Notes under the pieces: model-generated
Told to the model about the DNA's origin: nothing
Database searches by the model: none
The model's input: the letters and a program-made list of their open reading frames with translations, nothing else
Position numbers and translations under genes: made by a program
From: Minisyncoccota bacterium
GTDB taxonomy: Bacteria; Patescibacteriota; Minisyncoccia; Minisyncoccales; RBG-13-42-11
NCBI GenBank assembly: GCA_041653495.1
Contig: JBAZFF010000002.1
Coordinates: 18,281 to 50,280 of the forward strand
Length of the DNA stretch: 32,000 nt
Direction of reading: 5' to 3'
Part shown: positions 1-32,000 of the stretch, piece by piece
How positions within the stretch are numbered: the first letter of the stretch is position 1
Layout: each line of letters begins with the position of its first letter

Positions 1-1355
1 CCGTTGTCAGGATATAGTTCAATATATCCTAGACATCCCATATCTTCGCTTTCGTCTTCATGTTCCACATACAGTTCAGGACGCGCAATAAAAGTTATAG
101 ATCGATTTTCTTCAATAGTTGTTATATTTTGGCACCCCTCCTCCTCGCTGTAATCTCCCGTTCCTTGAATTAAAACGGAGTCGCAAGAAGTTCCGGATAA
201 TTTCTCAAAATCTGTAGTGCAGAACCCTTTATAACAAACTTCTCCTTCTCTGCATTTGGAATCATCCGTGCCGCAAGATCCCAAATTTGAACTAGAAACG
301 CTTTCGTTTATCGCATAAAAAGTGGTTAAATCTGGATTAATAGTGTTTAAGACTAGCCAAGAAGATAACAACACTACTAATCCTATAAAGGCTGACCTGA
401 TTCTTTCCATCGCATTCTTCATAGAAACCGGATCTCCAAAAGAACTTATATATTGGATGCCCGCAACGATCAAAGATACAAAGACAGCAAGGCCCCCTAA
501 GCTTATCCCCCATTCATAGATATATTGTATAAGTTCTGGGAGAGAACTGTCATCTTCTAGGGAAGTCCCTCCGGGAGAATCGGGCCACTCTAACAGCAGA
601 TCTGCTTTGCTATAAACATTAACCTCAGAAGGGTCTGGGGGCGGTTCTCCGGATAAAAGGATGCTTACGGGGCTGCTCGCTCCGATTTTATTTAGGACAG
701 AAACATCAACAAGTCCTTCTTCAAGGGAGAGATCTTCTGGACAAATAACTAAGACTTCAGTGCATTCGTCGTTAGAAAGATAACTTTTATTTATGGTTTC
801 CGTTTTCCCTTCTTGGCTTAGAATAACAATAACCCCCAAGTCAAAAACTTTTTGGTAACAAAGATTTTCCCCTGTTATAGTAAAGGTCCTTCCTCTGGAA
901 ATAGTGCTCGGTTCTATGTTTGTTATATCGGGAGCCCCCTCTTCATCAGACGGGGGGGGAGAGCCCGATCCCACCGTAAAAGAGAAGGTTTCTTTCTGGG
1001 AAAGTATAGCCATATTAAAGGGCACTGCCGTTACTTCTCCCAGATAAACACCTTCTTCTGTCGGGGTGACCGTAACATCTTTAGAACAAGTTATAATGTC
1101 GGGAGAACAGAATAATTTATCGTTAGAGTAAAAAACATCGGAGCCGACTCTGATTGTGATTATTAGTCTATTTATCGTTATATCCTCTCCGTTTTCATCT
1201 TGTCCGAGGTTTGCAGTCGCAGAGATCTCCACGGGTTGATTCAGCGAAGCATTGGAGGGAACATCAATCTCTATGGACGCGAGAGCTTCCTCATAAAGAA
1301 AGCACCCGATTATAACAGAGAGAGATAAGAACAGAAACTTTAACTTATTCACCAT
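1..1355 (-). CDS. Secreted surface protein, N-terminal ~451 aa in window (runs off left edge): signal peptide, IPT/TIG-like beta domain, internal two-helix TrbC/VirB2-like pilin membrane module, Cys-rich tail
   Basis: Absent from the ORF track because it has no stop in the window. My reverse-complement translation from the ATG at 1355..1353 reads MVNKLKFLFLSLSVIIGCFLYEEALASIEIDVPSNASLNQPVEISATANLGQDENGEDITINRLIITIRVGSDVFYSNDKLFCSPDIITCSK. I hand-checked the frame at 1355..1080 and 540..300; the rest I read only approximately. At ~540..330 it reads PELIQYIYEWGISLGGLAVFVSLIVAGIQYISSFGDPVSMKNAMERIRSAFIGLVVLLSSWLVLNTINPDL. The + ORFs 322..519 and 852..1115 are antisense shadows. Confidence 0.65.
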   Translation of the reverse strand, partial: MVNKLKFLFLSLSVIIGCFLYEEALASIEIDVPSNASLNQPVEISATANLGQDENGEDITINRLIITIRVGSDVFYSNDKLFCSPDIITCSKDVTVTPTEEGVYLGEVTAVPFNMAILSQKETFSFTVGSGSPPPSDEEGAPDITNIEPSTISRGRTFTITGENLCYQKVFDLGVIVILSQEGKTETINKSYLSNDECTEVLVICPEDLSLEEGLVDVSVLNKIGASSPVSILLSGEPPPDPSEVNVYSKADLLLEWPDSPGGTSLEDDSSLPELIQYIYEWGISLGGLAVFVSLIVAGIQYISSFGDPVSMKNAMERIRSAFIGLVVLLSSWLVLNTINPDLTTFYAINESVSSSNLGSCGTDDSKCREGEVCYKGFCTTDFEKLSGTSCDSVLIQGTGDYSEEEGCQNITTIEENRSITFIARPELYVEHEDESEDMGCLGYIELYPDN

Positions 1356-1370
1356 AATAATTATTATAAT

Positions 1371-1379
1371 ATTATAGCA
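1371..1379 (-). promoter_or_regulatory. Candidate extended -10 promoter (TGCTATAAT on minus strand) for the 1..1355 gene
   Basis: The reverse complement of 1371..1379 is TGCTATAAT, 15 nt upstream of the ATG at 1355. No good -35 was seen. Confidence 0.35.
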
Positions 1380-1440
1380 TTTTGAAATTATTATAGTATA
1401 CCACAATAGGCAAATAGAAAAAAGAAATACTATCTAAAAT

Positions 1441-1475
1441 GCAAAGGGCCTTTCTTTTATGAAAAGCCCTTTTGC
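1441..1475 (-). terminator. Candidate intrinsic terminator after the 1480..1929 gene
   Basis: Inverted repeat GCAAAGGGC (1441..1449) / GCCCTTTTGC (1466..1475) with one bulge. On the minus strand it is followed by ATTTTA. It starts 5 nt after the TAA stop. Confidence 0.45.
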
Positions 1476-1479
1476 AGCA

Positions 1480-1929
1480 TTAATCGAAGATTTTTACCAC
1501 CTTAGCGTCTCCTAATTCAGTCGTGTCTCCTGAATACTCGAAGTCAGACAGAATGAATCTTGAATCCCGTATCTTTACCTGGAGGGAGACTTTTTGCCCC
1601 GCCTTCAGGTTCTTAACACCTCCGAATTTCCCCAGTTCTTTGGAATAGGAGGTCTCAGACCAGAAAGAGAGGAACTTTCTATCAGACTCCAGTTTGATGC
1701 GGTAGCTTAGACCTTCGGCCATAGATGGCCTGTCTAACTTGTTGGAGATTACTGTGCCAGTGACCACCACCACGTCTCCGCTTTCATATCTTTCCTCCAT
1801 CAAAAAGGTCCTGAATTGAGCCACGTCGACATTATAAATATCGACATTAGCTCCAGCTGCCTTCCCGCAGGAAGCGGCGGCGAAGATCATCAATATTAAT
1901 GCTGCAATTGTCGCAACTTTTTTAAACAT
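1480..1929 (-). CDS. Small probable lipoprotein, function unknown
   Basis: 149-aa ORF. The N-terminus MFKKVATIAALILMIFAAASCGK is a hydrophobic signal with a lipobox-like AASC. No recognisable catalytic motif. Confidence 0.65.
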   Translation of the reverse strand: MFKKVATIAALILMIFAAASCGKAAGANVDIYNVDVAQFRTFLMEERYESGDVVVVTGTVISNKLDRPSMAEGLSYRIKLESDRKFLSFWSETSYSKELGKFGGVKNLKAGQKVSLQVKIRDSRFILSDFEYSGDTTELGDAKVVKIFD

Positions 1930-1987
1930 TTTTCCCTCCTTTGAGAAAAACTTTCTGGCTCAAATATACCACCTTTTTATCGTTTTG

Positions 1988-2635
1988 TCAATAGTCTTGG
2001 AAAATGATTGAATTGAAGATTTCTTCTATCTCTTGGGTATAAAGACCGCCATCTTTCGTTGGAACGGAGAATGTCACCATATAAGTTTTATCTTTGCCGA
2101 ACAGAACTTCGGATTTACTGTAAGACGTTGCGACTTCGGGATATTCCGAAGTTGTCTCTAAAACCGCGTAGCTTTCATCAGAACTCACGATATTCGTAAT
2201 TGCTTCCCCGTTGTTTTCTAAAGCCTCTTTTTCTATTTTTACTAAGATTGATTCCAAGGTTTCCTTGTTGCTGAACTTGAGAACTATCAAGAAAGCCACT
2301 CCTTGGGATTGTATATCCAACCGTTGGGCGAGCAAAAGGACTTCAGAATCAGGAAAAGATATGCCAGCTTCTTTCGCGGAAGATTCTGCTATCTGAGTTA
2401 TATCCATCCAATTGTTAGAATATTGCAATTTTATTTTTCCGTCAGGAGAACTCCATTCTAATGCCCCTTCTTTCTCCTGGAGTATATAGCCGTCAAAGCC
2501 TGAACTTACTTCAATTTCTGGAAGACTAATCATATTTAGGGAAGCCTTTGACATATCGCTGAATCTCCAATAACAAATAACAGAGAGGGAGGCGATTAAG
2601 AACAATAATATAATAATGTAGTATTTGTTAGGCAT
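1988..2635 (-). CDS. Membrane-anchored hypothetical protein
   Basis: ORF track start 2653 is a GTG that overlaps the upstream gene. The ATG at 2635..2633 (MPNKYYIIILLFLIASLSVICYW, single TM anchor) lies 2 nt after the upstream TGA stop (2638..2640) and is the more likely start. Confidence 0.6.
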   Translation of the reverse strand: MPNKYYIIILLFLIASLSVICYWRFSDMSKASLNMISLPEIEVSSGFDGYILQEKEGALEWSSPDGKIKLQYSNNWMDITQIAESSAKEAGISFPDSEVLLLAQRLDIQSQGVAFLIVLKFSNKETLESILVKIEKEALENNGEAITNIVSSDESYAVLETTSEYPEVATSYSKSEVLFGKDKTYMVTFSVPTKDGGLYTQEIEEIFNSIIFQDY

Positions 2636-2637
2636 GT

Positions 2638-5118
2638 TCAGAATTTCCACCACTCGCCGAATACGCCTATGTCGAATCCGATGAGCATTAAAAATAAGTT
2701 TAAAATAGTCCAGGAAAGGAATAATATTCCGTATCCTATTCCAGCCGATCTCCAGACAGCCTTCATTTTAGCCAAGAACAAAGGCTCTTGGAATCTGATT
2801 GAAAAGAAGAACATTAGCCCGGTTCCCAGAACCAGAATACCTAACATTAGGGGAGCGAATTGCCATAAGATGAAGTCTATAATGTTTCTGATCAAAAGGA
2901 ATATATGTTTGAATTGGCAGGCATCCCTCTCGTCCCAGCTGGTGTCTATATTGTCCTGCGTTCTGCCGCAGGGCACCAGGCCGCTTTCTCTCTCCGGATT
3001 TTCCCCCATTATTAAAGAGAATTTATAAGTATCACTCCAATCCCCAGCTTCTTGGCAATTTTCATCTATACAGGCCCTTACTTTCCATTCATAATCTCCC
3101 AGACACTTCAAGTTTAATAGAGTGCTGCCATCTTGGTCTGTTATAGTCTCGGGGATAATAGCTTTTGGATAACATTCCTCATTCTCCTCTTCCGCAGATG
3201 GGTTTACATAAGAAACTTGATATTGATAATAATCTCCTCCCCGCACCTTGCTCCAACGCACGACATGAGTTCTTTGTTCTGTATATATTTTTCCTTCGTT
3301 CTCAGGATATGTGTTTCTGGGCCCAGACATTCTTAAGGTAGTTAATGGCTTGGAACCGCTATATTCCCCGCAAATATTTCCTTCTTCGTCTGCGCAGGTT
3401 CTTACCCTCCAAGAATAACTTAATTCCTGTTTTAAGTCAGGATAACCTAAAGCGGCAGATGTTCCTTTTGTTTTTATTTCTTTATCTAATCCTTGCCCGA
3501 AAACGTGCAGAATATAGGATTTGGCTCCTCCTACTTCCTGCCAAGAGAATGTAACAGGGATGCTTTCATCCCCCAAGAAAGAATTAAGCTCAGGGGCCTT
3601 TCCAGTTGTTCTAAAACGCCAGGGTCCGCCCCATGATCCCTCGCACTCTTTTGTCTCATAGTCTGAACATGCCTGAATAGACCATTCATATACAGTGTTT
3701 AGGGAGAGTTGCGGATAATCCAGAGAAATATTCAAATTATTTGTCGTCCCAGAAGTTAGGCCAGTGACTTTGTATTTAAAAGAATTGGATCCCGGGCTTG
3801 ACCAGCCTAAAGATACGGGAAGCCCTACAGGAACGATGGTGTCATCTGGAGGAGATGACAGTACGGTCCCAAGATCCCAAGAGCCAGTATTGAATCTCCA
3901 TAAGGGGCTGTATTCGGTACAGTCATGGCCATCCTTGTCTATGCAGGCTGCCACTTTCCAAGCATAGACAGTGTTTTTGGTAAAGAAATACCCATTATCC
4001 ACCAATTCGTTCGGAGGCAATCCCTCCCTCGGTACCGGAATTTGAGGAGCCGTTAACAGTTTTGGCTGGCACTCTCCGAATTTGTAGAGTTGATCATGGC
4101 ATTCATCTGTTTCGGAATAATAAACCAAGACTTTGAATGAAAGGGGTTTGTAATAAGTTTTCCCGTCAAAGTACTTTTCCTGGTAATATTCAGTATCTTC
4201 CATCTCACACCATTTTAAGCTGGAAATTTCTTCCTGAGTCGGATGTCCTGCCTCATCCCCGCCCCAGTCAGGATCAAAAGGGGAATAGAGCTCTGGAGAG
4301 TAGCTGGTCGTCATGTTTTGTAGTTCGCTCCATTCTCCGCAGTCCACTCCGTCGGCATCAAGACATCCTTTAACTTTCCATTGATGTTCTTTTCCGGTTT
4401 CCAATTCACACTGAAGTTTATAGGCAGAATCTGTGATTTCCTGAAGCTGATTTCCTGAAACTATTTTGGTAGTGCCACTGGCGTTGTCGCTGGTGGTTGT
4501 GGCAATATAGAATTGATAAGAACCTACGGTGCAGTAATTTTCCGGTTCGGAAACTATTTCTGTAAGGTCATCCCATCCGAAATTGACGGGAAGCTTGTAG
4601 CCCGTTTCATCTAGTTGGTTCTTGGGCTCAAGAGACGGGTCATCCAGGGGATTGGGGATTGGTGCGGGATAGCACATCCCCCGACATTCAGTTATCGGGA
4701 CATCTTTATTCCAATTGTTGTATTGAGTGGGGCAGATATGGTAATCTGGCACCTCTCCATCATACGGTTCAATCGAGTCGGGGTCGTACGGGCCTGAAAC
4801 ATGATAGGTGTTGGAGTAGTCACGGCTGTAACATTCATTAGAACAAGCCCAGGAATGTGTCACGCACATGAAAAACTTTTGTCCCTGCTCTATGGCTCCG
4901 CCTTCGTTTCCGCAAGAGTTATTGGTACAGCGATAGACATCGAATTCATCGCATCGGTATGGGTCTGAATAACTATGCGAGCATGTCCATGGTCCAGGTT
5001 CGCACTTTTCCGTTGCGGCAGAAACTTGGCCAGAGTTCCAATCAAAAACAATAGCTGACAAAACAATAAAAACTGTTAAGAGAAGAATTGTTTTCTTAGT
5101 AAATTTTATTTTAAACAT
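2638..5118 (-). CDS. Large secreted Cys-rich repeat protein with C-terminal two-helix TrbC/VirB2-like pilin anchor
   Basis: 826 aa with signal peptide (..SGQVSA/ATEK). At least five divergent modules each end in a W-x-[VI]-x-x-C-x-D-(4-7)-C-[GT]-[ED]-[WY]-S signature (listed in findings). The C-terminus reads GLVPCGRTQDNIDTSWDERDACQFKHIFLLIRNIIDFILWQFAPLMLGILVLGTGLMFFFS...AKMKAVWRSAGIGYGILFLSWTILNLF, which gives two TM helices. Confidence 0.8.
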   Translation of the reverse strand: MFKIKFTKKTILLLTVFIVLSAIVFDWNSGQVSAATEKCEPGPWTCSHSYSDPYRCDEFDVYRCTNNSCGNEGGAIEQGQKFFMCVTHSWACSNECYSRDYSNTYHVSGPYDPDSIEPYDGEVPDYHICPTQYNNWNKDVPITECRGMCYPAPIPNPLDDPSLEPKNQLDETGYKLPVNFGWDDLTEIVSEPENYCTVGSYQFYIATTTSDNASGTTKIVSGNQLQEITDSAYKLQCELETGKEHQWKVKGCLDADGVDCGEWSELQNMTTSYSPELYSPFDPDWGGDEAGHPTQEEISSLKWCEMEDTEYYQEKYFDGKTYYKPLSFKVLVYYSETDECHDQLYKFGECQPKLLTAPQIPVPREGLPPNELVDNGYFFTKNTVYAWKVAACIDKDGHDCTEYSPLWRFNTGSWDLGTVLSSPPDDTIVPVGLPVSLGWSSPGSNSFKYKVTGLTSGTTNNLNISLDYPQLSLNTVYEWSIQACSDYETKECEGSWGGPWRFRTTGKAPELNSFLGDESIPVTFSWQEVGGAKSYILHVFGQGLDKEIKTKGTSAALGYPDLKQELSYSWRVRTCADEEGNICGEYSGSKPLTTLRMSGPRNTYPENEGKIYTEQRTHVVRWSKVRGGDYYQYQVSYVNPSAEEENEECYPKAIIPETITDQDGSTLLNLKCLGDYEWKVRACIDENCQEAGDWSDTYKFSLIMGENPERESGLVPCGRTQDNIDTSWDERDACQFKHIFLLIRNIIDFILWQFAPLMLGILVLGTGLMFFFSIRFQEPLFLAKMKAVWRSAGIGYGILFLSWTILNLFLMLIGFDIGVFGEWWKF

Positions 5119-5187
5119 TGTGATGTCTAATCTCGATCAAATTATTGATTCATTCTATCTTGTCAGAGATTCTTTTACAATAATTCT

Positions 5188-5988
5188 TTAATGCGTATGT
5201 CTGGATAGCTTCAGCCAATCTTCGACGGCCAAGGTTTCCGCCCGCTGGTTCGGCTGGATATTATTCTCCAACAGCCATTCCGCCGCTTCTTTCTTTTCTA
5301 TTTTTAATTTTTTAGAAAGATTGTTCGCTAATTGTTTTCTCGGCTGGGAGAATCCAGCCTTCACAATCGAAAAGAAATCGTCGGGAATTACAGTGGCTTT
5401 CGGAGTTATTCTGATGATTGCAGAGTCTATTTTGGGCCTCGGCCAGAAGGAGTCCTTCTTAATATAAGAAATTATCTTGGCTTGGGCGTACGCCTGGACG
5501 GAAACGGCCAAAAGGCTCATTCTGGGAGGTCTTGCGCAGATCCTTTGGGCCACTTCTTTCTGGATTATAAAGATTATCTCTTTGGGCTGGTTTTCGGCTT
5601 CCAGAAACTTTCTTATAACAGGAGCGGTGAGATAAAAGGGGATATTCCCGGCCAAGATGTAATCCTTGTCTTTAAAAATCCATTTTAAGATGTCGGCGTT
5701 AACAATTTCCAGATTTTCCGAGTTTCCATGCTTCTGTTCCAAAATCCTGGCCATTTTGGGGTCTTTTTCCACGGCTATCACCTTTTTGGCCGACTTCAGC
5801 AGTTCTCCGGTTAAAACCCCCGGCCCGGGGCCTACTTCCACGACGGTGTCGGTTTTTCGGGCCCCTACGGCTGAAACCATGCTTCTTACGGCCGCTTGGT
5901 CAACTAAAAAGTTCTGCCCCAGGCCTTTGGACGGCAGAATTCCTTGGTTTTTAAGCAGAGACTTTAGTTCTTCCTTCAAATAAGACAT
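5188..5988 (-). CDS. rsmA: 16S rRNA (adenine1518/1519-N6)-dimethyltransferase RsmA/KsgA
   Basis: 266 aa with the family signatures GQNFLVD and the SAM motif VVEVGPGPGVLT, plus NIPFY. Length is typical. Confidence 0.93.
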   Translation of the reverse strand: MSYLKEELKSLLKNQGILPSKGLGQNFLVDQAAVRSMVSAVGARKTDTVVEVGPGPGVLTGELLKSAKKVIAVEKDPKMARILEQKHGNSENLEIVNADILKWIFKDKDYILAGNIPFYLTAPVIRKFLEAENQPKEIIFIIQKEVAQRICARPPRMSLLAVSVQAYAQAKIISYIKKDSFWPRPKIDSAIIRITPKATVIPDDFFSIVKAGFSQPRKQLANNLSKKLKIEKKEAAEWLLENNIQPNQRAETLAVEDWLKLSRHTH

Positions 5989-6033
5989 GTTTTACCTATT
6001 TTAGCACGAAAGAGAGGGTGTTAAAATAGGGTA

Positions 6034-6061
6034 TTGACTGGGTTTTTGCCTAGGGTATAAT
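6034..6061 (+). promoter_or_regulatory. Sigma-70-type promoter for the LysM/M23 gene
   Basis: TTGACT (6034..6039), 16-nt spacer, TATAAT (6056..6061). The ATG is 13 nt downstream at 6075. No Shine-Dalgarno in between. Confidence 0.5.
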
Positions 6062-6074
6062 CAAAACAGTTATT

Positions 6075-7205
6075 ATGGAAAGCTACTTGCAACCCTTTTT
6101 GGGCTTAAAGAAGAAATTCCAGAGAAATAAGAAGAAGATAAGAGGGTCCCTAAAAGATCCCTTTATTTGTTTAGGGGCCGTTTCCGCAGTTTTGCTTGTT
6201 TTTGTGTCCCTAGCCTCGGGTCCGCTATCAGATTCCCTGTACAATAAAGGGGATTTTTCTTTAGCTTCCCTGGCAAATGCAGTAGGAGACGCTACAGAGG
6301 AGAGTCCTTTTGCCGGGATTTTACTTAAGAATTCCTACCCTGACACTCCGGAATACCTGTTTATAGAGGAAAGTAGCCTTAAGGCGTCTGTTTCGCCCGC
6401 TTCCTTCTCCCCTCAGATACTCGGAGCCCTGATAGAGGGGTACGATTACGACGAGACCCAGCAGATGATCACGGAATATACGGTTGGAGAGGGGGATACC
6501 CTGTCTTCCATATCTTCCAAGTTCGGCATTTCTTTAAACACCCTTTTGTGGGCAAATTCCTTGGACAGCAGGTCTACGATACAGCCGGGCCAGAAGCTGG
6601 TCATTTTGCCGGTATCGGGCATATTGCACTACGTAAAGGCGGGAGATACGGTTTCGGAGGTTGCCAAGAAATACAAGGGGAAAGCGGACGAAATAATGGC
6701 TTTTAACAATATTTCAGCAGGAGGAAGCATATATGTAGGGGATATATTGATAATTCCAAACGGAACTAAACCCGTTTCTTCTTACGCCTCAGCCCCGGCA
6801 AGCACGATTCTGGCAGGAAGTTATTTTATTTGTCCGGTAGCCGGAGGATGCAAGATGACCCAGGGGCTTCATTTCTATAACGCCGTAGACTTTAGCAACG
6901 GGAAATGCGGCGAAGTAATATACGCAGCCGCATCAGGAGAGGTCTTGAAAGTGAACTTGACCAATTCCACTTCCAGGTACGCCTTGAACGGATACGGAAA
7001 CCACATTACAATATTGCATTCCAACGGAGTTGTGACCTATTACGGGCACGTTTCAGCATCCTTGGTTAGCGCCGGAGATACGGTTTCCCAAGGCCAGGCC
7101 ATAGCCCTAATGGGAGGAAAGCCGGGTACGGCGGGAGCAGGCAACTCTACAGGATGCCATTTGCATTTCGGAGTATCGGGAGCTAAGAACACCTTCGCTT
7201 ACTAG
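6075..7205 (+). CDS. Membrane-anchored peptidoglycan hydrolase: 2x LysM + M23 metallopeptidase
   Basis: 376 aa. LysM repeats YTVGEGDTLSSISSKFGISLNTLLWANSL..GQKLVILP and HYVKAGDTVSEVAKKYKGKADEIMAFNNI..GDILIIPN. M23 motifs HFYNAVDF, GNHITILHSNGVVTYYGH and GCHLHFGV. Confidence 0.9.
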   Translation: MESYLQPFLGLKKKFQRNKKKIRGSLKDPFICLGAVSAVLLVFVSLASGPLSDSLYNKGDFSLASLANAVGDATEESPFAGILLKNSYPDTPEYLFIEESSLKASVSPASFSPQILGALIEGYDYDETQQMITEYTVGEGDTLSSISSKFGISLNTLLWANSLDSRSTIQPGQKLVILPVSGILHYVKAGDTVSEVAKKYKGKADEIMAFNNISAGGSIYVGDILIIPNGTKPVSSYASAPASTILAGSYFICPVAGGCKMTQGLHFYNAVDFSNGKCGEVIYAAASGEVLKVNLTNSTSRYALNGYGNHITILHSNGVVTYYGHVSASLVSAGDTVSQGQAIALMGGKPGTAGAGNSTGCHLHFGVSGAKNTFAY

Positions 7206-7226
7206 AAGTACTGCAAAGAACAAAAG

Positions 7227-7248
7227 CCGCTTATTGGGCGGATTTTTT
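7227..7248 (+). terminator. Weak candidate terminator after M23 gene
   Basis: CCGC (7227..7230) pairs with GCGG (7038+... read as 7238..7241), followed by ATTTTTT. The stem is short (4 bp, GC only). Confidence 0.35.
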
Positions 7249-7309
7249 ATTTTAGGACTTAAAAAAGGGAAAGATGTTCTAAGAGTTGTATACTGTTTCT
7301 CAGCTAAAA

Positions 7310-7333
7310 AGCCTTCAAGGCGAAGGCTCTTTT
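7310..7333. terminator. Bidirectional intrinsic terminator between convergent M23 and dksA-like genes
   Basis: AGCCTTC (7310..7316) / GAAGGCT (7322..7328), loop AAGGC. An A-run lies upstream and a T-run (CTTTTATTTT) downstream, so it reads as hairpin plus U-tract on both strands. It lies 9 nt after the minus-strand TAA stop at 7337..7339. Confidence 0.65.
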
Positions 7334-7336
7334 ATT

Positions 7337-7717
7337 TTAAGATTGTTTCCTTTCGCACTTCATACAAAATCTTGCGGCAGGGAATACTTTTAAACGGTCT
7401 TCTGGAATGTCAGCCTTGCAGTTCTCGCATTTCCCGTAGGTTCCTTTTTCAATCTTCTCTAAAGCGTTGTTTATGTCCTTAAGCCTATTTTCCAGGCTGT
7501 GTTCCACAGGAAGCATGTTTCCGTATTCCTGGACCTGGTCGGCTCCCTTTTCCAGGGCGTCGCTCCCAGTCTCCCCGGTTCCCAGGTTGGGGAACTTGGT
7601 GTCCCAGTCTCCTTCCAGATTCTGGTCTTTTTCGGCAAAAGTCTTTAAATTGTTTTCTATTTCCGTCTTTTCGGATTCGAGTTTTGCTTTAAGCTCTCCC
7701 TGGAGTTTTTTGTCCAT
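7337..7717 (-). CDS. DksA/TraR-family C4 zinc-finger protein
   Basis: 126 aa. Long charged helical N-terminus and C-terminal CENCKADIPEDRLKVFPAARFCMKCERK (C-x2-C-x17-C-x2-C). Confidence 0.8.
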   Translation of the reverse strand: MDKKLQGELKAKLESEKTEIENNLKTFAEKDQNLEGDWDTKFPNLGTGETGSDALEKGADQVQEYGNMLPVEHSLENRLKDINNALEKIEKGTYGKCENCKADIPEDRLKVFPAARFCMKCERKQS

Positions 7718-7719
7718 GT

Positions 7720-8670
7720 TTATTGGTTTAATGAATTAATAAATGCTTCTTTATCGAAATTCCAGGTGACCGATCCCGAGAGGGAGATTTCCTGGCGCGT
7801 AAAGATGTTTTCGATTGGAATCTGGTACTTCTCTATTAAAGATGAAACTAGGAGTTTGAGCTGTTGGAACTGCAATTCGTTCGGAGATTCATTCTCATTA
7901 TAAATCATAGCTATCCCCAAAGAATAGAGGTTCATTTCTCTTTTCCTTGTTCCGTCCGGCATTTGGGAATTCCCTGAATGGTAGGCAATGGCTTCGTCCT
8001 GGGCCAGTTGGAATATTTCGCCAGTCCTGGAAATTATATAATGGGGAACCGCCCCGTTCTTTTTAAAAGTAGCCAGGATGCTTTCTACATTATAATAGTC
8101 TTCCTCCACGTCGTTATACACCGAGAAGATGACAATGGTGTCTATCGTTCTCGGTTCATCCGGAATTTCATACCCCCAATCTGCCGGGTTCTGGACGATA
8201 ACCAATTCCGGTTCGCTTTCTGGGATTTCTTCCTGGATGACTTCTTCCTGCTCTACTATTTCGGGCGGTTCCTCGGTCAGTCTTATTCCAAAAAACCAGT
8301 AAATGAATCCTGCGGCTAAAATCAGGACAAGCACGGCAATCATTCTCACAGCTATTTTCTGGAAAGAAGAAGGCTTCTTAAAATCCTTGGGAGTCAGCGT
8401 CTCATTCTTTAATGCTTCTTTTACTCTCTTTTCCTCCCTTTCTTCTATCTTTTTGTCTTCTTTCGGCCCAGAGCTTAATTTCAAGAGCCTTTCCTTTTCT
8501 TTCAGCGCTTCTTTCTCCCTTGCCCTTGAAAGATCTTTCGCCATTGTCACCACTTCCTCCCTGGACAGGAGTTCCTTTTTTTCTTCCACGGGAGCGGGCG
8601 GGGGAGTAGGCCTTTCCGGATAAACCTTTGGAACTTCCGGATTTTGATTTATATTTTCGTTTCCCTCCAT
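7720..8670 (-). CDS. Membrane-anchored protein with C-terminal N-acetylmuramoyl-L-alanine amidase (amidase_2/PGRP)-like domain
   Basis: 316 aa. K/E-rich N-terminus, one TM (IAVRMIAVLVLILAAGFIYWFFG), then PHYIISRTGEIFQLAQDEAIAYHSGNS...YSLGIAMIYNENESPNELQFQQLKLLV. This matches the central amidase_2 pattern (y.i.r.G.i.q......a.Ha...N..siGI). The flanking His ligand positions look substituted (see findings). Confidence 0.55.
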   Translation of the reverse strand: MEGNENINQNPEVPKVYPERPTPPPAPVEEKKELLSREEVVTMAKDLSRAREKEALKEKERLLKLSSGPKEDKKIEEREEKRVKEALKNETLTPKDFKKPSSFQKIAVRMIAVLVLILAAGFIYWFFGIRLTEEPPEIVEQEEVIQEEIPESEPELVIVQNPADWGYEIPDEPRTIDTIVIFSVYNDVEEDYYNVESILATFKKNGAVPHYIISRTGEIFQLAQDEAIAYHSGNSQMPDGTRKREMNLYSLGIAMIYNENESPNELQFQQLKLLVSSLIEKYQIPIENIFTRQEISLSGSVTWNFDKEAFINSLNQ

Positions 8671-8678
8671 AATTTAAT

Positions 8679-10814
8679 TTACTCTTTTTTAGCTTCTTTG
8701 TGTGACAGATTTATTCTCCCCTGTTCGTCTATAGAGATGACCTTAACAGGAATTATGTCTCCTATCTTGACTATATCTTCAACTTTATTGACGTGATAGT
8801 TTGCCAGCTGGGATATGTGGACCAATCCTTCTTGACCCGGGAGTATTTCCACGAAAGCTCCAAAGTCCAAGATCCTCTTTACTTTTCCTTCAAACAATTC
8901 ACCGACTTTCACCTCCCTTGTCAGGTTGTTTATCCAATCGGCAGCTCTCTTTCCAGCCGATTCCTTCTCGGCGGTAACGAATATCTTTCCGGAATCCTCG
9001 ATGTCTATTAAAACGCCGCATTCGTCTATAATCTCATTTATCACTTTTCCTCCCGGACCTATCACTTCTCTTATTTTATCAGGATTAATCTGGAGGACGA
9101 TGATTCTCGGGGCATAAGGGGAAAGATTCTCTCTGGGTTTCTCAATGGATTTCGCCATCTCGGCCAGAATCTTAATTCTGGCTGTCTTCGCCTCCTCCAG
9201 AGCTTTCTTAACCACTTCTTTTCCTATTCCCTCGATTTTTACGTCCATCTGGACGGCGGTGATTCCGTCTTTTGTCCCGGCAATCTTAAAGTCCATGTCT
9301 CCGTGGTGGTCTTCCGGTCCCTGGATGTCCGTCACGGTCTTCCAGGCGCCTTTGTAATCAGACATTAACCCCATGGCAATACCTGCCACAGGCTTTTTAA
9401 TAGGGACTCCGGCATCCATTAAAGCCAAAACGGAGCTTGATATTGAAGCCTGGGACGTTGATCCGTTGGAAGACAATATTTCAGTTACTATCCTTATTGT
9501 GTAAGGAAAATCCTCCGCATTGGGTATCATGGGGAATATGGCTTTTTCTGCCAGCATTCCGTGGCCTATTTCTCTCCTTCCGGGCCCTCTTAAGGGTTTA
9601 ACTTCGCCAGAACAGTAGGGAGGGAAGTTGTAATGATGCATAAACCTCTTTTTCCCTCTTATTTCCATGCCTTCCATGAGCTTTACGTCTCCCGGGGCTC
9701 CTAAAGTCAAAATGGACAAAGCTTTTGTCTGGCCTCTCATAAACAGGCCCGATCCGTGGGTTCTGGGGAGTATCCCAACTTGAGTTTCTAGGCTCCTCAA
9801 TTCGTCAATCTTCCTTCCGTCCACTCTCCTTTCTTTTTCCAGGATGTTCTTGTGTACCAAATCATTCAGTTCCTTTTCAAAGAATTCTTCCACGCAAGAC
9901 GAGATGTCCTTGTCCGGATACTTTTCTTGCAGATGCTTTACCAGTTCTTTCTTTAGGTCATTGACTCCTGTCATTCTGTCTTTGTCTTCCTTGAAAAGGG
10001 CTGTTTCCAGCTTGTTCCCGAGGAAGTCTTTTATGGCGCTTTCCAATTCCGCGTCAGGTTCTTTCGCCGCAAACTCCATTTTTTCTTTTCCGACTTTCTT
10101 TGCTATGTCTTTTTGAAAATTCAGTATCTTTTCTAGATGGGGCTTTGTCATCTCAACAGCTTCTGCAAATACCGTTTCTTCAACCTCCATCCCTTCTGCC
10201 TCCATCATGTTTATCAAAATATTATCCTTTGCTTCGTTTCCTAGGAACTTTGCGAATTCTGATTCCAAGCCGGCTACGGTCAGCTCAAAATTCATTTCGG
10301 TTCTCTGGGGGTAGGTGGGGTTTACCACAAATTCATTGTCTTTGTTCCTTCCCAGCCTCAAAGCAGCCACAGGTCCTTTCCAAGGAATATCTGATATTGC
10401 CAAAGCCAGGGAAGCGGCGATTAATCCTATTACATCCGGATCGTTTTCTTCGTCCCAAGACAGGCAGGTTACGATTACCTGGACTTCGTTCTTGTATCCT
10501 TCCGGGAAGCAAGGCCTTATCGCCCTGTCTATGAACCTAGCCGTTAATATCGCTTCGTCCGAAGGCTTGGTTTCCCTTCTTAAGAATCTGGAACCCAATA
10601 TTTTTCCTGCAGCGTAGAATTTTTCTTCGTACTCTACGGTCAAAGGAAAGAAATCAACTCCGTCCCTTCCTGTCTTTGCGGCTGTCACGTTGGCCATAAC
10701 CGTCGTATCGCCGTACTGAACTAAAACGCTGCCGGAAGCTTGTTCCGCCAGGTCGTTTATTTCTACCTTGAGCTCTTTTCCTCCGATGTCTGTTTTGAAT
10801 ATTTCTTTTTTCAT
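8679..10814 (-). CDS. pnp: Polyribonucleotide nucleotidyltransferase (PNPase)
   Basis: 711 aa with two RNase PH-like cores followed by KH (PDKIREVIGPGGKVINEI) and S1 (VGELFEGKVKRILDFGAFVEILPGQEGLVHISQL) domains. The start ATG overlaps the NYN gene stop (ATGA at 10811..10814). Confidence 0.97.
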   Translation of the reverse strand: MKKEIFKTDIGGKELKVEINDLAEQASGSVLVQYGDTTVMANVTAAKTGRDGVDFFPLTVEYEEKFYAAGKILGSRFLRRETKPSDEAILTARFIDRAIRPCFPEGYKNEVQVIVTCLSWDEENDPDVIGLIAASLALAISDIPWKGPVAALRLGRNKDNEFVVNPTYPQRTEMNFELTVAGLESEFAKFLGNEAKDNILINMMEAEGMEVEETVFAEAVEMTKPHLEKILNFQKDIAKKVGKEKMEFAAKEPDAELESAIKDFLGNKLETALFKEDKDRMTGVNDLKKELVKHLQEKYPDKDISSCVEEFFEKELNDLVHKNILEKERRVDGRKIDELRSLETQVGILPRTHGSGLFMRGQTKALSILTLGAPGDVKLMEGMEIRGKKRFMHHYNFPPYCSGEVKPLRGPGRREIGHGMLAEKAIFPMIPNAEDFPYTIRIVTEILSSNGSTSQASISSSVLALMDAGVPIKKPVAGIAMGLMSDYKGAWKTVTDIQGPEDHHGDMDFKIAGTKDGITAVQMDVKIEGIGKEVVKKALEEAKTARIKILAEMAKSIEKPRENLSPYAPRIIVLQINPDKIREVIGPGGKVINEIIDECGVLIDIEDSGKIFVTAEKESAGKRAADWINNLTREVKVGELFEGKVKRILDFGAFVEILPGQEGLVHISQLANYHVNKVEDIVKIGDIIPVKVISIDEQGRINLSHKEAKKE

Positions 10815-11314
10815 CTTTTTAGTAAGTATTTAACCGGATGTTCGCATAAGTCTATGAATTCATCCGCGACTTCTTTTAATTTTGCGGAAGAAGATTTCCC
10901 GAAAGCAATCACTTCCACTCTTTTTCCCTGGTTCTGCAGATATTCCACCAACTGGATGAAATCCCCGTCTCCGGACCCCAGTACCACCACGTCCACGCTG
11001 GGAGATATGCGGATCGCATCTACGGTCAGCCCCACATCCCAGTCTGCCTTTTTCATCCCGCCGAAGAATTCCTGCAAATCCCTGACCCTAGTTTCAATCC
11101 CTAATTTTATCAGAGCGTCAAAAAAAGCTCTTTCTTCCCCGGTTTTAGTCTTTACCACGTATCCGAAAGCCCGAATCAAGGTTCTTCCTGCCACGGCAGA
11201 CTTTAAAATGGATCCGAAATTTACTCTGGCCTGGTAAAGATTCTTAGCAGAATGATAGAGATTTTGTACGTCTAAGAAGACGGCCACTCTTTGGCCCAAA
11301 TGTTTTACTTCCAT
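10811..11314 (-). CDS. NYN/LabA-like (PIN-fold) predicted ribonuclease
   Basis: 167 aa. VAVFLDVQNLYHSAK, ADWDVGLTVDAI and VVVLGSGDGDFIQLV match the NYN acidic-residue pattern. Confidence 0.8.
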   Translation of the reverse strand: MEVKHLGQRVAVFLDVQNLYHSAKNLYQARVNFGSILKSAVAGRTLIRAFGYVVKTKTGEERAFFDALIKLGIETRVRDLQEFFGGMKKADWDVGLTVDAIRISPSVDVVVLGSGDGDFIQLVEYLQNQGKRVEVIAFGKSSSAKLKEVADEFIDLCEHPVKYLLKR

Positions 11315-11315
11315 A

Positions 11316-11582
11316 TTACTTCTTTAGCCCTACTTTTTTGATAAGGCTGTTGTATCTTCTGGTGTCGTCTTTCTTCAAGAAGTTCAAAAGACTCTTTCTT
11401 TTGGAAACCATCTTCAACAGCCCTCTTTTTGAATGGACGTCTTTCGGATTCTTTTTAAGATGGGAAAGCAGTTTCTTTATTTCGTCCGACAATAAGGCAA
11501 CCTGAACTTCAGGGGATCCCGTGTCAGATTCATGAAGTTTGTATTTTCCTATCAACTTTGATTTTTCTTCTGTGTTTAACAT
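11316..11582 (-). CDS. rpsO: 30S ribosomal protein S15
   Basis: 88 aa. GSPEVQVALLSDEIKKLLSHLKKNPKDVHSKRGLLKMVSKRKSLLNFLKK is the S15 signature. Confidence 0.95.
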   Translation of the reverse strand: MLNTEEKSKLIGKYKLHESDTGSPEVQVALLSDEIKKLLSHLKKNPKDVHSKRGLLKMVSKRKSLLNFLKKDDTRRYNSLIKKVGLKK

Positions 11583-11598
11583 AATATTTTTTTCTTTG

Positions 11599-11670
11599 TG
11601 CCCCCAGCAGGACTTGAACCTGCAACCTTATCCTTAAGGGGGATCTGCTCTGCCATTGAGCTATAGGGGC
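11599..11670 (-). tRNA. tRNA-Lys (anticodon CUU as folded by hand), no encoded CCA
   Basis: Reverse complement: GCCCCTA TA GCTC AATGGCA GAGC A GATCC CCCTTAA GGATA AGGTT GCAGG TTCAAGT CCTGC TGGGGGC A. The cloverleaf is full (72 nt). The anticodon loop CCCUUAA gives CUU but places C, not U, at position 33. Confidence 0.75.
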
Positions 11671-11706
11671 CCCTAATAAGTTTATTACTGTTCCGTCCTT
11701 TCCCGG

Positions 11707-11778
11707 TGCCCCTGGAAGGAGTCGAACCCTCACCCCTGGTTCCGAAGACCAGTACTCTATCCATTGAGCTACAGGGGC
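11707..11778 (-). tRNA. tRNA-Arg (anticodon UCG), no encoded CCA
   Basis: Reverse complement: GCCCCTG TA GCTC AATGGATA GAGT A CTGGT CTTCGGA ACCAG GGGT GAGGG TTCGACT CCTTC CAGGGGC A, followed by CCG. Confidence 0.85.
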
Positions 11779-11807
11779 TCGAACATTTATAGAGTATATC
11801 ACGTTAA

Positions 11808-11836
11808 TTGAAAAAAACAAGTTTTCAAGATAAGAT
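11808..11836 (+). promoter_or_regulatory. Sigma-70-type promoter placing the TSS at or next to the cca ATG (leaderless)
   Basis: TTGAAA (11808..11813), 17-nt spacer, TAAGAT (11831..11836). Only 6 nt separate the -10 from the ATG at 11843. No SD. Confidence 0.45.
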
Positions 11837-11842
11837 TAGGGA

Positions 11843-13297
11843 ATGACCATCCCAAAAGAGGTAAAACTGGTGATAGAAACTCTTGAAAAGAAGAAGTTTG
11901 AAGCTTTTGTCGTCGGAGGCTGCGTCAGGGATATTTTGAGAGGAGAGGAGCCTAAAGACTGGGACGTGGCTACTTCCGCCAATCCGCAGGAAATCAAAAA
12001 AATATTCCCGGAGAGCTTTTATGAGAATAAGTTTTTGACCGTTACGGTTTTGACCAAAAGTAGAAAAGAATCTTTGAAAGAGATAGAGGTGACAACCTAC
12101 AGGCAGGAAGCGAAATATACCGATAAGAGGCACCCGGATGAAGTAAGGGCGGCCAAGAATCTCAGAGAGGATCTAGCCAGAAGGGACTTTACCATAAATG
12201 CAATAGCCTTAAATTCCAAAAAGGAAATTGTAGATCCTTTTTCCGGCCAGGAAGATTTAAAGAAAAAAATAATAAGAGCGGTGGGAAACCCCAAGGAAAG
12301 ATTTGCCGAAGATGCCTTGAGGATGATGAGGGCGGTAAGATTCGTATCCGTTTTGGGCAAGGGTTGGAGTATAGAAGAGGAAACCGCAAAAGCAATAAAA
12401 GCTAATGCAGCTTCTTTAAAAGAGATATCCAAGGAAAGGATAAGGGATGAGTTCTTGAAAATGATAATGTCAGAAAGAGCGGCGGAAGGGGTGGAAATGC
12501 TGAGAGAGCTGGGTCTTTTAAAGAATATAATCCCCGAGCTTGAAGAAGGATACAGAGTAGGGCAGAACAAACATCATATATATGAATGCTATGAGCACAG
12601 CCTAAAGTCTTTAGAATATGCAGCAAAGCAAGGCTTTAACATGTATGTCAGAGTTGCCGCTTTACTGCATGATATAGGAAAGCCCAGGTCAAAAAGAGGA
12701 GAAGGGAAAGATTCCACTTTCTACGGCCATGAGATAATCGGAGCTAGGATGGCTTCAGGAATATTGGACAGATTGAAATTTTCAAAGAAGGATGCGGAGA
12801 AAATAGTCCTTCTGGTGAGATATCACCTCTTTTATTATAATGTCGGAGAAGTGACCGAGAGTTCCGTCAGAAGATTGGTGAAACAGGTGGGGCCGGAGAA
12901 CATGGATGAATTATTGCAGGTGAGGATGTCAGACAGAATCGGATCCGGAGTTCCGAAAGCTGAACCTTATAAGTTAAGGCATTTTAGATATCTAATAGAC
13001 AAAGTGTCTCAGGATCCTATTTCAGCCAAGATGCTCAAGGTTTCCGGGAATGACGTGATAAAGGATTTGAAAATTGAGCCCGGCAGGAAAATAGGGCAGA
13101 TTTTAGAGATATTATTGGACGAGGTTTTGTCAGAACCTAAAAAAAATAATAAGATATATCTATATAAGGAAATTTTAAAATTGGGGAAGCTTTCCGAGTC
13201 AGAGCTTGCAAAATTAGCCCAAAGGGCTAAAAAACAGAAGGAAGGGTTAGAGATGAAAAAGGACGAGATGACTAAGAAGAAATACTGGGTGGTGTAG
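11843..13297 (+). CDS. cca: CCA-adding tRNA nucleotidyltransferase (class II, with HD domain)
   Basis: 484 aa. GGCVRDILRGEEPKDWDVAT head-domain motif, RRDFTINA, and HD domain LLHDIGKP. Confidence 0.9.
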   Translation: MTIPKEVKLVIETLEKKKFEAFVVGGCVRDILRGEEPKDWDVATSANPQEIKKIFPESFYENKFLTVTVLTKSRKESLKEIEVTTYRQEAKYTDKRHPDEVRAAKNLREDLARRDFTINAIALNSKKEIVDPFSGQEDLKKKIIRAVGNPKERFAEDALRMMRAVRFVSVLGKGWSIEEETAKAIKANAASLKEISKERIRDEFLKMIMSERAAEGVEMLRELGLLKNIIPELEEGYRVGQNKHHIYECYEHSLKSLEYAAKQGFNMYVRVAALLHDIGKPRSKRGEGKDSTFYGHEIIGARMASGILDRLKFSKKDAEKIVLLVRYHLFYYNVGEVTESSVRRLVKQVGPENMDELLQVRMSDRIGSGVPKAEPYKLRHFRYLIDKVSQDPISAKMLKVSGNDVIKDLKIEPGRKIGQILEILLDEVLSEPKKNNKIYLYKEILKLGKLSESELAKLAQRAKKQKEGLEMKKDEMTKKKYWVV

Positions 13298-13298
13298 G

Positions 13299-13369
13299 CG
13301 GGGTGTAGTGCAGTGGTAGCACGAGTCCTTCGGGAGGATTTAGCCCGAGTTCGAATCTCGGCACCCCGA
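13299..13369 (+). tRNA. tRNA-Pro (anticodon CGG), no encoded CCA
   Basis: CGGGGTG TA GTGC AGTGGTA GCAC G AGTCC TTCGGGA GGATT TAGC CCGAG TTCGAAT CTCGG CACCCCG A. The C1:G72 pair is typical of bacterial tRNA-Pro. It starts 1 nt after the cca stop. Confidence 0.85.
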
Positions 13370-13379
13370 CAGAAAGATT

Positions 13380-13832
13380 ATGGCCATTAAAAACACAATA
13401 AGATCGTTTAGAGCAGGAGAGTTCAGAATAAATAAAAACCTCTATTTGGTTTCCGCCGCATTAACCATATTGACTATGGTGATGCTGGCCACTGAATTCT
13501 TCAGCAGGTGTGCCTTTCCTTCAACCAGGATACCCCTTTTTTATTTGGGATTGTTAATTATCTATTCTTTGCACAAGGAACTGATCAGGTGGCTGGGAGA
13601 AGAGAAGGTAGAAAGGCAGGGAGAACTTTTCGTATATGCCTGGATTATGTTCACGACCTTTCTCTATGTCGTCAGCTTTGCCAGCAAGCAGTATTTTACC
13701 GATCAGGCGCAGGGAGGATGCGACTCTGCCATCGTGTCTTCTTGCACTATAACCTTGGAAATTTTGGTCATTTACCTGATAACCAGGGCCTCAAAATACG
13801 TGAAAGTGGCCAGAATATCAAGGAAAAAATAA
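13380..13832 (+). CDS. Small polytopic membrane protein, function unknown
   Basis: 150 aa with about four hydrophobic helices. It sits between tRNA-Pro (10 nt upstream) and tRNA-Ala (0 nt downstream). Confidence 0.6.
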   Translation: MAIKNTIRSFRAGEFRINKNLYLVSAALTILTMVMLATEFFSRCAFPSTRIPLFYLGLLIIYSLHKELIRWLGEEKVERQGELFVYAWIMFTTFLYVVSFASKQYFTDQAQGGCDSAIVSSCTITLEILVIYLITRASKYVKVARISRKK

Positions 13833-13903
13833 GGGCCTGTGGTTCAACGGCACAACACTACATTCGCATTGTAGTAATGGCGGTTCGATTCCGCCCAGGT
13901 CCA
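13833..13903 (+). tRNA. tRNA-Ala (anticodon CGC), no encoded CCA
   Basis: GGGCCTG TG GTTC..AAC A CTACA TTCGCAT TGTAG TAAT GGCGG TTCGATT CCGCC CAGGTCC A. The G3:U70 alanine identity pair is present (G13835/T13900). Confidence 0.85.
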
Positions 13904-13913
13904 CTTACTACTA

Positions 13914-13942
13914 TTGACTTTTCTCCGTTTTTATTATATAGT
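13914..13942 (+). promoter_or_regulatory. Sigma-70-type promoter for the receiver-domain gene
   Basis: TTGACT (13914..13919), 17-nt spacer, TATAGT (13937..13942). A leader follows with a strong SD, AAGGAGGT (13968..13975), 5 nt before the GTG at 13981. Confidence 0.5.
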
Positions 13943-13980
13943 TTAGTATTTCAGTACCCATTAGAAAAAGGAGGTAAATC

Positions 13981-14346
13981 GTGAAGATACTAGTTATTGA
14001 CGACGACGAATATTCCCAGAAATTTTTTATTGACTTTATCGGGATTCTGGGAGGCGAAATACTGAACGCCTATACCTCGGAAGAAGCAGAGAGAATGCTT
14101 TTTTTGAACCCAGATGTCGCAGCCATTGTAATGGACGGCCATTTGGGGGAGAAGGAACAAAACACGGCTTCCCTTATCACTAGGATAAGAGAAAGCTACA
14201 AAGGCCCAATTTGGGGGAATACAGGGGATCGGGGCGTGATAGCTTTGTTAAAAGAGGCTGGGTGTGACGAAGTTTTCTTCAAAACTCCTGGTAAAGGGGA
14301 AAAGGGAATTCGCGATCAATTAGATAGTTTCTTTACTCGAAAATAG
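13981..14346 (+). CDS. Stand-alone CheY-like response-regulator receiver domain
   Basis: 121 aa, GTG start. MKILVIDDDE acidic pocket, AAIVMDGHL phospho-acceptor Asp, FFKTP Lys. No output domain and no kinase in the window. Confidence 0.75.
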   Translation: MKILVIDDDEYSQKFFIDFIGILGGEILNAYTSEEAERMLFLNPDVAAIVMDGHLGEKEQNTASLITRIRESYKGPIWGNTGDRGVIALLKEAGCDEVFFKTPGKGEKGIRDQLDSFFTRK

Positions 14347-14360
14347 TTTTTCAAGCAGAG

Positions 14361-14390
14361 AGCGCCACGATGTTTTTCATGGCGCTTTTT
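14361..14390 (+). terminator. Intrinsic terminator
   Basis: AGCGCCA (14361..14367) / TGGCGCT (14380..14386), followed by TTTT. Confidence 0.7.
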
Positions 14391-14592
14391 ACAAAACATT
14401 TTTATTCAGCATGATAGAGATTAGAAAGTTAGTCGACAAGATATTAAAAAGCATTAATAATCTGGCTTCAATTAACATAAATGAAGCCCACTTTTATATG
14501 ATAACTTCGAGTTTGACCAGTCATTTTCTATTTGGTAGAAAGAATAATAGCTCAATCATATTCTCTCTGAGAGTTCAATCATTCTATAAATA

Positions 14593-14925
14593 ATGAAGAA
14601 AAATATTCAGAAAAACGATAAAGAGATCGCCATAATCCATTGGGAAGACTCTTGGACTCACGGCAATGTCCAATTGAGTGAGAAAGAATGGAAGAACAAA
14701 GGAATCGGATATGCGATTTCAGCTGGTCTTATCGTGGGGGAAGATGATAAACAGATTTCTATTGCAGCAGATTATTTCTATCCTCAGAATGTGGATGAGG
14801 GTTCCTTTCGGTCTGTGAACTCTTTTCCTAAGAGTGGTATACACAAAATAGTAAGGATAAAGCTACCTGTTGAGATTGAGAAAGAGATGCTTAAGTATCT
14901 CTTGAGGCCTAAATCAAAGAAATAA
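14593..14925 (+). CDS. Hypothetical protein (110 aa)
   Basis: ORF only, with no motif I recognise. It is the first gene of the codon-atypical block. Confidence 0.45.
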   Translation: MKKNIQKNDKEIAIIHWEDSWTHGNVQLSEKEWKNKGIGYAISAGLIVGEDDKQISIAADYFYPQNVDEGSFRSVNSFPKSGIHKIVRIKLPVEIEKEMLKYLLRPKSKK

Positions 14926-15005
14926 TACATTTAAGGGCAGAACAAGAATACCGAAAAAAGCTCGGTGTTTCTCAAGATCGTTTTTCCAAAATAGCAAAAA
15001 TAATT

Positions 15006-16124
15006 ATGAAAAATTTGGTTTTTGAAAATATCTTAAAAAATGCAGGGAATGATGCAAGCGAGTTTGTGAAAACAATTGGTAAAAATAGTTTGCGTCCGCC
15101 GCTATATAATGCAGAGAACTATGTTGGAAATATGATAAGAGATAAGTATTTTGCTGCACTAGTAATTGTGCGCCATTATGTAAAATTGACGAGTGATACA
15201 TACTGGTCAGAAATTGGTGCATTTAATGTAGATCTTTTCATGTTGACACCAAGTGCTTCATCTCCAATGGGTCCAGGATCTGATTCTGAAGTGATAAGTA
15301 TCCAATTTGGTAAATACCACACTAACCTCACTGACTCGTCGCAATTTGGTTTTGAGCCGCTCATGTTTCATCTCGATAAAGCATACTGTTATTTACCATC
15401 AATGCGAGGTGAGAATCCTGATGCACGACACTTGAACCAATTTTTTCACTGCGAAGCAGAAATTGTTGGAACACTCAGTGAATTATTACCGTATGTCGAG
15501 GGTTATGTGCGGGCACTTGCTAGGACATTTATGGCACTCGCACCAATCATAGAACTCATGAGCATTGATTTCTCAAGAACAGAACAGGCACTGCAAAGTA
15601 TTATCAATGCTAAGAGTTTCAATAAAAAGACTTTCGACGAAGTATATCCGTGGCTGCAAGAAAATTCTTCATTCTATTCGGTAAGTGACTTTGGAAGAAA
15701 CATTACCAATAATGGCGAGGTTGCACTTGTCCGAGCGATGGGAGATGGTTTGCCGATGTGGCTCTGTAACTACGACCGAGACACTGTTGCCTTTTATCAA
15801 AAACCAAATCCTGGAAACGCAAACTCTGCTATAAATGCAGACTTGTTATTTGCACCAATTGTCGAAGGTGGTTTTGGCGGAGAAATTGTGGGCTCTGGAC
15901 AACGACAGGATAACTCTGAAGAAATTACCGAATCTCTCAAAAGACAAAAAGTCGATGGAGGGCCTTATGAGTGGTACAGCAATCTTCGTAAACAACCGAG
16001 CTATAAAACAACATCTGGTTTCGGATTGGGGATAGAAAGATTTATCGCTTGGGCACTTGGATATTCTGATATTAAAGACGTCATTCATTATCCACGGCTT
16101 AAAAATATTAAGACACTACCATAA
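15006..16124 (+). CDS. Class IIb aminoacyl-tRNA-synthetase catalytic-core paralog (AsnRS/AspRS/AsnA-like), lacking an anticodon-binding domain
   Basis: 372 aa. PSMRGENPDARHLNQFFHCEAEIVG matches class IIb motif 2 (FRAE...RHL.EF..lE.E). GGEIVGSGQRQD matches GGEi.GGsqRe. SGFGLGIERFIAWALGYSDIKDVIHYPR matches motif 3 (GFGLG.ER......IRDVI.FPR). Only ~45 aa precede the core, so there is no OB fold. Confidence 0.75.
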   Translation: MKNLVFENILKNAGNDASEFVKTIGKNSLRPPLYNAENYVGNMIRDKYFAALVIVRHYVKLTSDTYWSEIGAFNVDLFMLTPSASSPMGPGSDSEVISIQFGKYHTNLTDSSQFGFEPLMFHLDKAYCYLPSMRGENPDARHLNQFFHCEAEIVGTLSELLPYVEGYVRALARTFMALAPIIELMSIDFSRTEQALQSIINAKSFNKKTFDEVYPWLQENSSFYSVSDFGRNITNNGEVALVRAMGDGLPMWLCNYDRDTVAFYQKPNPGNANSAINADLLFAPIVEGGFGGEIVGSGQRQDNSEEITESLKRQKVDGGPYEWYSNLRKQPSYKTTSGFGLGIERFIAWALGYSDIKDVIHYPRLKNIKTLP

Positions 16125-16126
16125 TT

Positions 16127-16969
16127 GTGCAAAAAGAAATTTTCGATTCATTTTTTAATTCATATGCAAAAACCGTTGATAAAGCTGCTGACATTAGTGC
16201 CTTTTGGCGACTGTCAGACGAAATTATAACTGAGATAGTCAGACGCGAAATTGCGCCGTATTGTAAAGATTCATCGCTTACCATGGATGCTGGTGGGGGT
16301 ACGGGAAGGTGGGCAATAAAACTAAGTGAGGTTTTGAAAGGGAAACTTGTTGTATTCGATCGTTCGGAAGATATGCTTGCGAAAGCATCAGAAAACATCA
16401 GTAAGAGCAACGTATCCGATCGTATTAATATATCAGAGGGAGACCTAACTCAGATAGATAATTTCACAGACAATAGCGTTGATAATATCGTGAGTATTTA
16501 TAGTCCTCTCAGTTTTATTTATGATCAAGATAAGGTGGCGAAAGAACTATTCCGTATTCTGAAGCCAGGAAGCCGCATTCTTTTAATGAGTCACGGTTAC
16601 CATAATGCATTGGCTTCTAAAATAAATAGCTATCGAGCTGGCGCAAAAGAGTTACAAAAACTTGCAAACGAACAGAGAGTGAAATGGGCTCCGCATGTCC
16701 CGGAGTTAGTAACTCATTCAAAAGAATCCATAGAAAAACTTTTTTCCGATGTAGGGTTTCGTATACAGAAAACGTATGGCGTACCTGTGTTTGTTCAGCC
16801 TGGTCCAGAAGACTTTGATCCAGAAAACGAAAAGAAAAGTGCAGTGAGTGAGTATCTTGAGAATCCTGATATTTTCAAATTAGTATTTGAAATCGAAATG
16901 AGATTTAATGCTGGAGAGACAGTGGCAAATCGAGGTATGAACATGTTCATGCTTGCAGAAAAGAAATAA
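16127..16969 (+). CDS. Class I SAM-dependent methyltransferase
   Basis: 280 aa, GTG start 2 nt after the upstream TAA. Motif I is LTMDAGGGTGRWAIKL. Post-I acidic FDRSEDML, and motif III-like ILKPGSRILLM. Confidence 0.8.
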   Translation: MQKEIFDSFFNSYAKTVDKAADISAFWRLSDEIITEIVRREIAPYCKDSSLTMDAGGGTGRWAIKLSEVLKGKLVVFDRSEDMLAKASENISKSNVSDRINISEGDLTQIDNFTDNSVDNIVSIYSPLSFIYDQDKVAKELFRILKPGSRILLMSHGYHNALASKINSYRAGAKELQKLANEQRVKWAPHVPELVTHSKESIEKLFSDVGFRIQKTYGVPVFVQPGPEDFDPENEKKSAVSEYLENPDIFKLVFEIEMRFNAGETVANRGMNMFMLAEKK

Positions 16970-16970
16970 T

Positions 16971-17852
16971 ATGAAAACGAATGAACTTGTAGAACAATAT
17001 CCTTGGCTTGCGAAGATAAACACCGTTGAAGATTACCTTCCGCCAGAATATTACCAACATCTGCTAAAACCATATACCTTTGGAGGAGTGTCAGATCTCT
17101 TATTACTTGAAAAGTTTTTATACAATAAAAAACCTTCAAAAGTACTGGAATTAGGTTGTGGTAGTGGCAGAGCTTCAGGCACTGCGGTTTCGACAATACC
17201 TACCGCAGATTACACTTTTTCAGATCTCAGCAAGAGGATGCTCAAAGCGGCAAGGAAACGCTTGCCAAAAAATTCATCTTTTATTGTTTCTGACGCGGTC
17301 GAATATATGGAAAATACTAAGAACATTTACGACCTTGTATATACACTCTGGAGTTTTTCGCATTCGACGCATCAACATATTCATCGTTTAGGCATAAAAA
17401 AAGCAGGAGATTATATTTCTTCTGTTATTAAAAAGTTTATTCGGAAGAATATTGTCAAAAAGGGATCATTCTTTCTAATGCATTTTGACTCACTCTCGCA
17501 AGAGCAAAGTATCTTAATGAGACAATGGAAGCGAGTATTTCCTGTTTTTGCAAATATCGAAGAACAAAGTCCTTCAAAGCAAATTATAGACAAGACTTTA
17601 TTGGAACTTGATACGAAAGGAGAAATAACGCTATCAATCAATCACTTACAAGGTGACGCAATTCATTATAAGTCAGAAGACGAGGTGTTAGAGACATTTA
17701 TGAATTTCCATCTTGAGACTTATTTCAACAATCTACCACTTACTGAAAGTGTTATTGACGATATAAAGGAACAAATTTCAAAATATCGTAATAAAGACGG
17801 CTCTTATGACATTACTCCAGGGTGTTACGTTTATTCCTTTATAAAAAACTAG
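16971..17852 (+). CDS. Class I SAM-dependent methyltransferase (second, non-identical)
   Basis: Motif I VLELGCGSGRASG, then FSDLSKRMLKAARKRL. I prefer the ATG at 16971 (1 nt after the upstream TAA) to the TTG at 16953 used by the ORF track. Confidence 0.75.
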   Translation: MKTNELVEQYPWLAKINTVEDYLPPEYYQHLLKPYTFGGVSDLLLLEKFLYNKKPSKVLELGCGSGRASGTAVSTIPTADYTFSDLSKRMLKAARKRLPKNSSFIVSDAVEYMENTKNIYDLVYTLWSFSHSTHQHIHRLGIKKAGDYISSVIKKFIRKNIVKKGSFFLMHFDSLSQEQSILMRQWKRVFPVFANIEEQSPSKQIIDKTLLELDTKGEITLSINHLQGDAIHYKSEDEVLETFMNFHLETYFNNLPLTESVIDDIKEQISKYRNKDGSYDITPGCYVYSFIKN

Positions 17853-17862
17853 CAAGCTTACT

Positions 17863-18894
17863 ATGAAAAAACTTCAAAAATTACAAAAAGGAGATAGAGT
17901 AGCAGTGCTGTCGCCATCGTTTGCGGCTCCTGCCATCTTTCCAAAAATATTCGAATTAGGGCTCCAGAGAATTCGAGACGAGTTCGGATTGGAGCCAGTG
18001 GAATATCCGACAACGAGAAAGTTAAACGCAAGCGCCGAGGAGCGTGCTTGCGATCTTATTGCTGCATTTTCTGATCCAGAAATAAAGGCCGTAATTGCAA
18101 GTACTGGCGGAGATGACCAAGTGACCTATATTCACAAAATGTCTCCAAAAGTATTTCTAAAAAATCCTAAGCCGTTTTTGGGCTACAGTGACAATTCACA
18201 CCTCTGTAGCTTCTTATTCCGGCATGGAATTCCTTCTTTTTATGGAGCATGTGTTATGACGCAGTTCGCGATGCAGGGAGAAATGGATAAATACACAGTG
18301 GAAAATATTCATCACGCCCTATTTGATTCGGGTGAATATGAAATCACCGCATCAGACGAATATAATGAAATTGGTCTAAATTGGAAAGATGAGACGCTTC
18401 TTACAACAAAACGAACCTATGAGAAAAACATGGGATGGGTATGGGATGCTCCAATGGATGGTGAGGGTATTTTATGGGGTGGGTGCCTGGAATCAATAGA
18501 TGACATGTTGCGCAACAATGTCCCAATCCCAAGTCTCAAAAAATTTGAAAACATTGTTCTTATGCTTGAAACATCGGAAGAAATACCATCGCATGGATAT
18601 GTGCGGCGAGTAATCCGTGCTTTGGGTGAAAGGGGGGTGTTACTCAATATTCAAGGTATATTAGTGGGAAAACCAAAAGCCTGGGAATTTGACAAACCAT
18701 TTACCAAAGAAGAGCGGATGACGTATACGAAGGGACAACAGGAGGCGATTATTGAAACTGTACGTATATATAACCAGATTGTTCCCATCATTCAAAATAT
18801 AAACTTCGGTCATACCGATCCGCAGGTGCCGATGCCGTATGGAGGAAAATTGCGAATTGAATCAGGTAGTCAAAAAATATTTGCTTCTTTTTAG
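17863..18894 (+). CDS. Peptidase S66 family serine hydrolase (LD-carboxypeptidase LdcA / microcin C7 immunity MccF type)
   Basis: 343 aa. GDRVAVLSPS, IKAVIASTGGDD, nucleophile motif PFLGYSDNSHL, acidic IVLMLETSEE, and NFGHTDPQVPMPYG (His). The length and the long insert between the two lobes resemble MccF-like members rather than ~300-aa LdcA. Confidence 0.85.
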   Translation: MKKLQKLQKGDRVAVLSPSFAAPAIFPKIFELGLQRIRDEFGLEPVEYPTTRKLNASAEERACDLIAAFSDPEIKAVIASTGGDDQVTYIHKMSPKVFLKNPKPFLGYSDNSHLCSFLFRHGIPSFYGACVMTQFAMQGEMDKYTVENIHHALFDSGEYEITASDEYNEIGLNWKDETLLTTKRTYEKNMGWVWDAPMDGEGILWGGCLESIDDMLRNNVPIPSLKKFENIVLMLETSEEIPSHGYVRRVIRALGERGVLLNIQGILVGKPKAWEFDKPFTKEERMTYTKGQQEAIIETVRIYNQIVPIIQNINFGHTDPQVPMPYGGKLRIESGSQKIFASF

Positions 18895-18900
18895 GAAAAA

Positions 18901-18923
18901 CACGAGGCGTGCCCTCGTGTTTT
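18901..18923. terminator. Bidirectional intrinsic terminator between convergent genes
   Basis: CACGAGG (18901..18907) / CCTCGTG (18913..18919), loop CGTGC. AAAAA lies upstream and TTTT downstream. Confidence 0.7.
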
Positions 18924-18944
18924 AATTTCGGTTATTTCCACTTA

Positions 18945-20099
18945 TTATGGCTGGCTGCAGAACAATCTCTGCAACAGTTCCCCGCCAATCACAGACGCGA
19001 CCATAACCTCTTTTCTGTTGTTAAGTAGCTTTGCTGCCCAGTCCATTGCGCCACCATCCGAAAGCTGAATCATGTCACCTTTTTGGTTGCTGGCGAATAT
19101 GTGGAAGCAGAGATGCAGATAATAGCCAAGCCCCGCTTTTCTATTGAAATCAAAGCAGAACCGAACTTGTGGATACATCTCGCGAAGAGGAGCCATGAGA
19201 CGGTGTTCCGTGTTGGTATAATATTCCTTATGATTGGCGATACCAATCCCTTCAAATATGGACGAACATAAATCATCAGCGCATTCAACTTCTTTCGGAA
19301 AAGGAACACGATACTTCTCAAAGAGATCAAATTCATCATTGAGTGAGTTCCGTATTATTTCTTCACGAGGAAGTTTTTGTGCCGCTATTAGCTGTTCGAG
19401 GAATCGAATATCTGAGACTTTGACAGTGATATTGCGTGATTTATAGCCTTCTTTATGTAAGGCAGATATCACATCCAGCAACATTTTTATGTGCATTCGC
19501 ATTGTTGCAGTCGCGAATCTCTCGTCCGATGAGGTTTGTAGTCCACCTGAACATAGAGCGAATATATAGAAATGTTGCATGTAGCCTTTATCCTTATCGA
19601 ATGGCTGGAGTCGCAACACACGCCCCGCAGTGCTCAGATGTACCGCGCTACAGTCCCCCTTAGAAGTTTTTTGTTTTCTTCGAAGCGAGCATTCCAGCGC
19701 CAATTGATTGGTGAAAGCACCGACAACCTCCGAATCATTTATAGTAGAGAGAACATTGTTTTGGCTAACACTACTTAGCACAGAGTTGAGACCAAGTGGT
19801 GCTATGGGAGAAGTCTGTACTGATTCGAATACAGGCCGCACTGTTTCGTGGAAAATCAAAGCATTCTGAAGGAGTTTGTCCTGAGCAATTGGACCGATTC
19901 CGAGAAACTCTTGCCTTCTCTCGTATTCCCGCAGTAATTCGGTAGGTTTTCTGGCCTTCGCTCGATTTTTGAATGCATGGATTAGGATAGGTTTCAGACG
20001 ACGCATCGGTGTCGTTGACAGAATCTCAAGAAGGTTGGGCACACCAAGCTCCTTGGAGATACTTTGAAGCATTTTTTCTTCCGAACTCTTAGGATCCAT
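18945..20099 (-). CDS. Class IIa aaRS-core paralog resembling HisRS/HisZ, no anticodon-binding domain; function unknown
   Basis: The track start (20138) is a TTG. The ATG at 20099..20097 is preceded by a consensus SD, AAGGAGGT, with 4-nt spacing, so I call 384 aa. AGRVLRLQPFDKDKGYMQHFYIFALCSGG resembles HisRS motif 2 (fRyErPq.GR.ReF.Q.g.E.fG). FDFNRKAGLGYYLHLCFHIF...LSDGGAMDWAAKLL...VMVASVIGGELLQRL resembles RGLDYYTG.vFE...GGRYD.L...PAvGFa.G.ERL. This is a motif-pattern match by eye only. Confidence 0.5.
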   Translation of the reverse strand: MDPKSSEEKMLQSISKELGVPNLLEILSTTPMRRLKPILIHAFKNRAKARKPTELLREYERRQEFLGIGPIAQDKLLQNALIFHETVRPVFESVQTSPIAPLGLNSVLSSVSQNNVLSTINDSEVVGAFTNQLALECSLRRKQKTSKGDCSAVHLSTAGRVLRLQPFDKDKGYMQHFYIFALCSGGLQTSSDERFATATMRMHIKMLLDVISALHKEGYKSRNITVKVSDIRFLEQLIAAQKLPREEIIRNSLNDEFDLFEKYRVPFPKEVECADDLCSSIFEGIGIANHKEYYTNTEHRLMAPLREMYPQVRFCFDFNRKAGLGYYLHLCFHIFASNQKGDMIQLSDGGAMDWAAKLLNNRKEVMVASVIGGELLQRLFCSQP

Positions 20100-20355
20100 C
20101 CTTACCTCCTTTTTTAGTATTAAAGAACTGGGCCTCAAAGACCACCTTGAAGATAATATGATTATACTATAATCACGCTTTATTGTATAGAGTAGGCTAA
20201 TTTTGTCCGGGGGAGCTCTGCGGGAGAGAGAAAGACTCGTACTTTATTAGCGACACCATCATACTGGAGAGTCTTATGAAATTTCGCAGGGAACTCTAAT
20301 TGCAGGAACCTATTCAAAGGGCAGGGGGTTAGGAAAATCGTCTTTTATTCCCGCC

Positions 20356-20377
20356 AATCAACTTTTAAAAGTTGATT
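20356..20377. promoter_or_regulatory. Perfect 22-bp palindrome, candidate operator
   Basis: AATCAACTTTTAAAAGTTGATT is identical to its own reverse complement. It lies 45 nt upstream of the ATG at 20423, in the only long (284 bp) non-coding gap of the window. Confidence 0.4.
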
Positions 20378-20422
20378 TTATTTTGCAAAATTATTTCGTT
20401 CTGGTACATTTAGCTATAGACT

Positions 20423-21172
20423 ATGTCAAAATATTACACGCCCCAAAGGCAGAGAGGGATATATGATCCTCGATATGAATTCAAAATATCCCGCTCAAAG
20501 ATAGACTTGTTCATTGATTGTCCGAGATGCTTTTATATTGATCTAAAATACGGAATCGCCCGCCCTCCCGGGTTCCCGTTCTCTTTAAACAACGCAGTGG
20601 ACACTTTATTGAAAAAAGAATTTGATTTTCACAGGGCGAACGGCACGAATCATCCGCTAATTGAGAAATACGGAATAGACGCCCGCCCGGCTCTCCATAA
20701 GAATCTGGAGCAGTGGAGAAATACGTTTACGGGAGTGCAGTATTTGCACAAGCCAACCAACTTTTTAGTTTTCGGAGCCATAGATGACTTATGGCAGGAT
20801 TCCAAAGGGAACTATATAGTAGTGGACTACAAGGCTACTTCCAAGAACGGAGAGATAAAAGAACTGAACGAAGAATGGCATAAGGGATATAAAAGGCAGA
20901 TGGAAATATACCAGTGGCTGTTGAGGCAGAACGGCTGCCAAGTCTCAGATACGGGATATTTCGTTTATTGCAACGGGAAGTCCGACTTGAATGCTTTTGA
21001 CGCAAAACTTGAATTTGATATAACCTTGATCCCCTATAAGGGGGATGATTCGTGGGTCGAGAAGACTATTTTAGACATACATAAGTGTTTGAATTCAGAC
21101 GCAATCCCAGAAGGGAACCCGGATTGCGATTACTGCAGATATATTCAAACTCTTAATTCCAAGGTAAAGTAA
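20423..21172 (+). CDS. PD-(D/E)XK nuclease, Cas4/RecB-like with four-Cys cluster
   Basis: 249 aa. N-terminal CPRCFY, nuclease core AIDDLW...YIVVDYKATSK, QMEIYQWLL (QxxxY), and C-terminal CDYCRY. Confidence 0.7.
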   Translation: MSKYYTPQRQRGIYDPRYEFKISRSKIDLFIDCPRCFYIDLKYGIARPPGFPFSLNNAVDTLLKKEFDFHRANGTNHPLIEKYGIDARPALHKNLEQWRNTFTGVQYLHKPTNFLVFGAIDDLWQDSKGNYIVVDYKATSKNGEIKELNEEWHKGYKRQMEIYQWLLRQNGCQVSDTGYFVYCNGKSDLNAFDAKLEFDITLIPYKGDDSWVEKTILDIHKCLNSDAIPEGNPDCDYCRYIQTLNSKVK

Positions 21173-21176
21173 TATA

Positions 21177-23753
21177 ATGATTATTGCCTTAAGTTGGGTT
21201 CTTGTAAGTTATGCCTTAGGATCCATACCTTTCGGCTATTTAATTTCCAGGGCTTTCGGAAAGGATATTCTTGAAGTTGGGTGGAAAAAGACATCCGGGT
21301 CTAATGTCTATAAGAATGTTGGAAAGGCTCAGGGAGTGCTTACTGGCCTCTTGGACATAGGGAAGGGATATTTGGCAGTATGGCTGGCCAAGCAGCTTGG
21401 ACTGTCTTTGGAATTCCAGATTTTGGCCGGGACAGCAGCCGTAGTGGGCCATAACTGGTCCCTCTTTTTGAAATTTTCAGGAGGAAGGGGAATCGGGACA
21501 TTCGCCGGAGCCCTTCTGGTCTTTTCTCCTATCTTATTCGGGTTGGCTGTCCTCATCATGCTTCTGTTTGCGTTCGTCTGGAGTTCTGCCATAGCCACTC
21601 TATTGCTTTTCGCATCCCTGATATTCTTTTTCTTCAACCCTCCGGCATTTCTGACGGTTTCCGAAGCTCAGTCGGCGGGATTTCTGGCGTTTTGTTGCCT
21701 TCCTTTCATCTTACTGAAAAGATTAAGTCCGATAAGCGCATTATTCGGGAATCCGAGAAGAGGGTTTTTGATTTTCTCCAGGTTGGTTTTTGACGACGAC
21801 AGAATAGTGGGCTTCAAATCCGACGAGGCAGAAAAGTTAATCAAGCCGATAACTATTACTTCTAAAATAGGCTGGGCGGTGGCCAAGTACGGGGCGAAGA
21901 TTACCAAGAGCGGGATCATAGCTGCGAAAAAAGGAGTGGAAAAGTACGTCTTGGGGGAGGACGAAATAGTTGTCACAGAACTCAGGGTTGAAGACTTCAA
22001 GAAAATGATGATAACTGCGGCAAAAAAAATAGTGATCCATCAGGAAGAGATAAACAAGATAAACGTCTTCCCTGTCGCAGACAAGGACACGGGATACAAT
22101 ATGGCAGCCACCCTTTTGGGAGTGGAAGGAGCGGTATCTAGAAGGAATTATTCCAATTTCAGGGAATTGACAGAAGATATGAAGGATGCGGCTATGATAA
22201 ACGCCAGGGGGAATGCGGGGATGATAACGACCGGCTATTTCGTGGAGGTTTTAGACAGAGTGAAACATTTAGAGACTATAGACGCTTTCCACTTGGCCCT
22301 GGCCATGCAGAGAGGGATCAAAGCCGCCAGGTCTTCAATCGCGGTTCCCGTTGATGGGACTATTTTAGACACAATCAGGGCGGCCGGAGAGAAAGCCTTT
22401 GAAATGGCAAAGGAGGGAAAAGAAAAGAACATAGTAAAAGTTTTGGAAGGAGCTTTAGCGGAGGCGAAGCACGCCTTGGAAACGACTCCTGAAAGGCTCC
22501 CGGTCTTGAAAGAGAATAACGTAGTAGATGCTGGCGGCATGGGATACGTAAAGATTCTGGAGGCCTGGGTAGACAGCCTAAAAGGAGTGGAATTGGACGC
22601 TCCGAATGGAAATAGTTCTTTTATCCAGCCGCAGGCGGAAGAAAAACTGGCATTCAGGTACGAAATAGTCGCAATGTTCAAGAAACCGGAAGATTTTGAC
22701 CCCGAAAAATTCAGGAAAGAGATTTCTTCATTGGGAGACAGTTTTGAAATGCTGGATGTTAATGAAAAAGTCAAATTTCACATTCATTGCAACGATACGA
22801 AATTAGTCTTGGATAAGATAAAGGGCTGTCCGGATTTAGACTGCAGGACGGAGGATATGCAGAAAGAAGAAAAGAAAGCGGCCAAGAAGCCTCTGGGCCT
22901 GGTCGTCGGCGAAACCGCAAATCTTCCAAAGCTATATATGAAAGAAAGAGAAATAGAAGAGGTGCCGTTCTTCTCCAGGTTTCCCAGCGGTGAAATAATA
23001 CACAAGAGGGAAGAGATCTTCCCGAGAATGAGGGAGGCTTTAGCAGAGGGAAAGCCCCTGCCCACGACTTCCGCCCCGTCATTCAAGGATTTTTTGGAAG
23101 CTTATGGAAAATCTTTGGAAAGATTTGAAAACATTTTAGTGATAACTCCTTCCTCAAAACTTTCCGGCACTTACAGTTCCGCCCGAATAGCCAGGTCCAC
23201 TTATAAGAAACCGCAAAAGACACATATATATGTGTTTGACTCCTTTGCCGTAGAAGTTGGAGAGGGGCTGATAGCAATGAAAGCCCAGGAGCTGATAGAC
23301 CGGGGAAAGAGCATGGAGGAGGTTGTAAAAGAGCTGGAGTCCTTCGCCCCGAAGATCTCTTTGGTGGCTTTGCTGGAAGACGTAAGATATATAGCGAAAG
23401 GAGGAAGGTTCCATCTGCCCGGTCTGGCTCTGTCTTTGGTCCTTTCCCTCCAGAAATTAGGATTGAGGATTTTAATAAAATTGAGAGACGGGGAAATAAA
23501 ACCAGCGGGAGCTTTCTTTGGCAAAGATATGGCAGAAACGATCTTTAGGGCTGTTGTGGGTGCCGTCGGGAAAAAGAAAGTGAAAGTGGCTATCGGCCAT
23601 GCCGATAATTTGAAGGCGGCGGAGAAGTTGAAAGAGCTGACTGAGAAAAACTTGAACGCAGAAGTTGTGTTCATCTCCGGAGTGTCGGCTGCGATCGGGA
23701 ACCACTCCGGTCCCGGGACTTTGATATTCTCCTTTTACGAAGTTGACAAGTAG
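21177..23753 (+). CDS. plsY: Triple fusion: PlsY acyl-phosphate:glycerol-3-phosphate acyltransferase + FakA-type Dak2 (DhaL-like) kinase module + DegV (FakB-type) fatty-acid-binding domain
   Basis: 858 aa in one uninterrupted frame. aa 1-200: YALGSIPFGYLISR, LDIGKGYLAV and VVGHNWSLFLKFSGGRGIGT (PlsY pattern, ~6-7 TM). aa ~270-470: INVFPVADKDTGYNMAATL, ARGNAGMITTGYF, PVDGTILDT and NVVDAGGMGYV (Dak2/YloV pattern). aa ~480-560: FRYEIVAMF...LGDSFEMLDVNEKVKFHIHCND (FakA middle domain pattern). aa ~590-858: LGLVVGETANLP, TTSAPS, ILVITPSSKLSGTYSSARIA, YIAKGGRF and IGNHSGPGTLIFSF (DegV pattern). Confidence 0.85.
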   Translation: MIIALSWVLVSYALGSIPFGYLISRAFGKDILEVGWKKTSGSNVYKNVGKAQGVLTGLLDIGKGYLAVWLAKQLGLSLEFQILAGTAAVVGHNWSLFLKFSGGRGIGTFAGALLVFSPILFGLAVLIMLLFAFVWSSAIATLLLFASLIFFFFNPPAFLTVSEAQSAGFLAFCCLPFILLKRLSPISALFGNPRRGFLIFSRLVFDDDRIVGFKSDEAEKLIKPITITSKIGWAVAKYGAKITKSGIIAAKKGVEKYVLGEDEIVVTELRVEDFKKMMITAAKKIVIHQEEINKINVFPVADKDTGYNMAATLLGVEGAVSRRNYSNFRELTEDMKDAAMINARGNAGMITTGYFVEVLDRVKHLETIDAFHLALAMQRGIKAARSSIAVPVDGTILDTIRAAGEKAFEMAKEGKEKNIVKVLEGALAEAKHALETTPERLPVLKENNVVDAGGMGYVKILEAWVDSLKGVELDAPNGNSSFIQPQAEEKLAFRYEIVAMFKKPEDFDPEKFRKEISSLGDSFEMLDVNEKVKFHIHCNDTKLVLDKIKGCPDLDCRTEDMQKEEKKAAKKPLGLVVGETANLPKLYMKEREIEEVPFFSRFPSGEIIHKREEIFPRMREALAEGKPLPTTSAPSFKDFLEAYGKSLERFENILVITPSSKLSGTYSSARIARSTYKKPQKTHIYVFDSFAVEVGEGLIAMKAQELIDRGKSMEEVVKELESFAPKISLVALLEDVRYIAKGGRFHLPGLALSLVLSLQKLGLRILIKLRDGEIKPAGAFFGKDMAETIFRAVVGAVGKKKVKVAIGHADNLKAAEKLKELTEKNLNAEVVFISGVSAAIGNHSGPGTLIFSFYEVDK

Positions 23754-23777
23754 GCATTCTTTGTTAGAATAAAGGCA

Positions 23778-23802
23778 GTCCGCGTTGTTGCGGGCATTTT
23801 TT
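23778..23802 (+). terminator. Intrinsic terminator
   Basis: GTCCGC (23778..23783) / GCGGGC (23790..23795), followed by ATTTTTT. Confidence 0.6.
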
Positions 23803-23819
23803 AAAAATAAGAAAAATAT

Positions 23820-25073
23820 ATGATGGATATTAAAAATTTTCATTCAGCAATTTCTCAGATAGCCGAAGAAAAAGGGATTTCAGCCGAGAAGGTGCTGGAA
23901 ACAATAGAGATGGCTATAGCCGCAGCTTACAAGAAAGACTACGGGAAGAAGGGGCAGATAATAAAGGCCAAACTGGATTCACAGACCGGTTCTGTTAAGT
24001 TTTGGCAGGTAAAGCAGGTGGTGACGGAAGATATGCTTTATACTGAAGAGGAGCTGGCTCAGATGCAGGAAGTCAAAGAGGAGATAAGCGAGGAAAATAA
24101 GAAAATACGTTTCAATCCCGAAAAGCACATATTATTGGCGGACGCTAAAAAGTTGAAAAAAGACATAAAAGCGGGAGAGGAGCTGGAAACGGAGTTGGAA
24201 ACCAAGGAAGACTACGGGAGAATCGCCGCCCAGACCGCAAAACAGGTTATCTTGCAAAGGATCAGGGAAGCAGAGAAGGAAAGCGTCTTTTCTGAATATA
24301 AAGCCAAAGAAGGCGAATTGATTTCAGGAGTAGTCCAGAGAATAGAAGGAAGAAATGTCTTTTTAGATCTCGGGAAGACTTTGGGCTTCTTGCCCAGAGA
24401 AGAACAGGTTCCCGGAGAATTCTACAGGCCGGGACAGAGGCTGAAAGTTTTTGTTTTAAAAGTGGAAGACTCTTCAAGAGGATCGGTAGTTTTCTTATCC
24501 AGGGCGTATCCCAAGATAATTTCAAAGCTTTTTGAACTGGAAGTTCCCGAGATTCCTTCAAACCAGGTTGAAATAAAATCAATCGCCAGGGAGGCGGGAT
24601 CCAGGTCAAAAGTATCCGTGCAGTCAAACCAGGAAGGAATAGATCCTATCGGAGCCATGGTCGGGCAAAAAGGGACAAGGGTTATGGCTGTGATAAACGA
24701 ACTCGGAGGAGAGAAAATAGACATTATTGAATACTCCGAAGAGCCTGACAAATATATAGCCAATGCATTGTCTCCTGCCAAAGTGCTGGATGTAAAAGTT
24801 CTGCCCAAGAATAAAGCCGAAGTGTCCGTTCCTGAAGACCAGCTTTCTTTGGCTATCGGGAAGAACGGACAGAACGTAAGGCTAGCGGCAAAACTCACCG
24901 GTTGGAAAATAGACGTAAAGAGTCCTAACGGAGAAGGAATATCCAGCGAAGAGCTGTTGGAGGGAGAAGAGGCGAAAGAAGAGCCCGCAAAAGAAGCTCC
25001 CAAAGAGACAGAAGAAAAACCGAAAAAAGTTAAAAAAGTAAAAGAAAAGGTCAAAGAGAAAGATAAAAATTAA
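23820..25073 (+). CDS. nusA: Transcription termination/antitermination factor NusA
   Basis: 417 aa. The N-terminal domain ([29 protein letters not shown]), S1 ([21 protein letters not shown]) and two KH domains ([37 protein letters not shown]) are present, followed by a K/E-rich tail. Confidence 0.95.
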
Positions 25074-25075
25074 TT

Positions 25076-27058
25076 ATGGAATTAATTCCAATCATAGTTT
25101 CAATATTTTCTTTGCTCTTCGCTTTTTTCCTTATAAGGGAAATAAACAAATCAAAGTCTGGCGAAGGGAAAATGGCAGAAGTCTCCCAGGCCATAAAAGA
25201 GGGAGCAGTCGCGTTCTTGAAAAGGCAGTATAAGACAGTGGCCATAGCCGCCGTAGTCATATTCGTGCTTCTTTTGATTTTTCTGGGGTTTAATACCGCC
25301 CTGGGATTTCTGATAGGAGCCGTAGCTTCCGGCTTTTCGGGATATCTGGGCATGACGGTTTCGACCAGGGCAAACGTCAAAGTGGCGGAGGCCGCAAAGA
25401 ACGGTTTGAAATCCGCCTTGAGTCTTGCCTTCAAAGGAGGGTCTGTCACAGGATTCTTGGTTGCAGGCCTGGGGCTGCTTTCCGTTTCTTCGTTTTATTT
25501 GATAACAGGGGACTTAAAAGCCTTGATCGCTTTGGGATTTGGAGGGAGCTTGATTTCCGTTTTTGCCAGGCTGGGAGGCGGAATTTATACTAAAGCCGCA
25601 GATGTCGGAGCGGACTTGGTGGGCAAGGTTGAAAAAGGGATACCCGAAGACGATCCGAGAAACCCGGCGGTAATTGCCGACCAGGTCGGGGATAACGTCG
25701 GAGACTGCGCCGGAATGGCTGCAGATTTGTTTGAAACCTACGTAGTTACGATAATCGCAGCCATGGTCTTGGGGTCTTTGATATTCCCCAATATGGCACA
25801 GGCCATATTGCTTCCTTTGATTTTAGGATCCGTAGCCATACTGGCTTCTATTATTTCAACGTTCTTTGTAAGGCTTCCCAAGTCAAACTCAATCATGGCA
25901 GCCCTGTATAAGGGAATCATGGTAGCCGGAGCCTTGTCCGCTTTGGGATTCTTCCCGATACTTTCTGATTTTACAAAGAGCATGGGAATTACCCAGTGGA
26001 GCCTGTATATTCCGGCCATAGTCGGATTATTGCTGGCCGCAGGAATGTTCGTCGTCACGGAATATTTTACGTCAAAAAGTTATTCTCCGGTGAAAGCCAT
26101 TGCCAAGGCTTCCGAATCCGGTCACGGAACCAATATTATCGCAGGATTGGCCGTGGCAATGAAATCTACTATAGTTCCGGTTATTTTGATTTCAATCGGA
26201 GTATTGGTAAGCTTCCATCTCGGGGGAATGTACGGGTTGGCGATATCCGCCGTTGCCATGCTTTCTTTGACCGGGTTGATTATTGCCATGGACTCTTACG
26301 GCCCCATCACCGATAACGCCGCAGGGATTGCCGAAATGTCAGGATTGGATCCTGAAGTGAGAAAGACCACGGATGCATTGGATTCGGTCGGGAACACGAC
26401 AAAGGCTGTGACCAAAGGATACGCCATAGCTTCGGCGGGGCTTGCAGCTTTAGTATTGTTCGCCGCTTACACCCAGGAGCTCTCGGAAATAGGAAGGCAG
26501 GTAAACTTCTTTTTGGAAGATCCCAAGGTTTTGGTAGGATTACTCTCGGGCGGAGTAGTGGCTTATTACTTTGCGTCTCTGTCTATGGAAGCGGTGGGAA
26601 AGGCGGCAGGAAAAGTAGTAGAAGAAGTCAGAAGGCAGTTTAAGGAGATCCCGGGAATTATGGAAGGGAAAGCCAGGCCGGATTATTCCAGCTGCGTAGA
26701 CATCGTCACCAAGGCAGCCTTAAAACAGATGTTGCTGCCCGCTTTGCTCCCTGTGGTATTTCCGATCTTGATTTTCGTTCTTTTGGGGGCGGAAGGTTTG
26801 GGAGGATTGCTGATAGGTTCTCTGGTGATAGGGATATTCTTAGCTATCCAGATGACTTCAGGCGGCGGAGCTTGGGATAACGCCAAGAAATACATAGAAG
26901 ACGGGAACTACGGCGGCAAGGGATCATTCGCCCACCAGGCAGCGGTGACCGGAGATACTGTAGGAGATCCCTACAAGGATACTGCGGGGCCCGCCATAAA
27001 CCCCATGATCAAAATATTGAATATCGTTGCCTTGCTGATAGTCGGATTATTGGCTTAA
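25076..27058 (+). CDS. hppA: Membrane-integral H+-translocating pyrophosphatase, K+-independent-type signature
   Basis: 660 aa, polytopic. [37 protein letters not shown] and [20 protein letters not shown]. The [10 protein letters not shown] motif has Lys at the A/K position that distinguishes K+-independent enzymes. Confidence 0.96.
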
Positions 27059-27069
27059 GGTTGTCAAAA

Positions 27070-27091
27070 AGGGGCCTTATGGCTCCTTTTT
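27070..27091 (+). terminator. Intrinsic terminator after hppA
   Basis: AGGGGCC (27070..27076) / GGCTCCT (27081..27087, one G-U pair), followed by TTTT. Confidence 0.6.
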
Positions 27092-27096
27092 GTTTC

Positions 27097-27124
27097 TTGA
27101 CTCAGCTTACTCAAAAGATATAAT
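27097..27124 (+). promoter_or_regulatory. Consensus sigma-70 promoter placing the TSS on the clpP ATG (leaderless)
   Basis: TTGACT (27097..27102), 16-nt spacer, TATAAT (27119..27124). Six nt separate the -10 from the ATG at 27131. No SD. Confidence 0.55.
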
Positions 27125-27130
27125 GAAGTC

Positions 27131-27742
27131 ATGAATTTAATTCCTACAGTAATAGAAAAGTCTCAATATGGAGAAAGGGCTTATGATATCTATTCCAGGC
27201 TTTTAAAGGACAGGATAGTATTTTTGGCAGGTCCGGTTATGGACACTTTGGCCAATGCCATAATAGCCCAGCTTCTGTTCTTGGCTTCCCAGGACCCCAA
27301 GAAAGACATCCAATTGTACATAAACAGCCCAGGAGGATCGGTGACTGCAGGCATGGCGATATACGACACTATGCAGTACATAAAGCCTGATGTTTCCACT
27401 GTTTGCGTCGGAATGGCGGCTTCCATGGGAGCAGTTTTATTGGCTTCGGGGGCTAAAAACAAGAGATTCGCTCTTCCTAATTCCCAGGTATTGCTTCACC
27501 AGGTGGCAGGCGGGGTGTCGGGAGAAGCAATTGAGATTGAGATTACGGCAAAGCAGATAATAAAAATAAGGGAAAAGCTGAATACAATAATTTCAAAGCA
27601 TACGGGACAGCCTCTGGCGAAGATCCAAAAGGATACGGACAGGGACTTTTACTTGTCGGCTCAAGAAGCCAAGGAATACGGGGTGGTGGATGAGGTGATA
27701 GGTGAGAAATCAAAAAACCTTAATATTAAAAAGAGCTCTTAG
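27131..27742 (+). CDS. clpP: ATP-dependent Clp protease proteolytic subunit
   Basis: 203 aa. [37 protein letters not shown], the catalytic Ser in [11 protein letters not shown], and LLHQ. Confidence 0.97.
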
Positions 27743-27753
27743 GAGCTCTTTTT
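27732..27753 (+). terminator. Intrinsic terminator overlapping the clpP stop codon
   Basis: AGAGCTC (27732..27738) / GAGCTCT (27743..27749). The loop TTAG contains the TAG stop. TTTT follows. Confidence 0.65.
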
Positions 27754-27842
27754 GTTCTGGGGATATCTGGCGTTTGACCTTTCTTTTTAAATTACTGTTT
27801 GGTATTATATAGTAATACATTTTAAAATTAACTAAACTAAAT

Positions 27843-28088
27843 ATGGTTTTTACGCTAAAGAACATATTAAAACTAATCTTATTTCTCTGGGTAGTGTTTT
27901 CGGTCGTCTATATTTGTAACAACATTTGGACGAATTATAAAAATGTACAATTAGTCGAGGCTTATAACCAGGGTAAAGCCGATACTATAAATCTTTTAAT
28001 ACAAGAAGCTGAAAAGTGCGATGAAATTCCTGTCTTTAGCGGGGATAAGGAGATACAACTAATAGAGACAAGTTGCCTTGAAGAATAG
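27843..28088 (+). CDS. Small single-pass membrane protein
   Basis: 81 aa with TM LKLILFLWVVFSVVYICNNIW. No known motif. Confidence 0.45.
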   Translation: MVFTLKNILKLILFLWVVFSVVYICNNIWTNYKNVQLVEAYNQGKADTINLLIQEAEKCDEIPVFSGDKEIQLIETSCLEE

Positions 28089-28100
28089 AAATTATTTATA

Positions 28101-28109
28101 TGGTATAAT
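28101..28109 (+). promoter_or_regulatory. Candidate extended -10 promoter (TGGTATAAT)
   Basis: TG-n-TATAAT at 28101..28109, 12 nt upstream of the ATG at 28122. Confidence 0.35.
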
Positions 28110-28121
28110 GCGGTAATAATT

Positions 28122-28406
28122 ATGACCAAGAAAAATAGAGTTATAATAATCGGTATTTTGATTTTGTTATTAATTATTGCGGTTATTATTATATTGAAAT
28201 TAAATAAGGGGGAGGAAACAATAGATCGTGAAGAAACTACTGAAGATTTATTAAACAGATTAACTCCCAAGACTGCGGGATCTTTGACCGAAGAAGAGCA
28301 GAAAGAAGTGAATGATTTATTGTCTGGACTTACTCCTGATAATTCAGAGAACGCAACTAGCAAACAAACGGAAATAGAAGGATTATTAAACGATCTTACG
28401 CCCTAA
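28122..28406 (+). CDS. Small single-pass membrane protein with three LL-x-x-LTP repeats
   Basis: 94 aa with TM VIIIGILILLLIIAVIIIL, then DLLNRLTPKT / DLLSGLTPDN / GLLNDLTP. Confidence 0.5.
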   Translation: MTKKNRVIIIGILILLLIIAVIIILKLNKGEETIDREETTEDLLNRLTPKTAGSLTEEEQKEVNDLLSGLTPDNSENATSKQTEIEGLLNDLTP

Positions 28407-28432
28407 ACAAAACTTAAATAATAATTAATCAT

Positions 28433-29362
28433 ATGAAACACACAATCTCTCTAATAATAGGAGTAGCGGTCATGAGTCTTTTTGTGGGGTACTGGGCCAT
28501 TGCTTTTACTTCCCCCACAGCTACAGCTCCAGGCGACAATGTGGCTACCCCTCTAAATACAAGTATTAATGCCCAGTCGAAGGAAGGAGCTTTGGTGCTG
28601 GGAACCAATTCGTCGGTTTCCATAGCCTTAGTAGTGTTGAACGGAAAGGTGGGAATCGGGACAACGAATCCGAGTGAGAGTCTCGAAGTGGCTGGCAGCG
28701 CAAAATTCAGAGATTCTTTTATACTAAATCCAGTTAATGCTCCTTCTTCTCCAGCGGAAGGGGAAACTTATTTTAACCAGAACGACAAATTCATTTATTA
28801 TTATAATGGTTCGTCTTGGGTCAGGATAGGAACTGCAACCGGAGATTCTTGCACCACGGGCAGTGAGTGCGGAAGCGGTTATTGTGTAGACGGCTACTGT
28901 TGTAATTCTGCCTGTAGTAGCACTTGTTATGCCTGTAACCTTGCAGGGTCCATAGGCACTTGCACTGCAGTGACAAATTATGCGGAGGATTCGGGTTGTA
29001 CTTCCACCTGCCAGGGTTGTTCTAATGGCTCTTGTACATACATTCCCAACGGATATTCAGACACTTATGGTACTGGATTGTGTAATAATACTCATTATCG
29101 TTGTGATGGATCCGGTAGTTGTACAGCTCCTATTGCTACTTCAGATATAGGTTGCGAAACTTACCTTGGCGATACTGGTTATGAGGTTTGCTCAGCTCTT
29201 GGTTTCGACGGTTGTAATGTTGGTGCTATTTGTATAAGTGGTAATTGTGCTATGCCGACATATAATTGTGCCTGTAGTTATGTTTGTGACGGCGGCTGTA
29301 GTTATCCGGGTGCTTCAAATTACTATGGTACTATCAGATGTTATAACTGGGTGTACGACTAG
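28433..29362 (+). CDS. Membrane-anchored/secreted Cys-rich fibre-like surface protein
   Basis: 309 aa. N-terminal anchor IIGVAVMSLFVGYWAIAF, then GKVGIGTTNPSESLEVAGSAKF and a C-terminal half with about 30 Cys. It shares a 41-aa Cys module with the next gene. Confidence 0.75.
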   Translation: MKHTISLIIGVAVMSLFVGYWAIAFTSPTATAPGDNVATPLNTSINAQSKEGALVLGTNSSVSIALVVLNGKVGIGTTNPSESLEVAGSAKFRDSFILNPVNAPSSPAEGETYFNQNDKFIYYYNGSSWVRIGTATGDSCTTGSECGSGYCVDGYCCNSACSSTCYACNLAGSIGTCTAVTNYAEDSGCTSTCQGCSNGSCTYIPNGYSDTYGTGLCNNTHYRCDGSGSCTAPIATSDIGCETYLGDTGYEVCSALGFDGCNVGAICISGNCAMPTYNCACSYVCDGGCSYPGASNYYGTIRCYNWVYD

Positions 29363-29385
29363 TAGTTTTAACAAGTGATATTGAA

Positions 29386-30561
29386 ATGGATAAAAAAGAA
29401 AAATTAAAATCACTTTTCGGCTTAATAAAAAATAAGCAGATTTTATTTTTAGTTGTAATTGTGGTTTTAATAATAGGCGCCGCATTCATTTCTAAAGCCA
29501 CTTCTTCTATCACCGATACATTTGATGATTCCTCGAAAATTGCGGGGACAACCAACGTTACTGTCAGCGGAGGGCAGATAAAGTTATCTTTGTTTGGAAA
29601 CGGACTCGCCTGCACTTCCGCCAGCCAGTGCGTGTCAGGTTATTGCGCGGATGGATACTGTTGTAACTCTGCTTGCGGTAGCACTTGCCAAGCTTGTGAT
29701 TTAACGGGAACAGTAGGGGCATGCACCACCGTTGTTGCGGGACAAGATCCGGACAGCGAATGTTCAGCTTATACTTGCACTAATTATATATACGGCTGGA
29801 ACGGGAACAGTTGCGCTAAATATTCCGGAGCGACTTCTTACAACGGGACCTGTTCGGGCTCTACTAGCTGCTCAACTGTAGCCAGTTCCTGCACTGGCGT
29901 AGGCTCTGCTTCTGCTTCTTGCGGGAGCGCGGGGTGCAATAAGGCTTGCGTAGCCAGTTCATACTATACAGGATATGATACCGTAGCTGAAGTTTGCTAC
30001 ACTGCAGACCAGCATGGTTGCAGTACGTCATATTATTGTAATTCTTCAGGAACTTGCGTGTGTAATGGTACTGGAACGGCCTGTTCCTCCGGCATACAAT
30101 GCTGTTCAGGATATTGTTATATAGATGCAGACGGGGACGGATATGCTGGTTCTTCGGGAACTGCGACCTGCAGGCCGGCGGCTTCGGCGGGAACTGACTG
30201 CTATGACGCAAATGCCAATGCAAGGCCCGGGCAGACCTCTTCCTTCACGGCTAACAGAGGAGATGGAAGCTTTGATTATAATTGTAACTCTGTTATTATT
30301 AAAGATTCAAATTGTTCAGGTACTATAAATTGTACGGGATCAGGCTCTAATCCTTGTTGCGGCGGGTATACATCCTGTAGCGCGACATCTTACACTGCTA
30401 ATTGCGGACAAGCTTGGACGAGTGGTACTTGTGTAAATACGGGTTGTGCTGGTTATTATCAATGCGTTGTGGCGAATGCCGTTTCTGGGTGCGGTTGTTT
30501 CCCAATCGGTTCAGTTAATTATACTTGTTCTACGGTCGCGAAAACTTGCGGCTGCAATTAG
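29386..30561 (+). CDS. Membrane-anchored/secreted Cys-rich surface protein (paralogous module to the previous gene)
   Basis: 391 aa. TM ILFLVVIVVLIIGAAFI, then a region very rich in Cys, Gly, Ser and Thr, including CTSASQCVSGYCADGYCCNSACGSTCQACDLTGTVGACTTV. Confidence 0.75.
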   Translation: MDKKEKLKSLFGLIKNKQILFLVVIVVLIIGAAFISKATSSITDTFDDSSKIAGTTNVTVSGGQIKLSLFGNGLACTSASQCVSGYCADGYCCNSACGSTCQACDLTGTVGACTTVVAGQDPDSECSAYTCTNYIYGWNGNSCAKYSGATSYNGTCSGSTSCSTVASSCTGVGSASASCGSAGCNKACVASSYYTGYDTVAEVCYTADQHGCSTSYYCNSSGTCVCNGTGTACSSGIQCCSGYCYIDADGDGYAGSSGTATCRPAASAGTDCYDANANARPGQTSSFTANRGDGSFDYNCNSVIIKDSNCSGTINCTGSGSNPCCGGYTSCSATSYTANCGQAWTSGTCVNTGCAGYYQCVVANAVSGCGCFPIGSVNYTCSTVAKTCGCN

Positions 30562-30563
30562 AT

Positions 30564-32000
30564 ATGCTTAATAGAAGAAATTTAATTTTAATATCTATTG
30601 TAAGCTTGATCTGCCTTTATCTCCCTGGGTTGGTTCTTGGGTATTATACTTCCGGAAGTTTTACGTCCACCAATCTATTAAGCAGTCATGCTCTTGTAGA
30701 TAATTTCTATTACGACCTTTCCGCTAAGCCGAGCGGGACTACAGCTGTCATCCAATTCAGCCGGGATAATTCCAATTGGTACAATTCTTCGGGTGTCTTG
30801 GGGGGAACGAATACTTTAAGCGTCGGAACTAATAACGTTATCAGTTTATCTTCACTGGATTGGAGGGGCAGCAGTTTCTATTATAAAGTTTCTTTCACTT
30901 CAGACGGGGCCGCCACTCCGGTTTTAGATAAAATTATTCTTGAATATTCTCCGATAAATGTTCCCACGGTAACCACGTCTGCCGCCACCAATATTGGAAT
31001 TGATTCCGCCACGGGCAATGGCATAATCTCCAGTAATGGAGGGGAAACCGTGGATATGAGAGGAGTCCAATGGGGGACAGATTCGGGCATTTACACCAGT
31101 TCTTCTACTCAGTCAGGCAGTTTCTTAGTGGGTAACTTTACTAAAGATATGGGGGATTTGGTGGTTGAAACTACTTACTATTACCAAGCCATGGCGCATA
31201 ACTCTGCCGGCTGGGGGTTCGGGGAAGAAAAAAGCTTCAGGACGGATCCTCCTCTTTGCGAGGAGCATAATGTTTCAGGATATGCCTGGTCGGAAACTAT
31301 AGGCTGGGTCAGCCTTTCCTGCACGAACGAGTCGGGAGTCGGGGCGGGGTCTAATTATGGAGTTGACATAGCGACTTCGACCGGTGTCTTCTCGGGACAT
31401 GCCTGGTCGGAAAACATAGGCTGGATTGATTTTGGAGTGGAAGGTGAAATATATCCCGGAACTCCGGAATATTCTGTCCAGGCCGCTACAGATACCGGAG
31501 AAGTGACTGGTTGGGCGACTACTTGTTCTGTATACGAATCCGGGTGTAGCGGAGACATGAAGCCCTTGGAGGAAAGAGGGGGCTGGAGCGGCTGGATACT
31601 AATGGACGGAGACGGCTCTACCGGAGTTAATATAGATTACAGTGATGGGAGTTTTTCAGGATATGCCTGGTCGGATATGATAATAGGCTGGATGGATTTT
31701 CAATATGCTTCAACTACTTTTAACCTTGCCGAGAATGCTGCCCCTTCCGCAGGTTCTCTGGACGTGAGCGGAGCAGGAGAATGCTCTTACGTTTTGCAAA
31801 TACCTACTTTCAGTTGGACATATACTGATTCTGACAATAATCCTGTAGGCACCGATCCCCAGTCAGCTTACCAAATAAGGATTGACAGCGATTCTGCTTT
31901 TGAGGTGGATGAGAACGACGATGCGGTTTTGGATTCAAACGAGTTTACCTGCACCGGGAGCGTGTGCTCCGGGGGATCTTCTGCTTCCTTCTCTCCGACA
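30564..32000 (+). CDS. Large surface protein, N-terminal 479 aa (runs off right edge), with Fn3-like domain and G[YH]AWSE-IGW repeats
   Basis: Not in the ORF track because it has no stop. My translation from the ATG at 30564 is open for all 479 codons: MLNRRNLILISIVSLICLYLPGLVLGYYTSG... It contains VTTSAATNIGIDSATGNGIISSNGGETVDMRGVQWGTDSG...YYYQAMAHNSAGWGFGEEKSF (Fn3-like) and three SG[YH]AWSExIGW[VIM]xF repeats. Confidence 0.75.
   Translation, partial: MLNRRNLILISIVSLICLYLPGLVLGYYTSGSFTSTNLLSSHALVDNFYYDLSAKPSGTTAVIQFSRDNSNWYNSSGVLGGTNTLSVGTNNVISLSSLDWRGSSFYYKVSFTSDGAATPVLDKIILEYSPINVPTVTTSAATNIGIDSATGNGIISSNGGETVDMRGVQWGTDSGIYTSSSTQSGSFLVGNFTKDMGDLVVETTYYYQAMAHNSAGWGFGEEKSFRTDPPLCEEHNVSGYAWSETIGWVSLSCTNESGVGAGSNYGVDIATSTGVFSGHAWSENIGWIDFGVEGEIYPGTPEYSVQAATDTGEVTGWATTCSVYESGCSGDMKPLEERGGWSGWILMDGDGSTGVNIDYSDGSFSGYAWSDMIIGWMDFQYASTTFNLAENAAPSAGSLDVSGAGECSYVLQIPTFSWTYTDSDNNPVGTDPQSAYQIRIDSDSAFEVDENDDAVLDSNEFTCTGSVCSGGSSASFSPT

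Follow-up and report, generated by a model that had tools for sequence, protein, structure and literature searches.

Comparison with the agrocin 84 and microcin C systems

Agrocin 84 and microcin C (McC) are antibiotics that poison tRNA synthetases. To our knowledge, agrocin 84 is the one product known so far from any relative of the cassette described here. Producer clusters are usually recognised by an exporter and an extra, resistant aminoacyl-tRNA synthetase (aaRS). In the agrocin 84 (agn) system, AgnA is the proposed former of the phosphoramide bond; in the microcin C (mcc) system, the C-terminal Asn is strictly needed by MccB, and processed McC is cleaved by MccF, whose W186 stacks on the adenine (PMC8323819).

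In the window (the whole 32-kb stretch of DNA analysed, from a Minisyncoccota bacterium of the candidate phyla radiation), five genes, termed g1 to g5, constitute, with a probability of roughly 0.6, a minimal member of a widespread, unnamed family of agn/mcc-type cassettes making an aminoacyl-nucleotide-like molecule. Judged by sequence, the cassette most likely makes or processes a molecule akin to agrocin 84 or microcin C, and it would be built on the enzymes also used in agn and on the genes that serve tailoring and immunity in microcin C. The initial annotation was partly supported, and the three tests it had proposed for its own refutation all turned out in its favour. Its core idea, an aminoacyl-adenylate-type cassette using neither MccA nor MccB, is upheld by the AgnA homology, by the partners in sister loci and by the lack of MccB: tblastn (E <= 0.01) found no ThiF/MccB homologue in the 32-kb window, and no MccB homologue turned up in any of the other loci. 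It missed that agn, not mcc, is the closest known system; the Asx-adenylate product it envisaged is not supported, and the acyl group of agrocin 84 is Leu-like.

The comparison set consists of 80 species-level loci from other species, mostly Patescibacteria. AgnA has 87 matches in the g1 family (best 1.4e-59), AgnB1 has 27 among the methyltransferases of the loci (best 2e-69) and the "MccF-like" AgnC5 has 74 among the S66 peptidase genes (best 3e-73). MccD matches 22 methyltransferase ORFs (best 3e-32, over the full length), MccF matches 74 S66 ORFs (down to 3e-63), and the N-terminal decarboxylase domain of MccE matches a PLP decarboxylase present in three loci (7e-14). Sister loci carry AgnB1/MccD-type methyltransferases, AgnC5/MccF-type peptidases and, in three cases, an MccE-type decarboxylase.

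Organisation of the locus

Genes g1 (15006-16124, 372 aa), g2 (16127-16969, GTG start, 280 aa), g3 (16971-17852, ATG start, 293 aa) and g4 (17863-18894, 343 aa) are tightly packed on the forward strand (15006-18894), with spacers of 2, 1 and 10 nt and a hairpin at the end; the positions initially given for these four ORFs were confirmed by ORF analysis. An in-frame TTG at 16953, upstream of the ATG at 16971, is a possible alternative start of g3, but the ATG is favoured because the homologues are 293 aa long. The initial annotation ended the cassette at the terminator and missed a further gene of the conserved set, the convergent g5 (18945-20099, reverse strand; possible alternative start, TTG 20138).

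The palindromic hairpin between the convergent g4 and g5 extends over 18897-18923, assigned to neither strand, and starts at 18897 rather than at 18901 as previously annotated. A stem of 11 bp and a loop of 5 nt are flanked 5′ by AAAAA and 3′ by UUUU. The hairpin folds with -15.9 kcal/mol (z = -3.27 versus shuffles); its proposed role as a bidirectional intrinsic terminator is plausible. A promoter-like site (20161-20189, reverse strand; TATACA-17-TATAAT, 10/12 matches) lies 5′ of g5, although the evidence for it is weak, the count of -10/-35-like sites in the region not being above the shuffled expectation. Directly upstream of the cassette are tRNA genes and the gene for a CCA-adding enzyme, and two cell-wall enzymes are encoded in the window's flanks, one a LysM-M23 peptidase and the other an amidase.

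The AgnA-family enzyme and the S66 peptidase

The g1 product is a full-length homologue of AgnA (3e-42, 31% identity across 341 aa), in which a helical N-terminal extension of ~45 residues precedes a class IIb AsnRS-type catalytic core. Its sole Pfam match is PF00152 (residues 99-365), and residues 44-367 align with model positions 127-451 of NCBIfam asnS (TIGR00457; 148.5 bits, cut-off 342.6). Because the latter alignment begins at model position 127, g1 is devoid of the OB-fold anticodon domain, in line with the initial annotation, and is unable to read a tRNA anticodon. The top Foldseek match of the AF2 model (mean pLDDT 76.8) is AsnRS 1x54 (3.8e-16). Class IIb motifs 2 and 3, also recognised initially, are found at residue 134 (RGENPDARHLNQFFHCEAE) and residue 338 (GFGLGIERF...), respectively. 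Thirteen residues (D110, S111, Q113, R134, E136, H142, E150, E152, D279, E293, R300, E344 and R345) are invariant in 81/81 members of the g1 family, AgnA included, and by alignment they are the catalytic and amino-acid-site residues. All AsnRS residues for the binding of ATP and an Asn-type amino acid are kept, and g1 is the only canonical ATP-using adenylating enzyme among the five cassette genes.

Several relatives of g1 are named "asparagine synthetase A" by NCBI, and g1 itself scores 126 bits on archaeal AsnA (NF005055). Together with the cell-wall enzymes of the flanks and the fact that S66 is the family of LdcA, this could speak for ordinary metabolism, in which g1 would serve an organism unable to make Asn as a tRNA-independent, AsnA-like asparagine synthetase, with g4 as an LdcA-type murein-peptide carboxypeptidase and the methyltransferases as unrelated genes nearby. 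We consider this improbable, since g1 stays under every AsnA cut-off (389 for NF005055), and AsnRS and AgnA are closer to it than the solved archaeal AsnA (sequence search against structures: 1x54, 1.8e-23; 3p8t, 4e-5). Moreover, just 89 representatives (50% identity, E <= 1e-30) exist among 1.84 billion proteins, the family is patchily distributed and frequently carried on plasmids, its partner genes vary together as one module, and the flanking genes differ from locus to locus.

The S66 peptidase also argues against it. Among solved structures, g4 is far nearer to the MccF-type BA3275 (5f1y, 9e-49) and E. coli MccF (3tla, 1.4e-17) than to LdcA (1zrs, 1e-5); it scores 50.8 bits on the LdcA NCBIfam model (cut-off 378) and has an MccF-type loop of ~30 residues with a conserved Trp, a loop absent from E. 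coli LdcA. In these respects g4 is not LdcA-like.

Both S66 domains (PF02016 and PF17676) are present in g4, and the Ser/Glu/His pattern and 343-aa length first read from the sequence were borne out. In the alignment, Ser109 (GYSD), Glu236 (LETSEE) and His317 (FGHTDP) fall on the catalytic triad of MccF, and Trp174 on its W186. While g4 has the loop, Trp and triad, N220, R246 and K247 of MccF are replaced by E, E and P, the Asp-contacting residues of MccF being gone. By sequence comparison, g4 is a member of the MccF-like superbranch in a distinct, BA3275-type S66 branch, not MccF's own. It matches AgnC5 (9e-29) and, retaining the triad and the adenine-stacking Trp, is predicted to be an MccF/AgnC5-type serine amidase. 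In the S66 genes of all loci, Ser and His are invariant and the acid is Glu or Asp; the Trp is kept in nearly all loci, a few having Tyr or Phe.

The methyltransferases and the second class II core

Both g2 (Pfam Methyltransf_25/31/11) and g3 (Methyltransf_25/12/11) have the class I SAM methyltransferase fold. The g2 type adjoins g1 homologues in ~25 loci (at least 44% identity), and the g3 type is present in 11-12 loci; g3 is 42% identical (3e-82) to a methyltransferase adjoining a g5 homologue on Bacillus pseudomycoides plasmids. The analogy drawn initially with MccD fails for the window, where neither of the two is MccD/AgnB1-like: g2 gave E = 2.2 with E. coli MccD in BLASTP and no match with AgnB1.

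For g5, there is no Pfam match and no PDB sequence match. In Foldseek, its AF2 model (pLDDT 86.4) matches HisRS (3hri, 7e-15) and HisZ (6fu7, 6e-14), by which g5 is, as modelled, a HisRS/HisZ-like class IIa catalytic core without an anticodon-binding domain. A few of its 364 homologues are tagged PF13393; one of them, P0121 (384 aa, 100% identical), is from a Candidatus Paceibacterota MAG, and a B. pseudomycoides plasmid protein is 41% identical (6e-103). In the alignment with E. coli HisRS, R259 is replaced by Ala and R311 by Leu375, and the ATP gamma-phosphate Arg (the canonical motif-3 Arg) is lost. The agn cluster encodes a second class-II-like protein, AgnC1, in which no similarity to g5 is detectable. 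Members of the g5 family adjoin a g1 homologue in 27 loci, encoded on one strand or the other; g5 travels with g1-g4 and completes the five-gene cassette.

Conservation of the cassette

An S66 peptidase gene adjoins the g1 homologue in 74/80 loci, an association far beyond chance, even though gene order varies; the exact order of the window occurs in seven. After clustering, a SAM enzyme is near the g1 homologue in ~70 of the 80 loci, and ~54 have a second class II core without a tRNA domain, which is HisRS-, AlaRS- or LysRS-like (g5 family in 27 loci, AlaRS-like in 23). Methyltransferase type tracks the type of this second core, with which the S66 column of MccF N220 also varies. HIT, Nudix and HD hydrolase genes are repeated neighbours, which we count as a further tie to nucleotide chemistry.

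Synthetase-like cores can also modify macromolecules: GluQRS is a tRNA-modifying GluRS paralogue, and EpmA, a class II core without an anticodon domain, is a LysRS paralogue modifying EF-P. After this precedent, g1 and g5 might attach an amino acid to a protein side chain or to a base in tRNA; the methyltransferases would then complete the modification and the S66 peptidase would take it off. The top NCBIfam match of g2, the tRNA methyltransferase CmoM (55 bits, far under the cut-off of 366), and the tRNA and CCA-adding enzyme genes upstream would fit, but such a role is very improbable: the cassette is not accompanied by any conserved gene for a target, be it tRNA, EF-P or another, tRNA genes are not kept beside other loci, and homology and context favour small-molecule clusters.

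Cultured relatives and a possible resistance function

Cultured relatives, on plasmids of Xenorhabdus, Bacillus pseudomycoides, Peribacillus and Exiguobacterium, have an extra LeuRS, GluRS or AlaRS, and their loci look, by gene content, like antibiotic clusters. In Xenorhabdus bovienii, g1 homologue, methyltransferase and S66 gene stand in that order with leuS, an aaRS-related core and an MFS transporter. Peribacillus and Exiguobacterium share an AlaRS-like core, methyltransferase, g1 homologue and extra 595-aa AlaRS, to which Peribacillus adds an S66 peptidase and MFS transporter, whereas Exiguobacterium has sugar genes instead. In B. pseudomycoides, a g3-type methyltransferase, g5 homologue, gltX, MFS transporter and S66 gene occur, with a g1 homologue, AgnB1-type methyltransferase and ahcY nearby.

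Several observations count against an agn/mcc-type cassette: neither exporter nor extra resistant aaRS is within reach there or in most Patescibacteria loci, g2 and g3 are not AgnB1/MccD-type, g4 lies off the MccF branch, g5 is without the two Arg, and AgnC1 is unlike g5. In addition, antibiotic clusters are not expected in very small symbiont genomes. The cassette might instead make nothing and protect against aminoacyl-nucleotide antibiotics of neighbours or hosts, the S66 peptidase hydrolysing them, the methyltransferases inactivating them and the two synthetase cores soaking up adenylate mimics as decoys. MccF and stand-alone MccF homologues do give McC resistance (PMC8323819), and a g4-type S66 gene is found on a Streptomyces plasmid amid resistance-type genes, those for TetR, chloramphenicol phosphotransferase and a DHFR-family protein. 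The lack of an exporter and an extra aaRS in the window would fit as well. Loss of the motif-3 Arg from g5 and also from the AlaRS-like cores would suit a possible non-catalytic binder. The fusion of an AlaRS-like core with an S66 peptidase in locus L011 also counts in favour of this reading. Nevertheless, we regard pure resistance as unlikely, though the least so of the alternatives: intact adenylating residues throughout the g1 family would be needless in a decoy, and the MccD and MccE-decarboxylase homologues of sister loci are biosynthetic rather than protective. The same genes are held by the producer-type clusters of pAgK84 and the four cultured relatives, each of these five having a second aaRS copy and all except Exiguobacterium an exporter.

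Proposed pathway

In the favoured reading, that of an agn/mcc-type cassette, g1 would build an N-acyl-phosphoramidate (P-N) link between an amino/acyl group and a nucleotide, in parallel to MccB, which makes the equivalent link from a C-terminal Asn via a succinimide intermediate. The product or an intermediate would be methylated by g2 and g3, and g4 would cut the acyl-N(P) amide as self-protection or a processing step. The product would probably be a non-hydrolysable aminoacyl-adenylate mimic inhibiting an aaRS. A role for g5 is a guess, since the two Arg required by HisRS for catalysis are absent; as a partner, it may set or bind the variable amino-acid part. Its place is taken by the AlaRS-like or LysRS-like core in other loci, and methyltransferase type and S66 pocket change with the second core while the g1 site is constant.

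A five-gene cassette conserved as a set

The initial annotation had described four closely packed genes as one unit and as a candidate aminoacyl-adenylate-type small-molecule system. The four ORFs lie where they had been placed, and the motifs quoted from their products were found in the proteins: g1 (15006-16124, +) is an ORF of 372 aa, g2 (16127-16969, +; GTG start) and g3 (16971-17852, +) encode proteins of the class I SAM methyltransferase fold, and g4 (17863-18894, +) encodes a protein with two S66 peptidase domains. The gaps g1-g2, g2-g3 and g3-g4 measure 2, 1 and 10 nt. The proposed terminator behind g4 corresponds to a palindromic hairpin at 18897-18923 (11-bp stem with an A-run on one side and a U-run on the other; -15.9 kcal/mol, z = -3.3). 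The cassette reported earlier is thus real, but it is a unit of five genes rather than four, since the convergent ORF g5 (18945-20099, -; alternative start TTG 20138) belongs to it too. The 80 nt upstream of g1 hold a hairpin and no ORF, and Rfam finds no structured RNA in the window other than four tRNA genes.

By scanning one genome per species, we identified 80 loci encoding relatives of g1 (46-88% identity), nearly all in Patescibacteria; one is on a plasmid of Calothrix parasitica. The gene neighbourhood, which the initial annotation had proposed to compare between genomes, is conserved in content while variable in order. In 74 of the 80 loci, tblastn with the window proteins placed an S66 gene next to the g1 homologue; g2, g5 and g3 recur in 35, 26 and 12, respectively, and the window's flanking genes are essentially never present. 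When every ORF no more than 7 kb away from the g1 homologue was clustered, a gene of the SAM methyltransferase fold was present in 72 of 81 loci. Members of the g5 family were recovered in 27 loci, HD hydrolases in 10, APH-like kinases in eight and HIT proteins in five; PLP decarboxylase, Nudix and radical SAM genes occur in three loci each. With A for the g1 family, M for SAM methyltransferases (m3, g3 type), P for the S66 peptidase, H for the g5 family and X for an AlaRS-like core, the main gene orders are A-M-m3-P-H (seven loci, the window counted), M-H-P-A and HD-M-X-P-A. The association outlasts this shuffling of gene order across species, which is strong evidence that the genes form a functional unit.

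In three loci of close relatives (L001, L002 and L003), a small gene for an XRE-type helix-turn-helix protein ends immediately before the g1 homologue (about 200 nt upstream); an unrelated 110-aa ORF (14593-14925) occupies the matching place in the window. ValRS, LeuRS and AspRS genes neighbouring some of the loci were considered as resistant targets and set aside, because chance adjacency of scattered synthetase genes is too likely in 1-Mb genomes.

g1 is a truncated AsnRS-type core related to AgnA

The only Pfam match of g1 is the class II D/K/N synthetase catalytic domain (residues 99-365). On the NCBIfam model asnS (TIGR00457), g1 scores 148.5 bits against a cut-off of 342.6; its residues 44-367 align with model positions 127-451, positions 1-126 being unmatched, and the anticodon-binding OB-fold is therefore absent. 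The AlphaFold (AF2) model, poor over residues 73-148, is helical over residues 1-69 and contains no beta-barrel. Lacking the OB-fold and scoring under the equivalog cut-off, g1 was rejected as a housekeeping AsnRS. It was equally rejected as an archaeal-type asparagine synthetase A: it scores 126 against a cut-off of 389 on the archaeal AsnA model NF005055, falls under all archaeal AsnA cut-offs, and matches the archaeal AsnA structures weakly (3p8t at only 4e-5; 3reu at 2e-9 in Foldseek, against 3.8e-16 for AsnRS). The class IIb catalytic fold and the residues of motifs 2 and 3 are the same in g1, housekeeping AsnRS and the archaeal enzyme (AS-AR). Unlike AsnRS, however, g1 has no anticodon domain and remains under all curated cut-offs; unlike AS-AR, it is much nearer to AgnA and never occurs as a lone gene.

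A search of a plasmid collection with g1 led to agnA, annotated as 'Agrocin84-synthetase', on pAgK84. In BLASTP, g1 and AgnA match at 3e-42, with 31% identity over 341 aa, the N-terminal extension included, and AgnA yields 87 matches in the g1 family, the best at 1.4e-59. The AgnA-type matches in the plasmid collection range from 4e-31 to 3e-104, those to canonical asnS from 2e-13 to 4e-16. By its truncated core, its full-length similarity to AgnA and its intact motifs, g1 is predicted to be a member of the AgnA family.

The AsnRS-type active site is invariant in the 81 family members aligned, AgnA and the plasmid proteins included (D110, S111, Q113, R134, E136, H142, F146, E150, E152, D279, E293, G298, R300, E344 and R345). 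At the position that we take to be Lys in AspRS, the family holds Phe or Leu. The family is small, with only 89 representatives at 50% identity with E <= 1e-30 among 1.84 billion proteins, and its domain occurs in a number of fusions: with a beta-aspartyl peptidase (Asparaginase_2), in some cases plus HIT, as in the fungus Talaromyces; with HIT alone; and with GNAT (Pantoea), methyltransferase or carrier-protein (PP-binding) domains. In the proteins P0278, P0282, P0350, P0332 and P0324, one of them from Talaromyces verruculosus, a C-terminal g1-type domain is joined to Asparaginase_2 and/or HIT; fusions of this kind come from fungi and from metagenomic sequences of unknown origin. A protein from a fish assembly has a carnitine acyltransferase domain in addition, perhaps owing to a faulty gene model. 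The GNAT fusion of Pantoea agglomerans plasmids (L090, 7284-8879) carries an AgnA-type core 41% identical to AgnA and adjoins genes for an MFS transporter and a metallophosphoesterase, with neither an S66 nor a methyltransferase gene nearby.

An MccF-like peptidase and two methyltransferases

The Ser/Glu/His pattern by which the initial annotation had recognised g4 as an S66 peptidase aligns with the MccF triad: Ser109, His317 and Glu236 correspond to S118, H311 and E243. The catalytic Ser and His are invariant in the S66 proteins of the family; the acid is Glu or Asp. In MccF, W186 stacks on adenine (PMC8323819). In the alignment, Trp174 of g4 falls in the W186 column, which is Trp in nearly all S66 proteins of the family, with a few Tyr or Phe, and the loop that follows makes g4 ~30 residues longer than E. 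coli LdcA, from which it is missing. The placement between MccF and LdcA, for which the Trp loop had been proposed as a marker, comes out on the side of MccF in both the Trp and the long loop, but not in the residues N220, R246 and K247, which we take to be the contacts of MccF to the Asp side chain: these columns hold E210, E and P in g4. From this difference in the pocket, the substrate of g4 is expected to carry another acyl or aminoacyl group than that of MccF. Across the loci, the N220 column follows the cassette type: 16 of 22 X-type loci have Arg, the H-type loci have either Pro or Glu, and the window has Glu.

Overall identity between g4 and MccF is 22-23%, and the best solved relative of g4 is the uncharacterised Bacillus anthracis protein BA3275 (9e-49). 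LdcA itself was rejected: g4 scores 50.8 bits on NF008424 against a cut-off of 378, LdcA structures in the PDB match at only 1e-5, and the loop is longer. Given the rejection of g1 as asparagine synthetase and of g4 as LdcA, we regard ordinary asparagine synthesis by g1 combined with murein recycling by g4 as quite improbable.

Among cultured organisms, the nearest relatives of g4 (~42% identity) are encoded by S66 genes that stand alone on Streptomyces plasmids. One of these (L082, 5085-6131; plasmid of Streptomyces sp. NBC_00239) lies among genes for TetR, a DHFR-family protein and chloramphenicol phosphotransferase, which suggests a resistance role for this branch of S66 proteins.

The two methyltransferases g2 and g3 match MccD in BLASTP only at E > 2, and they were rejected as orthologues of MccD, AgnB1 or AgnC3 for want of a significant match. 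No AgnB1-type methyltransferase is encoded in the window, g2 and g3 being of other types, although 27 ORFs of the sister loci have one, and across the loci the methyltransferase type follows the type of the second core. Against plasmids, tblastn with g2 retrieved generic methyltransferases only. PADLOC, run for anti-phage defence systems, likewise assigned g2 and g3 only to the generic methyltransferase entry 'mad2' and had no match for g1, g4 and g5. Modification of a macromolecule by the cassette is a reading that we hold to be highly improbable.

The second synthetase-like cores

The g5 protein has no match in Pfam and no sequence match in the PDB; one of its 364 homologues is 100% identical and comes from a Candidatus Paceibacterota MAG. 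Its AF2 model (pLDDT 86.4) matches HisRS (7e-15) and HisZ (6e-14) in Foldseek, with TM-scores of ~0.55-0.60, and by this model g5 is predicted to have a class IIa HisRS-type catalytic fold. The C-terminus follows directly after motif 3, so that an anticodon-binding domain is absent. As compared to E. coli HisRS, g5 reads 'DGGAMDW' for 'GGRYD', by which R259 is changed to Ala, and the motif-3 R311 is replaced by an invariant Leu (Leu375), a mapping that is tentative because the hhalign match is weak (E = 0.06). No HisG-like ATP phosphoribosyltransferase, the partner of HisZ, occurs among the recurrent neighbours or the annotated window genes. Homology of g5 to AgnC1 was rejected (hhalign probability 0.3%).

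Other loci carry other cores. Family X (~375 aa; 23 loci) was first lumped with the peptidases, in loci read as 'M-P-P-A', but is actually a separate family; its profile matches the catalytic core of AlaRS (1riq, 1.2e-16), and the motif-3 Arg is replaced here as well. In L011, a protein of 692 aa (9907-11985, -) consists of an X core fused to an MccF-like S66 peptidase; this locus additionally holds a separate g4-type S66 gene. In four loci, the second core is a divergent LysRS-like paralogue (431-462 aa), which is located directly after the A gene set in L022 (11075-13785), L058 (10964-13773) and L069 (10924-12246) and close beside it in L014 (2622-3935); a canonical LysRS gene comes next in two of the four, and the methyltransferase in these loci is of a type of its own. 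With HisRS-, AlaRS- and LysRS-like proteins taken together, most cassettes hold a second class II core devoid of tRNA-reading parts.

Extra AlaRS copies adjoin the AlaRS-like cores. A general rule, by which the fold of the second core would name the target synthetase, proved inconsistent: it fits the AlaRS-like cores with AlaRS but fails elsewhere, as a HisRS-like core is accompanied by GluRS in Bacillus pseudomycoides and ProRS-like cores by LeuRS in Xenorhabdus and in agn.

Comparison with agrocin 84 and microcin C

The pathway to agrocin 84 was considered unknown in a 2021 review, in which AgnA is proposed to join a pentanamide precursor to AMP via a phosphoramide bond, AgnC1, which resembles ProRS, may be another candidate, and agn-like clusters are reported only from Ensifer and some Actinobacteria (PMC8323819). 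In the agn locus of pAgK84 (Rhizobium rhizogenes K84), agnA is followed by agnB1 (SAM methyltransferase), the resistant LeuRS gene agnB2, agnC1-C7 and Nudix genes, and agnC5 is annotated as 'MccF-like protein'. Its truncated AsnRS-type core AgnA is matched by g1 and its S66 peptidase AgnC5 by g4 (9e-29); against the peptidases as a whole, AgnC5 finds 74 BLASTP matches, those in sister loci reaching 3e-73. The agn locus also has class I SAM enzymes; one of them, AgnB1, shares 38-41% identity with the methyltransferases found in many sister loci (27 matches, best 2e-69). A second class-II-like protein, Nudix genes and the absence of MccB are further common features of agn and the loci. The compound made by agn, a P-N-linked acyl-adenylate mimic, poisons an aminoacyl-tRNA synthetase.

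The differences are substantial as well. The agn locus comprises 17 genes, with a resistant LeuRS, an exporter and sugar and hydroxy-acid genes, whereas none of these occurs in the five-gene cassette of the window; the window methyltransferases are of another type than AgnB1 or AgnC3; g5 is HisRS-like, with no sequence relation to AgnC1; and the hosts are a Paceibacterota MAG and a rhizobial plasmid. In L016 (1639-3429) and L052 (1497-3287), and only there, an ABC transporter gene 4-6 kb upstream of the g1 homologue encodes a protein 35-39% identical (1e-95) to the one encoded beside agn on pAgK84.

The initial annotation had taken microcin C as its main comparison. We compared the mcc operon of an E. 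coli plasmid with the loci. The S66 amidase is common to mcc and the window, with the same triad and the same adenine-stacking Trp, and MccF matches 74 peptidases of the loci, up to 3e-63 with 35% identity. Sister loci furthermore encode full-length MccD homologues (methyltransferase ORFs in 22 loci, best 3e-32) and, in three loci, a PLP decarboxylase matching the N-terminal decarboxylase domain of MccE (best 7e-14); these three share the order A, MccD-like, MccF-like, MccE-like. The recurrent HIT genes may be compared with MccH, and the chemistry is centred on asparagine in both systems. The window itself has neither MccD nor MccE, a PLP decarboxylase being absent from it, and the pocket residues of g4 differ from those of MccF.

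Further differences lie in the precursor, the adenylating enzyme and the pump. The initial annotation had seen neither a ThiF/E1-like gene nor a short ORF ending in Asn, and this extends to the sister loci: tblastn with E. coli MccB (E <= 0.01) found no homologue in the window or the 80 loci, and no MccA-type precursor ORF is present in the cassette spacers (1-10 nt), in the 80 nt upstream of g1 or in the 80 loci. An MccC pump is missing too. Adenylation in mcc relies on an E1-like enzyme, which strictly needs a C-terminal Asn and works via a succinimide (PMC8323819); the cassette has a class II synthetase core instead. Full-text searches turned up no publication that deals with the cassette, with BA3275 or with AgnA-type enzymes of Patescibacteria.

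Relatives in cultured bacteria

Related gene sets occur in several culturable genera, none with a described product. On a megaplasmid of Xenorhabdus bovienii CS03, the A gene is followed, in the A-M-P order of the window, by an AgnB1-type methyltransferase and an S66 gene, then by genes for a nucleoside phosphorylase, VOC and GloA proteins, leuS, an aaRS-related protein and an MFS transporter. Peribacillus psychrosaccharolyticus has ATP-grasp, MFS, a 595-aa AlaRS, the AlaRS-related X, a methyltransferase, A and S66; Exiguobacterium sp. Helios has sugar genes, X, a methyltransferase, A, a glycosyltransferase, ATP-grasp, a deoxynucleoside kinase and AlaRS. In Bradyrhizobium barranii/elkanii, an S66 gene adjoins the g1 homologue (52% identical to g1), with HAD and methyltransferase genes, between IS elements. 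On pBTZ_2 of Bacillus pseudomycoides, a homologue of g5 (41% identity) lies next to a g3-type methyltransferase (42%) and S66, along with ATP-grasp, gltX, MFS, aminotransferase and QueC-like genes; the g1-family gene lies in a nearby part of the plasmid that an IS6 element separates from this set, in the company of ahcY, an AgnB1-type methyltransferase and a second ATP-grasp gene.

In contrast to the window, these clusters include MFS exporters, ATP-grasp ligases, sugar genes and extra synthetases (GluRS, LeuRS or AlaRS). All but the IS-flanked Bradyrhizobium set look, by gene content, like producer clusters for synthetase inhibitors, because each has an extra synthetase copy and all but that of Exiguobacterium an MFS exporter.

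Proposed function

The best-supported reading is that the window carries a putative minimal cassette of the agn/mcc type for an N-acyl-phosphoramidate nucleotide, i.e., an aminoacyl-adenylate mimic. The small-molecule proposal of the initial annotation is largely right, with agrocin 84 rather than microcin C as the nearest known system. The active site of g1 is unchanging while peptidase, methyltransferase and second core co-vary, so that the adenylating enzyme looks to be the constant element. In this cassette, g1 would use an Asn-type substrate to form the P-N link, much as MccB strictly needs a C-terminal Asn and takes a succinimide route; g4 would cleave the acyl-N(P) amide, as immunity or in processing; g2 and g3 would methylate the product or an intermediate; and g5 may provide or bind the variable part.

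This reading is weakened by the lack of an exporter and of a resistant synthetase in the window (Pfam scanning of its ORFs found no resistant-target aaRS that could serve as immunity gene), and by window methyltransferases and a window peptidase of types absent from agn and mcc. An island that confers resistance only would be in keeping with the gene context of the Streptomyces S66 relative; it must be weighed against the producer-like clusters of cultured relatives, and we think it unlikely.

A more specific scheme, tentative and on the whole rather unlikely, is that AgnA-type core and amidase act in two steps to move the amide nitrogen of Asn onto AMP, the second core setting the target. Here, g1 would produce (iso)asparaginyl-phosphoramidate-adenosine from Asn and ATP, a reaction like the one that MccB carries out on a peptide; cleavage by the S66 enzyme would follow and free Asp and adenosine 5'-phosphoramidate; and the second core, which is HisRS-, AlaRS- or LysRS-like in the loci and corresponds to AgnC1 in agn, would join its own amino or hydroxy acid to the amine, to give a non-hydrolysable aminoacyl-AMP mimic with a target set by that core. 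In favour of the scheme are the constancy of the g1 site, set against an S66 pocket and a methyltransferase type that vary together with the second core, the X-S66 fusion of L011, the fusions of g1-type domains with Asparaginase_2 and/or HIT, and the extra AlaRS copies beside AlaRS-like cores. It is weakened by the loss of the motif-3 Arg in the second cores, which may thus not activate an acid with ATP, and by B. pseudomycoides, where the extra synthetase beside the HisRS-like core is GluRS, not HisRS. If true, it would account for the formation of the P-N bond in agrocin 84, and many Patescibacteria would carry programmable tRNA-synthetase poisons.

Agrocin 84 is the active principle of a commercial biocontrol agent against crown gall. 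AgnA, its suspected key enzyme, is part of a conserved minimal module of AsnRS core, MccF-type amidase, SAM enzyme and second synthetase-like core, found in about a hundred species of Patescibacteria and plasmid-borne in culturable Bacillus, Xenorhabdus, Peribacillus, Exiguobacterium and Bradyrhizobium. Owing to these culturable relatives, the question of the phosphoramidate bond becomes testable with four or five small soluble proteins. The module links the agrocin and microcin C systems by common tailoring and immunity enzymes, and it points to an MccB-independent way to aminoacyl-adenylate mimics. The targets are possibly diverse, given the extra AlaRS, LeuRS and GluRS copies in cultured relatives. 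Ultra-small symbiotic bacteria have given few signs of dedicated small-molecule weapons or of defences against them, and the cassette would be one of those signs.

Surroundings of the cassette

The cassette is flanked in the window by genes for PNPase, KsgA, a CCA-adding enzyme, NusA, an H+-PPase and similar functions. Just upstream (11598-13904), tRNA genes for Lys-CTT, Arg-TCG, Pro-CGG and Ala-CGC bracket the gene for the CCA-adding enzyme, and the G+C content is 0.37-0.40 over 14-18 kb as compared to 0.42-0.46 in the flanks. The tRNA genes and the dip in G+C are compatible with an acquired island.

Three large ORFs outside the cassette are without a Pfam match at E <= 1e-5: 2638-5118 (-; 826 aa), 28433-29362 (+; 309 aa) and 29386-30561 (+; 391 aa). 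Divergent from g5, a stand-alone Cas4-like PD-(D/E)XK nuclease (20423-21172, +), which scores under the Cas4 cut-offs, was encountered next to the cassette in a single further locus, L077. It is followed by an ORF of 858 aa (21177-23753, +), in which PlsY (G3P acyltransferase), a Dak2/FakA-like domain and DegV are joined, an uncommon three-part combination of acyltransferase and fatty-acid kinase components in a single protein.

What the first reader, a model, noticed from the sequence alone, without database searches (positions are those of the whole stretch)
21177..23753. Single-polypeptide PlsY + FakA(Dak2) + DegV(FakB) fusion: a complete exogenous fatty acid to lysophosphatidate module
**Seen in sequence**
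- One 858-aa frame carries PlsY motifs (GSIPFGYLISR, GHNWSLFLKFSGGRGIGT).
- It then carries the Dak2 ATP-binding motifs of YloV/FakA (FPVADKDTGYNMAATL, ARGNAGMIT, PVDGTILDT, VVDAGGMGY) and the FakA middle-domain pattern (LGDSFEMLDV..KVKFHIHCND).
- Where FakA normally has its own C-terminal domain, this protein has a bona fide DegV pattern instead (TTSAPS, SSKLSGTYSSARIA, YIAKGGRF, GNHSGPG).

**Established knowledge**
- FakB (DegV) binds a free fatty acid.
- FakA phosphorylates it to acyl-phosphate.
- PlsY uses acyl-phosphate to acylate glycerol-3-phosphate.
- The PlsY C-terminus is cytoplasmic, so the fused soluble domains would be on the correct side of the membrane.

**Inference**
This is a Rosetta-stone fusion channelling scavenged fatty acids straight into phospholipid synthesis. 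That would fit an organism lacking de novo fatty-acid synthesis, as is commonly reported for CPR bacteria. The PlsY motif 1 is diverged (TSGSNVYKN instead of GSGNxGxTN), which is worth noting.
Basis: partly seen in the sequence, partly recalled or inferred. Interest (0 to 1): 0.75.

Follow-up and report, generated by a model that had tools for sequence, protein, structure and literature searches.

The report
Fused fatty-acid kinase and membrane acyltransferase
One 858-residue membrane protein of an ultrasmall (CPR/Patescibacteria) bacterium joins a fatty-acid-binding domain, the kinase that activates the bound fatty acid, and a divergent PlsY-type acyltransferase, which suggests how these bacteria build membranes from scavenged fatty acids, although the acyl acceptor is not settled.

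Summary
Window 21177-23753 (+) is one uninterrupted 858-aa ORF with four domains above Pfam thresholds: PlsY-family 7-TM domain, FakA kinase domain (Dak2), FakA middle domain, and a full DegV/FakB domain in place of FakA's own C-terminal domain. It is not an artefact: over 100 protein clusters at 44-94% identity, and 41 non-redundant loci from independent assemblies, share the architecture, in conserved synteny next to nusA.

The kinase and fatty-acid-binding halves keep their literature-defined functional residues and fold like solved FakA_N and fatty-acid-loaded FakB.

The interpretation needs correction at the acyltransferase. The domain has the PlsY fold and keeps the acyl-phosphate site. 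It fails NCBI's PlsY equivalog cutoff (98 vs 137 bits) and has replaced the glycerol-3-phosphate-binding residues: Ser35→Trp, Asn37→Lys, Arg45→Lys, Lys104→Arg, and no His177/Asn180. This 'type E' clade also exists as a solo gene, often beside a bona fide PlsY or a PcrB/GGGPS ether-lipid gene.

Fatty acid→acyl-phosphate in cis is well supported. Lysophosphatidate as the product is plausible but unproven.

I found no paper describing it. Verdict: a new variant of a known kind, bearing on where CPR bacteria get acyl-phosphate.

The parts
21177..23753 (+). Complete 858-aa ORF (stop included): type-E PlsY-like domain, FakA_N, FakA_L and DegV in one chain
21177..21731 (+). aa 1-185: seven-TMH PlsY-family acyltransferase module ('type E'). 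Variant motif 1 GWKKTSGSNVYKNVG (aa 35-49); His92 plus G102-G103-R104-G105 acyl-phosphate loop; invariant K181-R182-L183-S184-P185 where canonical motif 3 lies
   Evidence: Pfam 2.3e-31; 5xj5 5e-16 over aa 4-154; family conservation; domain model pLDDT 91, TM 0.75-0.79 to PlsY structures only
21732..21839 (+). aa 186-221: conserved cytoplasmic juxtamembrane tail (L198, N201, R202, F205, D206; 'NRLxFDxD ... LRIKR'). It is also the natural C-terminus of solo type-E proteins
21840..21962 (+). aa 222-262: basic linker predicted to be disordered, with a conserved K230-x-G232-W233...A236-K237-x-G239 patch; this is the fusion junction
   Evidence: pLDDT below 50; conservation; linker length varies between homologs
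21972..22595 (+). aa 266-473: FakA_N (Dak2/DhaL-like) ATP-Mg kinase domain. N296, D302, D304, T305, N346 and D451 are invariant
   Evidence: Foldseek TM 0.95 and rmsd 1.4 A to S. aureus FakA_N
22647..22856 (+). aa 491-560: FakA middle (L/M) dimerisation and metal-site domain. H535 and H537 are invariant; E496 sits where canonical FakA has the Cys ligand
22890..23750 (+). aa 572-858: DegV/FakB fatty-acid-binding domain occupying the position of FakA_C. T631, S663, R744 and H843 are conserved
   Evidence: Pfam 5.4e-46 full length; TIGR00762 172 vs 99.7 bits; TM 0.82-0.86 to fatty-acid-loaded FakB/DegV structures; residues
23778..23805 (+). Terminator-like hairpin (7 pairs, 5 G-C) plus T-run, 25 nt after the stop codon
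   Evidence: consensus match only
23743..23770 (+). Promoter-like site (11 of 12 matches, extended -10 TG) upstream of nusA, overlapping the end of the ORF
   Evidence: consensus match only

Best explanation
The gene encodes a membrane-anchored, self-contained fatty-acid activation and transfer enzyme. Proposed steps: (1) The C-terminal DegV/FakB domain takes a free fatty acid from the membrane and exposes its carboxylate. (2) The FakA_N domain, probably from the partner chain of a dimer held by the FakA middle domain, phosphorylates it with ATP-Mg to acyl-phosphate. Because the binding domain is covalently attached, the FakB-docking domain of canonical FakA is not needed and has been replaced. 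(3) The acyl-phosphate is delivered over a flexible basic tether to the protein's own N-terminal PlsY-fold domain, which transfers the acyl group to a glycerol-phosphate-type acceptor at the cytoplasmic face. The product feeds the CarS-like cytidylyltransferase and CDP-alcohol transferase encoded beside the gene in relatives. I take glycerol phosphate giving lysophosphatidate as the single most likely reaction, bound in a non-canonical way (stereochemistry open). Shown here: domain identities, folds, conservation of kinase, fatty-acid-binding and acyl-phosphate-site residues, topology, conservation of the fusion, and genomic context. Inferred: dimerisation, channelling in cis, catalytic competence and the acceptor. 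About 0.85 for steps 1-2; about 0.5 for the whole chain ending in lysophosphatidate.
For: All four domains pass Pfam thresholds. FakA_N residues equivalent to S. aureus N32, D38, D40, T41, N82 and D185 are invariant in 119 homologs, with TM 0.95 to the solved domain. FakB residues that hold the fatty-acid carboxylate (S. suis T61, S93, H264, R170) correspond to T631 (107/119), S663 (112/119), H843 (102/119) and R744 (118/119), with TM 0.82-0.86 to fatty-acid-loaded FakBs. The PlsY fold is confirmed, with only PlsY hits in the PDB and the 11-residue short TMH4. Acyl-phosphate-site residues are retained: His92 in 115/119, the GGxG loop invariant, Thr41 as invariant Ser, Asn42 invariant. The C-terminus is cytoplasmic by the 7-TMH topology. 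FakB-bound acyl-phosphate is a PlsY substrate in vitro (PMC9136124). In a relative the fusion follows a CarS-like gene and a CDP-alcohol transferase. Loci with the unfused Fak gene have a PlsY-family gene within 5 kb in 12 of 17 cases, while fused loci have none in 0 of 11 (Fisher p=0.00025), so the fused domain appears to fill the PlsY slot. Probst 2020 found PlsY but no PlsX in CPR and asked where acyl-phosphate comes from.
Against: The glycerol-3-phosphate clamp and orienting residues of the solved enzyme are not conserved: Ser35→Trp36, Asn37→Lys38, Arg45→Lys46, Lys104→Arg104, and no His177/Asn180 equivalent. In A. aeolicus PlsY, single mutations at these sites (for example S35C/T, R45K, N37D, N180A/Q/H/D, His177 substitutions; K104R to 25%) strongly reduce activity. 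The domain fails the TIGR00023 equivalog cutoff. Solo type-E genes sit beside equivalog-passing PlsY genes and, in 8 of 41 cases, directly after PcrB/GGGPS, which argues for a different job in those genomes. The middle domain lacks the Cys that is essential in S. aureus FakA. The domain arrangement is not predicted (pTM 0.45). There are no biochemical data, and whole-genome content (canonical plsY, plsC, plsX, acpP, gpsA) could not be examined.
Confidence: 0.5

Rival explanations
1. The kinase half is the same, but the type-E PlsY-like domain is a specialised paralog whose acceptor is a membrane lipid rather than glycerol-3-phosphate. Candidates are lysophosphatidate or a scavenged lysophospholipid (an ACP-independent 'PlsC-like' or Aas-like re-acylation), or the polyprenyl-glyceryl phosphate made by PcrB/GGGPS (giving a mixed ether/ester lipid).
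For: All side-chain contacts to G3P are replaced while the acyl-phosphate site is kept, and the replacements are bulkier, more hydrophobic or cationic (Trp36, Lys38, hydrophobic residues around 176-179). Type E co-occurs in one cluster with PlsY genes that pass TIGR00023 (L019, L026, L037, L042, L051). Another PlsY-family gene lies within 5 kb of 8 of 16 well-flanked solo type-E genes. PcrB lies immediately upstream in 8 of 41 and polyprenyl synthase in 1 of 41, including the run polyprenyl synthase-PcrB-DegV-type E in L046. CPR cells are reported to be rich in lysolipids and to lack ACP-dependent enzymes, which would leave PlsC without a donor.
Against: The PlsY fold is compact, and the lysoPA product occupies the same groove as the acyl-phosphate chain. 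Type E has no insertion that would supply a second lipid groove: the alignment is ungapped over aa 4-154 and TM is 0.75-0.79. Clusters with PcrB also carry a UbiA/DGGGPS-like gene that can add the second chain, so adjacency may only reflect clustering of lipid genes. Fused loci have no PcrB or second PlsY nearby. No such activity is known in the family.
Confidence: 0.3
2. The PlsY-like domain is no longer an enzyme. It serves as a membrane anchor or acyl-phosphate/fatty-acid exchange port that keeps a single-chain fatty acid kinase at the membrane, and the acyl-phosphate is used by other enzymes.
For: Residues essential in canonical PlsY are lost and the equivalog cutoff is failed. FakB normally needs membrane contact to exchange fatty acids.
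Against: About 40 positions of the domain are invariant in 55-103 sequences at only about 50% overall identity. These include His92, GGRG, Ser42-Asn43, Asp60 and Lys63-Gly64, which line the active-site funnel of PlsY. That is more constraint than an anchor needs. Solo type-E genes are maintained on their own.
Confidence: 0.08
3. The fusion is an assembly, frameshift or gene-calling artefact that joins adjacent plsY-like and fakA-degV genes.
For: Adjacent split versions do exist (L016, L096, L097: type E followed by FakA(N,L)-DegV, with stop codons in all frames between them).
Against: The window has a single open frame. The same architecture appears in 118 of the 120 best clusters from NCBI, JGI, ENA and Logan and in 41 non-redundant loci. 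The linker carries its own conserved motif. Synteny is conserved.
Confidence: 0.01

Closest known systems
Fatty acid kinase FakA/FakB feeding PlsY in Firmicutes (S. aureus, S. suis; PMC9136124, PMC10848957)
   Same: Same three families and same order of chemistry: DegV/FakB binds the fatty acid, the Dak2-type FakA_N phosphorylates it with ATP and two Mg ions, and acyl-phosphate goes to a PlsY-fold enzyme. FakA_N and FakB functional residues are conserved, and the middle domain keeps its HxH pair.
   Different: Three separate proteins there, one chain here. FakA's degenerate C-terminal DegV-like docking domain is replaced by a functional-looking DegV that keeps the carboxylate Arg. The Cys metal ligand is Glu/Asp. 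The acyltransferase is a divergent paralog lacking the G3P clamp. There is no evidence of PlsX or ACP to exchange with.
PlsY-DegV fusions noted in Bellilinea caldifistulae and Thermanaerothrix daxensis (Li et al. 2017, PMC5700162, Discussion)
   Same: A fatty-acid-binding DegV domain fused to the C-terminus of a PlsY, read by those authors as evidence for FakB-to-PlsY substrate channelling.
   Different: As described, those are two-domain proteins in thermophilic Chloroflexi with no kinase domains mentioned. They were not recovered by the type-E and FakA peptide patterns in the genome scan. I could not read their sequences, so their PlsY subtype is unknown.
E. coli Aas, bifunctional acyl-ACP synthetase / 2-acyl-glycerophosphoethanolamine acyltransferase (my own knowledge, not checked here)
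   Same: One membrane protein joins a fatty-acid-activating module to an acyltransferase so that free fatty acid is put back onto a glycerolipid backbone.
   Different: Unrelated folds and chemistry: adenylate-forming enzyme with ACP and a PlsC-type acyltransferase, against a Dak2-type kinase, acyl-phosphate and the PlsY fold.
Single-chain dihydroxyacetone kinases (EDD-fold DhaK fused to Dak2-type DhaL; relationship discussed in PMC9136124 and PMC10848957)
   Same: An EDD-fold substrate-binding domain and a Dak2 nucleotide domain in one polypeptide, with phosphoryl transfer between them across a dimer.
   Different: The substrate is a fatty acid held in a DegV tunnel, not covalently bound dihydroxyacetone. 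The domain order is reversed, and there are an extra middle domain and a membrane enzyme.

Membership tests
PlsY (acyl-phosphate:glycerol-3-phosphate acyltransferase) | Pfam PF02660 G3P_acyltransf above gathering score | tested here: met
   109.6 bits vs 24.1, aa 10-180
PlsY (acyl-phosphate:glycerol-3-phosphate acyltransferase) | Seven-TMH PlsY fold with short TMH4 and cytoplasmic C-terminus | tested here: met
   Domain model pLDDT 91, pTM 0.89. The only PDB matches with E<=0.001 are 5xj5-5xj8, TM 0.75-0.79. Helix 106-116 is 11 residues, as in aaPlsY.
PlsY (acyl-phosphate:glycerol-3-phosphate acyltransferase) | NCBIfam equivalog TIGR00023 score at or above 137.2 | tested here: not met
   98.1 bits, profile positions 3-157 of 196 only. 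Solo type E scores 95.5. Canonical CPR PlsY scores 166.2 and type B 143.1, both passing.
PlsY (acyl-phosphate:glycerol-3-phosphate acyltransferase) | Acyl-phosphate 'phosphate hole': His92, Gly102-Gly103-x-Gly105 loop, Thr41 hydroxyl | tested here: met
   His92 in 115/119; G102, G103 and G105 invariant; Thr41→Ser42 in 118/119 (T41S keeps half activity in aaPlsY); Asn42→Asn43 invariant
PlsY (acyl-phosphate:glycerol-3-phosphate acyltransferase) | G3P pocket: phosphate clamp Ser35/Arg45/Lys104/Asn180, 2-OH binders Ser142/His177, oxyanion Asn37 | tested here: not met
   Trp36 (invariant), Lys46 (100 K/16 R), Arg104 (invariant), probably Thr141, Lys38 (invariant). There is no conserved His or Asn in aa 155-200; the family has KRLSP there. 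The canonical CPR PlsY and aaPlsY share HRENxxR.
PlsY (acyl-phosphate:glycerol-3-phosphate acyltransferase) | Forms lysophosphatidate from acyl-phosphate and G3P | not testable with these tools
   Needs an enzyme assay
FakA (fatty acid kinase catalytic subunit) | Dak2 domain with nucleotide/Mg residues (S. aureus N32, D38, D40, T41, N82, D185) and the FakA_N fold | tested here: met
   N296, D302, D304, T305, N346 and D451 in 119/119; TM 0.95, rmsd 1.4 A to 8vit
FakA (fatty acid kinase catalytic subunit) | Middle domain with Cys240 / His282 / His284 (zinc site C244/H289/H291/H226 in S. suis) | tested here: inconclusive
   FakA-like_M 38.2 vs 24.9 bits. H535 and H537 are invariant. The Cys position is Glu in 102, Asp in 11 and Cys in 6, possibly a carboxylate ligand. 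The query's C538 is not conserved (Thr in 110/119).
FakA (fatty acid kinase catalytic subunit) | C-terminal FakB-docking domain (FakA_C) and full-length equivalog score | tested here: not met
   No FakA_C family hit. YloV TIGR03599 scores 233 vs 396 and covers profile 1-303 of 530. FakA NF038248 scores 148 vs 975. The position is occupied by DegV.
FakB / DegV fatty-acid-binding protein | Full-length DegV profile match and fold | tested here: met
   PF02645 157.6 vs 27 bits (profile 5-278/280); TIGR00762 171.9 vs 99.7; TM 0.82-0.86 to fatty-acid-bound FakB/DegV structures
FakB / DegV fatty-acid-binding protein | Carboxylate-binding Thr/Ser/His network and entrance Arg (S. suis FakB2 T61, S93, H264, R170) | tested here: met
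   T631 107/119, S663 112/119, H843 102/119 (Tyr in 15), R744 118/119. Equivalence was inferred from the coordinate offsets of the 7w7h_E match and from motif identity.
FakB / DegV fatty-acid-binding protein | Free, dissociable carrier that shuttles between membrane, FakA and PlsY/PlsX | tested here: not met
   It is covalently tethered in the same chain. A separate free DegV gene lies immediately upstream in 12 of 46 fused loci, but not in this window.

The most novel reading that the evidence does not exclude
The type-E PlsY-like domain is not a glycerol-3-phosphate acyltransferase. It is the founding member of an acyl-phosphate-dependent acyltransferase class acting on a lipid acceptor: lysophosphatidate or scavenged lysophospholipids, or the PcrB/GGGPS product. 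The fusion would then be an ACP-independent 'fatty-acid kinase plus lysolipid acyltransferase' that lets CPR bacteria rebuild two-chain lipids (or mixed ether/ester lipids) from host-derived lysolipids and fatty acids. In that case the CPR lipid cluster (Fak, several PlsY paralogs, CarS-like, CDP-alcohol transferase, PcrB, UbiA, GGR, polyprenyl synthase) would encode a previously unrecognised membrane-assembly route straddling the bacterial/archaeal lipid divide.
Probability: 0.3. Interest if true: 0.88.

Novelty: new variant of a known kind. Interest (0 to 1): 0.68.

Why it matters
CPR/Patescibacteria lack fatty-acid synthesis, and how they make membranes is an acknowledged gap. Probst et al. 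2020 found PlsY and PlsC but no PlsX and asked what produces the acyl-phosphate. [quoted passage not shown] This protein, and the wider finding that the standard CPR FakA is a Dak2-FakA_M-DegV fusion encoded in a conserved lipid cluster, gives a concrete and testable answer for the activation step. As a natural single-chain fatty acid kinase it also bears on the dispute over what FakA's C-terminal and middle domains do: here the C-terminal domain is a true fatty-acid binder and the 'catalytic' Cys is Glu. The variant PlsY clade raises the possibility of a new acceptor specificity in a family with only one known reaction.

Tried and rejected
- Assembly or frameshift artefact: rejected because of independent recurrence.
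- Cys538 next to the HxH motif compensating for the missing Cys240: rejected, since that column is Thr in 110 of 119 sequences.
The flanking anchors (GK..G..LD..KG) fix the ungapped HMMER register.
- Exact look-up of the window protein found nothing on record, so the sample of origin is unknown. The closest match is 94% identical, from JGI 3300037067.
- Model coordinates are not exposed, so I could not inspect the acceptor pocket or any docking of DegV on FakA_N. pTM 0.45 means the inter-domain geometry is not predicted anyway.
- Whole-genome presence of canonical plsY, plsC, plsX, acpP, gpsA and pcrB in fusion-bearing genomes could not be tested.
- The NJ tree of PlsY paralogs has no support values. 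It shows type E as one clade with fused and solo forms interleaved, but not the number or direction of fusion and fission events.
- Literature searches combining PlsY, FakA, DegV, Dak2 or PcrB with CPR/Patescibacteria found no description of the fusion or of type E. Subscription-only papers are not covered.


Full report
**Observation**

Pfam places four domains above their gathering thresholds:

- G3P_acyltransf (PlsY family), aa 10-180, E = 2.3e-31.
- Dak2, aa 299-465, E = 1.5e-28.
- FakA-like_M, aa 493-553, E = 1.3e-09.
- DegV, aa 576-854, E = 5.4e-46, covering the whole profile.

NCBIfam agrees. It also shows that the YloV/FakA model matches only its first 303 of 530 positions, so FakA's own C-terminal domain is missing and a full DegV domain sits in its place. 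The rest of the window holds housekeeping genes (ksgA, pnp, cca, nusA, H+-pyrophosphatase, clpP) and no other lipid gene or paralog.

**The fusion is real and conserved**

- A homolog search returned 1615 hits. Of the best 120 clusters (44-94% identity; sources NCBI, JGI, ENA, Logan), 118 have the same four-domain architecture. Many are named Patescibacteria, Pacebacteria or Parcubacteria and auto-annotated 'glycerol-3-phosphate acyltransferase'.
- Scans of GTDB genomes and JGI metagenomes gave 136 loci, with at least 494 relatives in metagenomes. After removing duplicates there are 41 fused genes, 56 FakA(N,L)-DegV genes without PlsY, and 40 solo copies of the variant PlsY.
- Synteny around the fused gene (pnp-NYN-rpsO ... 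cca ... fusion-nusA-H+-PPase-clpP) holds in relatives at 54-94% identity.
- The gene ends with a terminator-like hairpin, and nusA has its own near-consensus promoter (consensus matches only).

**Soluble half: a single-chain fatty acid kinase**

- Kinase domain. The residues that bind ADP and two Mg ions in S. aureus FakA_N (N32, D38, D40, T41, N82, D185) correspond to N296, D302, D304, T305, N346 and D451, which are invariant in 119 homologs.
- Fatty-acid-binding domain. The residues that hold the fatty-acid carboxylate in FakB (T61, S93, H264 and R170 in S. suis FakB2) correspond to T631, S663, H843 and R744, conserved in 107, 112, 102 and 118 of 119 sequences.
- Structure. An AlphaFold model (mean pLDDT 84.5) folds every domain confidently. 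The linkers 222-262, 475-490 and 563-568 are disordered and pTM is 0.45, the same 'domains on flexible tethers' picture reported for FakA. Foldseek gives TM 0.95 to S. aureus FakA_N and 0.82-0.86 to fatty-acid-loaded FakB/DegV structures. S. suis FakA aligns over 629 columns.
- C-terminal domain. In canonical FakA the C-terminal domain is a degenerate DegV-like fold. It docks FakB, pairs with the partner chain's FakA_N, and lacks the carboxylate-fixing Arg. Here that position holds a DegV that keeps the Arg, so the substrate-binding protein has become part of the kinase.
- Middle domain. The HxH pair is kept (H535 and H537 invariant). The position of the Cys that is essential in S. aureus and a zinc ligand in S. 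suis is Glu in 102, Asp in 11 and Cys in 6 of 119 sequences. I read this as a carboxylate-for-thiolate ligand swap, which is an inference.

**Membrane half: PlsY fold, but a distinct paralog**

A domain-only model (pLDDT 91, pTM 0.89) matches only PlsY structures in the PDB (TM 0.75-0.79). It reproduces the seven TMHs and the 11-residue TMH4 of A. aeolicus PlsY.

The alignment to the solved enzyme, read against the mutagenesis data and family conservation, splits the active site in two.

| aaPlsY residue | Role | Fusion family |
|---|---|---|
| His92 | acyl-phosphate site | kept (115/119) |
| Gly102-Gly103-x-Gly105 loop | acyl-phosphate site | invariant |
| Thr41 | acyl-phosphate site | Ser |
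| Asn42 | motif 1 | Asn |
| Ser35 | G3P phosphate clamp | invariant Trp36 |
| Asn37 | oxyanion | invariant Lys38 |
| Arg45 | G3P phosphate clamp | Lys46 |
| Lys104 | G3P phosphate clamp | invariant Arg104 |
| His177, Asn180 (motif 3) | G3P binding | no counterpart; family has KRLSP |

A canonical CPR PlsY aligns end-to-end with the solved enzyme, including HRENxxR. The domain scores 98 bits against the PlsY equivalog model TIGR00023 (cutoff 137). Canonical and 'type B' CPR PlsYs score 166 and 143 bits.

An exhaustive search of 1.84 billion representatives with this domain alone found 11,388 PlsY-family proteins, but only 20 at E<=1e-30. So the variant, which I call type E (motif GW[RK]K[TN]SGSN), is a compact clade. 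It lies inside a wider subfamily marked by GGRG, KRL and an NRLxFDxD tail.

**Type E also exists as a solo gene**

- Solo type-E proteins end about 45 residues after KRLSP. The fused proteins keep that whole tail and then add a variable basic linker, so a complete type-E gene was joined end-to-end to a complete FakA(N,L)-DegV gene.
- A few genomes carry the two genes adjacent but separate (L016, L096, L097), or in the opposite order (L124).
- A rough NJ tree without support values puts type E in one clade, with fused and solo forms interleaved.

**Genomic context**

CPR genomes share a lipid cluster (L103, L115, L135, L052-54, L020, L024):

[canonical PlsY] - DegV - CDP-alcohol phosphatidyltransferase - CarS-like cytidylyltransferase - FakA(N,L)-DegV - [PlsY type C] - [GGR-like reductase - UbiA prenyltransferase - polyprenyl synthase - PcrB/GGGPS - PlsY type E]

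- In L052 this cluster lies between cca and nusA, the position occupied by the fused gene in the window.
- In L058/L067 the fused gene directly follows the CarS-like and CDP-alcohol transferase genes.
- Among loci with at least 5 kb on both sides, 12 of 17 unfused Fak genes have a PlsY-family gene within 5 kb. None of 11 fused genes has a second one (p = 0.00025). This suggests that the fused type-E domain is the Fak partner in those genomes.
- Against simple equivalence with PlsY, 8 of 16 well-flanked solo type-E genes have another PlsY-family gene within 5 kb. The gene immediately upstream of solo type E is PcrB in 8 of 41 cases and DegV in 4 of 41 cases.

**Mechanism**

The best-supported reading has three steps:

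1. DegV takes up a free fatty acid.
2. FakA_N phosphorylates it, probably in trans across a dimer formed by the middle domain.
3. The acyl-phosphate passes to the tethered PlsY-fold domain and is transferred to a glycerol-phosphate-type acceptor, upstream of CDP-activation and head-group transfer.

The kinase half is well supported (about 0.85). The full chain to lysophosphatidate is about 0.5, because the acceptor pocket is not canonical.

The main rival (about 0.3) is that type E acylates a lipid acceptor such as lysophosphatidate, scavenged lysolipids or the PcrB product. That would fit the paralog co-occurrence, the reported lysolipid-rich CPR membranes and the absence of ACP-dependent enzymes. 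It is disfavoured by the compact, insertion-free fold. An anchor-only role (about 0.08) is unlikely given about 40 invariant positions around the active-site funnel. An artefact is excluded.

**Comparison with what is known, and novelty**

The parts belong to known families, and the chemistry is that of the Firmicute FakA/FakB-PlsY route. Prior art:

- Li et al. 2017 noted two PlsY-DegV fusions in thermophilic Chloroflexi and proposed channelling.
- Dak2-DegV fusions were noted generically.
- One Parcubacteria genome with GGGPS and DGGGPS was mentioned in passing.

I found no description of the four-domain protein, of DegV replacing FakA_C as the CPR norm, of the type-E clade, or of the CPR lipid cluster. 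Recent reviews still call CPR lipid acquisition unexplained. I therefore rate it a new variant of a known kind, with fairly high interest, mainly because it makes an open question directly testable.

Noticed in passing
L052:2037-13516; also L103, L115, L135, L134, L020, L024, L053, L054: CPR genomes carry a cluster with a complete archaeal-type ether-lipid gene set (polyprenyl synthase, PcrB/GGGPS family, UbiA prenyltransferase, GGR-like reductase, CarS-like CDP-archaeol-synthase family, CDP-alcohol transferase), interleaved with Fak and PlsY genes. The literature I could search mentions only one Parcubacteria genome with GGGPS and DGGGPS.
   Followed up: partly
L019:422-8483; L026, L037, L042, L051 (type B then type E); L030, L031, L036, L038, L040 (type C then type E): CPR genomes encode up to three PlsY-family paralogs in one neighbourhood: canonical, B (GSKSxTATN), C (GTGNVGAMN, GGKA, PIFIKQWP), D and E. 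Only the canonical and B types pass the NCBIfam PlsY equivalog cutoff.
   Followed up: partly
window 22662-22664 (E496) and 22779-22787 (H535-I-H537): The FakA middle-domain Cys, essential in S. aureus and a zinc ligand in S. suis, is Glu (102), Asp (11) or Cys (6) in 119 CPR homologs, while both His residues are invariant. This is relevant to the published disagreement over whether the cluster is catalytic or structural.
   Followed up: partly
window 21864-21893 (aa 230-239): The otherwise disordered fusion linker contains a conserved patch (K230, G232, W233, A236, K237, G239 in 85-95% of fused proteins) of unknown role. It may be a membrane-surface or docking element.
   Followed up: no
L002, L004, L007, L009, L013, L018, L060, L062, L063, L066, L068, L071, L095: A separate free DegV gene lies just upstream of the fused gene in 12 of 46 fused loci, although the fusion has no FakA_C domain to dock a free FakB. 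How a second DegV would be served is unclear. This window has none.
   Followed up: no
L047:8-6969 (uncultured Dehalococcoidales): The only non-CPR genome hit carries a solo type-E gene together with a conventional split FakA (554 aa) and DegV on the other strand. This suggests shared ancestry or transfer between Chloroflexi and CPR.
   Followed up: no
P0126 (271 aa), P0129 (352 aa): Some solo type-E proteins carry long Lys/Pro/Thr-rich low-complexity C-terminal tails instead of kinase domains.
   Followed up: no
window 18945-20138 (-), 28433-29362 (+), 29386-30561 (+), 13380-14346 (+): Several sizeable ORFs have no Pfam match at E<=0.001, including a 397-aa ORF just upstream of the region on the opposite strand.
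   Followed up: no
window 15006-16124 (+): A 372-aa protein matches only the C-terminal catalytic part of class II tRNA synthetases (D/K/N type, profile 66-307/308). That is shorter than a normal synthetase, so it may be a paralog with another role.
   Followed up: no
window 23820-27058; L057, L058, L059: The order fusion - nusA - membrane H+-pyrophosphatase - (trigger factor) - clpP is conserved across relatives down to about 54% identity.
   Followed up: partly
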